Shown one piece after another: positions 1 through 64,000 of a stretch of 64,000 nucleotides of DNA. The notes beneath the pieces are model-generated. The model saw only the letters and a list, made by a program, of their open reading frames with translations. It had not been told where the DNA came from and did not search any database. Every line of letters starts with the position of its first letter. Positions within the stretch are counted from its first letter, which is position 1. The stretch lies in NCBI GenBank assembly GCA_048500355.1, contig JASNYD010000004.1, forward strand, positions 192,001 to 256,000, given 5' to 3'. The translations under genes were made by a program, and so were the position numbers. This stretch comes from Kofleriaceae bacterium. Its GTDB lineage: Bacteria; Myxococcota_A; Polyangia; Haliangiales; Haliangiaceae.

Positions 1-1
1 C

Positions 2-1150
2 GTAGGCCGAGCCGCTGGCGCCGCGCGGCAGATCGGCCGAGGTCGTGCTCAGCCCGACGAAGACCACGCCCAGGTTGGTGGCGGTGGCGACCACGCCGTG
101 GGCCGCGGTCACGTCGTCACCGGCGCCGCCGAGGTAGGTCGCGTAGCGGAGCGTCGCGCCGTCGCTCGACAGCGACGCGAGGTAGCCGTTCCGGCCCGGC
201 GGCGCCGTCGTGAGGTAGCCGCCCGGGGTGGGAGCGTCGGTGCTCGCGGTCGTGGTCAGGACGTGGACGCTGCTGGTGTCGACGGCGAGGCTCGGCACCC
301 CGCCCTCGTCGCCGCTGCCGCCGACGTGGCTCGCCCACACGAAGCTCTGGCCGTCGCCGGCGAGGCGGAGGACGACGGTGTCGGCGCCGGCGGCGATCGC
401 GCGGTGGCGGCCGGCGAAGGCCGGGGCGTACGCCGGGTCGACGTCGAGCCCCTCGCCGGCCGCGGTGGTGAAGACCACCAGCACGTCGCTGCCGGTGGGA
501 TCGGTGGCCAGGCCGGTCACGCCGCCGCTGCCGGCGCCGCCCACGAACGTGCACCACTCGACCGCGCCGGTCGCGCCGTCGAGGCGGCACACGAAGCCGT
601 CCTCCTCGCCGCGCTCGGGGGTGCCGCCACCGGCGAAGGTCGGGTCGGCGGTGCCGGCGGTGGCCGGCAGCGAGGCCGCGCTGCCACCGACGAAGACGTC
701 GCGATCGGCGGCGAACGCGACCGCGGTCGCGCGCTCGAAGCCGGGGCCGCCGATCACGGTCGACCACACGACCTGGCCGGGGCCGCGCAGGCGGGTGACG
801 AAGGCGTCGTGGGGGCAGCCGGCGCAGCCCGACGGGGCCGTGGTGTCGACCTGCGTCCCGTCGGTGGTGGGGAAGTCGGGCGACCCGGTCCCACCCACGA
901 CCACGACCCGCGGGAAGGTCTCGTCGGTCATTGCCACGGCGGTGACATCGTCGTCACCGCTGCCGCCGAGGTAGGCGCTGACGAACAGCGTGGTCCGCGA
1001 CGGGCCGTCGAACGGTGGCGGCGACTCGTGGGCCAGCGCCGAGGTGCCCGGCGGCACGTCGCATGCGGCGGCGGCGAGCCCGGCCAGCGCGGCCAGCCCG
1101 GCGGCCCCGACGCGATGCGGGGCCAGGAGGAGCGAACGCGGGCGCTTCAT
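2..1150 (-). CDS. Partial lipoprotein with repeated Gly/Asp-rich beta-propeller-like units; the 3' end lies beyond the window start.
   Basis: My own minus-strand translation starts MKRPRSLLLAPHRVGAAGLAALAGLAAAAC (signal peptide plus lipobox), followed by repeated GG.G.D..VA.D..G..V.G units. A GGGGAGGGG RBS lies just upstream of the ATG at 1150-1148. The ORF has no stop inside the window, so it is absent from the supplied track. Confidence 0.55.
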   Translation of the reverse strand, partial: MKRPRSLLLAPHRVGAAGLAALAGLAAAACDVPPGTSALAHESPPPFDGPSRTTLFVSAYLGGSGDDDVTAVAMTDETFPRVVVVGGTGSPDFPTTDGTQVDTTAPSGCAGCPHDAFVTRLRGPGQVVWSTVIGGPGFERATAVAFAADRDVFVGGSAASLPATAGTADPTFAGGGTPERGEEDGFVCRLDGATGAVEWCTFVGGAGSGGVTGLATDPTGSDVLVVFTTAAGEGLDVDPAYAPAFAGRHRAIAAGADTVVLRLAGDGQSFVWASHVGGSGDEGGVPSLAVDTSSVHVLTTTASTDAPTPGGYLTTAPPGRNGYLASLSSDGATLRYATYLGGAGDDVTAAHGVVATATNLGVVFVGLSTTSADLPRGASGSAY

Positions 1151-1311
1151 GCCCCTCCCCGTCGCACCCGCCGTACCAGCCCACCGCGAGGCCGTCCGCG
1201 CACTTGGCGGACGCGCGTCGGGCACATCGCCCCGGGCCGCGACAAGGATGTCTCGGTTCGGTCGGAGGCACGGACGCCGGCGCGGCCGCGCCCGGCGAGG
1301 CCGGCCCGGCG

Positions 1312-2202
1312 TCACGGCGCCACCTCCGCCCGCACCGCGTCGGCGAGGACGTCGGTGACGCAGATCCGGTTGGACGGGTGCTCGATCGTGTTGCAGGTGA
1401 CGACCCGGGCCGCGCCGGCGGCCAGGAGATCGTCGTGGGCGCCGCCGGCGAACACGGCGTGGACGCCCACGCACAGCGGCTCGCGCGCGACCTTGCCGCG
1501 GAGCTGGTGCAGGGTCTCCACCATGGTCCGCCCGGTCGAGATGATGTCGTCGAGCAGCACCGGCGTGTGCCCCTCGCAGCGGGAGAGGTCGGGCTCGCTG
1601 ACGCTGACGTCGCGGTCGCCGCGGCGGGTCTTCTCCAGCACGACGTAGGGCGCGTCGACCAGGGCCGCCACCGCCGCCACCCACTGCTCGCTCTCGGCGT
1701 CGGGGCCGATCAGGAACGGCTGCGCGACGTGCGCGCGCACCCAGCCCGCGATCGCGGGCGCCGCCGCCACCGCCCGCGCCGGGATGCGGTAGATCTCGCC
1801 GAGCGACGCCCAGCGGTGCAGGTGCGGATCGACCGTGACCAGCCAGTCGACCGCGCCCGACACCAGCTGCGCGAAGTAGGTCGAGGTGATGCCCTCGCCG
1901 GGGTGGAAGCGGCTGTCCTGGCGCATGAACGACAGGTACGGCGCCACCAGACCGACCCGGCGCGCCCCCAGATCGCGGGCGGTCGCGGCCAGGAACAGGA
2001 GCGGGAGGATCTTGTCGGCCGGCCGCTCCAGCCCGCACACCCGCACGACCTCGCGCCCGGCCACCGGCGAGTCGATCCGCACGTAGACCTCGCCGTCGGG
2101 GAAGTGGCGCACGAACGCGGCGCCGGCCTCGGCGTCGAGCCGCGCCTGCAGCCGCGCCGCGGCGGCCTCGCTGCCGGGGACGGTCAGGATCACGCAGCTC
2201 AC
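1312..2202 (-). CDS. prs: Ribose-phosphate pyrophosphokinase (PRPP synthetase).
   Basis: Track ORF 1312..2484. The phosphoribosyltransferase motif VLLDDIISTGRTM and a PRPP-synthetase-like N-terminal half are present. The long Arg-rich N-terminal extension is judged spurious. A GTG at 2202 starts the conserved part (VSCVILTVPGSEA). Confidence 0.75.
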   Translation of the reverse strand: MSCVILTVPGSEAAAARLQARLDAEAGAAFVRHFPDGEVYVRIDSPVAGREVVRVCGLERPADKILPLLFLAATARDLGARRVGLVAPYLSFMRQDSRFHPGEGITSTYFAQLVSGAVDWLVTVDPHLHRWASLGEIYRIPARAVAAAPAIAGWVRAHVAQPFLIGPDAESEQWVAAVAALVDAPYVVLEKTRRGDRDVSVSEPDLSRCEGHTPVLLDDIISTGRTMVETLHQLRGKVAREPLCVGVHAVFAGGAHDDLLAAGAARVVTCNTIEHPSNRICVTDVLADAVRAEVAP

Positions 2203-2240
2203 CCGCCCGAGTCTATCCCCCGGCGGGCGCGCGCGGGCGC

Positions 2241-2789
2241 TCAGATCGCGATTGGTTCGCCTCGCTCGAGCTTGCCGAGCAGGTCCACGAACTCGCGCTC
2301 GGCGCCGGGATAGACGAGGCCAGACAGCTCGATCATGAGGTCGCGGTCGAGGTCCGCGCCGGCGGCCTCGAGCATCGCGCCGAGATCGGCGATGTCCAGG
2401 CGGCGCTTGTTGCGATCGCGCCACGGGCTCACGGCGGCGAGGAACTTGAGCGCGATCAGGACCTCGGTCCGGGGGACGTGCCACCCGCCGATCGGACGAA
2501 GCTCGGTCAGCGCGCGCTGGAACAGCGCGTGGTTCGTGGACCGGATCAGGTCGACGTCGAGCGCGCGGAGCTGGACCGCGGCGCCGATCTCGTGCGCGTC
2601 GAGCGCACCGAAGGTGGAGGTCAGCGCCGCGAGCACCCGCGGCAGCTTGGCGCCATCGACGATGAAGTCGAAGTCGGCGGTGGCGCGCGGCTCGGTGACG
2701 AGGCCGACGGCGTGGGCCCCGACCAGCGCCCAGCGGACCTCGCAGGCCTCGAAGACCTCGATCACGCGGAGGATGTCGGCCTCGGTCAT
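2241..2789 (-). CDS. Hypothetical protein, possibly nucleotidyltransferase-fold.
   Basis: Track ORF 2241..2888. An internal ATG (MTEADILRV...) is preceded by a GGGAGG RBS. No confident family assignment. Confidence 0.45.
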   Translation of the reverse strand: MTEADILRVIEVFEACEVRWALVGAHAVGLVTEPRATADFDFIVDGAKLPRVLAALTSTFGALDAHEIGAAVQLRALDVDLIRSTNHALFQRALTELRPIGGWHVPRTEVLIALKFLAAVSPWRDRNKRRLDIADLGAMLEAAGADLDRDLMIELSGLVYPGAEREFVDLLGKLERGEPIAI

Positions 2790-3005
2790 CACGCGCCTCC
2801 CGGCGTCTCGCGCGCCGAACAGGGCCCGGTGCGTCGCCAGGATCGACATCGACCGGCGGATCGCGGCGGGAATGCCAGCGGGCGTCATGCCGACGACCAG
2901 CCTACCCCGGAACCTCGCCCGCAGCCCGAGGAGATCGCACCGGGCTCGCCGCGGCGCGTGTGACGGCGCGGGGCGCCCTCGCCCGCCTCGGCGCGGGTGA
3001 GGGCG

Positions 3006-3898
<893 letters not shown>

Positions 3899-3899
<1 letters not shown>

Positions 3900-5080
3900 C
3901 AGGGCCTGACCTTCGGTGCGGTGATCATCAGGTGCACGTTGCCCTCCGCGTCGGGGTAGCCGTACCTGAACCCGAGCTTGCGCCGGGGCTGGTCATTCCA
4001 CAACTTCCGGAACGCCTCGTTCTCCTTGGCGCTGGCCTCCAGGTAGCTGCCGGTGAACCGGCCGTACGTGATCTGCTCGAAGCCCGCCCGCTTCGCGTAC
4101 CGCGGCGGGATGCCGGTGGAGTCCGAGATCATCCACGCCGCGCTGGTCAGCAGGTAGTCGCGGATGGCCGAGAAGCTCGACAGCCACAGCAGGTAGCTCG
4201 CGGCCTTGGTCATGGCCGCGACCTGGCCCTTGGCCTCGAGGTGGCGCGCCACCGGCGAGCCCGGGAACGCGGCGTCGGCGAGGTTGGCGGCGATGTGGCG
4301 GTGGACGACGAGCGGCGCCTGCGGATCGCCGGCGCGGCGGAAGGTCAGCTCCGAGTTCGTGAACGCCACGGAGAAGTCGGTGTCGACCCACGACGCCTTC
4401 TTGCGGCGGGCGCGGGTGCCGGCCTGATCGGCGATCGCGCGCGCCCCCAGGTAGCGGACGCTGCCGTCGGCGTCGAGGGTGAAGAAGCGGAGGCCGACCG
4501 GCTCGTAGCCGAGCACCGCCAGCGCCGCGATGAAGAAGCCGAGCTGCCCCGGCACCGCGCCCCGCTCCAGCTTGCGCATGTTCTCGCTGGCCGAGTCGTG
4601 GTTGGCCAGGAGCTGGCGCAGGGCCGAGCGGTAGTTGGCGAGCGCGGCCTTGAGCTGGCCGGGCGTGGCCGCGGTCAGGCGCGTCGGATCGCCGGCGTGC
4701 TCGAGGGAGATCGTCGTGATCTCGGTGGCGTCGGGGTACGTGATGAGCGCCGACAGCAGGTCGCCGCCGCCGAACGGGTAGACCACGGTCCGCGGCAGCC
4801 CGGCCGGACGCACGGTCGCGAACAGCGCGCGCGCCGGCTCGACGTAGGTCCGCTGCACCCGCTCGTACCACGGTCGCACCTGCTTGCAGTGGGCCGCGAT
4901 GATGCGGGCGTCGAGGCTCGCCGGCGGCGCCGCCGGCTCGCCGGCGCACGCCACCGCCTGGTGGAAGAGGCGGGCCTCGGCGGCGAAGTCCTGCGCCGGC
5001 TCGGCGACGGCGGGGCCGGCGGCCACCGCCACCATCAGCAGGAGCGCGGACACGGCGAGGACCGGGCGAGGGCAGCGCAT
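3899..5080 (-). CDS. Secreted hypothetical protein.
   Basis: Track ORF 3899..5122. Signal peptide MRCPRPVLAVSALLLMVAVAAGPAVAEP starts at an internal ATG near 5080. The 3' end overlaps the downstream gene, suggesting an operon. Confidence 0.5.
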
Positions 5081-5129
5081 GACGCGTTCGACGCGGCGAG
5101 CGCGGCGGGTATTCCGGGGCACCGGTGAC

Positions 5130-5702
5130 CTAGTTGAGATCGCGGGCCGCGGGGCGCGACGCCCGCGGGGCGCGGACGGGGGTGGTGGGCCGGGCGTGCT
5201 TGGGGCCGACCAGGCTGCGCAGCGAGGCGCGGGCCACGATCTCGCCGGCCTCGTCGGTCATGACCACCGGCACCAGGTACTCGGCGCGGGCGCTGGTGGC
5301 GGGCACCGGGCAGTCGCTGGTGGCGGTGATCGTGCCGCGCGCCTTCTTGATGTAGTCGATGGACAGGCCGGCGACGATGAACCGCCCGTCGTCGGGCAGG
5401 GAGTACGCCAGGGCGACGTTGCCGGCCAGCTCGGCCAGGTTGACCAGGGCCACGGCATGGACGCAGCGCAGGTGGTTGCGCACCGCCCTGCGATCGTCGA
5501 GCTCGACCTGGGCGAAGCCCGGCCGCAGCGCCACGACCCGCGCGCCGATGGTCGCGGTGTACGGCGCCATCCGCCCGATCATCCGCGAGAACAGGAGCTT
5601 GCCGCCCGGCAGGCCGGCCAGCAGGTTCCAGGCGTCGCGCACCAGGTTGCGGTCGCCGTCGAGGTTCAGGGTGGGCAGGAGCTTGCCGAGCGCGGACAGC
5701 AT
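5130..5702 (-). CDS. DUF4442 / hotdog-fold thioesterase-like protein.
   Basis: Sequence LPGGKLLFSRMIGRMAPYTATIGARVVALRPGFAQVELDDRRAVRNHL...LSIDYIKKARGTITA resembles the YiiD_C/DUF4442 thioesterase family. Confidence 0.55.
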   Translation of the reverse strand: MLSALGKLLPTLNLDGDRNLVRDAWNLLAGLPGGKLLFSRMIGRMAPYTATIGARVVALRPGFAQVELDDRRAVRNHLRCVHAVALVNLAELAGNVALAYSLPDDGRFIVAGLSIDYIKKARGTITATSDCPVPATSARAEYLVPVVMTDEAGEIVARASLRSLVGPKHARPTTPVRAPRASRPAARDLN

Positions 5703-5760
5703 CCCGGGAACTTACCCGGTGACGGCTCCAGGTAAAGGGGTATTTCCGCCCGGGTCCTCG

Positions 5761-6171
5761 TCAGGGCGTGGCCGTCGCGGGCGGCGCGCCGGCCGGGCTC
5801 ACCGGCGCGGCGGCCGCGGTCGGCGCCGGAGCGTTCGCCGGCGAGCGCGCGGTCCGTGGCCCGCTGGCCTCGGGGGTGGCGTCGTCGCCCGACAGCTTGA
5901 TGAGCGCCCAGGTCAGGAGCGCCGCGCCGCCGGCGACCATGACCGCGCCGTTGCGCAGCTCGCCGCCGTCGTAGCGGCAGTCGGCGCCGTTCCAGTTCGC
6001 CTCGTCGCAGCTCATGCCGTCGACCAGGAGCGTGCCGCCCATGACCACCGCGACCCCGCCCACCACCGCCAGCCCCTGCGTGTGGTTCCGGGTCAGCCCG
6101 CCGCAGCCGGCGGTCACGGTCATCTGGGCCATCAGGGCGAGGGTGACGAGGGCGAGCGAGGTCCGGCGCAT
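5761..6171 (-). CDS. Small putative lipoprotein.
   Basis: C-terminal part of track ORF 5761..6918. An internal ATG gives MRRTSLALVTLALMAQMTVTAGCGG (signal peptide plus lipobox Cys). The upstream Arg-rich extension is judged spurious. Confidence 0.35.
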   Translation of the reverse strand: MRRTSLALVTLALMAQMTVTAGCGGLTRNHTQGLAVVGGVAVVMGGTLLVDGMSCDEANWNGADCRYDGGELRNGAVMVAGGAALLTWALIKLSGDDATPEASGPRTARSPANAPAPTAAAAPVSPAGAPPATATP

Positions 6172-6335
6172 GGTCGCGCCTGGTGCAACGGGTGCGCCAC
6201 CGCCCCACCGCCCGCCGCCGCCGCCGAACCTCGCGGAAGCTCGATCCCCTCGGGCCGCCCCTGGGGGAAGCTCTCCCAGCCACTCACCGGACTTCGGAGG
6301 GTCGCACCGAGGTCGCGACGCCCGGGCCGGTCCGC

Positions 6336-7166
6336 CTACCGGCCGAGCCGGGTCGGCTTGGGGTTCTTGCCCTTGAGCGCGATCCAGATCGCGCGCAGGG
6401 CCTGGCGGGCGCCGGCGGCCAGGCGGAGATCGACGACGTCGGAGAGATCGGTGCGCGACGGGTTGATCTCGACGGTGGGGCGGCGCTCGGCCTTGGCCAG
6501 GAGCACGGGGCGGGCGACGTAGGGGAAGAGCGCCGAGGTGCCGATCGAGAAGACGACGTCGAAGCCGCGCGCGACCTCGGCCTCGAAGCGCTGGAACGGC
6601 GCCTCGGGCAGGGGCTCGCCGAACAGCACGACGTCGGGGCGGACCACCGCGGCGCAGCGCGGGCAGCGGGGCGGGAAGGTGAGCGTGGCGTAGTCGCGGA
6701 CGGTGGTGCGCCAGTCGCAGCGGGTGCAGCGCAGGTCGTGGAGGTCGCCGTGGATGGCGATCACGTTCTTCGACCCCGCCATGCGGTGGAAGCCGTCGAC
6801 GTTCTGGGTGAAGACCACGACCCGCGGGATCCGCTCCTCGAGCAGGGCCAGGATCTCGTGGCCGCGGTTGGGGGCGGCGGTGCGGCACGCCAGCTCCATG
6901 TCGTGGAGGTGCTTCCACACCAGCTCGGGCCGGCGCGCCATCATGTCGCCCGAGAGCAGGGCCTCGATGGGCATGCCGTGCTCGGGGTCGTGGCGGTCGT
7001 AGAGCCCGCCCACGCCGCGGTAGGTCGGCAGCCCGGAGTCGGCGGAGAGGCCGGCGCCGGTGATGAACAGCGCGCTCTGGGCGGTGGCCAGGAGCCGCGC
7101 GACCTCCTCGACCACGGTGCGGTCGACCGTGTCGCGGCGCTTGAAGGGCCCGGCCCCGCTGCTCAT
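6336..7166 (-). CDS. cobB: NAD-dependent protein deacylase (Sir2 / CobB family).
   Basis: Sirtuin motifs GAGLSADSGLPTYRG, QNVDGFH and CTRCDW...CPRC (Zn-binding Cys4). Confidence 0.8.
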   Translation of the reverse strand: MSSGAGPFKRRDTVDRTVVEEVARLLATAQSALFITGAGLSADSGLPTYRGVGGLYDRHDPEHGMPIEALLSGDMMARRPELVWKHLHDMELACRTAAPNRGHEILALLEERIPRVVVFTQNVDGFHRMAGSKNVIAIHGDLHDLRCTRCDWRTTVRDYATLTFPPRCPRCAAVVRPDVVLFGEPLPEAPFQRFEAEVARGFDVVFSIGTSALFPYVARPVLLAKAERRPTVEINPSRTDLSDVVDLRLAAGARQALRAIWIALKGKNPKPTRLGR

Positions 7167-7221
7167 CGACGCGCAGGATACCGCGGCCGGCGGCGGCCGT
7201 CAGCGCGGCGCGCCGGGCCGG

Positions 7222-8901
7222 TCAGTGGCCGCCGCCGCCGCCCCGGGTCGGCCTGGCGTTCCAGATCTTGAGCGCCAGCGCCATGCCGATGATCGCCACC
7301 GGCAGCATCGCGATGGGCCAGATGTACCAGTTGTCGACGTCGCGGGCCGCCGGGTTGTTGACCAGGCAGCCGTCGGCGTCGCGGATCTTGGAGGCCGGCA
7401 GGGTGGCGCCGTAGAGGAACGACTGCGCGGTCGAGCCCAGGTAGACGAAGCCGTCGATGATGCCGACCGCCATGCCGGTGTTCTTCTTGCCGGCGAAGTC
7501 GGCCGACGCGGTCGCGGTCAGCATGCCGTGGACGCCGATGATGGCCATCGACATGAGCGCGACGACCCAGCCGATCAGCTCGGGCGCCGACAGCAGGGGG
7601 ATGAGCATCGCCGCGCCGCCGACCATGATGCCGTAGAGCACCGCCGACACCGGGCTGCGCCGCGACTGGAACAGGTGGTCGCTGATGGCGCCGGCGAACA
7701 TGCCGCCGGTGATGCCGGCGACGCACGACACCATGCCCCAGTTCTCGAAGACGAAGGTGTGGCCGACGCCGGCGCCCTTGCCGAAGTCGGTGCCCCACTG
7801 CAGGATGGCCTGGCGCAGGAAGCCCGAGCACAGCTCGATCACCGAGATCACCAGGATCACCGGGTGGGTGATGAGCTTGATGAAGACGGCCTTGACGCCG
7901 AGGTGCTCGCCCTCGTTGGTGGCGTCGCCGAGATCGAAGTCCTTGTGGCCGGTGTCGGACGGCTGGTTGCGGACGAACAGGAACGACAGGACGAAGAACA
8001 GGCCGAGCAGGAGGGCCGGGATCCAGAACAGCCACTCGATGGGCAGCTCGAGCGAGATCCGCTTGCCGACGTCGTACGCGAAGTACAGGCCGAGCGAGAT
8101 CAGGATGCCGAAGATGCCGCCGAACGTGCCGCGCTCGCGCAGGTGGAACCACGCCGCGTTGACCTTGACGATCGACACCGCGCCGAAGCTCTGGAAGTAC
8201 ATGTTGACCGCGAACGCCAGCGAGAACGCGGTGACGACCGACATGCCCATGGTCTCGCCGGTCATCGCCATGTAGCCCATCCACAGGTTGGCGGCGCCCG
8301 AGCCGGCGGCGGCGATGAGGATCGTGGCGCGGCCGCCCCAGCGGTCGGTGAGCGGGCCGTTGAGGAGGAAGGCGAGGCCGTAGACCGCCGAGCCGACGCC
8401 GAAGACCGTGCCGTAGTCGGCCTCGGTCAGGCCGATGCCCTGGAACTGCTTGATGTTGTAGCGGCCGAAGTAGAGGAACGAGTAGGTGAGGCCGAGCGGC
8501 AGCCAGTTGAGCAGGCGGCGGCGGCGGAAGGCGAGCGAGTGGCCGAGCTCCACCTTGGGCAGGCGGACGACGACGATGACGATGACCAGGATCAGGATCC
8601 CGATGGGGATGAGATCCTTCATCAGGTCGCGCGGCGGGCTGGGCGGCTTCTTCGGGCACTCGACCTTGCCGGGCGTGGCCGGCGTCGCCGCGGTGGGCGC
8701 CACGGCGGGGGCGTCCGACGGCGGCGTCGGCGCGACCACGGCCGGGGGCGCGGTGGCGCCGGGCTCGGCGGAGGTGACCGGCGCTGGCGCGGGCTGGGCC
8801 GCCGGCGCGTCGCCGGTGCCGAACCAGATCCAGGCGCCGAAGAGGAGCTCGAGGATCACGATGATCGCGAGCGTGCGCCGCGTGATGGTCGGGGTGCGCA
8901 T
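7222..8901 (-). CDS. MFS transporter.
   Basis: About 12 predicted hydrophobic helices. Pro/Ala-rich N-terminal region. Sugar-phosphate/OPA-like motifs; no specific substrate call. Confidence 0.65.
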   Translation of the reverse strand: MRTPTITRRTLAIIVILELLFGAWIWFGTGDAPAAQPAPAPVTSAEPGATAPPAVVAPTPPSDAPAVAPTAATPATPGKVECPKKPPSPPRDLMKDLIPIGILILVIVIVVVRLPKVELGHSLAFRRRRLLNWLPLGLTYSFLYFGRYNIKQFQGIGLTEADYGTVFGVGSAVYGLAFLLNGPLTDRWGGRATILIAAAGSGAANLWMGYMAMTGETMGMSVVTAFSLAFAVNMYFQSFGAVSIVKVNAAWFHLRERGTFGGIFGILISLGLYFAYDVGKRISLELPIEWLFWIPALLLGLFFVLSFLFVRNQPSDTGHKDFDLGDATNEGEHLGVKAVFIKLITHPVILVISVIELCSGFLRQAILQWGTDFGKGAGVGHTFVFENWGMVSCVAGITGGMFAGAISDHLFQSRRSPVSAVLYGIMVGGAAMLIPLLSAPELIGWVVALMSMAIIGVHGMLTATASADFAGKKNTGMAVGIIDGFVYLGSTAQSFLYGATLPASKIRDADGCLVNNPAARDVDNWYIWPIAMLPVAIIGMALALKIWNARPTRGGGGGH

Positions 8902-8995
8902 CGGACGAAGGGCGGTTCTACTCGCGGCGGGGAGCCGGGGGCAAGCGCCCCTTGCGTGACGTTCGTGTGACAGGCGCGGTGGTACGCTGCCGCGC

Positions 8996-9655
8996 GTGCG
9001 TCACTCCCGACCGGCCCGTGCGACCCGTCCGGCCCGCGTGGCCCGGCCGGCCGCTCCCGCGCCGCCGGGCCGTCCCCCGGCGCCGCGGTCGGTCCGCTGC
9101 GCCGCACTGCTGGCGGCGGCGCTGGCCGCGGCGGCGTGCCGGACGCCCGCCCCGGCGGCGCCACCCGCGCCGTGGCAGGTGGTCGAGGTCGCGGGCGCGC
9201 CGCGGCCGCTCTACCTCTACCCCGAGCCCATCGAGCGCTACGCGCCCGACGATCGCGGCGCCTACGTCGTGCGCGTGCCCGACGGCCCGGAGCGCGACGC
9301 CGTGGTCGCGGCGGTGGGCGCCGGCGACGACCTCGTGGGCGTCGACGGCTTCGTGATCCGGCTCGACGCCGCCGGCCGCGACGCGCTGGCGGCGCGCGCC
9401 GGCGTGGCCGAGGTGGCGATCCTGCAGCCCGCCGCTCGCCGCTCGCGCCTGGTCGACGGCGCCGCCGAGGTCGCCGAGGTCCGCGTCGATCTGTTCGCCG
9501 ACGCCCACGCCGACGAGGTCGCGGCGGTGGCGGCGTGGCTCGAGGCCCGCGGTGGCCGCGTGCTGTGGCGCGGCCGCGCCGCCCTGCGCGCGCGCGTGCC
9601 CCGCGCGGCCATCGCGGAGGCGTCGCGGCTCTCCCCGGTGCGGTGGATCGAGTAG
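8996..9655 (+). CDS. Hypothetical lipoprotein.
   Basis: Arg/Pro-rich n-region followed by VRCAALLAAALAAAAC (lipobox). No family assignment. Start uncertain. Confidence 0.4.
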   Translation: MRHSRPARATRPARVARPAAPAPPGRPPAPRSVRCAALLAAALAAAACRTPAPAAPPAPWQVVEVAGAPRPLYLYPEPIERYAPDDRGAYVVRVPDGPERDAVVAAVGAGDDLVGVDGFVIRLDAAGRDALAARAGVAEVAILQPAARRSRLVDGAAEVAEVRVDLFADAHADEVAAVAAWLEARGGRVLWRGRAALRARVPRAAIAEASRLSPVRWIE

Positions 9656-9664
9656 CATCGGGAG

Positions 9665-10573
9665 ATGCTGGTCCGTCCGAGCCGTCCCACCCTGCTGCTG
9701 CTGGTCCTCGCCGTGGCCCTGGCCACCGCCGCCTGCAAGAAGAAGGAGGGCGCCGCCGGCGCCGCGCCCGCGGGCCCGGTCGAGGTGACCGTGGCCCTCG
9801 ACGACAAGGTCCTGACCGAGGCGCCGACCCTGGGCGCGCCGCGGCCGCTCGCCCAGCTCGTGACCCTGCCGCCGCTCGACGGCTGGATCGCGATCGAGCT
9901 CGTCGACCGCAGCGGCAAGGTCCACGCCATCCTGGCGCCGGCCAAGCACCACGCCGGCGCGGTGCCGGCGCTGGGCGCCGACCAGGACGGCGCCGTGTTC
10001 GGCCTCCTGCGCGGCGGCAAGGTCGAGCAGCGGGTGACCGCGGTGACCCGCCTGACGGTCAAGACCCGCAGCGACGCCGGCAAGCCGGTGACCGGCATGG
10101 ATCACGGCGGTCACGGCGGCCACGACGACCACGGCGGCGGCGGCGACTCCAGCGGCGGCGGCGATCACGGCACCGGCGGCAACAGCGCGGACAAGAGCGT
10201 GCGCGCCACGCCCACGGCCGCGCTGACGATCGAGATCGAGAGCGCGACCGGCACCGCGACGTTCACCGGCGACAAGATGGTGGGCCTGCCCGAGATCAAG
10301 GCCCCCACCGGCGACACCGAGACCCCGGGCTGGAACCTGATCGACGTGCTGGGCGCCGCCGGCCACGCGGACGTGACCTCGGTGACGCTGACCGACGAGG
10401 AGAACGCCTCGCTCAAGCTCGAGGGCGCCGACCTCGACCCGGCGAAGGCGATCCTCTACCTCAAGCTCAACCGCTCGGGCGTCATCCGCTTCCGCGTCTT
10501 CCGCAAGGCCGGCGAGGTGTGGGAGGTCGGCGGCGAGCTGCGCGGCATCAAGCGGATCAAGCTCGGCGCCTGA
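9665..10573 (+). CDS. Lipoprotein with a His/Gly/Asp-rich putative metal-binding segment.
   Basis: Signal peptide plus lipobox LLLLVLAVALATAAC. Internal HGGHGGHDDHGGGGDSSGGGDHGTGG tract. GGGAG RBS upstream. Confidence 0.5.
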   Translation: MLVRPSRPTLLLLVLAVALATAACKKKEGAAGAAPAGPVEVTVALDDKVLTEAPTLGAPRPLAQLVTLPPLDGWIAIELVDRSGKVHAILAPAKHHAGAVPALGADQDGAVFGLLRGGKVEQRVTAVTRLTVKTRSDAGKPVTGMDHGGHGGHDDHGGGGDSSGGGDHGTGGNSADKSVRATPTAALTIEIESATGTATFTGDKMVGLPEIKAPTGDTETPGWNLIDVLGAAGHADVTSVTLTDEENASLKLEGADLDPAKAILYLKLNRSGVIRFRVFRKAGEVWEVGGELRGIKRIKLGA

Positions 10574-10611
10574 CGATCACCCGCGCTCCCCCGGGGCGGG
10601 CCGGGGGCGGC

Positions 10612-12129
10612 TCACGCGCCGGACGCGCGGCGCCACGGCGGCGGGATCAGCCGGCGCTTGCCGTCGGCGGCCAGGGCCACCCCCGGCTCGTCGAGCTGCT
10701 CGCGGTCCCACAGCTTGCACGTCACCTGCTTGTGCTGCTGATCGAGGGCCTCGCAGTAGTTCGTGAACTCGCAGCGCCGGATCTCGGTGCCGGCGCCCAT
10801 GCGCAGCTTGAGCCACCAGTCGGGGTCGGCCAGCGACTGGCGGGCCGAGGCCACGAGGTCGCAGTCGCCTTCGACCAGCGCCGCCTCGGCCCGGGTGAAG
10901 TCGCTGATGCCGCCGGCGCCGACCACGGGCGTGGTGTAGCCGGCGTCGCGCACCGCGGTCCGGATCGCGCGGGCCAGCGGCAGGTTGCGGCCGAACGGGC
11001 CGCGGGCGTCGGAGTAGATCGTCGGCATGCACTCGTAGCCCGACGGCCCGGTGTAGGGGTAGACCGCCCAGCCGACCTTGGGCGGCTTCGCGTCCTCGAA
11101 CTTGCCGCCCTTGGACACCGACAGGAAGTCGAGGCCGGCGGCGGCGAAGCGGGCGCCGAACCAGGCGGCGTCCTCGACGCGGTTGCCGCCCTCGATCACG
11201 TCGTCGCCGAGGAAGCGGCAGCCGAGCACGGTGCGCGGCGACAGCGCGGCGCGGGTGGCGGCGATGACCTCGAGCGGCAGGCGCGCCCGCTGCTCGCGCG
11301 CGCCGCCGTAGCCGTCGTCGCGGGTGTTGAGCGCCGACAGGAACGACGCCATCGTGTAGGCGTGGGCGTAGTGGAGCTCGACGCCGTCGAAGCCCGCGGC
11401 CTCGGCGCGCGCCGCCGCCGCCGCGAACAGCCCGGGCAGGACCCGGGGCAGCTCGGCGATGTGCGGCAGGTGGGTGTCGGTGACCCGCTCGCGGTAGCCG
11501 CGCTCGAGATCCTCGCGCTCGCGGGCGTCGAGCACGGTGGCCAGGGTCGCGTCGTCGAGGGCGGCGAGGCGCGCGCGCACCTCGGCCTCGTCGGCGTCGC
11601 GCAGCGCCGGCTCGCCGGCGAGCGCAGCCACGGCCTCGCGGTGGCGAGGCGTGAGGGTCAGGAAGCGGGCCAGGAAGCGATCGCGCGGCGGCCGCCGGCG
11701 GATGGCGAGGAAGTCGATGAGCTGGATGAAGAGCAAGGTCTCGCCGCCCGAGGCCTCGTGCACCGCGGTCGCCAGCTCGCGCAACCCGGGCACGAAGCGA
11801 TCGTGGCCGATGCGCAGCAGCGGCCCCGACGGGACGTCGCGGATGCCGGTGGCCTCGACGACGATCACGCCCGGCCGGCCCTCGGCGAAGCGGCGGTACC
11901 AGGCGATGACGTCGGGCGTGACCTCGCCGCCCTCGGTGGCACGCCACGGCACCATCGCCGGCACCCAGGTGCGGGCGCGCGCGGTGCGAGGCCCGAGCGC
12001 GATCGGCGAGAACAGCCGCGAGGCGGCGGCCTCGGCGGCGGTGGGCCAGGTCGCGTCGGGCAGCGAGTGCTTCTGTCGCTCGGGGGGCTGCCACATCGGC
12101 GGTTTGATACCACGGCGAGGCCGGCTCAT
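10612..12129 (-). CDS. NADH:flavin oxidoreductase (Old Yellow Enzyme family).
   Basis: Track ORF 10612..12330. OYE-like TIM-barrel motifs (GFDGVELHYAHAY, RTDGYGG). The N-terminal Arg/Pro-rich extension is probably spurious; start chosen at an internal ATG. Confidence 0.65.
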   Translation of the reverse strand: MSRPRRGIKPPMWQPPERQKHSLPDATWPTAAEAAASRLFSPIALGPRTARARTWVPAMVPWRATEGGEVTPDVIAWYRRFAEGRPGVIVVEATGIRDVPSGPLLRIGHDRFVPGLRELATAVHEASGGETLLFIQLIDFLAIRRRPPRDRFLARFLTLTPRHREAVAALAGEPALRDADEAEVRARLAALDDATLATVLDAREREDLERGYRERVTDTHLPHIAELPRVLPGLFAAAAARAEAAGFDGVELHYAHAYTMASFLSALNTRDDGYGGAREQRARLPLEVIAATRAALSPRTVLGCRFLGDDVIEGGNRVEDAAWFGARFAAAGLDFLSVSKGGKFEDAKPPKVGWAVYPYTGPSGYECMPTIYSDARGPFGRNLPLARAIRTAVRDAGYTTPVVGAGGISDFTRAEAALVEGDCDLVASARQSLADPDWWLKLRMGAGTEIRRCEFTNYCEALDQQHKQVTCKLWDREQLDEPGVALAADGKRRLIPPPWRRASGA

Positions 12130-12257
12130 CGGTGCGCGCGCGGCGCCGGGCGCGGCGGGCGCGTCCCCGCGCCCCGGGCTGATCGCCGCTGATCGCCGTC
12201 GATCGGCAGGTGGACGATCGCGGTGCGGCGTGGCCGGCCGTGGGCTAGGGTCGGGCA

Positions 12258-12718
12258 TGGCCGACCTCCAGCCGGGCTCGCCCGTCCCCGACGTCACCCT
12301 CCTGGGCCCCGAGGGGCCGGTGAAGCTCACGGACCTCGTGGGCGAGCGCGCCCTCGTCTTCTACTTCTACCCCAAGGACGAGACCCCGGGCTGCACCGCC
12401 GAGGCCTGCTCCTTCCGCGACCAGTACCAGGACTTCCTCGACGCCGGCGCCGACGTCGTCGGCGTCTCGCGCGACTCGGCCGAGTCCCACGAGAAGTTCC
12501 AGCGCCACCACCGCCTGCCCTTCCGCCTGTTCACCGATCCGGGCGGCGCCGCCGCGGCCGCGTTCGGCGTCAAGAAGACCTTCGGCCTCTTCGCCGGACG
12601 GTCGACGTTCGTGATCGACAAGGCCGGCGTCATCCGCATGCGCTTCGACTCCCAGCTCCAGGCCCGCAAGCACGTCGGCGAGGCCCTCGAGATGGTGAAG
12701 AAGCTGGCGACGGCGTAG
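12258..12718 (+). CDS. bcp: Peroxiredoxin (Bcp / thiol peroxidase).
   Basis: C-terminal part of track ORF 11537..12718. Catalytic motif FYFYPKDETPGCTAEAC. Start at ATG 12258 (MADLQPGSPVP). Confidence 0.8.
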
Positions 12719-12770
12719 CCTCCGGCCCCGGCCGGCCCCGGCCGGCCGCCACCCGGCGTACGATCGGGCC

Positions 12771-13964
12771 ATGTCGACGATCGTGCTGTGCGCGTGGCTG
12801 GTGGTGGCGGCGTGGACGCCGGCCGCGGTGCCCGATCCGCGGCCGGGCGGGCTGGTGGTCGATCAGGCCGGCGTGCTCGACCCGACGACGGAGGCCGCGC
12901 TCGACGCCCGGCTGCGCGCGCTGCGCGCCGACCGCGGCGCCGAGGTCGCGCTGGTCGTCCTCGACGACGTCGTGGGCGCGCCCAAGGCCTTCGCCACCGC
13001 CCTCTTCAACCGCTGGCGGCTCGGCGACGCCGCCCGCGACGACGGCGTGCTCGTCCTCATGGTCATGGGCCAGCGCCGCCTCGAGATCGAGACCGGCGAC
13101 GGGATGCAGGCCGCGCTGCCGGCGTGGTGGCTGGCCGACCTCCAGGCCCAGCGCATGGTCCCGGCCTTCAAGCGCGGCGACTTCGCCGGCGGGCTGGGCG
13201 CCGGCATCGCCGGCATCGACGAGCGCCTGCGTGCGCTGCCCGGCGAGGGCGAGCGCGACACCGTCCCCGGCGAGTACCGCTCCGACGGCGAGGTGGTCAC
13301 CCCGCCGGGCCCGACCGGCGCGACCGCGCGCCCGGCCGCCGGCGACCTCGCCCGGCCACCGGCGCCTGCGGACGGCCCCCGCGCCGGCGCGCCGGGGGGC
13401 GACGAGGACGGCGGCCTCGGCGCGCTCGAGGTCGCCGCCGGCGCCGGCCTGCTCGGCCTGCTCGGCGGCGGCGGCGTGGTGGGGCGGCGCGGGATCCGCC
13501 GCCACCGGCGGCGCTGCGCGGCCTGCCAGCGGCAGATGATCGCGCTCGACGAGGTCGCCGACGACGCCCACCTGACCCCCGGCCAGCGCACCGAGGAGCG
13601 CATCGGCAGCGTGGACTACGAGGTGGTGGTGTGCCCGGGCTGCCAGGCGACGCGCGTCCTCCGCCACGGCCGCTGGTTCACGGGCAAGAGCCGGTGCCCG
13701 GGGTGCCGCTACAAGACCCGGACCACGTCGAGCACGACCCTGGTCGAGGCCACCTACGATCACGGCGGGCGGATCGAGGTGACCGAGACCTGCGCCCATT
13801 GCCCTCGCCGCCACCGCTACACGCGCACGACCTCGGCCCTCACCCGCCCTTCGGAGTCCGGATCCTCGAGCTCGTCGTGGTCGAGCTCGTCGTCGTCCTC
13901 GTCCTCGTCGTCCTCGTCGGGCGGCGGCAGCTCCAGCGGCGGCGGCGCCGGCTCGAGCTGGTGA
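12771..13964 (+). CDS. TPM-domain (YgcG/TLP18.3-like) protein with a C-terminal Cys-rich zinc ribbon and a poly-Ser/Gly tail.
   Basis: N-terminal TM/signal. TPM_phosphatase-like core (DQAGVL...ALVVLDDV...RRLEIETG). CAACQ...CPGCQ...CPGC...CAHC cysteine pairs. [22 protein letters not shown] tail. Confidence 0.6.
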   Translation: MSTIVLCAWLVVAAWTPAAVPDPRPGGLVVDQAGVLDPTTEAALDARLRALRADRGAEVALVVLDDVVGAPKAFATALFNRWRLGDAARDDGVLVLMVMGQRRLEIETGDGMQAALPAWWLADLQAQRMVPAFKRGDFAGGLGAGIAGIDERLRALPGEGERDTVPGEYRSDGEVVTPPGPTGATARPAAGDLARPPAPADGPRAGAPGGDEDGGLGALEVAAGAGLLGLLGGGGVVGRRGIRRHRRRCAACQRQMIALDEVADDAHLTPGQRTEERIGSVDYEVVVCPGCQATRVLRHGRWFTGKSRCPGCRYKTRTTSSTTLVEATYDHGGRIEVTETCAHCPRRHRYTRTTSALTRPSESGSSSSSWSSSSSSSSSSSSSGGGSSSGGGAGSSW

Positions 13965-13985
13965 GCGACGGGCGGGGCGGCGGGC

Positions 13986-14594
13986 TCAGGGCGCGGCCGG
14001 CAGCTCGACCCAGACCAGGCCGCGCAGGTCGCCGGCCTGGTAGCCGGTGGCCTCGTCCTGGGGGTAGCGCTCGGCGAGCGCGGCGGTGACGTCGGGCGCG
14101 AGCTGGGCGCCATGGCAGGCCAGGCACATGGGCTGGACGACCAGGGGCTCGGCGTAGGCGGTGCGGCCGTCGGGCAGGCGGCGGGAGAAGCTCGCGCCGG
14201 CGAGGTCACGGCCGTCGGTGACCATCTTCTCGAACCGCGACAGGGCCTCGGCGGTCCAGCCGGCGGCGCGGTTGGCGGGGTTGCGCGGCTTGCGGGTGGC
14301 GCGCCCGACCCTGACGCCGTCGACCGACAGGCCGGCGGCGATGGCCGGCGCCTCGGTGTTGCAGACCGCGATCGCGCCCGGGATCCCGCTGGCCAGCTCG
14401 GCGGTGAGGCGGCCGACGAGCTGCTTCTTCAGCTCGGCGACCACACCGCGCCCCCGCGCCAGGTCCTCACCCGCGGGCGGCGCCACCGGCGCCGCGCGCT
14501 CGCGGCAACCGGCGGCCGCGACCGCGACCAGCGCCGCGAGCAGGCCGAGGCCCGGCCCCCGCCGCCGCGCCACCGTCGCCACCGTCGCCCTCAC
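13986..14594 (-). CDS. DUF3365 (Tll0287-like) lipoprotein, translationally coupled to pntB.
   Basis: Hallmark [17 protein letters not shown] motif. Lipobox [13 protein letters not shown]. The GTG start overlaps the pntB TGA stop (GTGA). The long Arg-rich N-terminus of track ORF 13986..15398 is judged spurious. Confidence 0.55.
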
Positions 14595-16006
14595 GCCGCA
14601 CGCAGCGCGGCGACGACCTTCTCGACCGCGTCCTTGGCGTCGCCGAACAGCATGCGCGTCACCGGCTTGTAGAACAGCGGGTTGTCGACGCCGGCGTAGC
14701 CAGCGGCGCGCGAGCGCTTGTTGACCACCACCAGCTTGGACTTCCACACCTGCAGGACCGGCATGCCGTAGATCGGCGAGCCCGGATCGTCCTCGGCGCC
14801 GGGGTTGACGATGTCGTTGGCACCGATCACGATCACCGCGTCGGTGTCGGGCAGATCGGCGTTGATCTCGTCCATCTCGAGCACGATGTCGTACGGCACC
14901 GAGGCCTCGGCCAGGAGCACGTTCATGTGCCCGGGCAGGCGCCCCGCCACCGGGTGGATCGCGAAGCGGACGTTGACGCCGCGCGTGCGCAGGAGCTCGG
15001 TCAGCTCGCGCACCGCGTGCTGGGCCCGCGCCACCGCCATGCCGTAACCGGGGACGATCACGACCTGCTTGGCCTCGATCAGCTTGCCGGCCAGGGTCGC
15101 GTGGTCGATGTCGGCGACCTCGCCCGCCGGCTGGGCCCCGGGCGCGCCCTTGGGCGCCTCGGCGCCGAAGCCGCCGAAGATGACGTTCCAGATCGAGCGG
15201 TTCATCGCCCGGCACATGATGTAGCTGAGGATCGCGCCCGAGCTGCCGACCAGCGCGCCGGTGATGATGAGCAGGTCGTTGCCGAGCATGAAGCCGGCCG
15301 CCGACGCGGTCCACCCCGAGTAGCTGTTGAGCATCGAGACCACGACCGGCATGTCGGCGCCGCCGATCGCCGCGACCAGGTGGACGCCGAGCACGCACGC
15401 CACCGCGGTGCCGCCGGCCAGGGCCCAGGTCTGGCCGCCGCGGGCGTAGAGCACGGCGAAGACGATGATCGCCGCCAGCATGCCGAGGTTGAGCCAGTGG
15501 CGCGCCGGCAGGAGCGTGGGCCGCCCCGACACCGAGCCGCGCAGCTTGAGGAAGGCCAGCACCGAGCCGGTCAGCGTGATCGCGCCGATGACGACATCGA
15601 TGTAGACCTCGATCAGCATCTTGAGCGGCAGGTTCGCGCCGCTGGCGGCCTCGGCCAGGCCGGCGTGCTTGGCGGCGGCGAGCTGGATCGAGTAGCCGAC
15701 CAGGACCGCGGCCATGCCGACGAAGCTGTGCAGGAGCGCGACCAGCTCCGGCATCTGGGTCATGCCGACCCGCGCCGCCATCACGCCGCCGATGGCGGCG
15801 CCGATGCCGATCGAGGCGATCAGCCAGGCGCTCGGGTCGGGGCCCTTGATGCTGAGCGTGGCGACGATGGCGATGGCCATGCCGATGATGCCGTAGACGT
15901 TGCCGCGGCGCGCGGTCTCCTGGCTGGACAGCCCGCGCAGGGACAGGATGAACAGGACCGCGGCGACGAGGTAGGCGAGGACGGCGAGGGAGTCTGCGAG
16001 CGACAT
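14591..16006 (-). CDS. pntB: NAD(P) transhydrogenase subunit beta.
   Basis: Full-length match to the PntB architecture: N-terminal membrane helices plus a C-terminal NADP(H)-binding domain ([19 protein letters not shown]). Confidence 0.9.
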
Positions 16007-16010
16007 CGGC

Positions 16011-17627
16011 CTACTTCCTGAACATCGCGAGCATGCGGCGGGTCACCAGGAACCCGCCCGCGATGTTGATCGTGGCGAACAGGGTGGCGGCGACCGCGAC
16101 CACGACCGAGGCGTCGAGGTCGGCCTGCCGCGCCCCCAGGATGCCGCCGACGACGATGATGCCGCTGATGGCGTTGGTCACGCTCATGAGCGGGGTGTGG
16201 AGGGCCGGGGTGACGTTCCACACCACCTGCCAGCCGACGAACACCGCCAGCACGAACACCGTGAGGTGCTGGAGCAGGGCGGCGGTGTCGGCGCCGACCG
16301 TGGCGTCGGCCTTGCCGAAGCGCAGGCCCATCCACGCCAGGGCGGCGACGATGCCGACGAGCGACATGACCATGGCCGCGGTCTTCGACGGCGGCGCCGG
16401 TGGCGCGCCGTGGCCGTGGCCGCGGCCCTTGACCACCGCCGGCTCGTGGGCCGGCTTGGGCTCGACCCGCGGCGCGGGCGCGGGCGCGGCCGGCCTGGGC
16501 TCGACCCTGGGCGGCGGCGGCGGCCAGGTCTTCTCGCCGCCGTGGGCGACCAGGGCGCCGCGCACGATGTCGTTGCCCTGGTCGACCTTGAAGCCGGCGG
16601 CGCCGCCCATCTCGTCGAGCAGGTGCCACAGGTTGGTGCCGTACAGCTCGCTCGACACGTTGGCCATGCGGCTGGGGAAGTCGGTGTAGCCGACGACCGT
16701 GACCCCGCCCGGCGACACGATCTCCTGGCCGGGCTGGGTCAGCTCGCAGTTGCCGCCCTGCTCGGCGGCGAGGTCGATCACCACCGAGCCCGGCTTCATG
16801 GCCGCGACCATGTCGGCCAGCCACAGCTTGGGCGCCGGCTTGCCCGGGATGAGCGCGGTGGTGATGACGATGTTCACCTCCTTCGCCTGGGCCCGGAACA
16901 GCGCCATCTCGGCGTCGATGAACTCCTTGCTCATCTCCTTGGCGTAGCCGCCCTGCCCTTCGCCCGACTCCTCGATCTCGACGGTGAGGAACTCGGCGCC
17001 CAGCGAGCGGATCTGGTCGGCGACCGAGGGCCGGACGTCGAAGGCGCGGACGATGGCGCCCAGGCCCTTGGCGGCGCCGATCGCGGCGAGGCCGGCGACG
17101 CCGGCGCCGATGATGAGCACCCGGGCCGGCGCGACCTTGCCGGCCGCGGTCATCTGGCCGGTGAAGAAGCTGCCGAAGCGGTTGGCGGCCTCCACGACGG
17201 CGCGGTAGCCGGAGATGTTGGCCATCGACGACAGCGCGTCGACCTTCTGCGCCCGGCTGATGCGCGGGATGCAGTCCATGGCCAGGACGGTGGCGCCGCG
17301 ATCGCGCAGGGCCTCGACCAGCTCCGGGTGCTGCGCCGGGAACAGGAACGAGATGACGGTCTGGCCGGCGCGGGCCAGCGCCGCCTCGTCCAGGGTCGGC
17401 GGCCGCACCTTGAGCAGGACGTCGGCGTCGCGCCAGACCTCGGCCGCGGTGGCGGCGAGGCTCGCGCCGGCGTCGGCGTAGGCCTGGTCCGGGTAGCTGG
17501 CGCCATCGCCGGCGCTGCGCTCGACCACCACCTCCCACCCGGCCTTGATCCAGCGGGCGACGGTGGTCGGCGACGCAGCGACACGGCGCTCGTCGGGGCG
17601 GGTCTCCTTGACGATGCCTAACTTCAT
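16011..17627 (-). CDS. pntA: NAD(P) transhydrogenase subunit alpha (fused alpha1/alpha2).
   Basis: C-terminal 538 aa of track ORF 16011..18641, starting at [15 protein letters not shown]. Rossmann GAGVAGL motif. C-terminal membrane helices. Confidence 0.85.
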
Positions 17628-17672
17628 CGCTTTGGGGGCCGACGATGCCCGCAGCCGGTCCGTCACGCAAGG

Positions 17673-18953
17673 GTGTGCGGTGCTACGTTTCGGCGCAGGA
17701 TGCCGGGGACCGCGCCCGAAGCCGCGTCGTTGGAGCCCGCGCGCGCCGCGCGCCGGCGGCGCGACCGCCCGGGGTGCGCGGGCGTCGCCGGGCTGGTCCT
17801 GGCGGCGCTGGGGGCATGCGCCGCCCCACCGCCCGCGTCGACCGCCACGCCGGCGAACCGCCCGGCGACGGAGGCCGCGGCCGCGCGCTCGATCCGGGCG
17901 CTGCTCGCCGAGAACCTCCCGACCGGGTCCACGCGTCGCGCCCGCCTCGCCCGCTTCGACCGGGTCTTCCTCGTCGACGGCGCGCCGGAGGTCGCCGGCC
18001 GCGACGCGAGGGGGCCGCTGGATCGCAGCGAGCATGTCGTGGTCGACGAAGGGGGGGACCGGATCCGGCTGCGGGTCGAGGACGAGGTGGCGCGCGTCCT
18101 GGTCTGGGTCGAGCGCGAGCAGCTCCGACCCGCGGTAGGGCGCGACCTCGACGCTGGCGGTCACGACCGCACGATCGCGTCCGGCGCCGCCATCCACCTG
18201 CGCGCCGGCGCGCTGGTCGCCCGGCTCGGCGGTCACGGTCCGGCCGGGGTCCAGGTCCGGATCGACGACCTGTGGTTGGTCGCGCACGCCTCGGTCCCGG
18301 CGGACGCCCTGGGCGAGACCTGGCGCGCCGCGCCTGCGGACGACGAGCCAGCGGCGCGACCGCGCGCGCCGGGCGCGGTCAGCGGCGGCGCCACCGTCCG
18401 CGATCGGCCGTCGCCGCTCGGCCAGGTGCTGGGCACCGTCGAGCGCCGCCTGGCCGTCACCTCCCACGCTCCCGCCGTCACGCCCGGGTGGCACCTGGTC
18501 ACGCTCGAGACCCAGTACGTGACCCTCACCGGCTACGTCCTCGATCGCGACTGGATGCCGGGCGGCAGCCTCGTGGTCAGCTCCAGCATCGAGGTCGTAC
18601 GTGGCCCGGGCGTCACGCTCGACGCCGGGACCCACCTCCACGCCGGCGTCGAGGGCCCGGTGGTCGGCGTCCTGCTCGTGCCGCAGACGGACGGCGAGCT
18701 CGTCCGTCCCGGCTGGGCGCGCTGGATCTGGCCGTCGCCGTGGGGCCCCATCGAGCTCTGGGGACGGTGCGCGCGCTGTCGGCTCGCGCTCAGACCGCCG
18801 CCGCCCAGGCCTCGAGGTCGAGGTCGAAGCTCCAGCGACCGCGGCGGGTGGGCTCGTCGAGGGCGCGGGCGAGACGCGCGAGGAACTCGCGGCGCGGGAT
18901 CTCGTAGGCGCCCAGGCGCTCGAGGTGCTCGGTGTGGACCTGGCAGTCGATGA
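17673..18953 (+). CDS. Hypothetical lipoprotein.
   Basis: Lipobox LVLAALGAC. The middle region looks protein-like. The 3' 160 nt overlap the convergent aat gene and encode an Arg-rich tail, so the true 3' end is uncertain. Confidence 0.35.
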
Positions 18954-19500
18954 GGGTGATGCCCCAGGCGTCGAGCTGCGCCACCGAGGCAGCGAACGCG
19001 ATCTTGGAGGCGTCGGGGGCGTGCGCGAACATCGACTCGCCGAAGAAGCACGCGCCCAGCGACACGCCGTAGAGGCCGCCGACCAGCCGCTCGCCCTGCC
19101 AGGCCTCGAACGAGTGGGCGAAGCCGAGCTCGTGCAGGCGCCCGTACGCGGCCAGCATGTCGGGCACCAGCCAGGTGCCGTCCTGGCCCGGGCGCGGGGT
19201 CTCGGCGCACGCCGCCAGCACCTCGGTGAACGCGGTGTCGATCGTGAGCCGGTACGGCCGGCGGCGGATCGCCTTGCGCAGCGAGCGGTTGATGACCAGG
19301 TCGCGCGTGGTCATGACCATGCGCGGATCCGGCGAGTGCCACAGGATGGGCAGCTTGGGCCCGTACCAGGGGAAGATGCCCTGGCTGTAGCCGAGGAGCA
19401 GGCGCTGGGGCGTGAGGTCGCCGCCGACGGCGAGCAGGCCGTCCTCGGCCAGCTCCACCGACGGGAACACCAGGCGCTTGTCGAGCCGGAAGACCGGCAT
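18790..19500 (-). CDS. aat: Leucyl/phenylalanyl-tRNA--protein transferase.
   Basis: Full-length Aat-like sequence (GIFPWY, WHSPDPR, GESMF motifs). Confidence 0.85.
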
Positions 19501-19796
19501 GGGTCGGCATCATTCTACCCGACCGCCGCGTCGCCGCCGGCGCGTGGTGCCGGGAGGCGTGCGGGATCACGCGCGCGCGGGACGGGCGCTGGCCACCGCC
19601 GGGGTGGCCCTCGCGCTCGCGATCGGGCTCCGCGCCGAGCGCCTGGCCGGCGACGCCGGGGCGGGGGGCGGGTCCTCGTCGTCGACGCGCCGGCGCTCGC
19701 CGCCTGCGCGCCCCTCGCGATCCGCGTGCCCGACGATCGCGCCGCCGAGGCGGCCGCGGCGGTGGCGCGCGACGGCGACGCGAGCTGACGCCGCGA

Positions 19797-21053
19797 TCAG
19801 GCCACCGCGCGGCGGACCAGCGCCTGCAGCTCGCGCTCGATCGCCGTCATCGTCGCGCGCGCCGGCGGCGCGACGAAGCCGAGCTCCACCTCCTGGCGGT
19901 CGACGCCGTCGACCTCGACCTCGACGGCGATCCGGCACGGCCGCGGCGCGCCCGGGCGATCGCCGAGCTGATCGACGAGCCCGTCGGGCGCCAGGATGCG
20001 GCGGTGGAACACGGCGGCGCCCGCCCGCGGGCCGAGCCCCCAGGCGCCGCCGTGGGCCTCGACCAGCGCCGGCACGCCGCTGGCGATCGCGTCGTGGAGC
20101 GCGTCGGCCTTGCCGCGCATCGTGACGACCTCGCGCCGCGGTTCGTCGTCGTACAGCTCGGTGCCGTGCGCGCTCGGCGCCTGGAGCTGCCACCGCCAGC
20201 ACGCGCCCTCGGCCGCCAGCGGCCGGCGGTGCGGCACCGGGCGCAGCCACAGGTCGACGTTGCGCAGCCTGCCGCCGTAGCGTCGCCGCCGCACCGGCTG
20301 CGCGCCGTCCACGAGGCCGGCGGTGCGCGCCGCGTCGACCCACCGCGACACCGCCTGCCCGCTCGACTCCCAGGCCAGCGTGCGCCCGAGCGCGCAGCCC
20401 TCGCCGTCGACCTGGGCGTACAGCGTGTGATCGAAGCCGGCGCGGGCCGGGACGGTGCCGTCGTGGACGTGCACCGTCGGGAAGAAGAGCGCGTCGGGCT
20501 CGCGCGACGGGAACGTGAGCGCCATCGGATGGATGGCCTGGGCCCGCGACGCCGCCGACGACCACGGCCACCACCAGCGGCGCGGCCGCCCGTGCCCGGG
20601 CGCGAGCTGGAACACCGCGAAGCTCCAGTCGTCGTACGCGGGCCGAGCCTCGAACAGGACCGGCGGCAAGCGGAAGCGCGGATCGAGGCGCGCGAAGTCG
20701 GTCCGCGCCGGCACGAACGACGCCTCGAACGAGCCGACCTGGTGGACCGCCAGCGTCGGCCCGCCGCCGCGGCTGGCCGCGAGCATCGGCCCACGCGACG
20801 CCTGCGGCTCCGGGAACGCGCGCGCCAGGTCCGCGAACAGCCGCGGGTACGGCGACAGGTCGACGAACCCGACCGCGTCCTCGGCGACCGCGCCGCCGGC
20901 GCCGCGCACCACCGGCAGCGGCAGCACCATCGCCACGGCCTCGTCGAGCTCGACGTTCATGGCGTAGGCGAGCGCCTGACGCCCGCCGCCGGCGTGGCGG
21001 GCGAAGATCTGGGTGCCGCTCACCCCGGCCACCGTCCGCGAGAAGCAGCACAT
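19797..21053 (-). CDS. Hypothetical protein.
   Basis: Track ORF 19797..21197. Start taken at an internal ATG (MCCFSRTVAGVSG...). Amino-acid composition looks protein-like. No family assignment. Confidence 0.4.
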   Translation of the reverse strand: MCCFSRTVAGVSGTQIFARHAGGGRQALAYAMNVELDEAVAMVLPLPVVRGAGGAVAEDAVGFVDLSPYPRLFADLARAFPEPQASRGPMLAASRGGGPTLAVHQVGSFEASFVPARTDFARLDPRFRLPPVLFEARPAYDDWSFAVFQLAPGHGRPRRWWWPWSSAASRAQAIHPMALTFPSREPDALFFPTVHVHDGTVPARAGFDHTLYAQVDGEGCALGRTLAWESSGQAVSRWVDAARTAGLVDGAQPVRRRRYGGRLRNVDLWLRPVPHRRPLAAEGACWRWQLQAPSAHGTELYDDEPRREVVTMRGKADALHDAIASGVPALVEAHGGAWGLGPRAGAAVFHRRILAPDGLVDQLGDRPGAPRPCRIAVEVEVDGVDRQEVELGFVAPPARATMTAIERELQALVRRAVA

Positions 21054-21218
21054 GGCGCGATCATGCCACGGCGCGCGACGGCCACGGCGCGCGACGGCCA
21101 CGGCGCGCGGACGCGATGGGCGTGGACCGCGGCGCGCGGCGCGGCGCGCGGGCGCGGCGCGCGGCCACGGCGCGCGTGCGCGGCGCGCGGCGATCACGGG
21201 ACGCGCGCGCGTCGCCGG

Positions 21219-21590
21219 CTACGGTCGCTTCATCAGGGCGGCGATGAGCGCCATCGCGTGAGCCCGCGGCGCGGTCAGCCGCAGCGCGCCCGGGATGACG
21301 ATCGACACCTCGTCGCCCAGGTGCTCGACGGTCAGCGCGACCGGGCCGAACTCCACCTTCATCACCACGCCACGGCTGGCCGGGACCTCCGGCGATCGCA
21401 GCGCGACCTGGCTGCCCTGCGCCAGCTCCAGCGGCGGCGGCTCGGGCTCGGGCGGCGCCTGGAGCGGCAGCGGCCGGACCTGCGCCGCCCGCGACGCCAG
21501 CGCCGCCTCCCGCGCGGCCTCCACCTGCGCGCGGGTCACGCGCGGCTGCGGCTTGCGCGTGATGCTGTAGCGGGTGTCGTCGTCGGCCAC
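21219..21590 (-). CDS. Small hypothetical protein.
   Basis: 123-aa ORF with balanced composition and a Pro/Glu-rich linker. No family assignment. Confidence 0.3.
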   Translation of the reverse strand: MADDDTRYSITRKPQPRVTRAQVEAAREAALASRAAQVRPLPLQAPPEPEPPPLELAQGSQVALRSPEVPASRGVVMKVEFGPVALTVEHLGDEVSIVIPGALRLTAPRAHAMALIAALMKRP

Positions 21591-21712
21591 GGCACCTGGA
21601 ATGGTACGGGATCCAGGCGACCGATCGCCATCATCCCGTTCGGGCTAGGCCGGCTTCGCAGTGGCCCGCCCTCCGGAGCGACCGCACCGCGTCTGATCTC
21701 CACGGCTTGCAC

Positions 21713-21911
21713 GGTGGGTGCACCGCCCGCGCGGGTGGGTGGCACCGCCCGCGCGGGTGGGTGGCACCCTGGCGGACCGGGATCCCGGTGGAATCCCGGT
21801 GGGTGGCACCGCGCGGGCCCGGCTGCGTCGGCGTGTTGGTGGGTGGCACCGCGCGCGGGCCCGGCTGCCGCGGTGTGGCGGTGGCGGCGTGGCGGCGGGT
21901 GGCACCGCGGC
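21713..21911. repeat. Direct repeat family G(T)GGGTGGCACCGC(C)CGCGCGG upstream of the tRNA genes.
   Basis: Six copies in about 200 bp: 21713, 21735, 21757, 21799, 21836, 21898. The first three form a 22-bp tandem array. Also atcccggtgg x2 at 21782/21793. Confidence 0.5.
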
Positions 21912-21965
21912 CTCCGCGGAGATCCGGTCGCCGGCCGCACGTCGCGCAGGCTCGGCCACCAGCTA

Positions 21966-22000
21966 TTGACACGGCACAACCGCTCGACTAGAAACCATGG
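21966..22000 (+). promoter_or_regulatory. Putative sigma70-type promoter of the tRNA-Val/tRNA-Asp operon.
   Basis: TTGACA at 21966-21971, a 17-nt spacer, then TAGAAA, about 20 nt upstream of the tRNA-Val 5' end. Confidence 0.4.
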
Positions 22001-22019
22001 ACCTCGCGTTCGAGGACGC

Positions 22020-22091
22020 GGGCGGATAGCTCAGCGGAAGAGCATTGCCCTTACAAGGCAGTGGTCGCAGGTTCGAACCCTGCTCCGCCTA
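22020..22091 (+). tRNA. tRNA-Val (anticodon TAC).
   Basis: Manual cloverleaf fold. Acceptor GGGCGGA/TCCGCCT, D stem GCTC/GAGC, anticodon stem TTGCC/GGCAG, loop CTTACAA, T arm GCAGG-TTCGAAC-CCTGC, discriminator A. Confidence 0.85.
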
Positions 22092-22106
22092 CGAGCCTGA
22101 AAATCT

Positions 22107-22183
<77 letters not shown>

Positions 22184-22214
22184 CTGATCCTGAGTACGTA
22201 ATCGTGGCTCGCAC

Positions 22215-22253
22215 AGAGTCAGCATCGAAAGGTGCTGACTCTTTTGCGTTTTC
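22215..22253 (+). terminator. Rho-independent terminator of the tRNA operon.
   Basis: Perfect 10-bp stem AGAGTCAGCA / TGCTGACTCT with loop tcgaaagg, followed by a TTTGCGTTTTC tail. Confidence 0.6.
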
Positions 22254-22354
22254 GGCGATGCGACCACGCGCTCGCGACGACACAGAATCGGGATTTCAGT
22301 CAGATTACGGGAGCGTTCGTCGCGTCCTCTCCCGCTCTGGGGGAGCGGCCCTCC

Positions 22355-22490
22355 GCGTGACAGCGCGAGCGACCGCGGCCCCGCGCGTGACAGGGAGGCC
22401 CCGGGCGTGACTGCGCCGGCCCTACGCGTGACTGGGAGGCCCGGCGCGTGACGGCGCCGGCCCAGGGCGTGACGGCGCCACGTGACGTCA
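22355..22490 (+). promoter_or_regulatory. Periodic GCGTGAC repeat array (~2.5 copies of a ~41-bp unit) upstream of the XRE regulator gene.
   Basis: GCGTGAC at 22355, 22385, 22405, 22426, 22446, 22467, 22480. Spacings are 30, 20, 21, 20, 21, 13 nt. Alternating flanks are GGGAGGCCC and GCGCCGGCCC. The array ends in the palindrome TGACGTCA. Confidence 0.55.
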
Positions 22491-22564
22491 TGCTGTCGTC
22501 CTACTGTCGTGGTGTGCCGCCGTCGCGAGAGCCACGTTCGTTGCCAAGAAAGGAGCGAACGATC

Positions 22565-23260
22565 ATGAACGACACCATCGCGACCAACATCCGCGCTCTT
22601 CGAGAGCACCGTGCCTGGACGCAGGAGCACCTCGCGGCTGCCGCCAGCGTCGACACGCGCACGATCCAACGAGCCGAGCAAGGACGAGGGATCAGCGCCG
22701 AGACGCTTCTAGCCGTCGCCTCCGCGTTGGAGGTGTCCGTCGACCTGTTGCGTTTCGACGCGCGGGATGAATTCGCACGGCGCTACGGAGTAACTCGCGA
22801 TCAGGTTACTCGGGAGTTCGTCGAGGAGAAACTCAAGGAACACAAGGCGGCCTTCGACACTGAGTACTCGACGATCAGGCTCACCGCCGTCTCGGCGAGC
22901 GCGGACCTGTCCATCGTCTCTGAAGCCGAGGCGTTGCTCTTCAACTGCAGCGCCTCCTGCGACGACGTTCAAGATCTGGCCGCAGACCTGAAGCAGTATC
23001 TCTTCGAGATGATCGAGCTGAAGGGTGACCTCACTTCCCTCCAGCAACGCGAGGGTGTGAAACAAGCGTACGAGTTCGTGAAGCGCCTCAATCTGCTCGG
23101 GTGCGTCGTCTCCGTCGCAGTCCAAACCCGGAGCATCATGCTCGGCGAAGGATCGAAGGTGCCGCTCACCACGCTCGTCGTCGTCGTTGTTCCCGAGGAC
23201 GAGGCTAGCGAACTAGCGGCCATCCCGAAGCGCACGGCCGTCGACTTCGGCGTCGTGTAG
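22565..23260 (+). CDS. XRE-family helix-turn-helix transcriptional regulator (phage repressor-like).
   Basis: HTH_3-type motif in the N-terminal region (IRALREHRAWTQEHLAAAASVDTRTIQRAEQG). Strong AAAGGAG RBS 6 nt before ATG 22565. Markedly lower GC than flanking DNA. Confidence 0.75.
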   Translation: MNDTIATNIRALREHRAWTQEHLAAAASVDTRTIQRAEQGRGISAETLLAVASALEVSVDLLRFDARDEFARRYGVTRDQVTREFVEEKLKEHKAAFDTEYSTIRLTAVSASADLSIVSEAEALLFNCSASCDDVQDLAADLKQYLFEMIELKGDLTSLQQREGVKQAYEFVKRLNLLGCVVSVAVQTRSIMLGEGSKVPLTTLVVVVVPEDEASELAAIPKRTAVDFGVV

Positions 23261-23611
23261 GGCGCGCAGGTGCTCCCAGGCGACACGCTGGCGCGCCCAT
23301 GAGACCTCGCGCGCGACGCGCTCGAACACAGCTCGCTCCGTCGGCGTTGAACCTCGAGTCGTCAGCGCGAGGATCTGATCCTGTATATCAGGCGCGAGAA
23401 ACGTCAGCCGGACCAGGACCGAGATCCGCTGACGGCTGACACCGAGCGCTCGTGCGACCGTCGCGTAGTCACTGACCTGCCCCGCCTCGACGGCTGCGCG
23501 GACCTGGATCGCAAACGCCAGGATGCGAGCAAGCGGCGCGGGCGTGGGCGCAGGTCGCGGCGTCGGTGCCGGCCGCGGCAGTCTTCCACCGAGAATTGCG
23601 CCGTCAACGCG
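23213..23611 (-). CDS. Small HTH DNA-binding protein encoded downstream of the recombinase; a candidate recombination directionality factor or regulator.
   Basis: A GTG start preceded by an AAGGAGAAG RBS lies within the last codons of the recombinase. HTH-like segment ATVARALGVSRQRISVLVRLTFLAPDIQDQIL. Its 3' end overlaps the convergent XRE gene. Confidence 0.4.
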   Translation of the reverse strand, partial: RVDGAILGGRLPRPAPTPRPAPTPAPLARILAFAIQVRAAVEAGQVSDYATVARALGVSRQRISVLVRLTFLAPDIQDQILALTTRGSTPTERAVFERVAREVSWARQRVAWEHLRALHDAEVDGRALRDGR

Positions 23612-25121
23612 CACCGCGCTTCTCCTTGGTCGCGGCGGCGCTCTGGGAGAGGAACGAGGCCAGACGGATCTGATAGCCGCCATTCGCGGCGTCCACGGTC
23701 ACCTGGTCCACCGCGGAGCGCACGACCCGGGCGCGGTTCTCGATAGACAAGAGCTCCCAGACCTCGTCGAGCCGTTCGAGCGAGCGCGCCACCGCCGCTC
23801 GGGTCTCGAGCTCGGAGGCGAGCCGACCAAGCCGTTCCTCCAGCGTCCCACGCTCGGCGCGCGCGGTCGCCATGGCCGCATCGTTGTCCGCGAGTGCGCG
23901 CACAACACCGGGCGCCGTTGGGTCGGCAGCGTTCGAGAGGATCTGATGGCGACCTGCCGCAAGTTGCGCGACGCGCTGAGCCAGCGCGGTCTGCCCCGAT
24001 CGGAGCGCCTCGCGCTCCGCATCGAGCTCGGCGCTCACCGCATCGACCAGATCGTGATCGAGCCCGGCCTCGCCCAGGCGCTGGCGGAGCACGTCGGCGA
24101 CCGCCTCCTCGATCGGCCCAGCCGCCAGGTGTCCACTTGGACACGCTGCGGCGTCCCGCTTGTCGCGGCGGAGGCATCGGTAGTAGCGGTACCGCTTTCC
24201 ATTCTTTCGCACCGACGCGCCGACCATCCGCGTCCCACACGCCGCACAGCGCAGGACGCCACCGAGCAGGAAGTCGGAACCGGTGCGGGCGACGTCGCCA
24301 CGACGATGCACCTTCAGGAGCTCCTGCACCTCGTGCCAGGTTTGCCGGCTCACCATCGGTTCGTGGACCCCATCGACGAGCTCATCGCCGACCCGCAGGA
24401 GCCCCGCGTAGACCGGCGCGGTAAGGACGCGGAGCACGGCGTTCTTGGTCCAGTCGCCCTCCTTCGCCGGTGGCGGCGCTCCCGCCGCATTCAGCTCCGC
24501 GGCGACCTGATTCGCCGACCGCACGTCGAGATAGCTGTCGTAGATCTGCCGCACCCAGCGAGCGCGTTCCGGATCGGGCCGGAGGCGTCGCTCCTCGAAC
24601 ACATAGCCGAAGGGCGTAACGCCGCCCGTCCATTGTCCCCGGCGGCGCGCGGCGCGGATCTTGTCGCGCGTGCGCGCGCAGATCATCTCGCGCTCGAACT
24701 CGGCAAACGTCATGAGGATGTTCAAGACCAGCCGCCCCATCGGGTCCGCGGTCGAGAAGTTCTGCGTGACCGAGACGAACGCTGCACCGCCCTCCTCGAA
24801 GCGCGACATGATCTGGGTGAAGTCGAGGAGCGAGCGCGACAGGCGGTCGAGCTTGTAGACGACGACCACGTCGATCTTCCCATCGTCGATGTCGGCGAGC
24901 AGACGCTGGAACGCCGGCCGATCCAGGTTCGCCCCGGTGTAGCCACCATCCTCGTAGACCTCGGTCATGGTCCATCCGTCCGCGGCGCGCAACGCGACGT
25001 ACTGCTCGCACGCCTCGCGCTGGGCATCGAGCGAGTTGAACTCCTGATCGAGCCCATGGGTCGTCGACTTGCGCACGTAGATGACGCAACGCTTCGCAGG
25101 GACCGCGTCGCGGAGCTTCAT
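23604..25121 (-). CDS. Large serine recombinase (phage integrase/resolvase family).
   Basis: Resolvase catalytic domain (CVIYVRKSTTHGLDQEFNSLDAQ), recombinase domain, Cys4 zinc ribbon (CAACGTR...CPSGH) and C-terminal coiled coil. Start taken at an internal ATG (MKLRDAV) of track ORF 23604..25196. Confidence 0.85.
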   Translation of the reverse strand: MKLRDAVPAKRCVIYVRKSTTHGLDQEFNSLDAQREACEQYVALRAADGWTMTEVYEDGGYTGANLDRPAFQRLLADIDDGKIDVVVVYKLDRLSRSLLDFTQIMSRFEEGGAAFVSVTQNFSTADPMGRLVLNILMTFAEFEREMICARTRDKIRAARRRGQWTGGVTPFGYVFEERRLRPDPERARWVRQIYDSYLDVRSANQVAAELNAAGAPPPAKEGDWTKNAVLRVLTAPVYAGLLRVGDELVDGVHEPMVSRQTWHEVQELLKVHRRGDVARTGSDFLLGGVLRCAACGTRMVGASVRKNGKRYRYYRCLRRDKRDAAACPSGHLAAGPIEEAVADVLRQRLGEAGLDHDLVDAVSAELDAEREALRSGQTALAQRVAQLAAGRHQILSNAADPTAPGVVRALADNDAAMATARAERGTLEERLGRLASELETRAAVARSLERLDEVWELLSIENRARVVRSAVDQVTVDAANGGYQIRLASFLSQSAAATKEKRGAR

Positions 25122-25135
25122 GGGCGGCTTGCGCG

Positions 25136-25681
25136 TCACGGCGCGGCCTCCTCGCTCGCTCCCTGCGTGAGCCCGAAGAACTGGAAGCCGTTCCACTGGC
25201 GCTGCGTGATGGTCCGCGCGACGTGACTCAGGCTCTTGTAGCGCCGGCCTTGGTAGGTGAACGAATCCTCTCCGACCTCCACCTCGTGGTCCTGGCCGCG
25301 GTACCGGCGCGTGAGACGCGTCCCGGGCGCGGGCAGGCGCGGGTCGCGCTCGAGCAGCGCTCGCTCGTCGCGCTTGTCCTTCGCGGGCGCAACGATCTGC
25401 ACCGGCTTCGCCCGCATCCGCCAGCGAAGAGGAACCTCGTCGCCGAGCTCGGCCACGCGCCGCGCGATGCCATCCTTGGGGTACGGCTCGGCACGCTCCT
25501 GGATCACCGTTGCAACCGCGCGCATCAGATAGTCGCGGTTGTTCGTGCGTACCGTCTGACCGGTGAGCTCGGCCAGACGACGCGCCAGATCGCGCGAGCT
25601 CATCGTACTGAGTGCAGCAAGCTCGTCCGTGAGGTCAGCTAGCTGCTGCGAGCTTCGAGTGTCCTTCTTCGACGTCATGCG
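25136..25681 (-). CDS. DUF2924-family protein, the typical partner of large serine recombinases.
   Basis: C-terminal signature LTRRYRGQDHEVEVGEDSFTYQGRRYKSLSHVARTITQRQWNGFQFFGL. Strong GGAAGGAGAA RBS before ATG (MTSKKDTR). Confidence 0.75.
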   Translation of the reverse strand, partial: RMTSKKDTRSSQQLADLTDELAALSTMSSRDLARRLAELTGQTVRTNNRDYLMRAVATVIQERAEPYPKDGIARRVAELGDEVPLRWRMRAKPVQIVAPAKDKRDERALLERDPRLPAPGTRLTRRYRGQDHEVEVGEDSFTYQGRRYKSLSHVARTITQRQWNGFQFFGLTQGASEEAAP

Positions 25682-25837
25682 GTGCGTTCTCCTTCCGGGC
25701 GCTCTGGCCCGGGCGTGGACACAGACGCTCTGTTTGCGACCAAAGGCAACGGAGTGGTGGCGCGTGTCTGCCACCATGCTCGGATCCCCTTCGCGAGAAG
25801 CCGCACGAGCCGGTCGCGCCGTTCGTCGTGGTCGACC

Positions 25838-26230
25838 TCATTCGTCGGAGACGACATCCGCCACCACCTCGCCACCGCCCAGCTTCAACCCGTCCGGGAA
25901 CCAGCGTGCGAGCACGGCGTCCGGCACCGGAGGACACACCTTCTCGGCGTCCTTGCTGTCCCGCGCAACTCGTCCACGTCGAGCGAGTGTCGCGTGCAGA
26001 TGGTCGACGAGGAGCTGGTGCCGGTGCGTATCACCGCCCAGGATCTCGGTTGCGACACGTGGCGCTCGCACCAAGAACTCGATCGCGCCGCATGCACATG
26101 AAGGCAGCGCCACAATGGCGGTGACGCTCGACAGCGTCCTCACCTCCACGCCCTGCAGGCGCACGTCGCGCGCCTCGTTGCACATCGCACACCGCACACC
26201 GATGCGGTCGTCGTCCATGAACTCGATCAT
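25838..26230 (-). CDS. Small Cys-containing hypothetical protein; by its position downstream of the tail fiber, a possible tail-fiber assembly chaperone.
   Basis: Strong GGAAAGGAGAGGGAAGG RBS before ATG (MIEFMDDDRIGVRCAMCNE...). 130 aa. No family match. Confidence 0.4.
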   Translation of the reverse strand: MIEFMDDDRIGVRCAMCNEARDVRLQGVEVRTLSSVTAIVALPSCACGAIEFLVRAPRVATEILGGDTHRHQLLVDHLHATLARRGRVARDSKDAEKVCPPVPDAVLARWFPDGLKLGGGEVVADVVSDE

Positions 26231-26259
26231 TCCCCTTCCCTCTCCTTTCCCACCGCCGT

Positions 26260-28158
26260 CTATGCGCTGGCGGTGTAGCGGCCGACCCAGCGTGAGTGCT
26301 CGCCGCCGGCGACGAACTGCGTCGAGCGAATCGTGAAGCCGTCCCGATCGATGTGATCGATCAGCGGATTGCCGGCGAAGTTGCTCCCCCCGATCGTCAC
26401 GAGGGTGATCGACGACGGCGGTCCCAGGAAGCGACCCCGCAGGTTGACGGAGTTGCCCATCGACACGTTTCGTCCCGTCGTCGCCGTGTTGGTGCCCTCG
26501 CAGCTCACGCGTCCCGAGTCGCTGATCTGCCCGAAGACCTCCCACGTGGCCGAGCTCGAGCCGCCGAGCACAAGGCGCCACACCTTCAGCCACGCCGTGA
26601 AGGGCGTGGCGCCCGAGTGATACAAGACCTGGAAGGTGCCTCGCTCGAGCACCAGCGCCACGGACTCGAGCGCGGCGTTGTCCTTGTTCCACTCGCTGGT
26701 CGTTCGCTGTGCGTTGACAGTGAACGTCACGCCCAGGCCCGTGGCGTAGACCCGGAACACGGAGTTGAGTCCCGCGCCCCGGCTCTCCCAGAGCAGGACG
26801 TACGCGTCACCGGACAGCTGCGGCTGGCGGATCGTCCGGTGCCAGCCACCGAAGGAAGATCCCTCCGGCCGGATGTGGTCCTGGTTGAACGCGCCCATGA
26901 CCTCGCTGAGCGCGGCCTCCACCTCCACGGCCGCATACCGATTGCCGGCATCGGCGAAGCCGATGGCGCTCGCCGCATGCGCGCCGGTCGGTGTCGACAC
27001 GTGCGCGTTCAGCCCCGCGAGCAATAGGCCCAACGTCCCTTGCAGCGGACCGGCGGGGATCGACAGCGGACCTCCCGCTATCGACTCCACTCCGACTCGA
27101 GACGCGCCAGACTGCCCCGCCGCCGTCGTGAGGAGGTCGGCGACGATTTCCTGCAGCTGACCCTGCGCCGTCGTGGCCGCGATGTGCGCATGCGGCGTCG
27201 CTACGACCGCACTTGCCGCATGCGCGGCGACCGCAGCGGTGAGGTGTGCGTTGTGGTGGCCGACGAGTTGCTGGAGCTGCGCGTCGACGGTCCCCGGCGC
27301 GAGCCCGGCGGGGCTCGTTGCCACGGCATCCGCACCCACTCGCGCGGCCCCCGGCGCGCCCTGCGTGGTCGAAGCAAGCGCATCGACGAGCTCGGCGAGA
27401 ACCGCTTGAACGTTGGAGCCGGTCAGGTATGCGGGTGGCGTCACGTCGACGTGGTCCGCGCGGTGCCTGTGGGATGCTCCCGCAACGTGGCCGGTGAGTA
27501 CGTCGTCGACAGCGTCGAGGCTCGCCTGCACCGTGGGCGCCGCCGGCTGCAGCGTCCGCCACGCGCCCGGCTGGGCAGCGATCGCCTCGGCCGCCGACAG
27601 CACGAAGGACTGCCGTCGGCTGGTGTCGATGTCGGCGGCGACGATCGCGGTCTGCCCCGGCCGTCGGCGCACGTCACACACCAGCACCATGTCTGGATCG
27701 ATCGGTGGTCGAGTCGCGGTGCCCGCCGCTCCTTCGGGCCCCTGGACCACGACCACGTCGGCCGCCTCGTCACGGCGGAAGTGGGCGACCTGCGAGTTGC
27801 CGTCGGTGCGCGGATCGTACTCGATACGCGCGAAACGCAAGAACAAGCTGACCCAGCGCTCGTTGCCGGCCGTCGTGACCTCGGTTGGCGCACCGCTCGC
27901 GTCGATCGAGATCTCGACGGTCGTGGGCCCTCCGACGAACAAGCGACGGCCATGTCGATCGTACGCCCGCCCCGGCGCCGTCACGTCGACCGTGAGATCG
28001 GCGACGGGCTGGTGAGGCACAGCGACGGCCCCGTTGATGATGCCGAACACGCCGAGGTCAACCGCGAAGCGTCGATCCGCCTCTTCCACCTGATCGAACG
28101 CGAGATTCATCTCTGCGTCCTGAACTAGCTGATCGAAATACCACCTCACCCTGTCCAC
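26260..28158 (-). CDS. Phage tail fiber / host-specificity protein.
   Basis: 632 aa with a Gly/Ala/Thr-rich repetitive beta-type composition. It sits next to the baseplate genes. Confidence 0.55.
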   Translation of the reverse strand: MDRVRWYFDQLVQDAEMNLAFDQVEEADRRFAVDLGVFGIINGAVAVPHQPVADLTVDVTAPGRAYDRHGRRLFVGGPTTVEISIDASGAPTEVTTAGNERWVSLFLRFARIEYDPRTDGNSQVAHFRRDEAADVVVVQGPEGAAGTATRPPIDPDMVLVCDVRRRPGQTAIVAADIDTSRRQSFVLSAAEAIAAQPGAWRTLQPAAPTVQASLDAVDDVLTGHVAGASHRHRADHVDVTPPAYLTGSNVQAVLAELVDALASTTQGAPGAARVGADAVATSPAGLAPGTVDAQLQQLVGHHNAHLTAAVAAHAASAVVATPHAHIAATTAQGQLQEIVADLLTTAAGQSGASRVGVESIAGGPLSIPAGPLQGTLGLLLAGLNAHVSTPTGAHAASAIGFADAGNRYAAVEVEAALSEVMGAFNQDHIRPEGSSFGGWHRTIRQPQLSGDAYVLLWESRGAGLNSVFRVYATGLGVTFTVNAQRTTSEWNKDNAALESVALVLERGTFQVLYHSGATPFTAWLKVWRLVLGGSSSATWEVFGQISDSGRVSCEGTNTATTGRNVSMGNSVNLRGRFLGPPSSITLVTIGGSNFAGNPLIDHIDRDGFTIRSTQFVAGGEHSRWVGRYTASA

Positions 28159-28191
28159 ACTCGCCTCCTTGGTACGACTGGTTGGAACAAC

Positions 28192-29221
28192 CTAGAGAAC
28201 GGGAACGCTGCTCGAGCGACAAAGGCCATGGAACGGTGGGCCCTGCCCGACGAGATCGGCGAGGGCGCTGTCGTCGAGACGCGGCCGGAATTCCCCGACG
28301 TCGTCGCTCGTTCCCGTGCCTGAGCGCACGATCTGCGCGAGCTCGCGGCGGCCGCTCGCGTGCTCGACGAAGAGCACGCCGCCGTTCTGCCGCACCCACG
28401 GTGCCGCGCGCTTCACGTCGTCTGGATCAGAGAGCTGCTCGACTCGATCGAACCCGGCGATCGCCGATCGCACGGAGAACACCTTTCCGTGCATGAAACG
28501 GCAGATCAGCGTGGTCGCCTCGTCGAGCACGGCCTGGACGCGGTACCGCTCGATGCCGGCCTCGGCGTACGACGACATCTGCGCGAACGAGCGCGCGCGC
28601 CCGATGAACGCACCAGCGACGACCTCCCAGTAGAACCGCGACCGCCCGGTGAGCGTGGCCTCGGTCATGCCCGCGAGCTCAGTGGCGACATCGGCGCGAT
28701 CGCGTCCAGCCTCGAGCCCTGACGCCACAATCTGCCTGGCGCGTTGGCCGAGCTCGTCGAGCCGGCGGCCGTACGTGTCGGTCACGAACAGGGCGTGCGA
28801 GCGGGTCACGTGCCGCACGATGCGACGATCGAGCGCGTTCAGCTCGACGCCGATCGCGAGCCGATGGTGACGGCGCGAGACCGTGCGCGTCGCGCTCACG
28901 ACCTCGACGGCGGCATCGCCGAGCGGGGCGTCGAGCTTCGTGGGCACGACGCGAACATGGCGGCCGGCGACACGCATCGCCTCGTCCACGAGCCGTCGCC
29001 GCTCCGCGGCCGTCGTGCGCCTCCAGTCGACGTCGAGGACGGCTACGGCCTCACGCACCGCGCGTCCCTCGTCGCCGGCAGCGACGGCGCGGAGCCGCCC
29101 CGCAAGTGCGGCCACGGCCCGGTCGAAACCGGCGGCGGTCGAGAGGTCGAGGACCTTGGCGAGAGGCGCGCCGAGCACGTACGCAAGCAGCTCGTCGGCG
29201 GCGACGCGCCCGTCGAGGATG

Positions 29222-29238
<17 letters not shown>
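28192..29238 (-). CDS. Phage head morphogenesis protein (Mu gpF / SPP1 gp7-like).
   Basis: Lies immediately downstream of the portal gene. GGAGG RBS before an internal ATG (MTSPDDIL). The 5' end overlaps the portal 3' end. Family call by context and weak motif similarity. Confidence 0.45.
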
Positions 29239-30967
<1,729 letters not shown>

Positions 30968-30985
30968 CATCGACGCCATCTCCTC

Positions 30986-31579
30986 TCACGCCCGCTCGAG
31001 CAACGTGCTTCGTCCCAGTCGCCCGTGGCCTAGCCGCCAGGTCACGGGCGGTGGCACGGGCAGCGGCTCGACGATCGCCCGCAGATGCGTGTGCGCCGGC
31101 TTCACGTACTCGACGAGCCAGCGCACCTGGCGGCGCTCGTCCTCGGTCAGCATGCGGTCCATCACCACATCGAACGCGTAGCGGTGGTAGCGCTCTCCCG
31201 ACCCCAACCGGAAGTCGCGCCCGAGCCGCGAGCGACCGAGGCGCGCCCCCACCGCCAGATGGGGCACGATCTGCACTTCGAGGCCCGCGAAGAAGAGCAA
31301 GACCTGCTCGATGCCCTGCGCGGTCCCCTTGAGGCGGTACATCGCCACGAGCGTCGACGCCAGCCGGCGCTTCCGCGTGAGGTCGAGCGCGAAGGGGAAC
31401 GGGTTCCCCAGGTCGGCCAGGAGCAGATCCAGGTACGCCTCCGGCGCCCAGCGCAGGTCGATGATGGCGAGCCACCGATCTTGCTCCGCGAGGACCAGAT
31501 CGATCGCCGCCTGCAGGCAGCGCACGAAGGCGCGAAGGTCGCCGGTCGTGTCGGAGCGACGGATGTGCACCGGCAACAT
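30986..31579 (-). CDS. Baseplate assembly protein (P2 gpI-like tail protein).
   Basis: YRLKGTAQGIEQVLLFFAGLEVQIV motif, similar to the P2 gpI family. Lies adjacent to gpJ. The N-terminal Arg-rich extension of track ORF 30986..31786 is judged spurious. Confidence 0.5.
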   Translation of the reverse strand: MLPVHIRRSDTTGDLRAFVRCLQAAIDLVLAEQDRWLAIIDLRWAPEAYLDLLLADLGNPFPFALDLTRKRRLASTLVAMYRLKGTAQGIEQVLLFFAGLEVQIVPHLAVGARLGRSRLGRDFRLGSGERYHRYAFDVVMDRMLTEDERRQVRWLVEYVKPAHTHLRAIVEPLPVPPPVTWRLGHGRLGRSTLLERA

Positions 31580-31611
31580 CCGCCACGCGTCGAACACGCG
31601 CGACGCCGGCC

Positions 31612-33114
31612 TCACAGCGCCTCTCCTGTGTCGACGCGCACGATGGTCACGGTCCCGAGCACCGGGAACTCGCGCCCGGCGAGCTGGACGTCTCGACCGC
31701 GACCCTGCAGGAGAACGCCATGTGGTGGCTCCGCCAGCTTCCGGATCCCGGGCGTGTCGATGACGACGTTCGCGACCTGTGACCACGCGAGCTCACCGAC
31801 AGGGTTCGCGTCGTGGTCTCGCAGGTAAAAGCCGAAGTCGATCTGTGGATTGAGCGAGCCGTCGGGGAGCGAGATTGCGAAGAACGACGCCAGGCGCTCC
31901 CGCAGCGATGCCGCGACCGCACTCGCGGTGGCACCTGCGGCGAGATAGACCTGCGCGGTCACGTCGACCACCGCGTACACCGGCGCTTGCACCCTGACCT
32001 GGAACGTCAACGTCGACGGGTGGACGACCGTGACCTGGCGCAGCACCTCGTCACGGAGGGTCTGGCTCGGCGCGCCCCCGCCATGCGGGATGACGTAGAG
32101 AATGCCGGCGTTCTCCTCGATCGTCGGATCCTCGTTGCGGGTCAGCATGAGCGCGCGCGCCACACCGGCAACCTGGCGGGCGTGGATCTCGAAGTCCTCG
32201 CGCGCCACGGTCCGGCCGGGCGCGCGGACTGCCTCGGGGATGCGCCGTCGCGCGTGGACGATCGTCTCTCGATCGATCCCGCCGGCTGCTGGCTGGCGGT
32301 TGACCACGCGTAGCGAGACCGGGCGACCGGTCGCATCAAGCACCGTTGACTCGACGACGCGTAGCGTTCCTGCCGCAACGTTTCCGCTCGTGCCTCCGCC
32401 GCTCTTGTAGGTGAGGCTCAGGCGACCCGCCGGCGGCACGCCCCGGCTACCGTCACCGAACCGGAGTCTTGCTCGGCCGTCATCGCCGACGTCCACGACG
32501 ACGTGTCGATCGGTCGCGCCGGTCGCCAGGAACGAGTCGACCGGCGCGAACACGCCCTGTGGCGTCGACGCGACGAGCGAGCCCTCCAGAAACGGTGCAT
32601 GCACGAGCCCGACGATCAGCGAGGGCGTACCCGCCGTCTCGATCGACACCGAGTGTGTCTCGCTGTGCTCGGCCTGGCCGACGACGAGCGGCGGGTCCTG
32701 CCCGGCGCCCAGCATCACCGGCGCGAGGAGCTGGAAGCGTGTTGGACGAGGAGATTCCTCGGACCGGACGATCGTTCCGGCGGGAACGATCACGTCGGCG
32801 GTCGGTGAACGCGCCAGGCTCAGCTCGAGCTCGACCGTCGCCGCGGCCGAGCCGAAGAGGCGCTCGCCGACCAGCGCCGCCAGCGCCGAGAGGGCGCGTC
32901 GCTGCGTCGCGGTGACGATGCGCGTCTCGCGGGCGAGCTGGTCCTGCCGGAACAGCACGACATCGCCCACGTACGCCATGAGCTCGAGGAGTGTCGTGCC
33001 CAGCGTCGCAACGTCCGGATCCCAGCCCGGAACCTCCGTGCGCGCGAGCTCGAGCAGGCGTGCCCGCAGCCGATCGAAGTCCAGGTCGGTGTAGTGAGCG
33101 GGCCGCGGGATCAT
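31612..33114 (-). CDS. Baseplate J-like protein (gpJ).
   Basis: About 500 aa. Lies between the gpW-like and gpI-like genes. The start overlaps the gpW stop (ATGA). Confidence 0.65.
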   Translation of the reverse strand: MIPRPAHYTDLDFDRLRARLLELARTEVPGWDPDVATLGTTLLELMAYVGDVVLFRQDQLARETRIVTATQRRALSALAALVGERLFGSAAATVELELSLARSPTADVIVPAGTIVRSEESPRPTRFQLLAPVMLGAGQDPPLVVGQAEHSETHSVSIETAGTPSLIVGLVHAPFLEGSLVASTPQGVFAPVDSFLATGATDRHVVVDVGDDGRARLRFGDGSRGVPPAGRLSLTYKSGGGTSGNVAAGTLRVVESTVLDATGRPVSLRVVNRQPAAGGIDRETIVHARRRIPEAVRAPGRTVAREDFEIHARQVAGVARALMLTRNEDPTIEENAGILYVIPHGGGAPSQTLRDEVLRQVTVVHPSTLTFQVRVQAPVYAVVDVTAQVYLAAGATASAVAASLRERLASFFAISLPDGSLNPQIDFGFYLRDHDANPVGELAWSQVANVVIDTPGIRKLAEPPHGVLLQGRGRDVQLAGREFPVLGTVTIVRVDTGEAL

Positions 33115-33443
33115 CGCGCCACTTCCACCGCCTGGCCACCGGCGAGCGTGATGCGGAGGCCGATCGCGGTCTCGCCGGCTTCGAACGCAGCGACGTCGAC
33201 CGTCTTGTCGGGGAGCCACGTCGCGAGCGCGTCCTCGCAGCGCACGCGGACGAGCTCGGCCTCGACGGCGTCGAGCGGTCGATGGCGGCACGCCTCGAGT
33301 GGGGTGCCGAATGCCGTCCGCCACAGCAGCTCGCCGGGCTCCGTCAGGAGCACATGCTCGACCTTGGCGCGCTCGAGAGCCGCACCCGTCGCGACGACAA
33401 CGTCGCGATCGATCCGGAACGGAAGCGAGAGCGAGGTCTTCAT
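33111..33443 (-). CDS. Baseplate wedge protein (GPW/gp25 lysozyme-like family).
   Basis: MKTSLSLPFRIDRDVVVATGAALERAKVEHVLLTEPGELLWRTAFGTPL matches the GPW_gp25 pattern. GAGGA RBS. Confidence 0.7.
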   Translation of the reverse strand: MKTSLSLPFRIDRDVVVATGAALERAKVEHVLLTEPGELLWRTAFGTPLEACRHRPLDAVEAELVRVRCEDALATWLPDKTVDVAAFEAGETAIGLRITLAGGQAVEVAR

Positions 33444-34108
33444 GATGGCAGCGGGATCCTCGCGCGTACGTCGGCGAGCGCGTGCTCGAGCGCCAGGAGG
33501 TCTTGCACCAGTGCGGCGCGGTCCCCCGGACTCGTTACCAGCCACGGTGGTAGCGGCGGCCCACCGGCGACCCCGAGGACCAGGCCAAGGATCGACAGGA
33601 CCGTGCCCAGCGCCTCGAGTGGCGCCAGCACGTGCTCGGTCGCGGTGACCAGGTCCTCCTCGGCGCAGCCGACCAGCTCGGCGAGCCGCAGGTCGTCGAG
33701 CGCGTGCGCGCGCGCCTTGGCGCGCTCGATGCGCCGTGCCTGCCCGTCGAGGGCCTCGACGCGACCGCGCGTACGCCGGAGCTCCTCGATCACCGCGTCG
33801 ATCAGCGACACCGCGGTCACCGGCACCGACGCCGGTGGCGCAAGCGGTGTGAGCGCAGCAGCGGCGTCGAGGAGCGCGGGCAGGCGCGCGGCGATCTGCG
33901 TCGGATCCGGCGGCACCGAGAGCGCGTCGGGAATCGCGCGAAGAACATCGACGGCCTTCACGACCGCATCGAGCAGCCGGAAGAACGGCATGAGCGGCGC
34001 CAGCGCCGGCTGCGCCATGGCCCCCAGATCGAACGCGACGAGCTCGCCCGCGCCGGGCAGGACCAGGCGGAACGGCAGTGGCGGTGGCGGAAGGTGTTCG
34101 CAGGCCAT
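33440..34108 (-). CDS. Hypothetical baseplate-region protein.
   Basis: 222 aa Pro/Ala/Leu-rich. Lies between gpV and gpW. No family assignment. Confidence 0.35.
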   Translation of the reverse strand: MACEHLPPPPLPFRLVLPGAGELVAFDLGAMAQPALAPLMPFFRLLDAVVKAVDVLRAIPDALSVPPDPTQIAARLPALLDAAAALTPLAPPASVPVTAVSLIDAVIEELRRTRGRVEALDGQARRIERAKARAHALDDLRLAELVGCAEEDLVTATEHVLAPLEALGTVLSILGLVLGVAGGPPLPPWLVTSPGDRAALVQDLLALEHALADVRARIPLPS

Positions 34109-34111
34109 GGC

Positions 34112-34678
34112 TCAGATCGGATCGATGCCGGGCCTTACACTGCGCCCGTTGAGGGTCAGCGCGAGCGACTCGATCGACAGCGGTCCCGTCGATTCGATAT
34201 GCAGCCCGCTCGTTGCGCGCAGGGTCACGCGGTGGGTCTCGGCGTCGATCTCGAGCCCATCCCCGGTCGCACGATCGATCACCGCGAGCTGGCGGCGACC
34301 GACGCGCTCGTCGATCACGATCCGGAACGAGTCGGTCGCGATCACGCGCACGTCCGGCGAGCCGCCCGCCTCCGCCGGGACCTCGCTCTCGCCGCCGGGC
34401 GCGCCCCAGTGGGCCGCGAGGTAGTAGGGATGGTCGACGTCCCCGAGCGCGAAGAGGACACCGACCTCGGCGCCGACCTCGGGAACGGCGAAGAAGCCGC
34501 GGTCCTTGCTCCCGCCACCGACGGTGCCCAGCGGCCAGGCCCAGCCGCTGCCCGGCTCGAGCAGGCCCGGCACCATGACGCGGACCCGGCCCAGGCCGTC
34601 CGGATCCTCGCGGTCCACGACAACCCCGATGTACATCCCGAAGCGCAGACTCTCGTCCAATCCCTCGTCTCCTCTCAT
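34112..34678 (-). CDS. Baseplate spike/hub protein (gpV / gp5-like).
   Basis: FGMYIGVVVDREDPDGLGRVRVMVPGL pattern (Phage_base_V). Confidence 0.65.
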   Translation of the reverse strand: MRGDEGLDESLRFGMYIGVVVDREDPDGLGRVRVMVPGLLEPGSGWAWPLGTVGGGSKDRGFFAVPEVGAEVGVLFALGDVDHPYYLAAHWGAPGGESEVPAEAGGSPDVRVIATDSFRIVIDERVGRRQLAVIDRATGDGLEIDAETHRVTLRATSGLHIESTGPLSIESLALTLNGRSVRPGIDPI

Positions 34679-35894
34679 TGCGTTCCCGCTCGTGTGCGGC
34701 CGGTCTCCGGATCGATCAGGTCCACGGGCGTTGGTGGACGCGCCGCGGGCGGTGTCTGCGCTGTCGCGCTGGTGGCCGGCGGCGGTGCGCCCACCGGCTG
34801 CACCGACGCGCCCTCCCCACCGACGAGGCGGCGAGCGGTCAGCTCGACCGTGTACCCCTCTGCGCTGATCTGGTGCTTCACGGCCCGCACCACGTAGCGC
34901 CCGGAGAGCCGCCGGCTCGCGCCTCGAAGCTCGACCACCTGTTTCGTCCGCAAGGTGGCGTCGCCCACCACCTGCAGCGTCACCTTCACGGCGTCCGCGT
35001 CGAGGCGCCGCAAGCGCGCCTCGGCCTTGCGCTGGGCGCCGGCCGGCGACGTCACCGTCGTCGGTTGCGTCAGCGCGGTGGTCCCCGGTGGTGCCGCGCG
35101 CTCTTCGACGCGGGTGCGACCTGTCTCGCCGCTGATCCGGTCGAAAAAGCCGTCGAGCCCGCGCTGCTCGTCAGGCGTGCGCGTGGCCGTCGCGGTGATG
35201 GTCTTCTTCTCCTTTGGATCTCGCCCGCGAAGCACGACCTTGCTCACCACCAGCGCGAGGTTCGACTCGACGTTCAGCGCCTTGACGTCGCCATCGCTGC
35301 GGCCGGGCCGCCAGTGGAACACACGCGCCGGTTCGAGGAGCGACGTGGCGGGGCCGATCACGAGCCGCTCGTCGTCGAGCGAGAAGAGGAAGTCCTCGAG
35401 GCGGGCCAGCCGGCGCAGGAAGCGCGCGTCCGTCTCGGCGACCTGATGGATCGTCTCGAAGCGCTCGTCGGTGTCGGCGATCTGGGCGAACGGCCCCTGG
35501 AAGCCGTGCTCCGCGGCGACCCTTGACATCACCTGCGACCGTGTCTGTCCGTGGAACGTCCGCGAGCGCACCACGTGATCCATGGAGATGTGCCGCGCGT
35601 GCCCCTCGACGGTCAGGACCTCCACGCCACGCACCGAGCGGACAGCCATCGCGCGCGCTCGCATCATGGCGCCGCCAATCCCCCACGAGACTTGCCACAC
35701 GGCACCGCCGAGGACGTCGTGACGATCGAGCAGCACTAGGTCCGGGTTCGCGAGCTGGACCGTCACCTTGTCCACGGCGTCGTCGCGGTCCTCGTACGTG
35801 AAGCGGAGGACTCGGTTCGAGAGGTCGATCGGCGACCGCAGCCCCAGGGCCGGCACGGCCGTCGTCACGATGCGAACGCTCGGCGCCGGGATCA
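34675..35894 (-). CDS. Phage late control protein D (gpD-like tail protein).
   Basis: GGAGG RBS before GTG (VIPAPSVRIVTT...). Size and context (follows LysM gpX) match the gpD family. The Arg-rich N-terminus of track ORF 34675..36027 is judged spurious. Confidence 0.55.
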
Positions 35895-36215
35895 CGCGGC
35901 CTCCTGGAGGAACGACTCGAGCGCGTCGAGGCTCGGCACGACCAGCACGCGTCCGACCGCGAGCGGCTCCGTCGGATCGACGATGGGCTCCGGCTGGTAC
36001 TCGGCGATCGCCCACCAGTAGCCGCACGCACGCGGTAGCGGTGCGAAGTACAGGCCCGCCAGCGCGGCGAGCGTGTCCCCGGGAAGCACGGTGTGCATCC
36101 GGTTGTCGGGCCGATCGCGCGGCACCATCGGCTCGCGCTCTCCTAGAACGACACGGCCGGACTCATCCGTGTACGGCGCTGCATCGCTCCATCGCGAGAT
36201 AGGAGCCTGGCTCAT
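35892..36215 (-). CDS. Phage tail protein X (LysM-like).
   Basis: LysM motif HTVLPGDTLAALAGLYF. GAGGAG RBS before ATG (MSQAPISRW). Confidence 0.65.
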   Translation of the reverse strand: MSQAPISRWSDAAPYTDESGRVVLGEREPMVPRDRPDNRMHTVLPGDTLAALAGLYFAPLPRACGYWWAIAEYQPEPIVDPTEPLAVGRVLVVPSLDALESFLQEAA

Positions 36216-36683
36216 CGGCCTGCTCCTCGTGTCGACATGCCCTCGAGCGCCAGCGTGGCGACGAGGAGCAGTGGTTGGCCGTCCATCGCGATCTCGCGGT
36301 GCTCGTAGCTCGCCGACGTGACCACGGCCTCGAACGTGACGAGGCTCGGCCAGACCAGCAGGACCGACGGCGGCGCATGCCGCGGCGCCACGGGTGCGGT
36401 GAGCTTCTGAAGGAAGCGCACCGTCGCGACCAGATCTCGCGTTCCGCCCTCGCTCTCGGCCAGACGTCGGTCGAACCAGAGCTCGAGCGCCGATACCTGT
36501 CCGTTCTGCGTGAGCCCGTACTGGAGCGGCACGGACGCACGACCTGGGACCTCGTGCCGCGGCCATGACACCGAGATCGACCACGCGAAGGTCGGCGGGT
36601 GGGCGTTCGCCGTGAGTCGCTCGCCCGTGACCGCGTTGACGAGCGTCATGCGAGGGCCGCGCTGGCCGAGGAACGCGAGGCTC
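36212..36683 (-). CDS. Phage tail protein (gpU-like, by position downstream of TMP).
   Basis: 157 aa beginning MSLAFLGQRGPRMTLV. Lies between the TMP and gpX. The start overlaps the TMP stop. Confidence 0.4.
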
Positions 36684-39384
36684 ATCCCACCGCCCCCGGC
36701 GCGAACCCGCGCGCGGCCTCGTCCTGGCGGACGCGCTCGACGACTCGTGCGAGCGTCTCGCCGTCGACATCGAGGCGGACATTCAGATCGAAGTCCCCCC
36801 CTGACCTCACGCGTGACGCCACCGCCGCGACGCGCGTCGCACCCTCCGAGGCCACGAGTTCGACGCCGCTGCGGGTCGGAACGGCGCCAGGCACGCCCGC
36901 CGGCGCCAGGACGCGCAAACCGCCTCCCGCATCCGCCTGGCTCAGCAGGTCTCCCACACCGCCAGTGAGCCCGCGCCACGCCCGGCCCGGCGCACCCTTC
37001 ACGGAGCGCCAGGCATTGTCGAGCGTGCCGCCGATCGAGCTGATCGCCCGCTCGATGGTGTTGACGATGTCGATGACGGCGTCGCGGATCTGGAGGAGGA
37101 AGCGGTAGACACCCTCGAAGACACTGGCGATCCCGTTGAGGAGGCCGCGGAAGGCGTTGGGCACGTCCTGCGTCAGGAAGCGCACGACCATCCCCACCCC
37201 GTCGATGATTCGACGCAGGTCGCGCGCGATGGCGGACGTCACCTCGTCGAAGACCCTGAGGATGGCTGTAAGCACCTTTGCGAGTCCCGCGGCGGCGAGC
37301 ACGACGGCCGTGAGCGCGCCACCGACGATCTTGCCAAGCACGAGCCCGAGCGTGCGGAACGCGCTGGTCGACGACTTCGTGTTCGCACGCAGACCGTCTG
37401 ACGCGCCGAAGAGGCCGAGGAACGTGTCGACCAGATCACCGAGCGCATCGCGCAGCGTCATGATCGCCGGGCCGACGTACGTCCACATCGCGGCGAAGCC
37501 GTCGAGGATGCCGCCGGTCATCCGCAGCGCGATCGTCGCCAGCTTGGTCACGATCGCGACCACCCCCGCCAGCGCCTGCCCCATCGCCTGCCCGAACGCG
37601 CGGAACTCGTCGGAGGGAAGGTTGGTCGAGCCGCCGACGATCGCGCGCACGAGGTGTGTGAACGCGCCCGCGAGCTCGCGGACAGCGCCGGCGAAACCGT
37701 CGAAGATCGGCCGCGCGGTCTCGAGCCCCGACCGGAACCCCTGCGCAACGCCACCCACGAGCGCTCGCACGCGGTGGACGAGCATGTAGATCGTCACGAG
37801 GAACTGCCGGATCCCGAGGTTCTCGGCCCTCCGCAGATCCTCCCGGAGCGGGCCCGAGAAACCACCGTCAGTGAAGAGCTGCCCGAGCCCACGTAGCGTC
37901 ATCGAGATCACCGCGCCGGCCCGCACGACGAAATCCCGGAAGCCGCCGAGGTTCTTCTCGTAGGCGCTCTTCAACCCCGCCAGCGCTAGCGCGAGCGCAC
38001 CGACGGCAAGGAGCACAGGTCCGAGCAAACCGCTGAGCCCGCCGAGCTGCACACCGAGCGCGCCGAGACCGATCCGTAGGAGACCGGACGCACTCCGCAC
38101 CGCCGCGAGCGTGCCGGCGAGCGCCCCGAGCCCGGCGACGGCAGCGACCACCACGGCGATTCCCTTCCGGACCGACGGCGGTAGATCGAGAAAGGCATGC
38201 GTGAGCGCGCGCGCCGCGGCGGCGAGCCGCGTGACGACCGGGGTGACGATCTCCAGGACCGGCTTCCCGACTGCCAGCGCCAGCGTCTTGAGCGAGCCGA
38301 CGAAGAGTGTCCACTGCCCGCGGAAGCCCCCGAGCAGCGTGTCGCGGAATCGGGCTGCCGTCCCGTCGGCCTCCTGAAACTGATCGCGCAGATACGCGAC
38401 AGCGTCGGCGCCTCGCACGACCTCACCGGACGCCGTGCGGATGCCCGAACGGAGCTGCTGAGAGACCGCGAGCACACCGCCGAGCGCCTCGGTGCCGAAG
38501 GCGCCGCGGAGGAACGCGGCTCGTCGCTGTTCGGTCATGCGCCCCAGCGCCGGCTCGAGGTCGACCAGGACATCGAGAAAGTCGCGGAAGCGGCCCTCGC
38601 TGTCGGTGACCGCGACGCCGACACCACGGAGCGCGCGCTGCGCCTTCGGCGTCGCCATCTCTCCCATCGCGACCGCGACCGCGGTCGAGGCCCGCTCCAC
38701 GCCCGGGATCACGTTCTTCACAAGCCCGAGCGTGATGAGCGTCTCCTCGAGCGACTGGTTTGCGCTCTGCGCGCCGCGGCTCGCCGTGCCGAGTGCGAGC
38801 GGGAGCTCGCGCGGAGCAAGCGCGAACAAGTTCACCGACTGCAAGAGCGTGTCGACCGCCCGGCTGGCGTCCTTCGCCTCGAGCCCGAACGCCTTGAGCG
38901 TCTGTGCCGCCAGCCCCGCCGCGTCCTGCGGCGTGAGCTCGCCCAAGGAGCTCGCCGCCAGGTCGAGGACCGGCACGAGCATCTCGAGCGCCTCGTTCGC
39001 CAGGTAGCCCGCCTGGCTGAGGTCGCGGATCCCGACCGCCGCCTCGGTCGCGGAGAACTGTGTCGATGCGCCCACGCGCAGCGCGGCGTCCTCGATCTGC
39101 CGCATCTCCTCGGCGGTCGCGCCCGAGACCGCCAGGATCTGCCGGAGCGCATCATCGAACGAGGCAGCATCACGCAGCGACGCGGCACCGCCGAGCGCGC
39201 CACCCACGCCGGCGGCAAGCCTTCCCAGCGAGTCGCCGACGCCGGTAAGTGCCTGGTCCATTCTCGCCGACGACCTGTCGACGCCGGTGCTGAGCCCGCG
39301 CAGCTTGGAGCCGACGCGCTCGAACACTCCCGACGCGAGGTCGCGCGCCGACAGCAGGAAGCCGAGCCCGAGGTTCAGTGCCAC
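36682..39384 (-). CDS. Phage tail tape measure protein.
   Basis: 900 aa Ala/Gly/Leu-rich helical protein with internal TM-like Gly-rich segments. GTG start with a GGAGG RBS. Lies immediately downstream of the chaperone frameshift ORF. Confidence 0.85.
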   Translation of the reverse strand: MALNLGLGFLLSARDLASGVFERVGSKLRGLSTGVDRSSARMDQALTGVGDSLGRLAAGVGGALGGAASLRDAASFDDALRQILAVSGATAEEMRQIEDAALRVGASTQFSATEAAVGIRDLSQAGYLANEALEMLVPVLDLAASSLGELTPQDAAGLAAQTLKAFGLEAKDASRAVDTLLQSVNLFALAPRELPLALGTASRGAQSANQSLEETLITLGLVKNVIPGVERASTAVAVAMGEMATPKAQRALRGVGVAVTDSEGRFRDFLDVLVDLEPALGRMTEQRRAAFLRGAFGTEALGGVLAVSQQLRSGIRTASGEVVRGADAVAYLRDQFQEADGTAARFRDTLLGGFRGQWTLFVGSLKTLALAVGKPVLEIVTPVVTRLAAAARALTHAFLDLPPSVRKGIAVVVAAVAGLGALAGTLAAVRSASGLLRIGLGALGVQLGGLSGLLGPVLLAVGALALALAGLKSAYEKNLGGFRDFVVRAGAVISMTLRGLGQLFTDGGFSGPLREDLRRAENLGIRQFLVTIYMLVHRVRALVGGVAQGFRSGLETARPIFDGFAGAVRELAGAFTHLVRAIVGGSTNLPSDEFRAFGQAMGQALAGVVAIVTKLATIALRMTGGILDGFAAMWTYVGPAIMTLRDALGDLVDTFLGLFGASDGLRANTKSSTSAFRTLGLVLGKIVGGALTAVVLAAAGLAKVLTAILRVFDEVTSAIARDLRRIIDGVGMVVRFLTQDVPNAFRGLLNGIASVFEGVYRFLLQIRDAVIDIVNTIERAISSIGGTLDNAWRSVKGAPGRAWRGLTGGVGDLLSQADAGGGLRVLAPAGVPGAVPTRSGVELVASEGATRVAAVASRVRSGGDFDLNVRLDVDGETLARVVERVRQDEAARGFAPGAVG

Positions 39385-39402
39385 GGTGTGCCTCCGAGGG
39401 GC

Positions 39403-40277
39403 TCACCCGACCGGCGTGCGGCGGAGGGCCTGGGCCTCGCGCTGGCGCTGCGTCGCCACGCGCTCGAGCAGCCAGTCGCGAAACGCGATCGACAGCTCGA
39501 GCACGCTCGGCAGATCGAGACCGAGCCCCGACCCTCCGTGCGTGCGCCACGCCAGTCCAAACACCGCTTCACGCCACGCCTCCTCGTCTACCGCCGGGAA
39601 GATCCCGCCGACCGCCTGCCCGTCGGCAGGAGGAACGTTCCCTGGAAAGGGAGGTCCACCGCCTGCACCGCCTGGCAGGACGGGCACTGGATGTCGATCG
39701 ACGTCTCGATGCCGCCGTCGACACGCTCGACCTCCGCGAGGAGCGCCTTCACGTCGCCCAGCGCCAGGTCCTCGAGGAACGCACGCCGGTCCTTCTCGGC
39801 GACGCCCTCGACCTCGACCACACGATGCGCGAGCGACGCCGAGAGCACCTTGTCCCGGTTGGCCTGGCGGAGCTGCGGGAGCGTCCGCTCGTCGTTCCCG
39901 ACGAGCAACCGGAACCACACAGCGCGGCCGGCGTCGGGCAGGTGCGTACGGAAGCGGTTGCCGCGGAGGAAGGTGCTGCGGCTCTCCACCGACAGCTCGC
40001 GCACCGGCAGCTGATCGAGCTCGAGCTCCCACTCGATCCGCTCGCCGCAGCGCTCGCACGGCAGATCGAACGCGTACGTCGGGCCATACGTCGCGAGGCG
40101 GATGTGGACCAGCGCGACGAAGCGATCGGCGATCAGCACCTTGCCCCAGTCCGGCTTCCCTTCGAAGCCGTACGGGCCCGGGTCGAGCGTCTCCTCCCAG
40201 CACGCGGCAAGGAGCGCGTCGATCTGTCCGCCGCTCTTGGCGAGCTGCCGGTCGGTGAGGATCTGCTCCTCCTTCAC
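39403..40277 (-). CDS. Tail assembly chaperone -1 frameshift fusion product (GT-like).
   Basis: The overlapping ORF in the -1 frame (track 39403..40500) is open over the chaperone 3' end and stops 19 nt before the TMP start. A slippery heptamer C_CCT_TTC lies at 39645-39651. The -1 extension encodes a non-Arg-rich 80-aa tail (GQAVGGIFPAVDEEAWREAVFGLAW...). Confidence 0.45.
39588..40277 (-). CDS. Tail assembly chaperone (G-like), with two CxxC pairs.
   Basis: GTG start. 229 aa containing CERCGER...CPSCQAV. The position upstream of the TMP is canonical for a chaperone. Confidence 0.5.
   Translation of the reverse strand: MKEEQILTDRQLAKSGGQIDALLAACWEETLDPGPYGFEGKPDWGKVLIADRFVALVHIRLATYGPTYAFDLPCERCGERIEWELELDQLPVRELSVESRSTFLRGNRFRTHLPDAGRAVWFRLLVGNDERTLPQLRQANRDKVLSASLAHRVVEVEGVAEKDRRAFLEDLALGDVKALLAEVERVDGGIETSIDIQCPSCQAVQAVDLPFQGTFLLPTGRRSAGSSRR
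39645..39651 (-). other. Candidate -1 programmed ribosomal frameshift site (CCCTTTC) with downstream hairpins.
   Basis: The heptamer X_XXY_YYZ (C_CCU_UUC) is in the zero frame of the chaperone. GGAACGTTCC and CCTGCCgacgGGCAGG inverted repeats lie 3-15 nt downstream. Confidence 0.45.
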
Positions 40278-40330
40278 CCGGAGCCCGCGGACGCGACCCG
40301 CCAGCCCTGACGGACACGTGACGAGCGCGC

Positions 40331-41137
40331 TCACGCGTGGCCTCCGCTCGTGAGCACAGCCGGATCCAGGCCAGCCCGCTCGTAGACGTCGACGAGGAGC
40401 GTGCGCCACAAGGGGCCCGCATCCTCCTTCCGCCTGTCGAAGTCGCCGTGCAGGAAGCCGCAGCGGGTGGGCGAGAGCGCGTACCGCTCGGCGAGCGCAT
40501 GCAGCACGAACCCTGCCGCCAGGACCTGCGCCTCGGGGAAGCCGTCGAACGCGCCCTTGCCCCGGGCGAGCTGCATGCGCTCGGGCTCGACGGCGAGCTT
40601 CTTGTCGGCGACGCGGTTGAGCTCGTCCTCCACGTACCCGCCCTGCGAGTTCTGCTTCCAGTACGGATGGCAGAGCCAGTAGCCGTCGAGGTACTTGAGG
40701 CGGCCAGCGTTCTCGAGCTCGATGCCGACGAGGCTCCGGTTCACGCGGTGCGCGTGCCCCCGATCGTCCCGAACGGTCCCGACAGCGCAGTGCCAGCTCC
40801 CGATCTCGAACGGAACGGACTGGTAGACCCATCCCTGCTTCGAGATGACGACGTGCCACGACGCCGCTCGGTCCTTCTTTGGATCGTACGTGCTGATCTT
40901 CTGCGCCAGCCGCGCCGCGTAGCCCCGCCGACACACGCCGCCGGTCCAGTGCCAGCACACGCCGATCGGCGCGGGCTCACCGCTTGGCGCCTGGCTGGTC
41001 AGGCGCGATCGGCGCGGGCTGGGCAGGCGCACCACATTGGGCCCCTCGAGCCAGCCGTCCTCGCTCACCGTCATCGTCTCCGCCAGCGCGGGCGGTGCGT
41101 GCACCGCCGCGACCTTCTCCTTCACTCGCTCGAACAT
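40331..41137 (-). CDS. Endolysin: N-acetylmuramoyl-L-alanine amidase (Amidase_2 / PGRP family).
   Basis: VCWHWTGGV, AASWHVVISKQGWVYQSVP, SWHCAVG and GIELENAG motifs. GGAGGTG RBS. An alternative upstream start is at 41200. Confidence 0.8.
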   Translation of the reverse strand: MFERVKEKVAAVHAPPALAETMTVSEDGWLEGPNVVRLPSPRRSRLTSQAPSGEPAPIGVCWHWTGGVCRRGYAARLAQKISTYDPKKDRAASWHVVISKQGWVYQSVPFEIGSWHCAVGTVRDDRGHAHRVNRSLVGIELENAGRLKYLDGYWLCHPYWKQNSQGGYVEDELNRVADKKLAVEPERMQLARGKGAFDGFPEAQVLAAGFVLHALAERYALSPTRCGFLHGDFDRRKEDAGPLWRTLLVDVYERAGLDPAVLTSGGHA

Positions 41138-41322
41138 CACCACCTCCACCGCAGCCCGCCGAGGGCTGTCACGAATGTCTCTGTCTCTCCATCGCTCCAT
41201 GCGACTCCGGCCCGCGCCGTCGCAAAGCCCGACAGGCGCTCACTGATCCGTCGCTGCGCGTCGAGCGCCGCCGCCAGGTATCCATCGCCATCGCCGCCGC
41301 GGGCCGAGAGGCCGAGATCGAG
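41137..41322 (-). CDS. Small ORF between the membrane protein and the endolysin (possible lysis accessory or spanin-like protein).
   Basis: 62-aa ORF from a GTG. Its TGA overlaps the endolysin ATG (ATGA). Very weak call. Confidence 0.2.
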   Translation of the reverse strand, partial: LDLGLSARGGDGDGYLAAALDAQRRISERLSGFATARAGVAWSDGETETFVTALGGLRWRW

Positions 41323-41405
41323 CACGCCTCGCCCCGGCTCCAGCGCCTCCGCTCGGTCGAGCCCCTCCTTGATAGAGGAGGTGAGCTCGACCGGGTCCGC
41401 AGCGG

Positions 41406-41885
41406 CTAGGAAGGGTTTCGCGTGAGCGGCTTCGCCGGCAGCGCGACCGTCCCGGGCGCGACACCGTTCTTCAGCGCGCCGCTCGCCTTCAGACTCGCGA
41501 GCGCCACCTCGGTCTTGCTCTCGATCCAGGCATCCACCTTCTCCGGCACCTCCCCGAAGACGCTCGAGAAGCCGAGCACCTTGGCGAGTCGCTTGAGCCC
41601 CTTCACGCCGATGTTCGACCGGGCGATCGCCACGGCGCGCCGCTTGGCCTCGAGCTTCTCGGCCTCGGTGAGGAGGCCGTCGACGCGCGCCCGCTTGAGC
41701 TCGCTCGTATACGTCTGCCACGTCTCCATCACCGCATCCGCGATCTCGTTCCAGGCCCGCTGCAGGATCTCCCGCGCGGTCTTGTGAGCGATCGTGCTCC
41801 ACACGTACTTGGTCAAGAGCATCGCCATGAGCCCCAGCGCCCACGGCACCACCTTCTCCGCATTCGTTGCCACGAACTCCAGCAT
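41406..41885 (-). CDS. Membrane-anchored phage protein (holin or spanin candidate).
   Basis: N-terminal TM helix VPWALGLMAMLLTKYVW followed by a charged helical region. GGAGG RBS. Lies adjacent to the endolysin. Confidence 0.4.
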   Translation of the reverse strand: MLEFVATNAEKVVPWALGLMAMLLTKYVWSTIAHKTAREILQRAWNEIADAVMETWQTYTSELKRARVDGLLTEAEKLEAKRRAVAIARSNIGVKGLKRLAKVLGFSSVFGEVPEKVDAWIESKTEVALASLKASGALKNGVAPGTVALPAKPLTRNPS

Positions 41886-41961
41886 CCCCATCCTCCTTCA
41901 CACAGTCGTTGTCGTGTCACCGCGCGACCGGACCATCCGGTGTGCGGAATCCCGTCGAGCG

Positions 41962-42432
41962 TCAGCCAGCCAGCGGCGACAGCTCGAAATAGTCGTACGT
42001 CAACGTGACCTGCTCGATGAGCACCTCGTCGGCGGCGTTGTCCCAGTCGCCGGCGACGAACTTCGTCGGCCACGCGTTATAGATGGACCAGCGACGGATC
42101 GTCAGGCCGTCACGGTCGAGCTGCACCAGGTCGAGCGACCGCTTGTACGCGTGATCTGTGATTCCCAGACCCGATGCGAGCTGCACGACCTCCGCGAACC
42201 AGTCGTACAGCGCGCGGTCGGTCGTCGCGCCGCGCTCGAGCGTCAGATCGCTGAACGTGAGCCGCCCCGGCACCTTGGTCGGGATGACCGATCCACCTTC
42301 CCAGTGCTCGATCTTGGCGGCCTCGACCGAGAGCTCCGACGCCTTGGCGAAGCCAACGCGACCGAGGTGTTCCACTTCAAGAATGAATGAATGCTTGCGA
42401 AAGAACGAGCGAGGGTTCCCGAAGATCGGCAT
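41962..42432 (-). CDS. Phage tail tube protein (T4 gp19 / TIGR02241-like).
   Basis: 156 aa, immediately downstream of the sheath. Motifs [17 protein letters not shown] and DYFEL are typical of conserved phage-tail-region tube proteins. Confidence 0.7.
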
Positions 42433-42433
42433 C

Positions 42434-44629
42434 TCACGCCTCCGCGTTGGCGAGCTCGGCGTCGAGCGCGCGCAGGTCCTGTGACAGCTCGACGATCACG
42501 AACTCGGCGGGCTTCGCGGTCGCGAGCCCGACGCGCAGCCGGAGCTGGCCATCGAGCACGCTCGACGGCGGGTTGAGCGCATCCGATACGTCGACGAAGA
42601 ACGCGGTGCGCGGATCGCGCGTCGCGAACGCGCCGATGTTCATCTGCGAGAGCAGGAACTGGAACACCGCGCGGTACACCTCGGCGCGCAGCTCTGGCGT
42701 GTTGCTCCGGTGCCGCACACGGTCGAGCCCGAGCGCGAGGCTACGCGCGATGTAGATGACGCCGCGCCGCTCGGGCACCGACGGGAAGTTGCCGGTCGCC
42801 TTGAGCGTGCGAGCGCCGTCGATGTACCGCCCGCGGATCGGGTTCACGCGGTGCGGAAACACCAGGTCGCGCGCGTTCTCGTCGAGCACCTCGTCCATCT
42901 CGGCACCGAGCACGCCGGCCAGGCGGCCGATGTCCACACCCGCCGGCGCCTCGTAGACGCCGCCCGGCCGCGCGCCATCGGTGCGCGCGTAGACCCCGGC
43001 GATGTGTCCCGAGGGCGGCACGATCAGATCCTCGGCGGGACCGAGCGCTCGCGGGCTGGGGTTGGTCACCCGAACGCGAGGCCAGTACACCGCGCCGAAC
43101 TCCGACCGCCCCTCGATCCCACCGACGCCGGCCACGTACGCGACGACGTCGTCGGCCGTCAGCGCGGGAGCCACGTCGAGGATCGCGAACACACGCCCGC
43201 GGCGCACCTCCTCGCAGTAAGTGAGGAGTCCCTCGTGCGCAACCGCCGAGCTGCGCCCGGGTATTGCAACGATCGACAGTTCGTCCACGGCGTCGAGCGC
43301 GCGCAGCCCCGAGCGCGCCACGGGCGAGCCGAGGAAGTCGAGGTCGCCGAGCCCGGCAAGGCCGTCGCCCCCCTGCGCCAGCTCGACGCTCTGCGCGTCC
43401 GGCCGCGGTCGACCTGACAGCGCGAGGTCATCGACCTGGATGAGACGCGATCCGGTGCGAGCGTGGTTGACGATGGTCGGCGCGTAGCGAGCCGTGGCCG
43501 GATCCATCGTGAGCGCGAGGTACGACTCGCGCATCCGCGCCCCCTCGGTGACAAGGAGGTCGAAGGTTGCCCCGACGCCCGGTCGCACCGTGATCGTGAG
43601 CCGGTTGGCGTAGATTCCCGGATCGCGCCCTCGAGCGCGCAGCACCACCGAGCTCACGCCTGCGCTCCCCACGTGCGCGAGCAGATCCAGCCCGAGCGCC
43701 GGGGTCGTTCCGCCCTGAACCTGCAGGCGCGCTTGCGGACCCGTCGAGAGCCCGCGCAGGACCAGTGCACCCTGCGCATTAGCCTCCGCGCGGACACCCG
43801 CGCCGAGCGCGCCGAGGAGCGCGTCGATCTCGACGATCGTCACCGCGGCGAGCCGATCGACCGAGCCCGCGCCGTGTGCGATGTCGCTCCCGAACGAGAG
43901 CGCGGCCGTCGCCGTCCCACCCACGATCTGGAGCTGGCTCGCCCGGCCGGCCGACGCTGTCGCGAGCTCCACGGCACCGCCCGCGGCCACCGCGGCAACG
44001 GCGCCCGCCAGCGCGGCGTTCATGACCGCCGCCACCTCGGCGGCCGTCGCCTGCGTGATCGCAGCGAAGTCCTGCGCCCGGCACGTGACCGTGGCCGGCG
44101 CGTTGCCGTCGATCGCGACCTCGAGAGTCATTCCGTCGGCGAGGAGGAACGGCTCGCCTCCCGAGGTCACGAGCCGTGCTGGTGTCCCCGTGAACGTCAC
44201 GACGAGGGGCGCGGCGCCGTCGACTGCGATGCTGAGGAGCTCACCGTCGGCCACGGCGAACGGGGCGACCGCGCCGGTGACGATCGCAGGCTGTGGCGCC
44301 ACCGCGGAGACGAGCGCGGCGCTCGCGGCGACGGCGGTCATGCTGCCGGCGTCGTCCGGGTCTTGGTAGTGCGCGGTGCGCACCACGTGGAGGACGCGCC
44401 CACCGTTCTGGAAGAAGCCGAGGACGGCGTGAGGAAGGTCGGCGCCCGGCACGAACCCGCCGAACACGCGCGCATACTCCTCCCAGTTCCCGACACGGAC
44501 GGCCGTTCCGATGGGGCCGCGCTCCGCGATGCCGACCAGGCCGACGACCGCCGTCGCCGCGGACGTGACGATCCGGACCGGCGGGTCCTCCTCGCGAATG
44601 ATGACCTTCGATGCTCCGAGCTCAGCCAC
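42434..44629 (-). CDS. Phage tail sheath protein.
   Basis: 731 aa. N-terminal GVFIxE-like region ([25 protein letters not shown]) and C-terminal sheath domain ([19 protein letters not shown]...GVIYIARSL). Confidence 0.85.
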
Positions 44630-45533
44630 CTTGCACCACCTCTCTCCCGCCCTCGCTCAGCTCGAGCTGGGTCGCCTCGGTTGCGGGCACCACCACCCCG
44701 GTGGCGTTCCCGTGGTCCAGGGTCACGCCCCGGATCCGGATCTGCGTCGTGAACACATGGATGCCATCCGCCCCCGCGGGCGCGGCCCGCATGCCGCCGT
44801 CGACGTCGAGCTCCCAGCGAAGCTCTCCCGCCGCCGGCTCCTGCGGATCTCTCGGGAGCGCGAGCCAGCGCGTGCGCCCCAGGAAGCGCGACATCACCGC
44901 GACCAGGTTGAGGAGCTCGACGGCGCGCTGCGACGAGCCTGTGACGGCGAAGACCAGGTCGACCGTCAGACCGGGTGACTCCTCGACGAGGCGCGGGCCG
45001 GCGGGCGTCTCGACAGTGCGACGCACCGGCGCGACCGGCGCGTAGAAGCGGTTGACCTCGAGCGCCGGACCGCCCAGCGTGAGCGACGGCGACGCCGCGA
45101 GCGGCACCAGACGCGCGCCGTCGAACACGTCGTCGTCGAAGTCGACGGCGACGCTGTAGCGCACGCTCGGGGTGACGTGATCCCGCAGCAGGTGGAGGAG
45201 CGCGCGCGTGATCGCGGCGACGATGCCCTCGACCGCGAGGCTCGACGGCTCGGCCGTGTAGCCGCGCCACTCCGCTCGCTCGCCCGGGACCGGCCGGCCA
45301 CGTTCGTCGAGGTTCTCGACGACGAGGTTCGCCTCGCCGATGACGAGCGGCGGGAGGCGCAACCAGAAGACCGAGCCGACGGCGTGCTCCTCTCGCGCCG
45401 AGAACAGCACCGGCCGATCGCCCAGCCAGATGGCGACCTGCGGCGCAGCGTCGCCAACGACGAGGCGCACGAGCTCGCCACCCACGCTCGGACCGCGCGA
45501 TGGTGACATCGAGACGATGGCTGGGACGGCCAT
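44622..45533 (-). CDS. Hypothetical phage structural-region protein.
   Basis: GGAGG RBS before ATG (MAVPAIVSMSP). The Arg-rich N-terminus of track ORF 44622..46217 is judged spurious. No family assignment. Confidence 0.4.
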   Translation of the reverse strand: MAVPAIVSMSPSRGPSVGGELVRLVVGDAAPQVAIWLGDRPVLFSAREEHAVGSVFWLRLPPLVIGEANLVVENLDERGRPVPGERAEWRGYTAEPSSLAVEGIVAAITRALLHLLRDHVTPSVRYSVAVDFDDDVFDGARLVPLAASPSLTLGGPALEVNRFYAPVAPVRRTVETPAGPRLVEESPGLTVDLVFAVTGSSQRAVELLNLVAVMSRFLGRTRWLALPRDPQEPAAGELRWELDVDGGMRAAPAGADGIHVFTTQIRIRGVTLDHGNATGVVVPATEATQLELSEGGREVVQGG

Positions 45534-45535
45534 GG

Positions 45536-46132
45536 CTACACGCCTCCGGTGAGGTCGGCGGCGACGCGCGTGAGGAACCGGCGCGTGGCACCGACCTGGA
45601 ACGCCGCGAGCACCGGTCGCATGAATGGCCGCGGCGGGATCTGGATGACGATGACGCCCGCGCCAGGACCGTCGGTCCTCTGCGCCGCCCGTCCCGCTTG
45701 ACGATAGAGCGCGAAGAGGAAGCGCCGCATCCTCGGCGTGATCGGGACGATCGTTGGCCCGGTGCCGTACTCGTGCGCGAGGGCGCGCGCCGACAGGCTG
45801 TGTCCGTCGCGCCCCCGCGCCGTGCCGGGGATCCCGACAAAGACGAGGCTCGCGCGCCGGATCACCGCGAGTGCGTTCCGCAGCTCGGCCGTGCGGATCA
45901 GGACCTTCGACCCGCGGAAGCGGCGAAGCTGCCGCGCAGCGACGGTAAGCGGCGCGAGCGGCCTGAGTGCGTGTCCCGCGGGAGCCTGCCTGTCGAGGCC
46001 CTCGACGAGCGCCGTGCGCAGCGCGTGTGCTTCCTGCAGGAGCGCCCGATCCACGCTCCTGCCGAGGTCGCGCGCGCCTTTCGCAAGGATGCGCTGTGCC
46101 CGACGCCAGTCCCCCGTCTTCTGGATGCTCAT
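45536..46132 (-). CDS. Phage virion morphogenesis / tail-completion-like protein (Mu gpG / HK97 gp10-like).
   Basis: GGAGG RBS before ATG (MSIQKTGDW). Pattern ...YGTGPTIVPITPRMRRFLFALY resembles morphogenesis-family proteins. Confidence 0.4.
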   Translation of the reverse strand: MSIQKTGDWRRAQRILAKGARDLGRSVDRALLQEAHALRTALVEGLDRQAPAGHALRPLAPLTVAARQLRRFRGSKVLIRTAELRNALAVIRRASLVFVGIPGTARGRDGHSLSARALAHEYGTGPTIVPITPRMRRFLFALYRQAGRAAQRTDGPGAGVIVIQIPPRPFMRPVLAAFQVGATRRFLTRVAADLTGGV

Positions 46133-46632
46133 CCGACCCTCCGCGCCGCCGGCCGATCGACGAACGTCGCCAGGACGAGGTTCGCCTGCGGAGTCCGACC
46201 GAGGCCCCAGCCCGCAAGCTTGGCCTCGGTCAGGTACAGGCCACGCCCCTCCCGAGGCACCCACAGGGCGATCCCCGCGAGCGAGCGCAGCGCGGCGAGC
46301 CGATCGCCCGGGCGCAGGTCGAGCGTCCCGGTGCTCCGATCATAGACACCTCGCGCCGCGAGCTCTCGGGTATGGAAGACCAGCGTGAGCTCGCTCCGCG
46401 GTACGTCGCCCGCCGCCGTCATGGCGAGGTGCTCCTGCGCCTTCGGCTCGACCTGGCACAACAGATCGATGGGTGGCAGCTCCACGCGCTCGACGTCGGC
46501 AACGCCATCGCCGTCGGTATCGACGAGCCGCGGCTCGGCGAAGTCCGGATCGAACCCGGGCGCCACCGCGGTCGCCCCCGGGTCGACGCGACATAGGGTC
46601 GCCCGGACGGGGAAGATCAATCGGCCACTCAT
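46129..46632 (-). CDS. Hypothetical head-tail joining region protein.
   Basis: 167 aa. Lies between the connector and morphogenesis genes. Confidence 0.35.
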   Translation of the reverse strand: MSGRLIFPVRATLCRVDPGATAVAPGFDPDFAEPRLVDTDGDGVADVERVELPPIDLLCQVEPKAQEHLAMTAAGDVPRSELTLVFHTRELAARGVYDRSTGTLDLRPGDRLAALRSLAGIALWVPREGRGLYLTEAKLAGWGLGRTPQANLVLATFVDRPAARRVG

Positions 46633-47249
46633 ACGGCTCCCATGCGGCTGTGCCGCACGTACGGCCAGAGCACCGCATCGACCTCGGGAACGTCCGTGAG
46701 CGAACGCTCCCCGGCGCTGCGGTCGCTGTACGTGACCGCCTGGTCACGGGTGCGCTCGCTGACGATCCGTCGCCCCGCCATACCGCCATCCTCGCCGAGC
46801 GGCACGAGCCACCGCAGCGCGAGCAAGATCGCCGCGCGCCGGACCGCCAGCGGCGTGCGTCCCTCGGGCGTGCCGTCGTGCTCGGTGTAGCCCCAGCGGC
46901 CGGCGACGCGCACGTTGCGCGCGCCGTAGCTGAAGAAACCGCGGAGCCGCGTGATGCGCGGCCCGTCATTGCCCGAGAGCACCGGCGCACCGCTCACGTC
47001 GAGGTGGCTCACGTCGAGCGGGAGATCCCAGTCGGAGATCTCGTCGATCCGGATCGGAAAGTACGGCGGGTAGACGGACGGCGCGCCCGTGCCCGGCAGC
47101 CGGAGCACGAGGGTGCGCGCTTCGAAGAACTGGCCGGTGACCTGATCGATCAGCCGGCTGGCTTCCTCGAGCAGGAGCGTGAGTCGCGCGTCGTCCGCGA
47201 CGACGTCGGTTACTCCCTCCGCGCGCAGGTCCGCCACCGTCGCGTACAC
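46629..47249 (-). CDS. Head-tail connector protein (gp6-like).
   Basis: N-terminus MYATVADLRAEGVTDVVADDARLTLLLEEASRLIDQ, typical of gp6-like head-tail connector proteins. Confidence 0.5.
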   Translation of the reverse strand: MYATVADLRAEGVTDVVADDARLTLLLEEASRLIDQVTGQFFEARTLVLRLPGTGAPSVYPPYFPIRIDEISDWDLPLDVSHLDVSGAPVLSGNDGPRITRLRGFFSYGARNVRVAGRWGYTEHDGTPEGRTPLAVRRAAILLALRWLVPLGEDGGMAGRRIVSERTRDQAVTYSDRSAGERSLTDVPEVDAVLWPYVRHSRMGAV

Positions 47250-47252
47250 GAC

Positions 47253-47669
47253 CTACTCCCTCTCCTTCCGGGCCGCACCGCCCGCGCCGCGCCGTCCGCG
47301 CTCGTCGCCCGCTGCCGCGACGGTCGACGTGCCGTCGGGCAGATCGGCGGTGGTCACGACACCGCGCCCCTCGAGGACCGGGAGGTTGTCGGTGGCGCGA
47401 CGCACTGCCTGCGCGTCGCGCGCCTCGCTCTCGTCGATGACCCGCGCCTCGGTGTCCGTGGCGACGTCGAACGCCAGCGCGCTGTGCGGATCGCCGTCGA
47501 CCTGCCGCACCTCGGCGAGGTAGTCGGCGATCGCCTTGGGGACCCGCGACCAGCCCTGGCCGGCGACGAACGTGATGCCCTTGTAGGTGAACCGGCGCAG
47601 GCCGTGGCCGCGCCGCTTCTCGACGGCCTTGAGCCGTACCAGTCGACTGTCGTTTCGAGCTTCCATCAC
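47253..47669 (-). CDS. Hypothetical phage head-region protein.
   Basis: 138 aa, downstream of the MCP. No family assignment. Confidence 0.35.
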   Translation of the reverse strand: MMEARNDSRLVRLKAVEKRRGHGLRRFTYKGITFVAGQGWSRVPKAIADYLAEVRQVDGDPHSALAFDVATDTEARVIDESEARDAQAVRRATDNLPVLEGRGVVTTADLPDGTSTVAAAGDERGRRGAGGAARKERE

Positions 47670-47745
47670 ACACTCCTACGGTGAGCGGGCGCGCCTCTGG
47701 CGCCACCCGCGGTTGCGTTCGTCTCTCGGTCTCGGTTCCGGCCGG

Positions 47746-48690
<945 letters not shown>

Positions 48691-48715
48691 CCCCTTCCCG
48701 CCGCCCTCGCGGCTG

Positions 48716-49498
48716 CTACTTGTCCCCGTGGAACGAGAGCGACTTGTCGACCGACGCGCGGTCCATCGGCGCGTTCAGGTCGAGCGGCCAGCTCACGTCA
48801 TCCTCGTCACCAGGGTCGCCGCCGGCTCCGCCACCCTCGGGTGTGCGCGACGCCGGCAGGCCCACGTTCTTCTCGACCTTGCCGATGCGGTCGCCCTGTT
48901 CTTTGAGCTGCGTCTCGAGCTTCGAGATCGAGCCGGCGATGCCGTCGAGCTTGGCCATCACCGGGTCCGCGCCACCGGGCGCCGCGTCCCGCTTCTGCGC
49001 CGGCGCGGTGACCGCTGTCTGAAGCCGCGCGAGCGCCGCCTTGACCTGGTTGAGGAGCGCCGTGACCGACTCGGCCGCCTTGCGACGGCGCTCGGCCTCC
49101 GCCTTCTCGTCCTCGTCCTCGTCGTCGTCCTCCTCTCCGCCTTCCTCGTCGTCGTCGTCGGCGCCTCCGCCACCACCGCCGCCCTTCGGCTTCTTCGGCG
49201 GCGGAAACGCCTTCTCCGCCGCGTCGATCGTGACCAGCTCGGCCAGCGCGGTGACCGCCTCGGTCAGCGCGGCCATCGCCTCGGTCCCGCCCGTCGCGGC
49301 TCCGCCGCCGCTCCCACCATCGCCCGGCGCGTCGTCCGGCGCCGGCGTTCCTTCGTCCGCCATCTTCTGTCTCCTCTTCACGATCAGGAAGCGGCGCTGG
49401 TTCGCCGCCCGATCGACGAGGCTGACTTCCTCGACGATCATGTCCACCAGCCGATGCACGCCGTCGGCGCGCTCGGAGTCATCGTTGTCGCCGGCCAT
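48716..49498 (-). CDS. Putative capsid scaffolding protein.
   Basis: AAGGAG RBS before ATG ([13 protein letters not shown]). Conserved N-terminus ([22 protein letters not shown]), acidic Gly/Asp/Glu-rich linkers and coiled-coil segments. Lies between the protease-domain gene and the MCP. Confidence 0.45.
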
Positions 49499-50823
49499 CA
49501 CGCCGCTCCTTCGCCGCCCGGCTCGGGCACACGCCGTGCCGAGCCGCCGATCGAGAAGCCGGTAAAGTCGCCGGACTTGACCTTCGCCCACAGCGCATCC
49601 GACAGGACGTGGACGCCGAGCAGCCAGGTGCCCTTCTTCACCACCTCCTCGCCGATTCGCAGGTCGTCGAGCGCGAGATAGCTCTCCACGATCTTCACCT
49701 GCCCGTTCACCGGCACCTGGTGCATGAGGCCCAGGCCGCGGAACTCCTCCAGGAACCGGTGCGCGACCTTGCGCACCTCCTCCGCCGAGTAGATGTCCTC
49801 CTGCGCGTCGACCGTCTCCGGCTCGAGCACGACCCCCAGCACGAACCGCTGCTCGCCGCGCTCCTCCGCCTTGAGGACCCGTCCGGTGATGCGGAACTCG
49901 TCCTCGACTTGGCCGTCCCAGTCATCGATCTGCACCTCGTCGGTGCTGAGCCCCGCAAGCGCCTTGGCCGTCGGCTCATAGTTCGAAGCCAAGATCTGGG
50001 TGAGCACGCTCGAGCCGCCCACGCCGCGCATCGAGCGGATCGTCCGCGGCGTGCGGATGCGCTTGACCGTGAAGCCCGCCTCGACGAGGGCCTTGGGCAG
50101 CGTGCCGCGAATCCCGTACGTCATGAGCCACTTGCCCTTCAGGTCCTTCAGCACCTTGAGGAAGCGGGCCTCGTCGAACTTCTTCTCGCCGACGTTCGCG
50201 TCGTACCCGGCGTACGGCGGGTCGAGGAAGAACACCGTGCTCTTGCCGTCGTACTTCCGCACGACCTTCTCGTAGTCGCCGTCGTAGACCTTCACCTTGC
50301 GCAACCGCGGCGCGTGCTGCGCCACGCGGTCCACGGTCGACGCCTCGACGCCCTGCGCCACCGGCGAGAAGCTCCGTCCGCGCAGCTTCCCGTACGAGAA
50401 GTGCGTGACGTAGAGGAACTTGTAGAGCCAGTCCACGTCGCTCGACGGCTCGGCATCGTAGAGCTTGAGAAAGGTCGACTTGTCGCCCTTCCAGCTCCGC
50501 GACCGCAGCTTGCCGAGGAACGCGTCGTCGGACCGCTGGATGAGTCGGTACGCCTTCGCGATGTCGGCATCGAAGTCGTTGATCGCCTCCACGGCTGCTG
50601 GCTCCTTCGCGAACAGCACTGCGGCGCTCCCCGCGAAGGGCTCGACGTAGGTCGTGTGCGTCGGCAGGAGCCCGGCGAGCCGCTTGGCGATGCGTCGCTT
50701 GCCGGCGGGCGAGCTCCAGATGGTCTTCTCGACCTCCTCGCGCGCTCCGAGCGTGAGCGCCGTCAGCCGCTCGATCGCCGTCCGAACGCGGGCCAGCGCT
50801 TCGGCCGATCCGACCGTCGTCAT
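49498..50823 (-). CDS. DNA N6-adenine methyltransferase (Dam, D12 class) fused to a C-terminal XkdF-like prohead-protease domain.
   Basis: Dam motifs YVEPFAGSAAV...INDFDADIAKAYRLI and FFLDPPYAGY. The C-terminal 170 aa match the XkdF pattern (VLEPETVDAQEDIYSAEEVRKVAHRF...IVESYLA...GTWLLGVHVLSDALWAKVKSGDFTGFSIGG). Strong GGGAGG RBS. The long N-terminal extension of track ORF 49498..51147 is judged spurious. Confidence 0.7.
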   Translation of the reverse strand: MTTVGSAEALARVRTAIERLTALTLGAREEVEKTIWSSPAGKRRIAKRLAGLLPTHTTYVEPFAGSAAVLFAKEPAAVEAINDFDADIAKAYRLIQRSDDAFLGKLRSRSWKGDKSTFLKLYDAEPSSDVDWLYKFLYVTHFSYGKLRGRSFSPVAQGVEASTVDRVAQHAPRLRKVKVYDGDYEKVVRKYDGKSTVFFLDPPYAGYDANVGEKKFDEARFLKVLKDLKGKWLMTYGIRGTLPKALVEAGFTVKRIRTPRTIRSMRGVGGSSVLTQILASNYEPTAKALAGLSTDEVQIDDWDGQVEDEFRITGRVLKAEERGEQRFVLGVVLEPETVDAQEDIYSAEEVRKVAHRFLEEFRGLGLMHQVPVNGQVKIVESYLALDDLRIGEEVVKKGTWLLGVHVLSDALWAKVKSGDFTGFSIGGSARRVPEPGGEGAA

Positions 50824-51365
50824 GGCCGACCTCCCGCCACGCGCGCAACCCTGAGCGCGCGCACCCTCGCGCGCCCAGAAGCCGCTCGCGCTGTGCGGTG
50901 TCGCTCGTCGGGACGGCCGCCCTCGAGCGCGCCACGACCACGCAGCCAGGAGATCACCCGGCGCTGGGTCTGCACCTTGAGCCACGCTGGCGACACCCGA
51001 CGCCGCGGACGGAGCCGACACACGACGTCGAGAAACGCCACGACGACCAGGCTGTTTCCGTCGTCTTGGGACATCGCCTCCGATTCGAAGCGGCGGGCGA
51101 TGCGCTCGAGCCACGTGCGGCACGCGATGACCAGCGCCGCCGACCACGCCGGAGCCGGCGAGCGTTGGGCCTGACGGGTCAGCGCACCGACCAGGAGCTC
51201 GAGCCGCGCGTGAGAAGCGTCATGCAGCACCCGCGCAAGCGCTGGCCCAGTGCCCATCGCACGAAGGACGTGCTCCTTGGACGCGGCGATGTCGACGCCG
51301 TGCCAGGCGCTCGGTCGCGCCAGCCAGGCGGCCAGCCGTTCGATCAGCTCCTGGAATGAGCTCAC
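50820..51365 (-). CDS. Hypothetical phage protein.
   Basis: 181 aa. Its stop overlaps the Dam start (ATGA). Confidence 0.35.
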   Translation of the reverse strand: MSSFQELIERLAAWLARPSAWHGVDIAASKEHVLRAMGTGPALARVLHDASHARLELLVGALTRQAQRSPAPAWSAALVIACRTWLERIARRFESEAMSQDDGNSLVVVAFLDVVCRLRPRRRVSPAWLKVQTQRRVISWLRGRGALEGGRPDERHRTARAASGRARVRALRVARVAGGRP

Positions 51366-51700
51366 TGCCCACCTCCGTGCGTCCAGCTCGTTCGCCAGAG
51401 CGCGAGGAAGTCATCGAGACGCATGATGACGATCGGCTCCGAATGATTGTCCTTGCAGATCGCGACCGGCATGCGCGTCCCGGCCGCGTCGCGGATCGCC
51501 TGCGCGAGTGCCGCGCGGTGGTTCACCTTCTGGCCGTGCTTGCACTCGACCCAGAGGCCAGGCACATCGACGTCCGGTGCCTCCGCGCCGCTCCGCGCCT
51601 GCGCGCCGCGGCGGATCGGCAACTCGGGCACCTCGGCGCGGAACCGATGGACAACGTCGAGCTCCCAGCGCTTCCCCTTCGTGCGCGAGCGGCGGCCCAT
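51362..51700 (-). CDS. Hjc-like PD-(D/E)XK nuclease (putative Holliday junction resolvase).
   Basis: KGKRWELDVVHRFRA...RSG...DVDV...WVECKHGQK pattern (E...D...ExK). Confidence 0.5.
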   Translation of the reverse strand: MGRRSRTKGKRWELDVVHRFRAEVPELPIRRGAQARSGAEAPDVDVPGLWVECKHGQKVNHRAALAQAIRDAAGTRMPVAICKDNHSEPIVIMRLDDFLALWRTSWTHGGGQ

Positions 51701-52425
51701 CAGCGCACCTCCGCGTCACGCCGCGCCTGCCGGATCTTGAGGAGCCCGGCTGCGGCGTAGTGGAGGCCGTCGATGACCTCCTCGAACGCCTCCGTCGCGT
51801 AGTCACGTCCGTCGTCGAGCGTCCACTCGCCGTAGGACTTCTTCCCCGCGGAGAGCCGCCGCGCGCACGTCCCGAGGATCTTGCGCTCGTCGGAACCGAG
51901 CCCGAGCGCAAGCGCGAGCCACAGGCCACCCTCGGCGAAGTGCCGAACGACACGTACCAGGAAGATCGCCCGCTCGCGCGCCAACGTGCCGGGCGGTGTC
52001 AGCGACAGACGCTCGGCAAGCCGCTCGATCGCCGGGTCGGCCTCATCGTCGAGGAGGCCAATGAGCGCGGTCGCCGCGCGGAGCTCGAGGTCGAACGGGG
52101 ACCGCGTCAGGAACTCCTCCGGCGCCGGATGGTGTTGTCGAAGCGCCTCGACCGCGCGCTTCAGATCCCAGGCGACGAGCAACGCTCCCTCCGCCGCCTC
52201 CCCGACCATCTCGGCGACGGTCTCCGCCTTGACGGGTACCGCGTCGAAGGTCTCGACGCTGTCGGCCCGGTGAACGCTGGCCGACGCTGTCCCACCCTCG
52301 ATTGCGAACAGAGACTCGATGCGACCCGCACAGCTCAGTCGCATGCAGACAACGTCGTCTTGCTTGTCCCTGGCCGTTGCCAGGATGCAGATCGGCAGCC
52401 GCGCCGTTCTCGGCTCGCTCTCCAT
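51700..52425 (-). CDS. Hypothetical phage protein.
   Basis: 241 aa. It is the first gene of the leftward late/structural transcription unit after the divergent region. Confidence 0.35.
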   Translation of the reverse strand: MESEPRTARLPICILATARDKQDDVVCMRLSCAGRIESLFAIEGGTASASVHRADSVETFDAVPVKAETVAEMVGEAAEGALLVAWDLKRAVEALRQHHPAPEEFLTRSPFDLELRAATALIGLLDDEADPAIERLAERLSLTPPGTLARERAIFLVRVVRHFAEGGLWLALALGLGSDERKILGTCARRLSAGKKSYGEWTLDDGRDYATEAFEEVIDGLHYAAAGLLKIRQARRDAEVR

Positions 52426-52924
52426 GACTCCTCCGCTCGTGTGATTTCGGCGACCCGCTGTCGCCCACCCAGCCGGGACGCGCGCCGCCGCGCGTCCCGA
52501 CTACCCTCGCGCCCCGCGACCGCCCCACGCACCCGCGTCCTGTCGGGCGCGCCCAACCGCCGCGCCGCAGACGCGACCGTGGCGACGCGCATCGGTCCGA
52601 CTGGTCCCGCAGGCCATGGGGTCGGTCGTATTCGTCCCGTTCACGCGGTCGACCCTACGGACGTGAGAGCGCGCGCGATAGGCGTGTTCCGAAACGTCAG
52701 TCGGTTCCGCGCATCCCGTAACGGCTCGCGTCGCACCGAAGGACACGCCTTGACGAGAAGCTCGGAACGGACCGCTGCGGGCGTCACGAAAGATCAACCG
52801 CCGCTGTTGTTTCCGGAAGCAGCCCGGTGGCCCTACCTTTGCCCGAGCGGTGAGCGTGGCTTCGACGCCGAAATCGTCGACGTCTCGCGAAACCGCGCCG
52901 CCGGCCTGCCGATACGCGCGCGCG

Positions 52925-54022
52925 ATGAAAGTCGCCTCAAACCCACCGTTCCCTGTCACCCGCCTTGGCGCTGGTGCGCGCGACCGAGATCTCTCCTCGC
53001 CAGGCGGCGCCGTCGCGTTCGTGGCGCTGACCTCGCGCGGGTACTACCGCATCCCGGCCGGCGCGACGCAGTTCATGATGGGCAGCGATCCGGCGCGCTG
53101 CGAGCTCGTGATCCCGGGCTGTCCCGAGATCTCGGGCCAGCACGTGCTCGTTCACGTCGAGGACGATCAGGTCTACGTCAGCGACGTCGGGTCGACGAAC
53201 GGCACGAGGATCGACGGGAGTCCGAGCCGGCGAGGTGCCGTCCGGCCTGGCAAGGTCATGGCCATGGCCGGCTATGGCGTGGTCCTCGTGTCCCAGCAGA
53301 TGAACCGCTGGCTCGAGGAGCTCAACGTCTACGTCGGCAGAACCCAGCACGCCTCCCAGCTGCTGGCGCTGTCGCCGAGTCGGCACCTCATCCTGATCGG
53401 CGAACGCTATACTCCGCTCGAGGAGATCGCGCGAGCCGCACACCACGCCGTCGCGACCGACGCGAGCCCAATCGTCTGCGTCCCGGTGGAGCACCCCTCG
53501 CACACCGAGGCACGCGTGCTCGAGCGCGCGATCAACGGGAGGGTCTTCATCGACGGCCGCGGCACCCCACGCCGAAGCGCGGCACCGATCTTCAGCGAGG
53601 AGCAACTGGATCGGCTGCGCCATCCGCAGCAGCTCACCGCTCTTACAGTTGGCCTGCGTCGCCCGGCAGATATCACGCTGCGGCTCCTCGAGCGCGACCC
53701 GTTCGTGCTCAACGTCCCGTCGATCAAGCACCGCATCGAGAACGGCGGGCTCGATGACCTGATCGACGCGCTCTACGTGAAGTGGGAGGTTCCGTTCCGG
53801 GCAAAGCACTGGGCCGGCGCGCTGCGCGACCGCATCGCCAACCATGCATGGAAGAAAGACCATACGCAGTTCACCGCGGTTGTCGTGGCCGTCGGACGGA
53901 TGTGGGCGGGCCTCGACGAGCACCACGCCGTCGAGGGGCTTGGCGCCACGCAGACCGTCAAGGACTGGCTCACGGCCCTGGACCTGGGCTGGGCCTCCGC
54001 GCGCGCCGGGCGTCCCCGCTAG
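52925..54022 (+). CDS. FHA-domain protein.
   Basis: FHA core YYRIPAGATQFMMGSDPARCELVIPGCPEISGQHVLVHVEDDQVYVSDVGSTNGTRIDG. Start taken at an internal ATG of track ORF 52850..54022. Confidence 0.6.
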   Translation: MKVASNPPFPVTRLGAGARDRDLSSPGGAVAFVALTSRGYYRIPAGATQFMMGSDPARCELVIPGCPEISGQHVLVHVEDDQVYVSDVGSTNGTRIDGSPSRRGAVRPGKVMAMAGYGVVLVSQQMNRWLEELNVYVGRTQHASQLLALSPSRHLILIGERYTPLEEIARAAHHAVATDASPIVCVPVEHPSHTEARVLERAINGRVFIDGRGTPRRSAAPIFSEEQLDRLRHPQQLTALTVGLRRPADITLRLLERDPFVLNVPSIKHRIENGGLDDLIDALYVKWEVPFRAKHWAGALRDRIANHAWKKDHTQFTAVVVAVGRMWAGLDEHHAVEGLGATQTVKDWLTALDLGWASARAGRPR

Positions 54023-54221
54023 AAGCGGCGTCGCGTAGTACGACGAGCGATCGGCGCACCGCGCGAGCCGCGTGCAACGAACCTCGATCGCGAAAGCGTC
54101 AAGCGCGAGCTTGCGCGCCGGATCGACCTGCACTACTTGTTGATGTCGGGCGGCGTGCGCGGTGGCGGATGATCGTCACGGTCGCGAAGCTGCCGAGACA
54201 ATCAGGTGCAGGAGGTTGGTG

Positions 54222-55142
54222 ATGGAGGGATGGCATGCTCCGGCGGAGCGAAGCGCCGGTGGTGATGGCACGGGTCCGTGGCTGAAGCTCGCCAACGACG
54301 GCGACGTCGCCGTTGTCGTGTTTCTCGGCGATCCGTACAGCCGCGAGGTCGTCTTCGACAGCGGTCGACAGGTACCGTTCGGTCGCGAGCACGCGCAGCA
54401 GGGCCTCGAGCCCAAGATGCGCTACGCGATCAACGTGGCCGTCTTGGCGACGACGATCGCCGGCATCAAGACGCCCGAGGTCAAGGTGCTGGAGATGTCC
54501 GGCGCGCTCTATCGCGACGTCTATGCGTTGCGCACGAAGTACGGCGTCGCTGACTGGGCGTTCGAGATCCAGCGCCACGGCAAGCCGAAGGATCCGAAGA
54601 CGATCTACCGCGTGTTGCCCGAGCGTCAGCTCACGCACGACGAGAAGGCGTGGATGGCCCGTGCGCCGCTGACCAACCTGCGCTCCCTGTACCAGGACCG
54701 TGGTGCTGGCGGCGACGCGGGTGGTGACAGCGGGCGTGAGCTCGCGCAGCACGTCGGACGGCTGGATCGGGACGGACAGCAGCGGTTCTTCGCGCGCTTC
54801 GGCATCCGAACGTTGTCCGAGCTCGAACCGGTGCTGGTGCCCAAGGCGCTCGAGTACCTGCGCGACCAGCCGGTGTCGCGTGCGGCTGGCTCCGAGGTGG
54901 AGGCTCCGGCCACGGAGACGGGCCGCGCGACGCTCCTGATCGGCAGCGAGCTCGCGAGCCAGATCGTCGTCGACCTGAAGAAGCTGCCGCAGGAGGCGGT
55001 GCAGGACTGGCTCAAGCACTGCGGGATCCAGCGCGTGCGCGACCTGCCGGTCGATCGGGTTCCGGACGCGAGGGCGTTCCTGGCGCTGCTGATGAAGGAG
55101 TTCGGCCCCGCGACGACGGCGGCGGTCGATCCGTACTCGTAG
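54222..55142 (+). CDS. Hypothetical phage early protein.
   Basis: GGAGG RBS before ATG (MEGWHAPAERS). 306 aa. No confident family assignment; weak resemblance to OB-fold proteins. Confidence 0.45.
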   Translation: MEGWHAPAERSAGGDGTGPWLKLANDGDVAVVVFLGDPYSREVVFDSGRQVPFGREHAQQGLEPKMRYAINVAVLATTIAGIKTPEVKVLEMSGALYRDVYALRTKYGVADWAFEIQRHGKPKDPKTIYRVLPERQLTHDEKAWMARAPLTNLRSLYQDRGAGGDAGGDSGRELAQHVGRLDRDGQQRFFARFGIRTLSELEPVLVPKALEYLRDQPVSRAAGSEVEAPATETGRATLLIGSELASQIVVDLKKLPQEAVQDWLKHCGIQRVRDLPVDRVPDARAFLALLMKEFGPATTAAVDPYS

Positions 55143-55208
55143 ACGCGGGCAACGCGACGGCAACGCGGTGTTGCCGTCGCGTACACGGTGGGCGGGAAGG
55201 AGTGGGAC

Positions 55209-56255
55209 GTGGGACGTTTCTCCAAGCGACTCGACGCGGACGACGTGCGCGCCGCGCTCACACGCGAGCTGGTCGTTCAGCACGTCAACCTGGAGGTGCG
55301 CGGTCGGCCGGATGGATGGTGGCGAGGTCGCAAATGCCCGGCGTGTGGCAAGGCGTGGCGCGACCTCGCCGGCTCGGGCTTCTGCATCGGCACGCGCGGC
55401 TGGACGTGCAAGGCGTGCACGGCGAGCGGCGACCTGCTCGACCTCCTCGCGCGCCTCACCGGGCTCGAGCCGCGCCGCGACTTCCGCCGCGTGCTGGCGC
55501 TGGGCGCTCAGCTCGCTGGTGTGAGCGCTGCTGACCACGATGGGACGCAGGCGCGACGAAGACGGGATCATACGGCCCGCGACGCTGCACGCCGCCGTCA
55601 CGAAGCGAACGACGCGCACGCACGGCGCCGCGACGCTCGCCGTCGCGCTGGCCAGCTCTGGCCGCGGCTCCAGGTCGATCATCCCGCAGGCCGCGCGTAC
55701 CTTGGACACCGCGGCCTCGATGTCGACGCGCTCATCGCACGTGGACTGATCCGCTTCTACTCGACTGGGTGGCGCGTTGGCGATGCGACTGGAGACCCAG
55801 CGGTGGCGCTCCACGATGGAGATGGCGAGCTCCTGAACGTCGTGCGTCGGCGGATCGGCCTCGACGAGCCGAGGACGCCGGGGCTGCGTGCCGCTCCCAC
55901 CGATGGCACGCTGGTGGGTCGCCTCGATCAGATCCAGGCGCGCGTCGACGTCGTGATCACCGAGGGCATCGTCGACACGTTGACCGCGGCGCTCGCCTGG
56001 CCGGCGTCAGTGGTCCTGGGCGCGCACGGCGCTGCACAGCTCTCGTGCGTTGTCGCGGCGGCGGCGCCGCGCGTGAGAGGCTGGGGTGGCCGCCTTGTCC
56101 TGGTTCCGGATCCGGATCCAGCCGGCCAGGATGCAGCCGTCAGGGCGGCGGAGCACGCGCTCCGAGCCGGCATGTCCATGAGGCGTGACCTCGACGTGCT
56201 CGAGCTCGGTGGGCACGATCTGAACGAGGCGTGGCGTGCCGGGTGGCGCCCATGA
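55209..56255 (+). CDS. DNA primase (zinc-finger plus Toprim domains).
   Basis: CPACGK...CKAC zinc finger. Toprim motifs VVITEGIVDTLTA and LVLVPDPDPAGQDAA. AGGAG RBS before GTG 55209. An alternative GTG lies at 55188. Confidence 0.65.
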   Translation: MGRFSKRLDADDVRAALTRELVVQHVNLEVRGRPDGWWRGRKCPACGKAWRDLAGSGFCIGTRGWTCKACTASGDLLDLLARLTGLEPRRDFRRVLALGAQLAGVSAADHDGTQARRRRDHTARDAARRRHEANDAHARRRDARRRAGQLWPRLQVDHPAGRAYLGHRGLDVDALIARGLIRFYSTGWRVGDATGDPAVALHDGDGELLNVVRRRIGLDEPRTPGLRAAPTDGTLVGRLDQIQARVDVVITEGIVDTLTAALAWPASVVLGAHGAAQLSCVVAAAAPRVRGWGGRLVLVPDPDPAGQDAAVRAAEHALRAGMSMRRDLDVLELGGHDLNEAWRAGWRP

Positions 56256-57505
56256 CTCTCCCGACCGCGAGCGAGCGGATCCTCGCGCTGGAGTACGAGC
56301 ACAGCATCGACGCGCTCGCGGCGCGCGATGCACAGCCGGACGAACGCGGTGGCACTGCGGCCCGACACCAGCGCGAGCCGCCGCCCGACGCCACCGAGAC
56401 CTACGGCGGCGACCTCTGCCACTTCATGGGGAGCGAGGCGGAATCCGTCCTGACTCCGTCGCAGATCTACCTGTGCGATGGCATGGTTGCCCGCGGTGAG
56501 CCGAACCTGATCCTCGGTGAGCCCAAGATCGGCAAGACCCTCGTCGTGGAGGACCTGGCCGTCTGCCTGGCCGCCGGTCTCCCGAACTTCTGCGGCCGAC
56601 CGATCTACGGGCGTGCCCGCGTCCTGCTCATGACCCGCGAGGATAGCGATCGGACAACGCGCTCGCGCCTCTGGCAGATCATGCGCGCGCGTGACACCTC
56701 CCCGCGCGCGCTGAGCGGCCACCTCGAGGTTGACGGCCATCAAGATCTGCAGCTCGACACGCGGAGCGATGTCGCCAAGCTGCGACGGACCCTCGCGCGT
56801 TTCGATGCCGTGTTCATCGATTCCTTGTCGACGATCCATTCCGCCGACGAGAACAGCGCCCGCGAGATGCGGCCGGTCACAAACGCCTGGCGCAGCCTGG
56901 CAGTCGAGACCAACACCGCCATCGTCCTCGTGCACCACCTGCGAAAGCCGACGGAGCTGTCAGCGAGAAGCAGGAAGCTCAACCGCGGTCGTGGCTCGAC
57001 GGCGATCGGCGCGACCGCGCGGCACATTCTCTTTCTCTCCGACGGACCCGGCACCAACCAGCTCGCGGTCGCCGTCGATGGGAACTTCTTCGGGATGCCT
57101 GAGCCATTCGTCATCGAACGGCAGGTGAACACCGATGGCACAGGCCGCTCCGTGAAGCACGAGGTCGTGGGAAGCGCGAACGTAGGCAGGGGAGCGTTGC
57201 CGAGCGCCCAGCGCGATTCCTCGATTTTGGAACCGCGTCCACGGAGCCAGGACCGACACGACGACGATGCGCGAACACGCGTGCTGGCGGTGATGCACGC
57301 CGCGAACGTGGCGCTGAGTCAGAACAAGATCGCCATCGCTGCATCCGGGCGGCGTGCCGACAACATCGCCGCTCTCAACGCCTTGCTGGTGGCAGGCGAG
57401 GTCGTCCAGGTCGAGGGACGTCGAACCGGGGGCTCCTACCCGTACGCCCTGACCTCACGTCTCGAAGACCTGAGCCTGCGACCCATCGGAAGGGGAAACG
57501 CATGA
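56252..57505 (+). CDS. RepA-like AAA_25 / RecA-fold ATPase (replicative helicase or helicase loader).
   Basis: Walker A GEPKIGKT. Walker B VFIDSL. IVLVHHLRK motif. The start overlaps the primase stop. Confidence 0.65.
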   Translation: MTLPTASERILALEYEHSIDALAARDAQPDERGGTAARHQREPPPDATETYGGDLCHFMGSEAESVLTPSQIYLCDGMVARGEPNLILGEPKIGKTLVVEDLAVCLAAGLPNFCGRPIYGRARVLLMTREDSDRTTRSRLWQIMRARDTSPRALSGHLEVDGHQDLQLDTRSDVAKLRRTLARFDAVFIDSLSTIHSADENSAREMRPVTNAWRSLAVETNTAIVLVHHLRKPTELSARSRKLNRGRGSTAIGATARHILFLSDGPGTNQLAVAVDGNFFGMPEPFVIERQVNTDGTGRSVKHEVVGSANVGRGALPSAQRDSSILEPRPRSQDRHDDDARTRVLAVMHAANVALSQNKIAIAASGRRADNIAALNALLVAGEVVQVEGRRTGGSYPYALTSRLEDLSLRPIGRGNA

Positions 57506-57646
57506 CCTGTTCCCGACGTCCCCGACCTGTTCCGCAACCGGAACAGGTCCACTTGTACCTGTACCTGTTCCCGCTCTTAAGAAGCGGGAACAGGGTACAG
57601 GTCTCGGAACAGGTCGAGGACTTGTTCCCGGCGCGGAACAGGTCTC
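57505..57646. repeat. Iteron-like array of ACCTGTTCC / GGAACAGGT repeats in both orientations, plus the palindrome GTTCCCGCT-cttaaga-AGCGGGAAC.
   Basis: About 8 copies in 140 bp (57505, 57525, 57540 inv, 57561, 57585 inv, 57606 inv, 57621, 57635 inv). A perfect 9-bp inverted repeat with a 13-nt spacer at 57540-57570. Lies between the RepA-like and helicase genes. Confidence 0.6.
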
Positions 57647-57686
57647 GCCCTCCCGCCGCCACCTTCCTCGACCCGGACGGAGTCTC

Positions 57687-59237
57687 GTGACGCACTTCGC
57701 GTTGCGGCCTTACCAGCAGTCGGCTGTCACGGCCGCCGAAGCGCGCTGGTCCGCCGGCGACCGAGCCACGCTGGTGCTGCTTCCGACAGGCACCGGCAAG
57801 ACCGTGGTGTTCTCCGAGCTCACACGTCGCGTGATCGCCGCCGGAGGTCGCTCCCTCGTCCTCGCTCACCGGTCGGAGCTGCTCGTCCAGGCACGCGACA
57901 AGCTCGAGGCGTTCGGCCTGTGGGCCCAGCTCGAGCAGGCCGAGCAGCGTGCCGGGCTGGCTCGGGCCGTCGTCGCATCGGTCCAGACCTTGCGCGGTCG
58001 TCGTCTCGCGACGTGGGCACGCGACGCCTTCGACCTCGTGGTTGTCGACGAGGCACATCACGCGTCAGCGAAGTCCTATCGCGACGTGCTCGATCACTTC
58101 GCCTCGGCGCGCGTTCTCGGCGTCACCGCGACCGGCGACCGAGCGGATGGAGCGAAGCTCGGCTCCGTCTTCGACTCGGTCGCGTTTCGCTACGAGCTCC
58201 GTGCCGCGATCAAGGATGGCTGGCTCGCCCCGATTCGTGCGCGTCGCATCCAGGTCGATGTCGACCTCGACCAGATCGAAACCGTCGCCGGCGACCTCAG
58301 CGAGGAGCAACTCGGTGAGGCGATGACGTGCAACAACGTCGTAGACGGCGTCGCGATCCCGCTGCTCGAGCTCGCCGAGGACCGACCGACCGTGCTGTTC
58401 GCGGTCACGGTGGCTCATGCTCGAGCGCTCGCCGCAGCTCTCAACCGCAGGCGTCCCGGATGTGCGCTCGCGGTCTCCGGATCGTCCTCCCCCGAGGAGC
58501 GCCGTGACGCTGCGGCCCAGCTTGCGACGCGGCAGGTCCAGTTCGTGTCGAACGCGCAGCTCTGGACGGAGGGCTTCGACCTCCCGGCGATCGCCTGCGT
58601 CGCCTTGGCGCGCCCGACCAAGAGCCGCTCGCTGTTCGTTCAGATGGTCGGCCGCGGGACCCGGCTCTCGCCCGGCAAGCACGACTGCCTCGTGTTGGAC
58701 TTCACCGCGAACACCGAGCGGCACCGCTTGGTGTCGGCGATCGACGTCCTTGGCGAAGAGCTTCCCGACGAGGTCCGTCGGCACGCACAGGCCGCACTCG
58801 ACCTCGGGGCCGAGGACGTGATGGACGTCGTCGACCGGATCGGCCGCGATGTTCAGCGCCAATCGACGCTCGTCCTCGAGGTCAAGACTCCGCGCGAGCA
58901 TGTTCGCGGTTGGGTTGCGGAGGACGTTCACGACCTGCTCGACCTCGGTGAGCCGCCGACGACGCCCGAGGTCTGGCAGACCGCCACAGAGCTGCAACGG
59001 TCCGCGCTTGTGGACGCCGGCATCTCGGTGACACGGGAGATGTCGCGTACCGAGGCGGCGCGGATCCTCACGGCACTGTCCCAGCGGCGTCAGGCGGGGC
59101 TGGCGACGTTCAAGCAAGTGCGCTGGCTCGCGGGCCAGGGAATCGACGCGAAGGGCATGGCGAAGACGGAGGCCACGGCACTGATCGGCGCGCGCATCAG
59201 GGCGGAGCGCAGCGGGGCGCCGAAGGCGCCCTCGTGA
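57687..59237 (+). CDS. SF2 DEAD/DEAH-box helicase (ResIII-like) with a C-terminal extension.
   Basis: Motif I LLPTGTGKT. Motif II VVVDEAHH. Motif III VTATGDR. Motif VI QMVGRGTR. GTG start with a GGACGGAG RBS. Confidence 0.8.
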   Translation: MTHFALRPYQQSAVTAAEARWSAGDRATLVLLPTGTGKTVVFSELTRRVIAAGGRSLVLAHRSELLVQARDKLEAFGLWAQLEQAEQRAGLARAVVASVQTLRGRRLATWARDAFDLVVVDEAHHASAKSYRDVLDHFASARVLGVTATGDRADGAKLGSVFDSVAFRYELRAAIKDGWLAPIRARRIQVDVDLDQIETVAGDLSEEQLGEAMTCNNVVDGVAIPLLELAEDRPTVLFAVTVAHARALAAALNRRRPGCALAVSGSSSPEERRDAAAQLATRQVQFVSNAQLWTEGFDLPAIACVALARPTKSRSLFVQMVGRGTRLSPGKHDCLVLDFTANTERHRLVSAIDVLGEELPDEVRRHAQAALDLGAEDVMDVVDRIGRDVQRQSTLVLEVKTPREHVRGWVAEDVHDLLDLGEPPTTPEVWQTATELQRSALVDAGISVTREMSRTEAARILTALSQRRQAGLATFKQVRWLAGQGIDAKGMAKTEATALIGARIRAERSGAPKAPS

Positions 59238-59295
59238 GCTCGACGCGGCGATCACTTCCATGCGTGGTTCGAGAGCCTGCTCCCGGGTAGGATTC

Positions 59296-59718
59296 ATGCG
59301 CATGGTTTTGGGCTCCTGTTACACGTGCCAAGGCGTTCCACCCATCTGCCCTGAGTGCATCAACGAGCTCTCGGAGCGATGGAACAGCAGCGCACGTGCA
59401 TTCGGGTGGCGCTGGGGCGCGCGGCTCCGCATCACCATGGACGTTCGCGGTGAGGCAAGCAGATCCTGGCCGGCATGGGAGAGCGAGCCAGCGACGGATC
59501 TGCGCCGCATCTGCCGGAAGATCGTGGAGCCGCTGGCAAGTGCTGTTCCCGAGCGACGCGACCCGCGCCTCGTCGAGATCTTCGCTCGGGTGTGCGCGTC
59601 AGCAGCGCGGGAAGCCTATCTGGGCCTGACGCTGGAGGAGGCGCGGGAGGTCGTCGCCGATTGGGACCGACGCTTCCCGACGTGGCAACGCGACCTCATC
59701 CAGCGTCTCCGTGGGTAG
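59296..59718 (+). CDS. Small zinc-ribbon protein.
   Basis: CYTCQGVPPICPEC Cys4 motif. AGGA RBS. Lower GC. Start taken at an internal ATG of track ORF 59260..59718. Confidence 0.45.
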   Translation: MRMVLGSCYTCQGVPPICPECINELSERWNSSARAFGWRWGARLRITMDVRGEASRSWPAWESEPATDLRRICRKIVEPLASAVPERRDPRLVEIFARVCASAAREAYLGLTLEEAREVVADWDRRFPTWQRDLIQRLRG

Positions 59719-59727
59719 CCGTTCGTC

Positions 59728-62304
59728 ATGACTGGCTCCGACGACACCGCCCTCGCGGGGTACCATATGTACTTCGCTCCGCCACTCGTCTCACCGAGTG
59801 GCAATGCGGCTCCGATGCGTGGCCCGCTCTCGGACGACTCGGGGCGCGCGCTGATGATCGCGCCCGGCGTCGAGCTCGACCCGCACGTCTACCCTGAGCT
59901 GATACCTGGGCGCTACCTGCTGGTGCCGGTGGACGCGCGCGGTCGCGAGCTGCCGCATCTGCAACGAATCGAGAAGCAGATCGTCGACACGCACCGAACG
60001 CGCTTGATGCAGGCCGTCACCGCCGAGGCAACACTGCTCGTGATGGGCGAGGCCCTCCAGAACCCGAAGCTCGCGACGGCGCTCTTCGACCTGGTTCAGT
60101 CGGGTGACAAGCAGGGGCTCCTGCTTCATGCGATGCAGCGAGCCGGCCAGGAGATCTGGGGCGGCCCGGTTCCCGATGCGCCTCTCGACGAAGAGACAAG
60201 GCGTCGCCTCGTGAAGATGACCGCCGACAAGCTCATCGAGAGCGTCCGCGGCGTCCTCGCCCAGGACGATCCCCAACGTTACCGTCTCGAGCGAGAAGGC
60301 TTCGATGCGCTCGTCAAGCAGCCCCTGGTGCTCTCGGTCGACCACATCATGGCGTCGGCGGCTCGCGCGGACTACGAGGACGCCGCGGTGCGCGCTCTTG
60401 CGAAGCTCTACATCCGTGAGGAGCTTCCGTTCTGGTTCGTCGGCGACATCCTGCCCGGCCTCGGCCAGCTCGACGTCTTTCTCATCCTCATCCGCTACGC
60501 GAGCGGCGACATCGTCGGCGGTCTCATCGAGCTCTTCGAGAAGGATCGCTTCCCGCGAACGCTCGAAGGGAGCGAGCAGCGAGCGCTTGCGCTGTTCGCG
60601 CTGTGGACCCTTGGCGGGGCTCCGGTGCGGCGACCGGTCCTTCGGTGGATGCGGCGTCTCATCCGCACGCCGCTCAGTGTCAGGGCGGCCGCTCTCCTCT
60701 TGTGGCTGGCGCGCGAGCTCGCCGACGCCGGCTTGAACCAGATCGTCGACGAGCTGGCGCTATCTGTGGAACAGAGCCTGATCGACGGCATCGGCACGGC
60801 TGCTGCTCACCTCCTCGCACGCGGCACGCTCGACGACGTGATCCTGCGGCTGCCGCAGCGGCGCGCAGACCTGCCCTTCCCTGGCGTGAGCGTTCGTGCG
60901 CCGCAGAAGCCCCGCCCGAACGAGCCTTGTCCCTGCGGCAGCGGATTGAAGGTCAAGAAGTGCCACGGCGATCGTGCCCTGGAGCTGGTGGCGCCAGCGG
61001 CGAGCCGCGGCCGGCAGATCCGTGAAGCCTCGGGCCGCATCCAACCAGATCAGGTTCCTCGGTTGGCGCGCGTCGACCTCGCCCGGATGGACCTCGGCAC
61101 GACTCGCGACGACACCCTCGTGCAGCTCCTCCGCTGGCAGATGTACCTGGCGGACTGGGACCGCGCAGGGCTGATCGCCGACGAGCTCGCCAGCCGCCCT
61201 TCGATGCGCGCGCAGGCCGACACCCACCGGTACGAGCTCATCACATGGGCCCTCCGGTACGACCAGCACGAGGTTGCCTCGAAGCAGATCGCGAAGCTCT
61301 TGAACCCGGAGACCGCGGCGGGCGTGCGCGTGATGCTCGCCCACCGCGCTGACGAGTCAGCCACACTCGCCGATCTGCGAACCGCCGCCAAGGTCGCTGT
61401 CGAGGATCCTACCGGGGCAAACGCGTTTGCTCTTGCCACGCTCCTGATGAGCTTCGACAAGTCGCTCGCGATTCTCGTCGCCCGAAGTGCGCTACGCCCT
61501 GACCAGCTCGACAACGCCGCTGTGCTGATCCAGCAGATCGAGGACGCGCGCGACGACCTCCTCCTTCCTCCCGGTGATCCGGCCATCGACCTCTTCACCA
61601 TGATGGGCGGTGTCCGCAAGGCCCGTGTCGCGGCAGACCAAGAGCGAGCTTCGCTCGCGAAGGAGGCTGACTCGCTGCGCAACGAGCTCGAGGCGAAGAC
61701 GCGACGGCTGTCGGAGATGGAGCGCGACTTGGAGCGTCGTGAGCAGGAGCTCCGCGAGGCGCGCCAGCGCGCCGACGATGCACAAGCTCAACCGACGCGT
61801 TCAGAGCAGGAGCGGCGGGCGAGCAAGGAGAAGATCGGGCGGCTCGAGGCGCTCGTGCGGGAGAAGAACGAGCAGCTCGCCGAGTCCCGACGCGCGCTCG
61901 CCGTCACGAGCGCGCCGACGCCAGTCGGGACGAGCGCGACCGTGGGGACTGACGACGACGACGATGAGGATGAACTCGAGGAAGCGCAGGACGCGGCGCC
62001 GCGGACCGTACTGGTCGCACGCTACACGCCGCGGGCGGCGACCGCCTTGGCGGCGGTCCCGCGCAACGTTGGAAGCATCGCTGCGCGTACGGTTGGGGCC
62101 CTGGCCGCGGGAGACGACGGCCCCTGGCGGAGTGTGAAGCAGGCCAAGGACATGCCGAGGCAGGTGTTGATGGCGCGTATCGGCATCCACTACCGGCTCT
62201 TGTTCCGTTGCGACACCGGCGGCGAGCTCGAGGTGGTCGACCTCGTCACGCGTGAAGACCTGATGTTGACGCTCAAGCGTCTCCGGAACACGAGGAGTCC
62301 ATGA
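59728..62304 (+). CDS. Large multidomain protein: N-terminal domain of unknown function, SEC-C zinc motif, helical (TPR-like) region, coiled coil, acidic linker, C-terminal RelE/ParE-like toxin domain.
   Basis: SEC-C motif PCPCGSGLKVKKCHGD (~nt 60926-60972). Coiled coil SLAKEADSLRNELEAKTRRLSEMERDLERREQELREARQRAD. DDDDDEDELEE linker. C-terminus MPRQVLMARIGIHYRLLFRCDTGGELEVVDLVTREDL resembles the RelE/ParE fold. Confidence 0.55.
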   Translation: MTGSDDTALAGYHMYFAPPLVSPSGNAAPMRGPLSDDSGRALMIAPGVELDPHVYPELIPGRYLLVPVDARGRELPHLQRIEKQIVDTHRTRLMQAVTAEATLLVMGEALQNPKLATALFDLVQSGDKQGLLLHAMQRAGQEIWGGPVPDAPLDEETRRRLVKMTADKLIESVRGVLAQDDPQRYRLEREGFDALVKQPLVLSVDHIMASAARADYEDAAVRALAKLYIREELPFWFVGDILPGLGQLDVFLILIRYASGDIVGGLIELFEKDRFPRTLEGSEQRALALFALWTLGGAPVRRPVLRWMRRLIRTPLSVRAAALLLWLARELADAGLNQIVDELALSVEQSLIDGIGTAAAHLLARGTLDDVILRLPQRRADLPFPGVSVRAPQKPRPNEPCPCGSGLKVKKCHGDRALELVAPAASRGRQIREASGRIQPDQVPRLARVDLARMDLGTTRDDTLVQLLRWQMYLADWDRAGLIADELASRPSMRAQADTHRYELITWALRYDQHEVASKQIAKLLNPETAAGVRVMLAHRADESATLADLRTAAKVAVEDPTGANAFALATLLMSFDKSLAILVARSALRPDQLDNAAVLIQQIEDARDDLLLPPGDPAIDLFTMMGGVRKARVAADQERASLAKEADSLRNELEAKTRRLSEMERDLERREQELREARQRADDAQAQPTRSEQERRASKEKIGRLEALVREKNEQLAESRRALAVTSAPTPVGTSATVGTDDDDDEDELEEAQDAAPRTVLVARYTPRAATALAAVPRNVGSIAARTVGALAAGDDGPWRSVKQAKDMPRQVLMARIGIHYRLLFRCDTGGELEVVDLVTREDLMLTLKRLRNTRSP

Positions 62305-63325
62305 GTACGATCCTTCACGGCGAGGCCCTCTGGACCGAGCTTCGTCGCCGCGCGCAGGCGAGCAAGCGGTTGGACGCCGTCGTCAGTTACATAGGCGGCA
62401 CCCGGCGAAGCTCATCAAGTGGCCCGCTCGATCGAGTGTCATCTGCGACTTGTCGCCCATGACCGTGGAGCGAGGGGCTTCGTCCGCGCGCGGCGCCCGC
62501 GAGCTCGTCGCAAAGAAGGTGGCCCTCTTTTCTCTCCCGGGCCTTCACGCGAAGGTCTACATCTTCGACGACAGCGCAATCGTGGCATCCGCGAACTTGT
62601 CGTCGCACTCGTCGGTCCTCATCGAGGCCGGAGTCCTTGTCACGTCTCGACAGGAACTTCGCGCGCTGCGTGCATTCGCGAATCAGGCTCGAGGCCGCGC
62701 GTTGCCGGTCGGTGACGATACCTACCTCAAGGAACTCGCGAAACGCGAACCGAAACACCTCGCGCCTCCGTCGCTGCCACGCCCACACGTCGGCACATCG
62801 CCGAAGATCGCGTTCACGGAGGGCGACGATGTTTGGGTGTGCACGTGCCAGCCCGACAAGAAGGAGACCAAGGCAGAGCGGAAGGCTAAGGCGCGCCACG
62901 CGACAGACCTTTCCGAAGTACATGGCCTGCCCGACGAGAGCTCGGTCGAATGGATAAACGGGTGCACCTCGGAGACGAAGCGCGCCCTCGCCGAGTTCCA
63001 CTACTGTTTCTATTGGTGGAAGCCGGCACCGGGTGAATGGAAGACCACCTACGGGTACCTCGATGGGCCTTGGCAATCACTCGGCGGCCTCGATCTGGGG
63101 AAGCAGTTCGGGGACCGGCGGTACTGCGTCCCCAACGTGAAGCGACGACGGCGAATGATTCGTATCGACCGCGAGCGCCTCGAGGTCCTGGCGGATGCCC
63201 TGGGTCGGACCATCCCCGCTGATCCGCGAGACCTGTGGCATCTCATCGACAAGGGACCTGCGCCTGCGAAGCTGAGCCGCAAAGGGATCGCGACACTGAT
63301 CGGGTTGATGAGGGAATCGAGGTAA
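62301..63325 (+). pseudogene. PLD-family (single HKD motif) nuclease, interrupted by a frameshift near 62400. This may be a genuine pseudogene or a sequencing indel.
   Basis: An ATG at 62301 overlaps the upstream TGA (ATGA) and encodes MSTILHGEALWTELRRRAQASKRLDAVVSYIGG. The frame then closes at 62460. The -1 frame continues from ~62402 as PAKLIKWPARSSVICDLSPMTVERGAS...LHAKVYIFDDSAIVASANLS (HxK...D...SANLS motif) to 63325. The track reports only the TTG-initiated 62450..63325 ORF. Confidence 0.5.
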
Positions 63326-63425
63326 GCGAGCTCCGAGACTCCGAGCTACCGATCTCGACGCCGACGACGAACGGCACGAGAATTGACTGACTCGAATGGG
63401 CGCACCGAATCATCAGAGCTGAACC

Positions 63426-63935
63426 ATGCTGGAACAACTTTCGGCCGTCGAGGACGAGCTCCGGACCCTCCTGGCGGAGGCGGATCCTTGGCAGTCGCTC
63501 CGCATCGACTACCATCCGCCGGTCGTGGAACGCGTGTGGCGACCGTGGCGCGACCTCCGCTTGTCGCTTCATCGCATTCATCCCTGTGGTCCAGGCGAGG
63601 CGCTACTGCACCCGCATCCGTGGCCATCAGCCGTGTTGATCATCGAAGGGGAGTACGAGATGGGAGTGACGTACGGTGCAGGTTCGTCGCCGCCGCCGCT
63701 TGGGGCTCGCATCGTTCTCGGCCCTGGAGCGCGCTACGAGATGACTGAGCCGGATGCTTGGCACTACGTCCGCCCGCTCGGCCGGCCGAGCCTCTCGATC
63801 ATGGTGACGGGCGCCCCGTGGTCGCGGGCCATGCCCCTCGAGCCCGAGCATCCCCTCAAGCCGATGAAGGATGCCGAAAGGAATCAACTGATCGCCGCGT
63901 TCGCATTGGCGCTGTCCGCTCGAGGCTCGACGTGA
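63426..63935 (+). CDS. Cupin-domain protein (ChrR-like cupin).
   Basis: IDYHPPVVERVWRPW...LHRIHPCGPGEALLHPHPWPSAVLIIEGEYEM pattern. Lower GC. Last gene before the window end. Confidence 0.5.
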   Translation: MLEQLSAVEDELRTLLAEADPWQSLRIDYHPPVVERVWRPWRDLRLSLHRIHPCGPGEALLHPHPWPSAVLIIEGEYEMGVTYGAGSSPPPLGARIVLGPGARYEMTEPDAWHYVRPLGRPSLSIMVTGAPWSRAMPLEPEHPLKPMKDAERNQLIAAFALALSARGST

Positions 63936-64000
63936 GCCCGACCCGACCCCGGGGCAAACGCGCGGACCGGGCAATGTCTCGTCGATGTCGGGAACGCTCT

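Follow-up and report, generated by a model that had tools for sequence, protein, structure and literature searches.

As judged from comparative sequence analysis, a myovirus-like prophage in a Kofleriaceae-type myxobacterium is highly likely to express its putative tail assembly chaperone gene through programmed -1 ribosomal frameshifting of the G/GT type known from lambda. The DNA analysed, here called the window, is a stretch of 64,000 nucleotides. Since the extension in the -1 frame is open in 110 of 110 distinct related loci, the codons at the slip site are invariant, and only two of these loci, and not the window, have a canonical start located no later than the conserved extension domain (LFP motif), a programmed -1 frameshift is the best reading. 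The original prediction, which placed a G/GT-type frameshift in the tail chaperone gene preceding the tape measure gene, is therefore supported, namely by the invariant heptamer and by a conserved extension that is always in the -1 frame. Very probably, this is the known phage G/GT mechanism in a T4 gp26-like protein family that was not previously linked to frameshifting in the literature searched. In this literature, no paper was found that connects either frameshifting or the chaperoning of a tape measure with gp26 or PF12322, and a search for CCCUUUC gave unrelated reports only, with none on frameshifting among the matches listed.

Tail gene cluster and reading frames at the slip site

On the minus strand, the genes are arranged in the order sheath, tube, a 161-aa ORF, an amidase gene, chaperone, and tape measure, the last two being direct neighbours (Table 1). 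The tail is contractile, as judged from the tube and sheath genes (41962..44629), which match PF06841 (E = 8e-29) and the phrog_15814, phrog_17610, and phrog_23 sheath families. The interval between tube and chaperone in the window holds two lysis-type genes; in the relative L127, the tube gene is located directly upstream of the chaperone gene. The start codon of the tape measure gene, GTG 39384, is preceded by GGAGG and situated 18 nt downstream of the extension stop. The predicted position of this stop just before the GTG is thus correct, except for the spacing, which had been given as 19 nt. The start of the chaperone gene, previously placed at 40277, has to be moved to GTG 40334, due to the GGAGG in front of this codon, its overlap with the upstream TGA, and the conservation of residues before position 20 in the homologues, whose N-terminus reads MSALVTCPSGL...

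Table 1. Features of the chaperone region and the neighbouring tail genes in the window.
Feature	Position	Strand	Remarks
Tail sheath gene	42434..44629	minus	upstream of tube
Tail tube gene	41962..42432	minus	upstream of chaperone
Zero-frame gene, short form (248 aa, 27.5 kDa)	39588..40334	minus	GTG 40334 to TAG 39590..39588
Cys pair 1, C93-x-x-C96	40047..40058	minus	conserved in homologues
Cys pair 2, C217-x-x-C220	39675..39686	minus	eight codons upstream of slip site
Candidate Shine-Dalgarno-like stimulator, 18 nt upstream of slip	39654..39671	minus	weak in window (GCGGTGCAGGCGGTGGAC)
Slippery heptamer C_CCT_TTC (X_XXY_YYZ)	39651..39645	minus	Leu228 (3rd base)-Pro229-Phe230 codons
-1 frame after slip	39403..39651	minus	translation CCC TTT CCA ... 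to TGA 39405..39403
Overlap/linker	39588..39644	minus	zero frame: C-terminal tail QGTFLLPTGRRSAGSSRR and stop; -1 frame: variable linker
Inverted repeat 1	39641..39632	minus	GGAACGTTCC
Inverted repeat 2	39630..39615	minus	CCTGCC-GACG-GGCAGG
Conserved extension domain, about 60-66 aa	39406..39603	minus	IFPAV..WRE..F.L.W..HGGSGL..RDWLLER..QR.REA
Tape measure protein gene (900 aa)	36682..39384	minus	PF10145 (E = 3.6e-30) and many tape-measure PHROGs

In the frame of the ORF that stops at the TAG, the minus-strand codons at the slip site are CTC (39653-51), CCT (39650-48), and TTC (39647-45), which bears out the predicted C_CCT_TTC in the zero frame. The -1 frame is open across the slip site (ORF 39403..40500), and reading it from the slip adds 80 residues, as anticipated, resulting in a predicted long form of 310 aa and 34.2 kDa. 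GC contents at the three codon positions of this extension are 0.80/0.53/0.87, which is a coding-type signature. The zero-frame gene has a GC3 of 0.93, and the GC3 periodicity crosses from frame 0 (0.93) to frame -1 (0.87-0.97) at the slip site. An X_XXY_YYZ heptamer in the zero frame is expected by chance about once per 256 codons and the gene contains three of them. Because chance in-frame heptamers are frequent, the heptamer alone is not significant and gains its significance from the comparative data.

The 248-aa zero-frame protein is a T4 gp26-like (PF12322) putative tail assembly chaperone. Residues 57-226 match Pfam PF12322 with 36.1 bits (E = 7e-9; gathering cut-off 24.5), and the protein furthermore matches phrog_150 (E = 1e-14). 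A total of 322 homologues of 247-272 aa were found, and PF12322 is carried by all of the at least 120 homologues among the matches listed. The AF2 model of the short form (pLDDT 88.5) is folded to about residue 227 and matches 63 BFVD viral models (E <= 1e-3), the best of which are annotated as 'baseplate hub (assembly) protein, T4-like' (TM 0.7-0.75). The tail after the heptamer is disordered in this model, so that the slip site coincides with the point at which the folded domain ends. Among solved structures, nothing was found by sequence search, and the best Foldseek PDB matches are tail assembly chaperones, none of them significant. In cultured phages no close relatives were observed, only jumbo or Bacillus/Listeria phage proteins with 20-26% identity, and a tblastn search with the extension gave nothing.

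C220 is invariant in both alignments, and C217 is invariant in alignment A1, with a conservation of at least 90% in A3. In the window, the Cys pairs are followed by a C-terminal ...LPF..F(L/F)LP. The two CxxC pairs are real, as had been noted, and conserved, but they are not an oddity for the family, since T4 gp26 also contains CxC and CPEC. That they are unusual with respect to the classical chaperone families is explained by the membership of the protein in the T4 gp26/PF12322 family.

Conservation of the slip site and the extension

The 110 distinct related loci of the comparative set derive from isolates, MAGs, and viral contigs, and cover 38-91% protein identity and GC contents of 51-72%. 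The heptamer reads CCCTTTC in 109 of the 110 unique loci and CCCTTTT in one, and in a set of 81 loci it was unchanged in all 81; a conserved heptamer in homologous prophages, proposed as a check of the original prediction, was thus found. Across 80 distinct genes, CTC-CCT-TTC shows zero variation; the other 37 invariant residues use 2-5 synonymous codons each. Entropy is zero over the nine nucleotides CTCCCTTTC, with variable wobble positions on either side, and CCT represents 9.8% of the Pro codons elsewhere in these genes. The variants that do occur, CCCTTTT in L117/L118 and ATC CCT TTC in L127 (Leu to Ile), retain the slippery pattern.

In all 77 genome loci as well as in all 110 distinct loci, the extension occupies the -1 frame, which is open from the heptamer onward, including the relatives with 51-54% GC, where stray open frames are rare. 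Likewise, tblastn with the extension gave matches in 77 of 77 and then in 110 of 110 loci. In six loci, a -1-frame stop is situated 4 nt upstream of the heptamer. Purifying selection on the -1 frame starts about 5 codons before the zero-frame stop, and the wobble pattern of the relatives changes over to that of the -1 frame at about +62 nt past the heptamer; within the overlap, the zero-frame wobble and the C-terminal aromatic motif of the family are retained. The linker varies in length from 13 to 33 whole codons. A lack of conservation and of a codon signal in the -1 ORF, named beforehand as evidence against a frameshift, was not seen, given the codon-position values, the PHROG match, and the occurrence in all loci.

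The extension matches phrog_20255, a 63-aa profile, with E = 1e-18, and its homologues amount to 85 representatives (HMMER) in a library of 1.84 billion proteins. The domain is predicted, with low confidence, to be helical. Due to a pLDDT below 60 in the extension, the AF2 model of the long form was used for secondary structure only. A conserved start of its own is lacking. In 41 of the 110 loci the first start is located inside the conserved core, and three loci contain no start at all. The first canonical start in the window, GTG 39564, is situated 29 codons past the slip and inside the conserved segment. Where many relatives have GTG, the window has GTA, and GCG GTA GAC spans the zero-frame TAG. 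A GTGA/ATGA coupling start is absent from the window, and it is absent or misplaced in 44 of the 110 relatives.

Gene calls for the extension ORF in the databases are ragged (66 aa with an ATC start, 53, 54, and 49 aa). A natural in-frame fusion was found in P0162, in which a gp26-like part is followed by LPF, linker, and extension; one alignment extends across the junction (E = 7e-22). P0162 has an internal deletion, and its neighbours are non-phage genes. In phage context, no in-frame fused homologues were present among the 322 word-index matches or the 85 HMMER representatives, nor is the long form annotated in any phage context in the databases searched. For the exact sequences of P0121 and P0128, no database record was found.

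The gene pair is carried by hundreds of myxobacterial prophage loci in Myxococcus, Corallococcus, Archangium, Polyangiaceae, and Kofleriaceae; genomes of M. xanthus and Corallococcus contain, e.g., the loci L046, L058, and L073. Their annotation never includes the long form and lists the extension as small ORFs with arbitrary starts, which could be corrected by joining both parts at C_CCT_TTC with a -1 shift.

Competing explanations and candidate stimulators

Gene callers and the 63-aa profile phrog_20255 treat the extension as a small separate gene, and it is conceivable, although improbable, that it is an independent gene reached by re-initiation or coupling near the chaperone stop (at GTGA; in the window at GTG 39564 or an ATC), with no frameshift and with the heptamer kept for some other reason. 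A start codon occurs at +4 from the LFP motif in 61 of the 110 relatives, in the main group as a GTG overlapping the zero-frame TGA. In 64 of the 110, a GTG follows the LFP motif and precedes the conserved Trp, often as GTGA, and a separately initiated product of about 63 aa is therefore possible in those loci. Furthermore, GAGGAGG is situated 14 nt ahead of GTG 39564, and in Bacillus phage vB_BceM-HSE3 the probable extension homologue is encoded separately, in another frame and with an ATG of its own. However, the window has GTA at the GTGA position, and initiation at its first canonical start would leave out the conserved IFPAVDEEAWREA segment. Moreover, no usable start precedes the conserved core in 44 of the 110 loci, L006 and L116 lack a start altogether, and the constraint on the -1 frame begins upstream of the GTG. 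Independent initiation also leaves unexplained the invariance of CTC-CCT-TTC at the nucleotide level and the open -1 frame in 110 of 110 loci, those with low GC included. This invariance would be accounted for if the nine nucleotides represented an RNA or regulatory element, e.g., by anti-Shine-Dalgarno-like pairing of CCUCCCUUUC with purine-rich neighbours, the extension being reached otherwise, e.g., by non-canonical initiation. We regard this as very improbable. The sequence GACCTCCCTTTC resembles the 3' end of 16S rRNA, purine-rich stretches occur upstream and downstream (e.g., GGGAAGGAG in relatives), and an ATC start is annotated by NCBI for P0121, but the heptamer takes part in no consensus structure, and there is no excess folding stability. 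In addition, the partner sequences vary whereas the heptamer does not, and the variants CCCTTTT and ATC for CTC keep X_XXY_YYZ.

Long spurious ORFs are common at 70-75% GC, the -1 ORF comprises 365 codons, and in-frame heptamers are as frequent by chance as given above; all this would suit a chance heptamer in combination with a spurious open -1 frame. Nevertheless, we consider this, as well as a frameshift mutation or an assembly error splitting one gene, to be of negligible probability, because the arrangement recurs in more than 110 independent loci, including relatives with 51-54% GC, and the -1 region carries the codon-position signature of coding sequence together with a PHROG match. The locus is not a broken single gene, since conservation extends to the zero-frame tail that follows the heptamer. 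Transcriptional slippage was ruled out, as homopolymer runs are only 3 nt long, and so was stop-codon readthrough, as the extension is not in the zero frame.

For programmed -1 frameshifting, the preferred explanation, two inverted repeats after the slip site had been pointed out. These repeats exist but do not behave as a stimulatory structure, as they are not conserved in relatives and the 80 nt past the heptamer in the window fold no better than shuffled sequences (z = -0.36). For downstream folding in 90 relatives, the mean z is -0.01 versus -0.17 in the control, RNAalifold predicts 0 consensus pairs for 63 aligned sequences, and Rfam gave no relevant match. A hand-picked hairpin (CUUCUUCC / GGAAGGAG) was rejected as too weak, with 77% paired versus 47-69% in slid controls and covariation at the closing pair only. 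The site represents a clean natural slippery sequence, invariant down to about 38% protein identity, without detectable downstream RNA structure.

The sequence upstream of the slip site includes CAGGCGGTGGAC. Pairing to the anti-Shine-Dalgarno sequence upstream of the slip averages -8.3 kcal/mol in 109 loci versus -3.5 in control windows of the same genes, and reaches -8 kcal/mol or lower in 52% of the loci versus 8.8% of the control windows; both differences are confounded by the conserved Q-E-V-E coding. In the window, the pairing amounts to -7.1 kcal/mol, and this stretch encodes the conserved Q-E-V-E as well. If there is a stimulator, an upstream Shine-Dalgarno-like stretch is more likely than a downstream RNA structure.

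According to the mechanism we propose, most ribosomes would read 248 codons to the TAG and release the short form, consisting of the gp26-like domain (to about residue 227) and a short disordered tail. Some ribosomes would pause with tRNA-Pro on CCU and tRNA-Phe on UUC, whereupon both tRNAs would slip back by one base onto CCC and UUU, and 80 further codons would be read in the -1 frame to the TGA. The resulting 310-aa long form would combine the gp26-like domain with a flexible linker and a helical domain of about 60 aa containing the HGGSGL motif. If lambda G/GT and P2 E/E+E' are taken as models, the shared domain may coat the tape measure protein encoded by the next gene, the extra domain may dock the chaperone-tape measure complex to the tube or the baseplate initiator, and both forms would be absent from the virion.

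Comparison with known systems

Like the E. coli dnaX site, the slip site is of the bacterial type, with a probable -1 slip on X_XXY_YYZ and a candidate upstream Shine-Dalgarno-like stretch that is enriched in the relatives. In contrast to the dnaX type, in which a stable stem-loop or pseudoknot is expected 5-9 nt past the heptamer, no downstream hairpin is detectable, and the Shine-Dalgarno-like stretch is weak in the window and confounded by coding. Its spacing to the slip is about 7 nt here; that of the dnaX element is about 10 nt.

The closest parallel in gene arrangement is the conserved tail-gene frameshift that yields lambda gpG and gpGT (Xu, Hendrix & Duda 2004, Mol Cell 16:11, as cited via PMC9024508). 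In both cases, the tape measure gene comes next after the chaperone gene, and the -1 slip, which is proposed for the present locus, falls on X_XXY_YYZ near the 3' end of the latter. The long form contains the complete chaperone followed by an additional C-terminal domain, a conserved start is absent from the downstream ORF, and gene order is better conserved than sequence. The differences concern the heptamer (C_CCU_UUC here, G_GGA_AAG in lambda), the protein, which has about 250 aa, four conserved Cys, and PF12322 and is not of the lambda-G-like family, and the tail, which is contractile here, with two lysis-type genes between tube and chaperone.

Phage P2, which has a contractile tail, possesses a chaperone pair, gpE and gpE+E', that is encoded between tube and tape measure and made by -1 frameshifting, as has reportedly been described for its tail genes. 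Except for this arrangement, P2 differs in that no sequence relationship is detectable, the slippery sequence is another one, and the proteins are much smaller.

T4 gp26 is listed as 'baseplate hub assembly chaperone' (PMC3004832, Table 2), and its action in baseplate hub assembly is known only genetically, in T4 (PMC3004832). The protein described here resembles it by a Pfam match above the gathering score, by a fold that matches predicted gp26-like viral proteins, by Cys pairs (CTC/CxC and CPEC in T4), and by a C-terminal aromatic motif, T4 gp26 ending in ...CPECGKTHAHVIRGLKEFFELL (..EFFELL). In contrast, T4 gene 26 is located apart from the tape measure gene 29, and instead of a -1 extension it possesses an internal in-frame start, 26'; its product has 208 aa and a mechanistic role that was never defined. 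The present locus ties this family, labelled 'baseplate hub', to the position and, tentatively, the fold of a tail assembly chaperone, which suggests a concrete and testable function.

Bacillus phages SP-15 and vB_BceM-HSE3 share the order sheath, tube, 'baseplate hub' (gp26-like), small ORF, and tape measure, and their gp26-like proteins match phrog_150. In case of HSE3, hhalign pairs a 56-aa ORF with the profile of the extension (86.6%, E = 4.5e-6), and the gp26-like protein has an aromatic C-terminus, ..EFFRPKFR. Unlike in the window, the small ORF of both phages is separate, with its own ATG in the +1 frame after a gap of 22-79 nt, CCCTTTC is absent, and protein identity is 23-24%. Considering these systems jointly, we tentatively propose, as a possibility we hold to be slightly short of even, that PF12322 could be the contractile-tail counterpart of lambda gpG, i.e., a gpG-like core with a four-Cys zinc ribbon. 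Its partner would be a small helical 'T-like' HGGSGL domain, which the myxobacterial prophages would provide through -1 frameshifting at C_CCU_UUC independently of RNA structure, and some Bacillus phages through a separate gene. If this were true, T4 gp26, whose role has been undefined for decades, would chaperone the tape measure protein gp29 into the hub.

Slip site, reading frames and coding signal

The minus-strand codons CTC CCT TTC occupy positions 39653..39645 and thus, as stated in the original prediction, the heptamer C_CCT_TTC lies in the zero frame of the chaperone ORF, which ends with TAG 39590..39588. The gene start formerly placed at 40277 is replaced by GTG 40334, which overlaps the amidase stop, is preceded by GGAGG and marks the position where the conserved N-terminus shared by the homologues begins. 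The -1 frame is indeed open through the heptamer up to TGA 39405..39403, but 18 nt instead of the claimed 19 nt separate this stop from the tape measure GTG 39384, which is also preceded by GGAGG. The short product comprises 248 aa (27.5 kDa) and the predicted trans-frame product 310 aa (34.2 kDa). A single in-frame X_XXY_YYZ site is by itself not significant, and the chaperone gene contains three.

The -1 region is coding. In this GC-rich genome, GC at third codon positions reaches 0.93 in frame 0 before the heptamer, and the signal moves to frame -1 (0.87-0.97) across approximately 60 nt after it. With a GC1/2/3 of 0.80/0.53/0.87 the extension resembles the tape measure gene, and its residues 23-78 match phrog_20255 (E = 1e-18). 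After the zero-frame stop, a perfect GAGGAGG is situated 6 nt ahead of a GTG, the first codon of a 65-aa third-frame ORF. GC3 in this frame is about 0.5, a non-coding value, and the purines of GAGGAGG most likely do no more than encode D-E-E of the extension.

Conservation and the route of expression

Scanning one genome per species yielded 80 loci at 53-91% protein identity, distributed over Myxococcus, Corallococcus, Archangium, Polyangiaceae, Kofleriaceae, and other Myxococcota, and IMG/VR contributed 43 further loci reaching 38% identity and 51% GC. An extension homologue is present in all loci whose 3' end is complete, always in the -1 frame (77/77; 110/110 distinct loci), and this frame is unbroken from the heptamer to the extension end in all 110, including L116-L121 (51-54% GC), where chance would not be expected to leave approximately 100 codons open. 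The heptamer reads CCCTTTC in 109 of the 110 distinct loci and CCCTTTT in one; CCCTTTT is present in L117 as well. In case of the distant locus L127 the Leu is exchanged for Ile, and the heptamer is kept because the Ile codon is ATC. Among 80 distinct genes, 37 other invariant degenerate amino-acid columns use 2-5 synonymous codons each, and the slip-site Leu-Pro-Phe uses a single codon each (CTC, CCT, and TTC), with CCT being a minority choice for Pro (9.8% in the rest of these genes). Positional entropy is zero across the nine slip-site bases and 1.3-1.4 bits at the wobble positions of flanking codons.

In six loci a -1-frame stop is located 4 nt upstream of the heptamer, and the zero-frame stop follows 37-151 nt downstream across the loci. 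According to the wobble pattern, purifying selection in the -1 frame sets in from about +62 nt, at the conserved LFP motif, which precedes the zero-frame stop by approximately five codons. The linker between heptamer and LFP spans 13-33 codons and differs only by whole codons. Two overlapping coding frames are joined solely at an invariant X_XXY_YYZ site, at a domain boundary and directly upstream of the tape measure gene. The -1 coding signal, the open -1 frame in 110/110 loci and the invariant slip codons support the proposed G/GT-type reading, and we regard the -1 frameshift in this chaperone gene as very probably real.

The small downstream ORF might instead be a separately initiated gene. 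The loci of the largest subgroup carry a GTG that shares bases with the zero-frame TGA (GTGA), which explains the 63-aa ORF of gene callers and phrog_20255, but this start is not conserved, as the window and its closest relatives read GTA there with TAG as stop. The first canonical start falls inside the conserved core in 41 of the 110 loci and at or before LFP in only two; three loci have none, and L116 lacks ATG, GTG, and TTG over 98 codons. Database calls for the window-type ORF comprise 66 aa from an ATC start as well as 53, 54, and 49 aa, and in a 1.84-billion-protein library the position of the extension domain ranges from 1 to 53 in ORFs that are 34-107 aa long. Separate initiation cannot serve as the conserved route, and in the window it would work only at the cost of a truncated extension domain; in some relatives it may contribute a certain amount of free extension protein.

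A natural single-frame fusion was found by HMMER. The protein P0162 (393 aa) contains the gp26-like N-terminal region through ...CPDCLARQRVRLPF and continues via a short linker directly into GLFPKLDLHAWRESLFQLCW...DRDWLLDRV. Compared by BLASTP with the fusion predicted for the window, it aligns in a single segment across the junction (49% identity, E = 7e-22). Besides the extension domain P0162 carries about 185 unrelated residues, and its neighbours (24.6-kb contig, ENA sample ERZ1426829) are metabolic (peptidase M19, phosphoesterase). Due to the internal deletion of its gp26-like domain and its location among non-phage genes it is counted as supportive only, and it may represent a domesticated or decaying remnant of the frameshift product.

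The two inverted repeats predicted after the slip site exist, but have no excess stability (z = -0.36) and are not conserved. No consensus RNA structure was obtained by RNAalifold, one candidate hairpin is weak, and the mean folding z of 90 relatives is -0.01 compared to -0.17 in control segments. In related loci the 18 nt upstream of the slip site frequently read CAGGAGGTGGAG, with a median of -11.0 kcal/mol against the anti-Shine-Dalgarno (window: -7.1; control windows: -3.0). Because the same 18 nt encode a conserved Q-E-V-E, this Shine-Dalgarno-like signal remains a lead only. For the lambda G/GT shift, too, little is required besides the heptamer.

Prophage setting and protein identity

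The GC content is about 75% up to roughly 22 kb of the window and about 69% further on. Close to 22000 it falls sharply from about 0.76 to 0.66-0.69 and stays low through the window end, a step which probably represents one boundary of a prophage or island. A contractile-tail prophage makes up this lower-GC part. Kofleriaceae MAGs are the closest relatives. Two lysis-type genes, the amidase and the 161-aa ORF, are situated within the tail module; in the relative L127 the tube gene is located immediately upstream of the chaperone gene. The portal and Mu-F-like genes are transcriptionally downstream of the baseplate genes, and the capsid, protease, and adaptor genes are upstream of the tail genes. 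The head genes thus flank the tail module on both sides, for which an unusual gene order, integration in permuted form or two neighbouring elements could be responsible.

Features of the window and of related phage loci
Feature	Coordinates	Strand	Remarks
549-aa ORF	49498..51147	-	D12-class N6-adenine DNA methyltransferase PF02086 (residues 149-336) and XkdF-like prohead serine protease PF14550 (428-539); phrog_13242, E = 5e-185
Major capsid gene	47746..48690	-	prophage head
Head-tail adaptor gene		-	prophage
Tail sheath gene	42434..44629	-	
Tail tube gene	41962..42432	-	
161-aa ORF	41406..41891	-	weak holin match phrog_13712, E = 4e-5; between tube and chaperone genes
Amidase_2 (N-acetylmuramoyl-L-alanine amidase) gene	40331..41200	-	between tube and chaperone genes
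gp26-like chaperone gene	39588..40334	-	
Heptamer	39651..39645	-	
Inverted repeats	39641..39632, 39630..39615		
GAGGAGG	39579..39585	-	
Third-frame 65-aa ORF	39375..39572	-	
Tape measure gene (900 aa)	36682..39384	-	directly after chaperone gene
gpD-like hub and gpV-like spike genes		-	same prophage
Portal (PF04860) and Mu-F-like genes	28192..30979	-	
HSE3 small ORF (L081)	6674..6844		undescribed function; between gp26-like and tape measure genes
SP-15 small ORF (L082)	6749..6868		undescribed function; between gp26-like and tape measure genes
T4 gene 26 (L126)	7803..8429		

The window protein is outside the classical chaperone families. Its Pfam match, PF12322 (T4_baseplate, T4 gp26 family), exceeds the threshold, and it also matches phrog_150 'baseplate hub'. 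The AF2 model of the short form (pLDDT 88.5, pTM 0.85) is confident and folded through strand 223-227; the fold ends exactly at the slip site, Leu228-Pro229-Phe230, and a disordered tail follows. The model matches 63 viral structure predictions that carry the annotation of T4-like baseplate hub assembly proteins; no solved relative was detected by sequence search or Foldseek. The two CxxC pairs of the original prediction are present throughout the family (C93, C96, and C220 invariant, C217 at least 90% conserved), have counterparts in T4 gp26 and probably form a zinc ribbon. Past the slip site the zero-frame tail keeps the family motif F(F/L)(L/M)P, with ...EFFELL of T4 gp26 and ...EFFRPKFR of Bacillus phage HSE3 as counterparts. 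This explains why zero-frame wobble lasts approximately 55 nt past the heptamer, and the frameshift exchanges this tail for linker and extension.

Mechanism and comparison with known systems

Following the standard model, tRNA-Pro would slip from CCU to CCC simultaneously with tRNA-Phe from UUC to UUU, with good re-pairing, and reading would proceed with CCA GGG AAC... By analogy to lambda G/GT and P2 E/E+E', the shared domain would bind the tape measure, the extension (three helices predicted with low confidence) would direct the complex to tube or initiator, and both forms would be absent from the virion. Mechanism and gene position are textbook knowledge. New are the frameshift in the gp26/PF12322 family, annotated as 'baseplate hub', and the strong and widespread conservation, CCCUUUC being invariant in >100 loci. 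No database entry shows the long form in phage context, and no paper in the literature searched ties gp26 to frameshifting or tape-measure chaperoning.

T4 gp26 is catalogued as 'hub assembly chaperone' with an undefined mechanism (PMC3004832; also PMC9024508). The Cys pairs and the C-terminal aromatic motif of the window protein recur in T4 gp26, but the second product of T4 gene 26 (26') arises from an internal in-frame start and not from a frameshift as proposed here, a different way to obtain two related proteins from a gene of this family. That the whole gp26 family represents the myoviral branch of tail assembly chaperones is plausible, although we advance this idea tentatively.

In the Bacillus phages SP-15 and vB_BceM-HSE3 the order is sheath, tube, gp26-like 'baseplate hub', small ORF, and tape measure. 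The 56-aa ORF of HSE3 aligns to the extension profile (hhalign 86.6%, E = 4.5e-6) and seems to be an extension-domain homologue encoded on its own, which suggests that the small 'hypothetical proteins' of both phages are chaperone partners. In contrast to the window extension in the -1 frame, the HSE3 ORF starts with an ATG of its own in the +1 frame and forms a distinct gene. The module seems old, with the expression route of the small domain depending on the lineage.

Follow-up and report, generated by a model that had tools for sequence, protein, structure and literature searches.

A Dam-type adenine methylase fused to an XkdF-like head-protease domain in a Kofleriaceae prophage: a candidate procapsid cargo

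Results

Structure and integrity of the fusion gene

We analyzed a 64-kb stretch of DNA (64,000 nucleotides, hereafter the window) from a Kofleriaceae bacterium, which carries a temperate contractile-tailed prophage. Among its late proteins is a fusion of an adenine methylase with an XkdF domain. The gene and its parts are given below in coordinates of the window.

49498..50823, minus strand: fusion CDS for a 441-aa methylase-XkdF protein (ORF and translation; start overlap and ribosome-binding site; exact match in the protein collection)
49954..50727, minus strand: Dam-family (D12) N6-adenine DNA methyltransferase domain, residues ~33-290
50617..50643, minus strand: SAM-binding motif I EPFAGSAAV, residues 61-69 (sequence; homologue alignment)
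50212..50223, minus strand: catalytic motif IV DPPY, residues 201-204 (sequence; homologue alignment)
49867..49953, minus strand: inter-domain linker, residues ~291-319 (alignment columns ~301-345 gapped and poorly conserved)
49531..49866, minus strand: XkdF / Peptidase_S78_2 domain, residues 320-431 (PF14550; phrog_3017)
49807-49809, 49720-49722 and 49552-49554, minus strand: candidate catalytic residues D339, H368 and S424 (the last within GFSIGG), respectively, with D343 as a fourth candidate

An earlier note on this DNA had claimed that a D12 methyltransferase is fused in-frame to an XkdF-type domain at 49498-50823, and this was confirmed; both EPFAGSAAV and DPPY are present in a single 441-aa ORF. 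The ORF starts with ATG at 50823-50821, ends with TGA at 49500-49498 and contains no internal stops. Its start overlaps the TGA of an upstream 181-aa ORF as ATGA, and GGGAGG is located at 50830-50835 upstream of the ATG. The deduced protein is identical to MBE7449175.1, deposited as 'MAG: DNA adenine methylase [Kofleriaceae bacterium]'. Alignment with 41 homologues (58-91% identity) indicated that the fusion is intact, as all of them are colinear and many residues are invariant in either domain. Thus, no frameshift divides the two domains, a possibility that the earlier note had raised. Across the 42 homologues, constraint was strong on both domains. The linker between them varied in length and sequence, and the predicted structure showed low pLDDT at residues 308-314.

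PF02086 (MethyltransfD12) matched the methylase domain at residues 41-231 with a score of 58.8 bits, the cut-off being 22. In the alignment of 42 homologues, E61, P62, F63, G65, S66 and A68 of motif I and D201, P202, P203 and Y204 of motif IV were invariant. SPAGKRR at residues 38-44 corresponds to the Dam-type N-terminal (G/A)GK motif, and motif I is placed N-terminal to motif IV; the three motifs as wholes were invariant or nearly so in the same alignment. The domain showed the fold of Dam-type enzymes, complete with the insert for target recognition. Pfam detected no helicase family in the 441-aa protein. EcoDam, DpnM and T4Dam generate m6A at GATC. The observed/expected ratio of GATC in the prophage was 1.02, which gave no hint of specificity or selection, and 4-mer palindrome statistics of the prophage, GATC included, were uninformative.

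The XkdF domain scored 102.5 bits with PF14550 over profile positions 8-124 of 126, well above the cut-off of 24, so the reservation in the earlier note that this region might fall below HMM thresholds does not apply. It was also matched by phrog_3017, 'head maturation protease', with an E value of 2.7e-36. D339, D343, H368 and S424 were invariant in 62 diverse cargo-XkdF proteins (cargo being the part N-terminal to XkdF) and also in comparison with three cultured-phage XkdF proteins from Lactococcus, Rhizobium and Pseudomonas. This pattern suggests that the four residues may be catalytic and that the domain is a putative protease. A sequence profile found no relative of the domain in the PDB, and Pfam gave no match to S78 or other peptidase families at E values up to 10. 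Fold searches with the whole AlphaFold model were dominated by methyltransferase matches, and pLDDT of the XkdF part was 64-88 per 10-residue block. We know of no XkdF-family protein whose protease activity was demonstrated biochemically, and the literature searched on XkdF/PF14550 contained no characterized member. XkdF has been termed 'unrelated' to the SH prohead peptidases (Iyer et al. 2021, PMC7824862).

Junction with the scaffold and capsid genes

The fusion gene is followed by the scaffold gene and then by the major capsid gene, comprising the following features.

49496..49512, minus strand: gene junction, with the ribosome-binding site GAAGGAG (49506-49512) followed by TGATG (sequence)
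48716..49498, minus strand: scaffold-like protein, 260 aa (phrog_13975, E 1.9e-31; translation)
49376..49456, minus strand: conserved N-terminal scaffold motif, residues 15-41 (L004 alignment; phrog_3017)
47746..48690, minus strand: major capsid protein, 314 aa (phrog_1623, E 3.4e-94; phrog_10, 'major head protein')

The position of the fusion immediately upstream of scaffold and major capsid, as reported in the earlier note, therefore holds by the matches to phrog_13975 and phrog_1623. Orthologues of the capsid protein carry PF05065 (Phage_capsid). Within TGATG, one base is common to the fusion stop and the scaffold start, and overlaps of 1 or 4 nt between the stop and start of the corresponding genes were likewise observed at loci L004, L007 and L008. 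By this arrangement, the fusion and scaffold genes are translationally coupled. The scaffold frame has no stop in the 31 codons before the scaffold ATG. Programmed -1 frameshifting into it was unsupported, as the 94-nt overlap showed no canonical slippery heptamer.

The scaffold-like protein is identical to HS111_09840; it is an acidic coiled-coil protein whose C-terminus is conserved. It has 322 homologues, and the best 120 of the 322 were 176-312 aa long with no methyltransferase or XkdF Pfam domain recorded. The only stretch aligned to the L004 scaffold by BLASTP was the N-terminus (67% identity over 43 residues). The motif within it matched phrog_3017 positions 4-34, and no Pfam family covered it. 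A suspected similarity of this motif to the C-terminal block in HK97-type S78 peptidases was unsupported: no PF04586 match was obtained at E values up to 10, whether or not the motif was attached. In proteins that unite methylase, XkdF and scaffold (triple fusions), the motif comes after XkdF. In gp33 of Lactococcus phage 28201 it is found ahead of XkdF, as VTHVSYVDKAANKKQFFLTK. Completion of the XkdF fold by the motif through strand complementation was unsupported, since in the AlphaFold model of a natural fusion (P0090) the motif was undocked with pLDDT <50; its location on the other side of XkdF in gp33 also disfavors it.

Prophage context and gene order in relatives

The remaining head genes of the prophage are located elsewhere in the window.

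29222..30985, minus strand: portal protein (phrog_12, E 1e-36; PF04860)
28192..29358, minus strand: MuF-like minor head protein (phrog_13868, E 1.9e-114; minor-head-protein PHROGs; weak PF04233 match)

The portal and MuF-like proteins shared 63% and 55% identity with those of L004, respectively. In L004, the portal gene lies ~2 kb upstream of the fusion gene, with MuF and a small ORF between them. In the prophage, both were displaced together to ~20 kb from the fusion, after the baseplate genes, and a RusA-like resolvase and two ORFs of no known function lie directly upstream of the fusion. Thus, the statement of the earlier note that the fusion is 'inside the head-assembly module' held for the adjoining scaffold and capsid genes, but not for portal and MuF; the canonical order was found in relatives. 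The order portal-MuF-small ORF-fusion-scaffold-capsid was complete at L004, L007 and L008 and was observed in Archangium violaceum (CP069338), a Polyangia MAG and a Myxococcota MAG, and stand-alone XkdF genes of cultured phages are located between the portal and capsid genes. Judged by gene order, the fusion occupies the head-protease slot in relatives. The precomputed Pfam records of the L007 and L008 head modules contained no other peptidase family, and no other protease candidate was found among the scanned prophage ORFs. A terminase homologue was not found within the 64-kb window.

Homologues, alternative cargo and triple fusions

The database search recovered at least 120 proteins with the same methylase-XkdF architecture, mostly from Myxococcota; these colinear homologues come from assemblies made independently, one of them a complete Archangium genome. 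PHROG 13242 matches the fusion end to end, and NCBI labels such proteins, for example, 'XkdF-like putative serine protease domain-containing protein'. The fusion is real, widespread and already catalogued, and it is more ordinary than the earlier note had implied. No paper describing it was found in the literature on XkdF, PF14550 and methylase/prohead-protease fusions. Among phages, 533 records matched the fusion query; the best matches listed covered the methylase part only, no record covered at least 80% of the query, and the fusion was not found in any cultured phage.

Cargo other than a single methylase was also observed. XkdF had 6,244 representatives. Among the closest of them with a GFSIGG-type motif (n=140), the domain was preceded by at least 150 aa in 119, and in 120 the protein ended no more than 35 aa past it. 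In the set of 62 cargo-XkdF proteins, the N-terminal part included a D12 methylase in 21, InPase in 17, DNA ligase in seven and the anti-Thoeris protein Tad3 in two. Relatives of ~720 aa, considered as methylase-XkdF-scaffold fusions, were rejected as such because they contain two tandem D12 domains plus XkdF; the additional D12 domain shares 43% identity with the methylase domain of the window. Complete methylase-XkdF-scaffold triple fusions were represented by P0129, P0136 and P0162, which share the C-terminus of the prophage scaffold. P0136 was found on four contigs with the capsid gene directly next and without a separate scaffold gene. P0090 was dropped as evidence of fusion, as its contig carries a truncated portal (421 aa vs ~600), fragmented neighbors and small ORFs where the MuF-like gene is expected.

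Discussion

Proposed function of the fusion

The explanation that we favor as a whole, with moderate confidence, is that XkdF is a head-maturation protease and that the Dam methylase is procapsid cargo, which is then injected. The XkdF domain would enter the assembling procapsid together with the scaffold, the two proteins being made by coupled translation in the prophage and covalently joined in some relatives. The N-terminal methylase would be taken into the procapsid as cargo by the XkdF domain. After shell assembly, the protease would be predicted to degrade the scaffold and might cut the flexible linker as well, whereby the folded methylase would be left inside the head beside the packaged DNA. 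Most likely, it would accompany the DNA out of the head when the next cell is infected, methylating the incoming genome before host restriction; modification of the DNA during packaging would be the less likely role.

Procapsid targeting is favored because XkdF sits in the head-protease slot in relatives and cultured phages, because the fusion and scaffold genes are translationally coupled in the prophage and relatives, because natural methylase-XkdF-scaffold triple fusions exist, and because in the closest relatives XkdF forms the C-terminal end of proteins with varied enzymatic cargo in front of it. The comparison thus makes a good case for loading of the methylase into capsids, although this loading is inferred, as are protease activity, ejection, the target sequence and the anti-restriction benefit. 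As the fusion and scaffold are separate proteins in the prophage, recruitment there would rest on a putative non-covalent contact. Encapsidation also speaks against itself in two demands, as the methylase would require SAM and could pass through the tail only in an unfolded state.

Many phage Dam methylases work in the cytoplasm late in infection. The methylase may be cytoplasmic and no virion component, its fusion serving only late stoichiometric co-expression, and it, or a self-released fragment, would modify replicated DNA before or during packaging. In that case, head assembly would depend on the XkdF part and not on the methylase. The location of the gene in the late structural operon, the commonness of stand-alone Dam-type methylases in phages, the flexible and variable linker that could be cut, and the fact that most scaffold homologues are separate proteins are all consistent with this. 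However, it leaves unexplained why the partner is a protease domain in particular, why diverse cargo is always N-terminal to XkdF, and why some relatives are fused to the scaffold, whose place is necessarily within the shell. We therefore consider a cytoplasmic methylase unlikely, while taking it as the most serious competitor of procapsid loading.

Alternatively, XkdF may be a module that binds scaffold or capsid and has no working protease, any proteolysis being done by something else. Its protease activity rests on annotation, there is neither a solved relative nor a Pfam match to peptidase families at E values up to 10, and it has been called 'unrelated' to SH prohead peptidases (Iyer et al. 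2021, PMC7824862). Nevertheless, the invariance of the Ser in GFSIGG, the His and two Asp in very distant members fits catalysis better, and the head modules examined showed no other peptidase gene; such a binding role is improbable. The fusion is very unlikely to be an artefact of gene calling or assembly, or a decaying pseudogene of a defective prophage: the window has no terminase homologue, portal and MuF are displaced and the P0090 contig has a truncated portal and small ORFs replacing the MuF-like gene, but the ORF matches an NCBI protein record exactly and at least 120 colinear homologues from independent assemblies strongly conserve both domains.

Returning to the procapsid-cargo explanation, a broader version would make XkdF a general capsid-loading vehicle. 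Anti-defence enzymes on its N-terminus, such as single or tandem Dam methylases, DNA ligase, InPase and the Thoeris inhibitor Tad3, would be brought into the procapsid with the scaffold, cut free and co-injected to act before phage gene expression. The prophage genome would then bring a Dam methylase along into the next host and be protected during the first infection round. We offer this generalization as a tentative possibility that is rather doubtful as it stands.

Comparison with known systems

The nearest likeness is to the phage polyvalent proteins, which unite 2-15 domains, including unrelated effectors, in a single chain encoded with virion genes and are predicted to be packaged and injected; an assemblin-like peptidase, where present, is always at their C-terminus; the N6A methylase is a hub among their domains, and InPase is listed as specific to the phage type (Iyer et al. 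2017, J Bacteriol, PMC5512222). The prophage fusion similarly combines a methylase and a C-terminal peptidase domain in one chain encoded in the head operon. With one cargo domain plus peptidase, it is at the lower limit of the domain count, while relatives with two methylases, methylase-InPase or Tad3-ligase cargo match the description fully. The polyvalent set, however, mostly contains EcoKI/TaqI-like methylases with a helicase, and the prophage methylase is of the D12/Dam type. Equating the 'assemblin-like' peptidase with PF14550 is tentative, and the same group later termed XkdF unrelated to SH peptidases.

The earlier note had drawn a comparison to P1 DarB, a DNA adenine methylase and head component that guards incoming DNA in cis from restriction (PMC5512222). 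The parallel would hold for function alone, with DarB as a functional model for an encapsidated methylase, and it fails in architecture. DarB consists of an EcoKI/TaqI-like (gamma-class, NPPY/F) methylase, an SF2/SNF2 helicase and LPD36, without a protease fusion (PMC5512222), whereas the prophage fusion is Dam-type with DPPY and no detected helicase. It is thus not a member of a DarB-like family.

Enzymes can also be delivered by other head components. T4 cargo, such as the internal proteins and Alt, is targeted to the capsid by a short peptide at the N-terminus that gp21 cleaves off, whereas the targeting module of the prophage fusion would be the C-terminal protease domain itself. Alt and MuF-fused effectors are enzymes that reach the head through one of its assembly components and are then delivered along with the DNA (PMC5512222); in the prophage, MuF is a separate gene.

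The methylase domain shares the D12 family and fold with orphan phage Dam methylases, such as T4 Dam and those of VP882 and phiHAP-1. We know of no report of these as capsid proteins. In the records examined, their annotation says no more than DNA (adenine) methylase, and the matches listed for them end at the methylase part of the query.

If the methylase is loaded into heads, it would provide a simple, genetically tractable case of a phage pre-arming its particle against restriction, with the head protease acting as both address label and release mechanism. As relatives have ligases, pyrophosphatase-like domains or a Thoeris inhibitor attached to the same C-terminal module, it may be a delivery route for many counter-defence proteins.

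PBSX XkdF and stand-alone phage XkdF proteins share PF14550, the invariant Asp, His and Ser and the portal-capsid location with the prophage domain, but have no methylase. In Lactococcus phage 28201, gp33 unites XkdF with the VSxVDxAAN..F motif and a coiled-coil scaffold-like tail in one polypeptide, whereas in the prophage the motif and scaffold belong to a separate downstream gene and the methylase is at the N-terminus of the XkdF protein. Three records labelled 'DNA methyltransferase' or 'DNA methyltransferase/prohead protease' were rejected as fusions, being XkdF proteins of 150-349 aa in which a methylase domain was undetected. Annotation has been contaminated by the fusions, such that the name 'DNA methyltransferase' has been given to XkdF head proteins that cultured phages encode as stand-alone genes.

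Methylase-XkdF fusion and the head module

The fusion gene encodes a 441-aa protein, in which the Pfam search placed a D12-class N6-adenine DNA methyltransferase domain at residues 41-231 (58.8 bits; cut-off 22) and an XkdF/Peptidase_S78_2 domain at residues 320-431. The XkdF assignment of the earlier note held at 102.5 bits, approximately fourfold above the cut-off of 24. The methylase motifs quoted there were located at residues 61-69 (EPFAGSAAV) and 201-204 (DPPY), and its description of the protein was correct. In the homologue alignment, motifs I and IV were invariant across the family, as was an AGK motif near the N-terminus. The methylase domain is a Dam-family enzyme and, judged from its sequence, looks active. 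The prophage contains 385 GATC sites, as many as expected, a count that is uninformative on the target of the enzyme. The genes of the head module are as follows.

49498-50823, minus strand: fusion gene, single ORF, ATG at 50823 preceded by a GGGAGG site
48716-49498, minus strand: scaffold-like protein gene (260 aa, acidic, coiled-coil; phrog_13975), directly downstream of the fusion
47746-48690, minus strand: major capsid protein (phrog_1623, E 3e-94)
29222-30985, minus strand: portal
28192-29358, minus strand: MuF-like protein, beside the portal

The start of the fusion overlaps the stop of a 181-aa upstream ORF as ATGA, and its TGA has one base in common with the scaffold ATG (TGATG), which is preceded by GAAGGAG. 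A RusA-like resolvase gene and ORFs without known function lie upstream, while the head-tail adaptor, tail sheath, tail tube, tape measure protein, and baseplate genes follow the capsid gene on the minus strand. Unexpectedly, the portal and MuF-like genes were located beyond the baseplate genes, ~20 kb from the protease, scaffold, and capsid genes (28192-30985 versus 47746-50823, both minus strand). A search with the terminase fragment of a Polyangia MAG locus (L008) found no terminase homologue in the 64-kb window. This may reflect a rearranged or defective prophage, or a terminase gene located past 64 kb.

The canonical order, namely portal, MuF, small ORF, fusion, scaffold, capsid, and later sheath and tube, was observed in L008, in the complete genome of Archangium violaceum (CP069338), and in a Myxococcota MAG locus whose portal and MuF-like protein are 63% and 55% identical to those of the window. 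No other peptidase family was recorded in the head modules of the first two. In cultured phages, a stand-alone XkdF gene lies between the portal and capsid genes. Thus, the gene order in relatives and cultured phages places the XkdF domain in the head-protease slot. On balance, we lean towards a reading in which the XkdF domain, as head protease, would have the Dam methylase as its cargo and bring it into the procapsid; the methylase would then reach the next host along with the DNA or, alternatively, the DNA would be methylated while being packaged.

Fusion to the scaffold

Complete methylase-XkdF-motif-scaffold polypeptides were found in the database proteins P0129 (749 aa), P0136 (607 aa), and P0162 (736 aa), which share the C-terminus SWPLD.N.P.DR.SVD...SFH with the scaffold of the window. 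P0136 was found on four contigs; on the 69.5-kb JGI contig, the capsid gene is directly next, the neighbouring genes are intact, and no separate scaffold gene lies beside it. Scaffold homologues are mostly separate proteins, indicating that the window has the usual, split form; fusion and fission of the scaffold occurred between lineages. Scaffold proteins work inside the shell, and a methylase covalently joined to one must therefore begin there, barring prior cleavage. The main alternative, a cytoplasmic late methylase fused only for co-expression, explains these scaffold fusions less well and is somewhat doubtful.

Relative to the fusion gene, the scaffold is read in the -1 frame, and this frame has no stop over the 31 codons that precede the scaffold ATG (49498-49591, minus strand). 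A -1 shift in this interval would therefore yield a methylase-XkdF-scaffold protein resembling the triple fusions that occur naturally; the interval showed no canonical slippery site. The N-terminus of the scaffold carries a conserved motif, also present in a lactococcal phage:

49376-49456, minus strand: conserved N-terminal motif (27 residues) of the 260-aa scaffold protein
3908-4000 of the Lactococcus phage 28201 locus (L009): the same ~25-residue motif in gp33

This motif, (V/I)xEVS(L/Y)VDxAANxxxF(L/F)hxK, is kept from myxobacterial prophage scaffolds to the lactococcal phage and has no Pfam family over it. It follows XkdF, in the next gene or fused, in myxobacterial prophages and precedes XkdF in the lactococcal phage. 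It may serve as a protease site, as a docking peptide, or as an element of the fold.

Cargo ahead of XkdF domains

The XkdF domain alone, used as query in a full HMMER scan, retrieved 6,244 cluster representatives. A recognisable GFSIGG-type motif was present in 140 of the 150 listed, and among these 140 the part N-terminal to XkdF comprised at least 150 residues in 119 and at least 500 in 50, while 120 ended no more than 35 residues past XkdF. Pfam scanning of 62 of these proteins identified as cargo the D12 methylase (21), an InPase domain (17), an ATP-dependent DNA ligase domain (7), and, more rarely, the Thoeris inhibitor Tad3 (2) and inteins (1). These cargo-XkdF proteins reach 2,190 aa. 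The giant ones, which end in XkdF (P0220, 2190 aa; P0153, P0183, P0208, P0138, and P0123), contain a DNA ligase, the anti-Thoeris protein Tad3, inteins, or a methylase-InPase combination, and as many as ~1,000 of their residues have no assigned domain.

This pattern, which a cytoplasmic methylase also explains less well, fits the polyvalent proteins of phages described by Iyer et al. 2017 (PMC5512222), which are predicted to be packaged and injected. In these, an assemblin-like peptidase is always C-terminal, InPase is specific to the phage type, and the N6A methylase is a hub domain. However, their typical methylase is of the DarB type (EcoKI/TaqI-like with helicase; PMC5512222), whereas that of the fusion is of the Dam type. 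The DarB-like capsid targeting proposed in the earlier note is reasonable as a functional analogy, but the fusion protein is not a DarB relative. A tentative extension would make XkdF a vehicle that delivers anti-defence cargo to capsids in general.

Residues of the XkdF domain

D339, D343, H368, and S424 (in GFSIGG) were invariant across 62 diverse relatives and in three XkdF proteins of cultured phages (Lactococcus phage 28201, Rhizobium phage RHph_Y1_11, and Pseudomonas phage Boevelstad), and are compatible in sequence with a Ser/His/Asp peptidase. Because no solved structure related by sequence was found, other peptidase families gave no match at permissive thresholds, and fold searches with the model matched mostly the methylase part, we infer the activity and clan membership of this domain. 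Iyer et al. 2021 (PMC7824862) regard XkdF as probably the peptidase that processes the heads of some jumbo phages, but as unrelated to the SH peptidases. An XkdF domain that binds without cutting is, given the invariant residues, improbable.

Stand-alone XkdF proteins (150-349 aa) were labelled "DNA methyltransferase" or "DNA methyltransferase/prohead protease" in all three records checked (Boevelstad, L011 3423-3875; RHph_Y1_11, L010 3965-4603; Lactococcus phage 28201), and Lactococcus phages 50901, 62501, and 98201 bear the same methyltransferase label at the XkdF match. These labels were apparently inherited from families of fused proteins, phrog_1530 being one example.

Distribution of the fusion

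The fusion protein has an exact match in MBE7449175.1 ("MAG: DNA adenine methylase [Kofleriaceae bacterium]"), encoded on a 948-kb contig. A word-indexed protein search gave 571 matches, and the same Dam-XkdF fusion (PF02086 plus PF14550) was present in all 120 listed. Named sources were Kofleriaceae, Polyangiaceae, Sandaracinaceae, Haliangium (Hoch_0647), Corallococcus, Myxococcus, and Archangium. No frameshift separates the domains: 41 homologues (58-91% identity) are colinear over both, with only the linker (residues ~291-319) varying in length, and an artefactual fusion is excluded for practical purposes.

PHROG 13242 matches the full length of the protein (E 2.5e-185), and the architecture is already in PHROGs and NCBI annotation; it fits the published computational concept of polyvalent proteins. 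We found no such fusion in deposited phage genomes and no experimental work on the architecture in the literature. Many relatives among P0007-P0063 (for example, P0010; L008 8001-10196) form a ~720-aa class with two tandem Dam-type methylase domains ahead of XkdF. The additional domain has diverged as a paralogue and shares only 43% identity with the methylase domain of the window, which suggests from sequence two specificities within one cargo protein.

Prophage setting

The GC content of the window is high (65-78%) and drops at ~22000 from ~0.76-0.78 to ~0.66-0.69. Together with the adjoining serine recombinase, this step marks the left prophage boundary, and the prophage extends from ~22 kb to at least the right edge of the window. 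Replication genes are transcribed divergently from ~52.8 kb.

23604-25196, minus strand: large serine recombinase (Resolvase, Recombinase, and Zn-ribbon domains)
52850-54022, plus strand: FHA-domain protein, divergent from the late operon
59728-62304, plus strand: 858-aa protein amid primase and helicase genes, with a SEC-C motif as its sole recognisable feature

The triple-fusion gene of another locus (L013) has a serine recombinase gene ~650 nt upstream, and a single small ORF separates the two. CTAG is strongly depleted (observed/expected, 0.16 in the host flank, 1-21900, and 0.48 in the prophage, 22000-64000), and AGCT is in excess in the host flank (1-21900; observed/expected, 1.95).

Follow-up and report, generated by a model that had tools for sequence, protein, structure and literature searches.

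An array of short repeats located immediately downstream of a RepA-like helicase gene is probably the replication origin of an integrated prophage, where it would be bound by a self-loading initiator-helicase. Comparative and structural evidence makes this the best-supported explanation of the array, in line with the phage replication origin suggested in an earlier note on this DNA. The origin reading is favored because the array keeps a conserved position after the same gene, its repeat type covaries with the C-terminal domain of the adjacent protein, both appear to be inherited as a cassette, and the array seems to evolve under purifying selection.

Genetic context and architecture of the iteron array

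The array belongs to an integrated tailed prophage that extends from ~22.2 kb of the window (the whole 64-kb stretch of DNA analyzed) to beyond its end at 64 kb. Prophage status is based on integrase, portal, tape measure, sheath and capsid genes together with adjacent tRNA genes; the integrase is encoded at 23604-25196, at the end opposite to the array. The replication module comprises, in this order, genes coding for an FHA protein, an SSB-like protein, a Toprim primase and an AAA_25 ATPase, followed by the array and an SF2 helicase gene. The array occupies the whole 181-bp gap between the latter two genes, which the earlier note had identified as encoding a RepA-like ATPase and a helicase, in agreement with their matches to AAA_25/DnaB_C and ResIII/DEAD, respectively. 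The features of this region are as follows.

55188..56255, plus strand: Toprim-type DNA primase gene (Pfam Toprim_3/Toprim_2, PHROG DNA primase families)
56231..57505, plus strand: gene of the RepA-like initiator-helicase candidate (RecA-fold ATPase core and predicted C-terminal winged-helix domain)
57251..57460, plus strand: region coding for the C-terminal domain, residues ~341-410 (helix-helix-helix-strand-strand)
57502..57690, plus strand: 62-codon ORF spanning the whole array
57504-57644, both orientations: iteron array, 141 bp
57504..57513, plus strand: iteron R1, GACCTGTTCC, overlapping the TGA stop codon of the RepA-like gene
57524..57549: dyad unit A, GACCTGTTCCG-caac-CGGAACAGGTC, in which iterons R2 (plus strand) and R3 (minus strand) converge
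57551..57602: dyad unit B, the central long palindrome, found by inverted-repeat search and folding
57606..57615, minus strand: iteron R8, GGAACAGGTC
57619..57644: dyad unit C, GACTTGTTCC-cggcgc-GGAACAGGTC, with iterons R9 (plus strand) and R10 (minus strand)
57687..59237, plus strand: SF2 helicase gene (ResIII/DEAD/Helicase_C; phrog_16 DNA helicase, 4.9e-85)

The start of the RepA-like gene at 56231 is that of the longest ORF, and the gene call in the related locus L001 begins 7 codons later. The primase gene lies directly upstream of the RepA-like gene and overlaps it. In the relatives P0002 and P0003 the two genes are fused, with products of 702-713 aa in L002-L007 and in the P0003 contig. 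Together, the primase gene, the RepA-like gene and the 141-bp array cover ~2.5 kb. The SF2 helicase gene has a Shine-Dalgarno sequence of its own (GGAG). Pfam and PHROG searches revealed no RepC or RepB' family match among the ten proteins of the module, and no HUH or Rep_1/2/trans family protein in the replication module. A rolling-circle origin was rejected, as a hairpin is present but a nickase gene is absent from the module.

The array contains 10 copies of ACCTGTTCC, six exact and four with one mismatch, distributed five per strand, and an additional copy with 2 mismatches is found at 57551. About eight copies in both orientations within 140 bp had been reported in the earlier note; the clustering and the orientation held, while the count was revised to 10-11. 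Across the 64 kb, ACCTGTTCC yielded 22 matches with at most one mismatch compared with 6.5 +/- 2.5 expected, and none of 100 shuffles reached this number. Ten of the 22 near-matches are located inside 57505-57643, and six of the seven exact copies fall within the 141 bp of the array. The motif was also sought elsewhere in the element: the sole other exact copy in the 64 kb is at 7668 on the minus strand, in the host part, and no second cluster was found in the 64-kb window, where the best other 200-bp segment holds at most two core motifs. A host REP/MITE-like repeat was rejected, the motif being clustered at one spot in 64 kb and varying with the adjacent protein.

The array is organized as three dyad units with a spacing of ~47 bp. 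Unit A is an 11-bp perfect inverted repeat (arms 100% complementary) with a 4-nt spacer, and unit C (57619-57644) is a near-copy of unit A. The left side of unit B carries, on the plus strand, the degenerate copy ACTTGTACC, R4 ACCTGTACC and R5 ACCTGTTCC, and its right side carries R6 GGAACAGGG and R7 GGTACAGGT on the minus strand. R4 and R5 are therefore opposed to R6 and R7 on the other side of the core, and an outer unit lies on either flank. The inner stem of unit B is CCGCT/AGCGG and its core is CTTAAGA, with CTTAAG at 57577-57582. The palindrome centered on CTTAAGA that had been quoted before is indeed present, with the perfect arms CCTGTTCCCGCT and AGCGGGAACAGG (57564-57575 / 57583-57594); when one bulge is allowed, the arms reach 19/20 nt (57557-57602), the extra base being in the 3' arm. 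The 9-bp inverted repeat with a 13-nt spacer listed alongside it exists as well (CCTGTTCCC...GGGAACAGG), but it is part of the central palindrome and not a separate feature. Two inverted repeats, at 57524-57549 and 57619-57644, were absent from that description.

When folded as a single strand, the 151-nt region reached -52 kcal/mol compared with -23 +/- 3 for shuffled sequences (z = -9.3). The central palindrome gave -20.9 kcal/mol (z = -8.1) in a single-sequence fold against shuffles. The CTTAAG core is the most AT-rich spot in the gap with only 7/12 A/T, an AT content reached by no more than 2% of the 12-mers of the prophage part. No long AT tract or extended AT-rich unwinding element was found at the array, nor any DnaA box (at most one mismatch) within +/-300 bp of it. 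Spacing between iterons is irregular (6-24 bp) and lacks the helical phasing of classical iteron plasmids.

Constraint on the array and its linkage to the C-terminal domain

Alignment of the window with L001 revealed 94.1% identity over 3225 nt. Within the array, 2 substitutions were found in 141 nt, compared with 17 expected at the third-codon-position rate (P = 3e-6). Of these two, one brings an iteron back to the consensus, R9 being a perfect GACCTGTTCC in L001. Furthermore, the only 2 indels of this 3.2-kb alignment fall in spacers of the array, and their lengths cancel. This pattern of substitution indicates strong purifying selection on the array at the DNA level.

The 62-codon ORF that spans the array had not been mentioned in the earlier note. 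It is joined to the RepA-like stop codon by ATGA and to the helicase start codon by GTGA. Since the ORF is preceded by an SD-like GGAAGGGGAA and its net frame persists in L001, translation of this ORF is possible, and the array could be read as a gene product, that is, a small translationally coupled protein or a structured RNA. The ORF and its length are retained in L001 despite the two indels, and an ATG or GTG overlapping the stop codon is also found in L012, L017, L021 and L023. However, the compensating indels rewrite residues 7-16, the Arg/Pro-rich product has no Pfam or PHROG match, and its GC3 is 0.76 compared with 0.83-0.84 in the adjacent genes. In L002-L007, the gene caller placed no ORF on the array and the gap is intergenic. 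As for a structured RNA, Rfam returned generic-hairpin matches only, with 19-20 bits where the gathering scores are 70-100. Dyad symmetry and the multiplicity of repeats are the features kept across loci, as opposed to a reading frame. The 62-codon ORF is probably not a protein-coding gene, and we regard a gene product of either kind as an extremely improbable explanation of the array.

Relatives were found by alignment-based scans and exact-protein look-ups. The comparative set consists of 11 related loci (L001, L002, L008-L012, L017, L021-L023); it is small, with ~6 independent repeat types, and every locus stems from a metagenome or MAG within a single lineage. Their repeats are listed below.

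L001: ACCTGTTCC
L002, L008 and L011: GCTGGTTCCC / GTGGTCCCC
L009 and L010: GCGGTTCCC
L012 and L023: GATCGGTTCC
L017: CGCGTGCCC
L021: CCGGTTCC, degenerate and not significant in the exact-8-mer test
L022: CTGTCACCC, without AT core

In these loci the array begins 0-60 bp past the stop codon of the gene for the RepA-like homologue, a position that is kept in most of the 11. An unbiased scan for recurring 8-mers ranked the 300 bp following the stop codon first across the entire locus in 7 of the 11 cases. The same scan of the 64-kb window showed that these 300 bp are matched by 4 of 1262 other windows, which correspond only to a GC-rich tandem repeat in a host gene. No array follows the stop codon in the negative control L014, which encodes a distant DnaB_N-type homologue. 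L021 and L010 are the weak cases among the related loci.

A long palindrome built on the same plan, with an iteron, a GC stem and a small AT-containing core (CTTAAG, TTTAAAG, CTAAAG or CTTTAG), recurs among the loci. In single-sequence folds against shuffles, the palindromes reached z values of -3.3 to -8.1 in 7 of 9 loci. An RNAalifold analysis of the nine palindromes gave no usable information because MAFFT cannot register the arms, given their bulges and differing stem lengths. Beyond these loci, searches of sequenced phages at the DNA and protein levels revealed no close relative, only a 139-bp helicase match and primase-helicase matches of 25-28%. No relatives were found among PLSDB plasmids (tblastn), in IMG/VR by protein patterns, or in an initial scan of GTDB genomes using one protein. 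L020, the sole match of a generic-palindrome scan of IMG/VR, was rejected as a chance match on a low-GC contig, with a tRNA neighbor and an ordinary-looking hairpin.

The RepA-like protein (424 aa) matches Pfam AAA_25 (4.7e-30) and, weakly, DnaB_C. Its core was modeled by AF2 with a pLDDT of ~90, and a Foldseek search of the PDB returned RSF1010 RepA (1g8y, TMt 0.77), DnaB, RadA and T7 gp4. The three RSF1010 RepA structures 1g8y, 1nlf and 1olo matched with TMt of 0.72-0.77 and E ~1e-10. By these Foldseek matches, the protein is a putative RecA-fold helicase of the RSF1010-RepA/DnaB type, which would form a hexamer. The C-terminal domain has a winged-helix topology in the predicted structure (pLDDT 82-90). 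When this domain was searched in isolation, nearly all top Foldseek matches were winged-helix proteins (MarR family, AspA, TFE, RNAP III C34), with TMq of 0.55-0.62 and weak E-values of ~0.015 or worse. [quoted passage not shown]

This domain is hypervariable across the RepA-like family. The cores of the RepA-like proteins are 53-69% identical between groups and their C-terminal domains are unalignable, and loci that share a C-terminal domain type share the same iteron type. Comparison of L002 with L011 at the DNA level revealed that the core is 98-100% identical and that identity falls to ~81% exactly from the onset of the C-terminal domain. It then ranges from 55 to 88% through the array, and similarity is lost just past the palindrome. 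In these alignments, the C-terminal domain and the array behave as a mosaic cassette whose parts would move jointly.

Centromere-like and pac sites, too, typically contain clustered short repeats, both inverted and direct. Given this shared architecture, the array might serve as a platform for another protein, whether a partition/centromere-like site, a pac site or an accessory site for recombination, and in L002 and L008 it adjoins the host-like genes ftsH and htrA, with the prophage perhaps ending nearby. In the window, however, the array is internal to the element, its neighbors include no ParA/ParB, terminase or recombinase gene, and the integrase is at the other end. Furthermore, the repeat type follows the C-terminal domain of the adjacent protein, and the two behave as one inherited cassette. 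We consider such a platform highly unlikely. A centromere or pac site was rejected, its partner gene being absent and the array being linked to the C-terminal domain.

The genes downstream of the array vary among relatives and are often convergent, and an SF2 helicase gene is located 3' of it solely in the window and L001. The earlier note had proposed, as an alternative to an origin, an operator cluster controlling the helicase gene and a downstream defence-like operon. As the array fills the gap between co-oriented genes, a bound protein or a hairpin would affect read-through, and the array could be an operator or roadblock cluster controlling transcription from the RepA-like gene into the SF2 helicase gene and beyond. 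The bound protein would be a regulator or the RepA-like protein, with the palindrome serving as a terminator or attenuator. The central palindrome is stable, and in L002, L008, L009, L010 and L011 the palindrome is followed by convergent genes with no other element in between, an arrangement compatible with an accessory terminator-like role. Conversely, the array trails the RepA-like gene regardless of the genes that follow, and copies of the motif are absent from the divergent early promoter region (52425-52850) and from the rest of the element. The central palindrome has no T-run on its 3' side, and the promoter/terminator scan called no site in the array. Ten bidirectional sites that covary with a domain attached to a helicase would also be unusual for an operator. 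Control of downstream genes is thus not favored as the primary role of the array, and we judge it unlikely. Since the array lies in transcribed/translated territory between co-oriented genes, a regulatory role could coexist with origin function, and read-through to the helicase gene may, as a secondary effect, be hindered by a roadblock at the array.

Proposed initiation by a self-loading RecA-fold helicase

In the origin reading, the RepA-like protein would combine a RecA-fold hexameric helicase core, a disordered linker and the C-terminal winged-helix domain, and the 9-10-bp iterons would be bound by the winged-helix domains. Since the flanking iterons mostly point to the CTTAAG core, protomers would assemble on both flanks of the palindrome, probably as two rings. 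The duplex would open at or around the palindrome, either by melting of the AT core or by cruciform extrusion. The helicase would then load itself, priming would be carried out by the adjacent Toprim primase, which is fused to it in relatives, and prophage replication would initiate at the array.

We tentatively propose that this system could represent a previously uncharacterized class of bacterial self-loading initiator-helicases, in which a RecA-fold (SF4-like, RSF1010-RepA/DnaB-type) ring helicase would recognize its own origin through a C-terminal winged helix and would need neither a separate initiator nor a loader, a possibility for which the odds seem to us somewhat short of even. Such a class may be convergent with AAA+ initiator-helicases (SaPI Rep, P4 alpha, SV40 T antigen, papillomavirus E1). 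Within this RecA-fold self-loading reading, specificity would reside in an exchangeable cassette made up of the C-terminal domain and the iteron array. The conserved GC-stem palindrome with its tiny AT core, in which the 3' arm always has a bulge, would be the opening or loading site, and would replace the AT-rich unwinding element in a genome of ~70% GC. The self-loading origin-binding helicases that we found in the literature are AAA+ (SF3/MCM-like), with no RecA-fold example among them. To our knowledge, the known DnaB/RepA-type examples require a separate initiator or loader.

A downstream origin served by a self-loading helicase is a layout already known from SaPIs, SCCmec, P4 and pRN1 and is not a new principle; if true, our proposal would extend this known layout from AAA+ to a RecA-fold DnaB/RepA-type helicase. 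If correct, it would also provide a minimal origin and initiator module for prophages of Kofleriaceae-like Myxococcota, for which autonomously replicating vectors are, as far as we know, scarce. Furthermore, the at least five matched types of C-terminal domain and iteron would offer a natural series for winged-helix specificity and the evolution of replicon incompatibility.

Comparison with known replication systems

In SaPIs, the C-terminal winged-helix domain of the Rep helicases binds 6-12 iterons located directly downstream of rep, and the iterons flank an AT-rich center in opposite orientations (PMC9371898). SaPI/PICI Rep-ori modules, from Staphylococcus aureus pathogenicity islands, are credited to Ubeda et al. 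2007 as cited in PMC9371898 and PMC7581432. The prophage module shares with them the order of primase gene, candidate initiator-helicase gene and proposed origin (primase and helicase are fused in SaPI5, and in the P0002/P0003 relatives here). It also shares multiple short iterons directly past the rep ORF (here 10-11 copies in 141 bp, the first overlapping the stop codon). The C-terminal domain, a predicted winged helix whose type covaries with the iterons, would be the counterpart of the SaPI domain that reads them, and specificity would likewise vary between elements. Opposed iterons lie on both sides of the center here too, but its AT-rich part is only CTTAAGA, with 7/12 A/T. In contrast, SaPI Reps are AAA+ (SF3-clade) 3'-5' helicases, whereas the protein described here has a RecA fold nearest to RSF1010 RepA and DnaB. 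Since its Pfam matches are AAA_25/DnaB_C only, without DUF927 or Primase_Cterm, and its structural neighbors have the RecA fold, we regard it as a SaPI analogue and not as a family member. SaPI iterons are 5-6 bp long compared with 9-10 bp here, and the extended AT-rich tract of SaPIs contrasts with a long GC-rich palindrome bearing a 7-9-bp AT-containing core. Finally, SaPIs are satellites, whereas the module described here resides in a full tailed prophage of a high-GC Myxococcota-type genome.

RSF1010 (IncQ) provides, with RepA, the closest structural match to the helicase core (1g8y, TMt 0.77). Both replicons encode a helicase and a primase of their own, and the RSF1010 origin, like the proposed origin here, pairs iterons with palindromic elements. 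The primase is of the RepB' type in RSF1010 and of the Toprim type here. RSF1010 iterons are ~20-bp direct repeats located beside GC-rich and AT-rich blocks, whereas the array consists of 9-10-mers in both orientations. RSF1010 RepA needs a separate initiator, RepC. No RepC-like initiator was found here, and the predicted winged-helix domain fused to the helicase appears to be its substitute. The palindromic elements of the RSF1010 origin are ssiA and ssiB, which are 40-nt inverted repeats (PMC8567376).

The alpha protein of satellite phage P4 resembles the proposed initiator in that a polypeptide combining primase, helicase and a C-terminal DNA-binding domain recognizes short bidirectional repeats. 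The P4 alpha repeats are copies of the octamer TGTTCACC. However, the alpha helicase is of the SF3 type, and P4 depends on ori and crr, two cis sites located apart from each other, whereas the window contains one cluster.

In SCCmec, the putative origin lies immediately 3' of the Cch2 gene, where direct repeats are bound by Cch2 (PMC7581432). pRN1 requires a conserved stem-loop, poorly conserved in sequence, downstream of its primase-helicase gene (PMC4234260). Both Cch2 and pRN1 ORF904 thus resemble the present system by a cis site directly downstream of the helicase or primase-helicase gene, and the pRN1 stem-loop parallels the conserved palindrome. They differ by their helicase families (D5/MCM-like, SF3) and by their repeats, which are far fewer (3 in SCCmec) or absent (pRN1).

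Classical iteron origins (lambda ori within gene O; pPS10, R6K, RK2, F and P1) rely on initiators that are not helicases and that recruit host DnaB. Their 17-22-bp phased, mostly direct iterons, DnaA boxes and long AT-rich element have no counterpart here. Nevertheless, they resemble the proposed origin in that multiple initiator-binding repeats set specificity, and in that the DNA-binding domain of the initiator and its sites evolve as a cassette.

Structure and genomic setting of the repeat array

GC content falls from ~75% at positions 1-22,000 to ~69% in the remainder of the window. The following features were identified:

22020-22183: tRNA-Val and tRNA-Asp (tRNA-Asp at 22107-22183)
22448-23260: ORF of an XRE-type regulator, which with a large serine integrase follows the tRNAs
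minus strand: virion genes for portal, baseplate, tape measure, sheath, major capsid and methyltransferase-protease
52850-54022, plus strand: FHA-domain protein, start of the plus-strand early module
54162-55142, plus strand: 326-aa protein with a weak SSB-family match
55188-56255, plus strand: Toprim primase
56231-57505, plus strand: AAA_25/DnaB_C ATPase (RepA-like)
57506-57686: 181-bp gap containing the array
57687-59237, plus strand: ResIII/DEAD SF2 helicase
59728-62304, plus strand: SEC-C-motif protein, 858 aa

The virion, integrase and early-module genes mark an integrated tailed prophage, and the array sits within its replication module. The primase and RepA-like ATPase genes overlap at 56231-56255 and are replaced by a single 702-713-aa fusion in relatives P0002 and P0003. 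The order FHA protein, ~310-326-aa weak-SSB protein, primase and RepA-like ATPase is kept across Kofleriaceae-type prophages (window 52850-57505, L002 3755-8109 and the P0003 contig); an FHA protein as first early gene is unusual. Downstream of the helicase, the SEC-C protein is followed by a protein with a weak PLD-like match (62450-63325), and a 900-aa SEC-C protein likewise follows the replication module of the P0003 contig; region 59728-63325 may be accessory or defence-like. The methyltransferase-protease (49498-51147, minus strand) fuses a D12-class DNA methyltransferase to an S78-type head-maturation protease domain (phrog_13242, 5e-185) and is also found in L002 and on the P0003 contig.

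A motif search for the 9-mer ACCTGTTCC or its complement returned 10 copies with at most one mismatch within 57500-57650, most of them extending to the 10-mer GACCTGTTCC:

57505, 57525, 57563, plus strand: exact copies
57540, 57606, 57635, minus strand: exact copies
57557, 57620, plus strand: one-mismatch copies
57587, 57594, minus strand: one-mismatch copies
57551: weaker copy, ACTTGTACC
57524-57549: unit A, GACCTGTTCCG-caac-CGGAACAGGTC
57557-57602: unit B, a long palindrome with perfect 12-nt arms CCTGTTCCCGCT / AGCGGGAACAGG around CTTAAGA
57619-57644: unit C, GACTTGTTCC-cggcgc-GGAACAGGTC, with one more copy ahead of it (57606-57615)

In this layout (repeat family D1), a single copy that overlaps the upstream gene's TGA is accompanied by three dyad units, which succeed one another at intervals of 47-48 bp. 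The arms of unit B reach 19/20 nt if one bulge is allowed, and its core has 7 A/T bases out of 12, in the top 2% of 12-mers. Iterons lie at -51, -18.5 and -12.5 (forward) to the left of the unit B dyad and at +11.5, +18.5, +31 and +60 (backward) to its right, and so mostly face its core; their spacing is irregular. Folded as a single strand, the region reached -52 kcal/mol compared to -23 for shuffles (z = -9.3). There is no long AT-rich unwinding element at the array, and a scan around it found no DnaA boxes.

An earlier note made from the sequence alone had correctly given the array coordinates, the palindrome and the flanking genes; the 9-bp inverted repeat with a 13-nt spacer that it listed is present as the inner part of unit B, not as a separate feature. 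The array is real and highly non-random: the 64-kb window holds 22 ACCTGTTCC-type matches against 6.5 ± 2.5 expected, a count reached in 0 of 100 shuffles; the sole exact copy outside the array is at 7668, in the host part, and elsewhere a 200-bp window contains two core motifs at most. A second, unrelated array at the left end of the prophage (22355-22475) consists of six direct copies of GCGTGAC(A/T/G)G, 20-30 bp apart (22355, 22385, 22405, 22426, 22446 and 22467). Six of the 11 matches in the window thus fall within 120 bp, between tRNA-Asp and the start of the XRE-type regulator ORF, and may be operator or integrase arm-type sites.

Conservation across related loci and selection on the array

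No close relatives were found among sequenced phages, plasmids or IMG/VR. Usable DNA was obtained for 11 related loci, by way of the contigs of 22 homologues in the protein database and of alignment-based scans of GTDB genomes and JGI metagenomes. This small set comes from a single lineage, and its three genome matches are all Kofleriaceae (Myxococcota) MAGs. The repeat types were:

L001 (~94% identical relative): ACCTGTTCC
L002, L003, L008, L011: GCTGGTTCCC / GTGGT(C/T)CCC
L009, L010: GCGGTTCCC
L012, L023: GATCGGTTCC
L021: CCGGTTCC (weak)
L022: CTGTCACCC
L017: CGCGTGCCC

In an unbiased scan, 300-bp windows were ranked by how often their most recurrent non-trivial 8-mer occurred. The window following the RepA-like stop codon came first within the whole locus in 7 of 11 cases; L008, L010 and L022 were intermediate and L021 was not significant. 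Within the 64-kb window, its recurrence was equalled only by a GC-rich tandem repeat in a host gene (4/1262 other windows). GC-rich tandem repeats with periods of 13-42 bp occur at 21065-21190, near the start of a minus-strand host ORF (19797-21197) and within it, and at 21713-21884, upstream of tRNA-Val; outside the array, only the former reaches a comparable 8-mer recurrence in the window. L014 (Ga0316204_10000005, 1.17-Mb contig, 3501-4679; 42% identity, DnaB_N + AAA_25), a distant homologue of the DnaB_N type, has no array after its stop, which limits the pattern to the closer subfamily.

Nearly all loci carry a long palindrome made of an iteron, a GC-rich stem and a small AT-containing core (CTTAAGA, CTCTTAAAGAAGAG, CCCTTAAGAGGG, CCCCCTAAAGGGGG, CCCCCTTTAGGGGG or CCCTAAGGGTTAGGG), with folding z-scores of -3.3 to -8.1 in 7 of 9 loci. 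Most well-folding palindromes show a consistent asymmetry: their 3' arm has an extra bulge of 1-5 nt, located where the GC stem gives way to the outer iteron (window 57596; L002 8346-8347; L009 4717; L012 2676-2679; L023 3607-3611). Position and architecture of the array are conserved and its sequence is not.

The genes after the array vary in identity and orientation: the SF2 helicase follows it in the window and L001 alone, L002 and L008 have convergent ftsH/htrA-like genes, and the remaining loci have other convergent or unrelated genes. Therefore, the array is to be grouped with the RepA-like gene, at whose 3' end it lies, rather than with the helicase or downstream operon. The earlier note had offered an operator cluster as its alternative. 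Since the array lies on the only transcription path into the helicase gene, where any bound protein would sit, action as an operator, roadblock or terminator may be a side effect. Such action as its main role fits poorly with the variable downstream genes, with the absence of the motif from promoters elsewhere in the window and with a signal scan that found no terminator or promoter signals in the array.

Alignment of the window with L001 (3225 nt, 94.1% identity) contains only two gaps, both single-base indels in array spacers: -1 between the first two iterons and +1 after the third (window 57520-57522 and 57549-57550; L001 1920-1945). These cancel in length, so that both the array length and a 62-codon ORF are kept. 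The two flanking genes have diverged by 12% at third codon positions. Within the 141-bp array there are 2 substitutions, compared to 17 expected at the third-position rate (P = 3e-6) and 8.5 at the all-site rate (P = 0.008), and one of them makes the ninth iteron a perfect GACCTGTTCC in L001; the 42 bp past the array contain 4 substitutions. Therefore, the array is constrained as DNA, with spacers that tolerate indels and an overall length that is kept.

Formally, the gap is the 62-codon ORF (57502-57690), which overlaps its neighbours through ATGA and GTGA. A small protein is disfavoured because the indels rewrite residues 7-16, no Pfam or PHROG family matches, GC3 is below that of the neighbouring genes, and in L002-L007 the gene caller predicted no ORF across the array, leaving that stretch intergenic. 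This ORF is most likely not a gene, with some doubt left by an SD-like GGAAGGGGAA ahead of its ATG and by stop-overlapping ATG/GTG codons that recur in L012, L017, L021 and L023. A structured RNA is likewise disfavoured, by an Rfam search.

The RepA-like C-terminal domain and its link to the repeats

An AlphaFold model of the RepA-like protein (mean pLDDT 75, core ~90) comprises:

residues ~60-315: RecA-type core
residues 318-342: disordered linker
residues 341-410: compact helix-helix-helix-strand-strand C-terminal domain (pLDDT 82-90)

The best PDB neighbours of the core are RadA, DnaB, the RSF1010 hexameric helicase RepA (TMt 0.72-0.77) and T7 gp4. Modelled alone, the C-terminal domain matched almost exclusively winged-helix DNA-binding domains (MarR family, AspA, TFE, RNA polymerase III C34) at TMq 0.55-0.62; the E-values are weak (~0.015 or worse), as a query of 89 residues would be expected to give. 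Family members share a well-conserved core but have a hypervariable C-terminal domain: between groups, cores are 53-69% identical and C-terminal domains essentially unalignable.

Related C-terminal domains go with a common repeat (L002/L008/L011; L009/L010; L012/L023, with L021 related). Between the L002 and L009 subgroups, these domains are 52-56% identical and the repeats differ by one base (GCTGGTTCCC vs GCGGTTCCC). The pattern is clearest between L002 (7850-8390) and L011 (840-1380): DNA identity is 98-100% in the core, ~81% from roughly 260 nt before the stop, where the C-terminal domain starts, and 55-88% through the array; homology is gone ~280 nt past the stop, just beyond the palindrome. 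Thus, C-terminal domain and array share a history distinct from that of the core, as would be expected of a protein domain and its binding sites. This profile suggests that both may be exchanged as a cassette whose end is marked by the palindrome. If another protein bound the array as a centromere, pac or recombination site, this linkage would be left unexplained, and no partner genes lie nearby.

Origin reading and comparison with known systems

The main reading of the earlier note, a replication origin, is the best supported, the array being non-random, position-conserved and under selection; we consider it probable that the array is the origin of the prophage. Weighing on this reading are the lack of a long AT tract and of DnaA boxes, the irregular spacing and the small one-lineage set. 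In the mechanism we propose, the predicted winged-helix domain of the adjacent helicase-like protein would recognize the array, the DNA would open at the CTTAAG core or by palindrome extrusion, and priming would then fall to the primase, whose gene lies just upstream and in P0002/P0003 is fused to that of the helicase. That the helicase-attached winged helix itself reads the iterons and that the protein loads itself is, taken jointly and from modelled structures, a tentative proposal that may well not hold. Loci with different C-terminal domain types have similar GC stems, cores and GTTCC(C) iteron segments but differ in the 3-4 bases at the 5' end of the iteron, suggesting two recognition layers. 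The winged-helix domain would read the variable one; the conserved one would, speculatively, be read by the helicase core, the primase, a host factor or some other conserved component.

To our knowledge, RecA-fold helicases need separate initiators or loaders. If true, a self-loading-helicase origin with a different helicase class would exist in Myxococcota prophages, the general design being already known. RSF1010 RepA is the closest structural relative of the RepA-like core. This locus does not show the IncQ layout, in which a separate RepC and a RepB' primase go with direct iterons of ~20 bp. Lambda ori and the classical iteron plasmids have a different type of initiator and iterons of another size and phasing; DnaA boxes and the unwinding element are further points of difference. 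P4 alpha/ori-crr, SCCmec Cch2 and pRN1 ORF904 likewise have a cis site adjoining a primase-helicase gene (PMC7581432, PMC4234260). Functionally, the closest match to the array and RepA-like gene is the Rep-ori of SaPIs/PICIs, although the RepA-like protein falls outside that Rep family because its helicase is of the RecA fold (AAA_25), not AAA+. At SaPI origins, iterons are opposed around an AT-rich centre, which two Rep hexamers are thought to flank when they load (PMC9371898). The likeness extends to iterons directly after the rep ORF and opposed around a centre, a winged-helix C-terminal domain (predicted here) and an adjacent or fused primase (PMC9371898, PMC7581432).

Follow-up and report, generated by a model that had tools for sequence, protein, structure and literature searches.

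A predicted RelE/ParE-superfamily domain at the C terminus of a family of SEC-C proteins with a prophage-encoded member in Kofleriaceae

Structure prediction and fold searches show that the C-terminal ~95 residues of an 858-amino-acid (aa) SEC-C protein, encoded on a Kofleriaceae prophage, adopt a genuine RelE/ParE-superfamily (BECR) fold. The protein belongs to a large, uncharacterized and essentially unannotated family of antitoxin-less single-chain proteins. Beyond the fold, we infer an activity and a trigger: the protein may be a single-chain, cis-regulated, ribosome-directed RelE-type effector, a reading that has an even chance of being correct.

Architecture of the protein and its family

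The window, that is, the whole stretch of 64,000 nucleotides that was analyzed, contains the following features of the gene.

59728..62304, + strand: whole open reading frame (ORF), 858 aa plus stop; in-frame GC3 0.76-0.92
59728..60282, + strand: N-terminal extension, aa 1-185; small beta domain (aa 30-85) and three helices
60292..60849, + strand: helical-repeat (TPR-like) domain A, aa 189-374; predicted structure with pLDDT >90, fold search matching generic TPR only
60895..60969, + strand: SEC-C zinc-knuckle motif, aa 390-414; C401-x-C403-x8-C412-H413
61006..61557, + strand: helical-repeat domain B, aa 427-610; from predicted structure and fold search
61579..61908, + strand: long coiled coil, aa 618-727; predicted helices 618-686 and 693-727
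61915..61995, + strand: disordered acidic linker, aa 730-756; pLDDT <50 in the predicted structure
62014..62289, + strand: RelE/ParE-superfamily (BECR-fold) domain, aa 763-854; from fold searches and profiles
62137-62139 (K804), 62176-62178 (R817), 62194-62196 (R823) and 62251-62253 (R842), + strand: basic residues of the RelE-like domain conserved in the family

In the NCBI record of this Kofleriaceae metagenome-assembled genome, the ORF starts at M30, giving an 829-aa product labeled 'SEC-C domain-containing protein'. The N-terminal extension is present in the prophage copy only and is missing from every other family member, so that helical-repeat domain A is the most N-terminal region in common with the family. 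A search for a family match to the extension found none. The possibility that it is a fused version of the upstream gene at the chromosomal loci was rejected, as the two have no similarity. The coiled coil matched solely profiles of SMC/Rad50-type coiled coils. The acidic linker, which includes DDDDDEDELEE at 61951-61983, had been described in a sequence-only reading as joining a toxin-like domain to a coiled-coil/TPR scaffold, and the predicted disorder of the linker and the predicted helical repeats agree with that description.

That reading had treated the fusion as a one-off, whereas the same architecture is the norm in a large family. An exhaustive representative search recovered at least 514 clusters at 50% identity (E<=1e-30), almost all from uncultured bacteria. 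Nearly all members are 620-760 aa long, and the best 150 of the 514 clusters are nearly all full length. The common layout consists of helical repeats, the SEC-C zinc knuckle, further helical repeats, a coiled coil, an acidic linker and the RelE-like domain. A second and a third word-indexed homologue search returned fragments only or no new member. A scan of a genome collection picked up SEC-C motif patterns, and 77 of its 80 loci encoded unrelated SEC-C proteins; the only true relatives were at three loci (L004-L006) from Haliangiales, Kofleriaceae and Archangiaceae.

The SEC-C motif is the best-conserved module of the family, at 3.36 bits per column. In the window's protein it scored 26.5 bits against PF02810 (cut-off 20.4) as a canonical CxCx8C[CH] knuckle, and C401, C403 and C412 are ~99% conserved across the family. 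The RelE-like domain ranks second, with 2.28 bits per column compared with 1.2-1.7 for the scaffold. The acidic linker is also a family-wide feature, with a mean net charge of -5.8 over 30 aa next to a RelE-like domain of +5.9.

The C-terminal domain and its conserved residues

RelE-type structures ranked top in both fold searches with the C-terminal domain, bearing out the RelE/ParE fold proposed from the sequence. In Pfam, the window's domain scored 20.9 bits against PF24732 (ParE_like), below the cut-off of 24.4; this sub-threshold score and the name of the model were counted against the RelE-type effector. Among 40 diverse family members, PF24732 matched 31 at E<0.01 and about 7 at E<=3e-5, which is roughly its curated cut-off. 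PF05016 matched 5 of the 40, and the YoeB and YhaV families matched one each. Some members are named RelE in the COG-based annotation of IMG. Searches of the C-terminal domain against NCBIfam and PADLOC profiles gave no match, and a phmmer search with the domain alone against the PDB returned one spurious designed-protein match and nothing else.

Against the PDB, the family profile matched Rv2866 RelE2 (E 4e-4), TtRelE (E 2e-3), RelE1 (E 0.04), YoeB (E 0.1) and also RelK. Designed armadillo repeats that topped these profile searches were discounted because the alpha2 helix alone was matched. Trimming the profile to the beta-sheet half gave clean RelE2 and YoeB alignments. Comparison by hhalign with approximate query sequences gave E values of 0.079 for E. 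coli RelE and 8e-4 for RK2 ParE, which are weak and serve as leads only. Judged from its profile matches, the C-terminal module is of the RelE/YoeB sequence type.

It was also considered that the domain is a ParE-type poison of DNA gyrase rather than an RNase, in which case activation would lead to trapped gyrase and DNA damage. The Pfam names ParE and ParE-like do not tell RNases from gyrase poisons (PMC11980606). The solved structures matched by the family profiles are those of RelE, YoeB and RelK, whereas no solved ParE in the PDB, such as E. coli O157 ParE2 (5CZF) or Mesorhizobium ParE (6X0A), was matched at E<=10, and RelE-type structures lead both fold searches. Furthermore, the catalytic residues essential to RNases are reported to be absent from ParE gyrase inhibitors (PMC11980606), whereas the SEC-C family, despite its affinity to PF24732 ('ParE-like toxin domain'), retains the R61/R81-type arginines with 98-99% conservation. 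A gyrase poison is thus an unlikely identity for the domain.

Conservation was calculated over 146 diverse members. The frequencies were 0.96 for K/R804, 0.99 for R/K817, 0.99 for R823 and 0.98 for R842, followed by 0.95 for G819 and 0.94 for H/Y822. The alignment of the family to M. tuberculosis RelE2 places the four basic residues in its motif K...SARRG.YR...HR. R823 and R842 pair with the arginines of the YR and HR elements and thus correspond to R61 and R81, respectively, of E. coli RelE. The hhalign comparison also aligned R823 to R61; the mapping to E. coli RelE is approximate because that alignment is weak (E 0.079). The K52 position of E. coli RelE has no conserved counterpart in the family and is occupied by a variable hydrophobic residue. 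The counterpart of K54 is S/M when transferred by inference through the RelE2 alignment but R817 by hhalign. No Tyr or His equivalent to RelE Y87 or YoeB H83 and Y84 is conserved beyond R842, where the consensus is x-D-L-E, and YoeB E46 has no conserved counterpart in the family. Near the missing catalytic positions, only R/K817 and K/R804 are present. The expectation of conserved basic catalytic residues in the sequence-only reading therefore held for K804, R817, R823 and R842, which are 96-99% K/R, and failed for the K52 and Y87 positions.

The missing general acid/base residues were counted against an active RelE-type effector. Loss of the Tyr does not settle the matter, as RelE itself has no classical acid/base pair and depends on the ribosome. 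The same residues bear on a different explanation, in which the RelE/ParE fold is kept but is neither nuclease nor toxin. In that case, the domain would act as an adaptor that binds the ribosome or a protein, and the whole protein would be a housekeeping factor, such as a chaperone or regulator associated with translation and similar to YecA/AscA, for which no antitoxin would be needed. The loss of the Tyr/His general-acid position and of the K52 counterpart, together with the ambiguous K54 counterpart, is consistent with such an adaptor, as is the precedent of YecA/AscA, a SEC-C protein with a chaperone function that binds both ribosomes and SecB. On the other hand, the near-invariant R817, R823, R842 and K804 are at RNA-contacting or catalytic RelE-type positions and are not core hydrophobic residues, and the better conservation of the RelE-like domain than of the scaffold also argues against this explanation. 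A non-toxic adaptor is considered rather improbable, with a real minority share of the probability.

Prophage setting and orthologous loci

The window's copy of the gene is located within a tRNA-integrated, myovirus-like prophage, which is marked by tRNA-Val/Asp at 22020-22183, a serine integrase and portal, sheath and tape-measure genes. The neighbors of the gene are phage replication genes. Another family member was found on an IMG/VR viral contig, and a search of phage and plasmid record collections for family members found none. The two copies on viral or proviral DNA argue against a purely housekeeping adaptor. Exclusion and abortive-infection genes are common in prophages.

The Kofleriaceae/Haliangiales orthologues, which are 34-36% identical, are in conserved chromosomal synteny, with a weak-STAS gene upstream and a glycogen phosphorylase gene downstream, and no obvious defense islands surround them. 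This synteny with housekeeping-looking genes also fits a nondefense, nontoxic role and thereby the adaptor explanation. The latter is likewise consistent with the search of the whole protein against PADLOC-DB v2, which matched no defense-system model and gave only motif-level SEC-C (E2, PDC-S12) and coiled-coil matches.

No conserved antitoxin gene was found among the loci examined, for which part of the neighbors were scanned; the neighbors vary by locus. This, too, is what a nontoxic adaptor would predict. The weak-STAS gene was rejected as a conserved partner or antitoxin. It is present in four Kofleriaceae-clade loci (L002, L005, L084 and L085) and was not found in the window, L003 and L086; at L004 and L006 it was checked by BLAST only. 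It is therefore not a general partner.

The prophage location could also be explained by a fused toxin-antitoxin addiction module, in which the N-terminal 750 aa would act simply as a long antitoxin in cis, and the protein would stabilize the prophage by postsegregational killing rather than serve as a sensor. An acidic linker does adjoin the basic toxin domain, and 195 fused toxin-antitoxin genes of the RelE/ParE superfamily have been listed (PMC11980606). However, no antitoxin domain (RHH, Phd/YefM, HTH or ParD) was detected in the protein by Pfam/NCBIfam profiles, most family members are chromosomal with stable synteny, and the 650-aa conserved scaffold with its zinc knuckle and TPR-like repeats far exceeds what neutralization needs. 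An addiction module is the least probable of the explanations considered and appears very unlikely.

Comparison with known systems and proposed mode of action

The RelE/YoeB mRNA interferases (TtRelE, 2KHE; M. tuberculosis RelE1, 9G12, and RelE2/RelG, 3G5O; E. coli YoeB, 2A6Q) are stand-alone proteins of ~85-95 aa with the antitoxin encoded beside them. In contrast, the domain described here is the C terminus of a protein of 650-860 aa with no antitoxin gene, and the C-terminal Tyr/His of the toxins (Y87 in RelE; H83/Y84 in YoeB) is not conserved. The solved precedent for a sensor joined to RelE is Cami1, a CARF-RelE fusion and type III CRISPR ancillary effector (PDB 8PHB and 8PHJ, bound to the 70S ribosome in the latter). 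Cami1 genes are located in CRISPR loci, and the CARF domain serves as a sensor of cyclic tetra-adenylate. Pfam and NCBIfam detected no CARF domain in the SEC-C protein, which has a SEC-C knuckle, TPR-like repeats and a coiled coil instead. Its neighborhood is not that of a type III CRISPR locus, nor was a linked gene for signal generation found.

The zinc knuckle, canonical CxCx8C[HC], is shared with the SecA C-terminal tail, YecA/AscA and Rugutis. In SecA and YecA/AscA, the SEC-C motif mediates binding to ribosomes and SecB (bioRxiv 10.1101/613315; 10.1101/2020.07.21.215244). The lactococcal SEC-C protein Rugutis has been validated as an antiphage system consisting of a single gene (PMC11381338), so Abi-type defense by one SEC-C protein has a precedent. 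None of these proteins has a RelE/ParE domain, the motif is C terminal in SecA and YecA but internal in the window's family, and the similarity does not extend beyond the ~20-residue motif. The multidomain BECR-fold toxins of Gerdes 2025 (fused toxin-antitoxin genes, PtuZ and ToxM) likewise contain RelE/ParE-fold domains inside larger proteins, and phage defense was proposed for them. The accessible parts of the text and supplementary tables of that study contain no SEC-C fusion, and multidomain proteins without an identifiable antitoxin are explicitly set aside there.

For a RelE-type effector, the following mode of action is proposed. Translation would stop when the RelE-like domain moves into the ribosomal A site, where it would cut the mRNA or at least obstruct it. 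In the resting state, the remainder of the polypeptide would restrain this domain, with the conserved acidic linker masking its basic RNA-binding face in the manner of acidic antitoxin tails and the coiled coil holding a dimer. By extrapolation from SecA and YecA, the SEC-C knuckle may dock the protein on the translation machinery, and the TPR-like repeats may sense a protein trigger. The role of the prophage copy would likely be superinfection exclusion or abortive infection, or else phage control of host translation.

More tentatively, and with a correspondingly lower probability, the family may represent a new class of antitoxin-less translation switch. In such a switch, the SEC-C motif would keep the protein on the ribosome, and a phage or stress protein would be sensed by the TPR-like repeats. 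Once the acidic linker is released, the tethered RelE-type domain would be free to cut mRNA in the A site. The family would thus be a ribosome-resident immune or stress sensor, copies of which have been captured by phages for their own use.

The usual picture of a RelE/ParE toxin is one half of a two-gene toxin-antitoxin pair. In the few multidomain cases studied, such as Cami1, the RelE fold is wired to a sensor, resulting in signal-controlled shut-off of translation. Here, the same effector fold is paired with a zinc knuckle known for ribosome binding in SecA and YecA. If the domain is inactive, the family would illustrate how a toxin fold can be co-opted as an adaptor for ribosome binding. 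If it is active, the family would represent a widespread and mechanistically distinct, antitoxin-free gating of a ribosome-dependent nuclease and would provide a concrete function for an orphan class of SEC-C proteins.

Architecture of the window protein and its family

The C-terminal stretch read by eye as RelE/ParE-like is encoded by a single long open reading frame (ORF):

59728..62304, + strand: ORF of 858 aa, from the ORF reading of the window

This ORF looks coding throughout, since GC3 in its frame is high (0.76-0.92 from ~59800 to 62200), N-terminal part included. The span 62016-62301 corresponds to residues 764-858, and the peptide quoted in the sequence-only reading is residues 760-845. 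The source is a Kofleriaceae MAG, in which NCBI names the product just "SEC-C domain-containing protein"; the SEC-C motif at residues 398-414 exceeds the Pfam threshold (E 5.6e-6). The Pfam "ParE-like toxin domain" PF24732 matched residues 787-844 below its 24.4-bit cut-off, scoring 16.2 bits when the whole protein was searched and 20.9 bits (E 3.6e-4) for the C-terminus by itself, a weak independent match that agrees with the by-eye call. The C-terminus had no match in NCBIfam or PADLOC.

The full-length model (135 sequences, pLDDT 83) reproduced the proposed tether, via an acidic linker, to a coiled-coil/TPR-like scaffold, with the zinc knuckle flanked by two TPR-like repeat domains.

Modules of the window protein in the full-length model
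Residues 1-185: extension peculiar to this copy, beta domain and three helices
Residues 189-374: helical repeats A
Residues 390-414: SEC-C knuckle
Residues 427-610: helical repeats B
Residues 618-727: coiled coil
Residues 730-756: disordered acidic linker (pLDDT <50)
Residues 763-854: RelE-like domain

A first homologue search returned ten proteins of 625-695 aa, which align from window residue ~186-208 through to the last residue, C-terminal domain included. An exhaustive profile search over 1.84 billion cluster representatives detected at least 514 proteins at E<=1e-30; the best 150 of the 514 are nearly all 620-760 aa long and matched the profile end to end. The fusion, previously treated as a one-off, is thus the standard architecture of this family.

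Among 146 full-length members, the SEC-C motif is the best-conserved module (3.36 bits per column), followed by the RelE-like domain (2.28) and the scaffold (1.2-1.7). The linker conserves charge and not sequence: net charge averages -5.8 across a 30-residue stretch, with 89% of family members at <=-3. The adjoining RelE-like domain has a mean net charge of +5.9.

The N-terminal ~185-205 residues (59728-60282), modelled with moderate confidence as a beta domain plus three helices, are absent from all other family members and have no family match. On a related prophage-like contig (P0002), the equivalent region of an 88%-identical relative is called as an overlapping ORF of its own (241 aa). 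This difference may reflect a frameshift in one of the two copies, or the extension may have been acquired recently by fusion.

Fold and type of the C-terminal domain

An AlphaFold2 model of the last 109 residues, built on an alignment of 21 relatives, reached a mean pLDDT of 87.1 and a pTM of 0.79, with predicted elements E14-17, H19-27, H30-44, H48-52, E64-69, E73-79, E84-92 and H93-106. The top Foldseek match in the PDB was Thermus thermophilus RelE (2KHE; E 5.5e-5, TM 0.66/0.79), followed by Mycobacterium tuberculosis RelE1 and RelE2 (E 6-9e-5), Cami1 (E 2e-4), YafQ (E 3.9e-4) and ParE2 (E 9e-4). Because the AlphaFold2 models and the RelE-type Foldseek matches concur, the predicted RelE/ParE-type fold of the last ~95 residues can be considered settled, as the sequence-only reading had proposed.

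When domain profiles were searched against all PDB sequences, matches were obtained to Rv2866 (RelE2/RelG; E 4e-4), T. thermophilus RelE (2e-3), RelE1 (0.04), YoeB (0.1) and RelK, and to no solved ParE at E<=10. Designed armadillo proteins ranked higher in this search and were rejected as spurious, only helix alpha2 being matched, repeatedly. In Pfam, PF24732 (ParE_like) matched 31 of 40 diverse members at E<0.01, about 7 of the 40 near the curated cut-off; PF05016 matched five, YoeB one and YhaV one. Some members carry the IMG label "RelE of RelBE". According to Gerdes 2025 (PMC11980606), the names ParE and ParE-like fail to separate RNases from gyrase poisons, and true ParE toxins are without the essential RNase catalytic residues. 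A ParE-type gyrase poison is unlikely given the profile results.

Alignment to RelE2 gave the pattern K-x12-S-A-R-x-G-x-Y-R-L-L-[FY]...H-R-x-D.

Residue frequencies over 146 full-length members
Position 804: K/R, 0.96
Position 817: R/K, 0.99
Position 819: G, 0.95
Position 822: H/Y, 0.94
Position 823: R, 0.99
Position 842: R, 0.98

Mapping via RelE2, together with a weak direct hhalign alignment, appears to place R823 at Escherichia coli RelE R61 and R842 at R81. R817 maps to K54/R56, its match to K54 arising in one of the two alignments, the weak hhalign one. Past R842, the family consensus reads x-D-L-E and then a basic amphipathic helix. Members have no conserved counterpart of E. coli RelE K52 or Y87, or of YoeB H83/Y84. 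RelE-type catalytic residues are thus conserved at the R61/R81-type arginines of the RNA site and not at the K52 and Y87 positions. Taken together, these features point to a RelE/YoeB-type module in which two of the key arginines are intact and the catalytic set is incomplete; RNase activity is plausible. The missing positions would also suit a non-catalytic adaptor in a housekeeping factor, a reading against which the near-invariant arginines speak; we hold this to be possible at somewhat better than one chance in four.

Prophage and chromosomal settings

GC drops from ~0.75 to ~0.68 at 22 kb of the window, exactly at two tRNA genes, beside which a myovirus-like prophage is integrated, with these features over 22020-52500:

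22020-22183: tRNA-Val, tRNA-Asp
23604-25196: large serine recombinase (integrase)
29222-30979: portal protein
31612-33324: baseplate wedge protein
36682-39384: tape-measure protein
42434-44629: tail sheath protein
49498-51147: unusual ORF, DNA methyltransferase fused to prohead protease

Toprim, AAA_25/DnaB-like and SNF2-type helicase genes come after the structural genes, and the SEC-C/RelE gene after these replication genes, within the final 5 kb of the window. An IMG/VR viral contig of 64.7 kb encodes another family member (696 aa, 38% identity) among unrelated genes; cultured-phage and plasmid collections contained no family member.

A 152-aa ORF (59260-59718) with a CxxC...CxxC pattern (CYTCQGVPPICPEC) lies just upstream, stopping 10 nt short of the SEC-C gene. 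It has no match in Pfam or PHROG and might be a prophage-specific partner; the related prophage contig has a 140-aa ORF at this position. Downstream, a 53-aa ORF (62301-62462), whose start codon overlaps the SEC-C stop as ATGA, and a 291-aa ORF (62450-63325; HKD motif LHAKVYIFDD, weak PLDc_2/NgoFVII-type matches) read like one PLD-family nuclease gene with a frameshift near 62395-62410. For the interruption (62301-63325), possible explanations are that the gene is a pseudogene, that the assembly is in error or that recoding occurs; the gene is not a conserved family neighbour. A 169-aa ORF (63426-63935) follows, with a weak PHROG match to "cysteine dioxygenase" (cupin-like; E 7.8e-4). The P0002 contig carries a second SEC-C protein of 900 aa ~1 kb upstream of its family member (6180-8882; 10001-11953), two SEC-C proteins in tandem; a helicase occupies the matching place in the window.

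Family genes thus occur on proviral and viral DNA and also on chromosomes, where the orthologues (34-36% identical) repeat their neighbours between loci. Directly upstream in four loci (L002, 8577-9539; L084, 4077-4988; L085, 1897-2778; L005, 3-719) is the gene for a conserved ~300-aa protein that weakly matches the STAS domain, with a gap of 4-34 nt in three, which suggests an operon in the Kofleriaceae clade. The downstream side carries glycogen phosphorylase in L002, L085 and L086; the L003 member has quite unlike neighbours. No recurrent small antitoxin-like gene was found across the family loci examined, and no antitoxin-type domain was detectable within the window protein. A plain fused addiction module is very improbable.

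Novelty and proposed action

Neither the fold nor the superfamily nor the concept of a sensor-RelE fusion is new, and the Pfam ParE_like model already catches part of the family. The SEC-C/TPR/coiled-coil/RelE architecture, the size of >500 clusters and the antitoxin-less state were not found described in the full-text literature searched, and the architecture is absent from the Gerdes 2025 multidomain RelE/ParE survey and the supplementary tables searched (PMC11980606). The original observation is confirmed and its interpretation partly supported.

To our knowledge, RelE-type toxins act solely at the ribosomal A site. Precedents are Cami1, in which a fused sensor controls a RelE fold and for which a structure in complex with the 70S ribosome is solved (PDB 8PHJ); SecA-like SEC-C domains, which bind the ribosome and SecB (bioRxiv 10.1101/613315, 10.1101/2020.07.21.215244); and Rugutis, an SEC-C protein acting as an Abi-type single-gene defence (PMC11381338). 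We infer, at about even chances, that the window protein is an effector directed at the ribosome and inhibited in cis. Masking of the basic face of the RelE-like domain would fall to the acidic linker or the scaffold. The SEC-C knuckle would dock the protein on the translation machinery, while a protein trigger would be sensed by the repeats.
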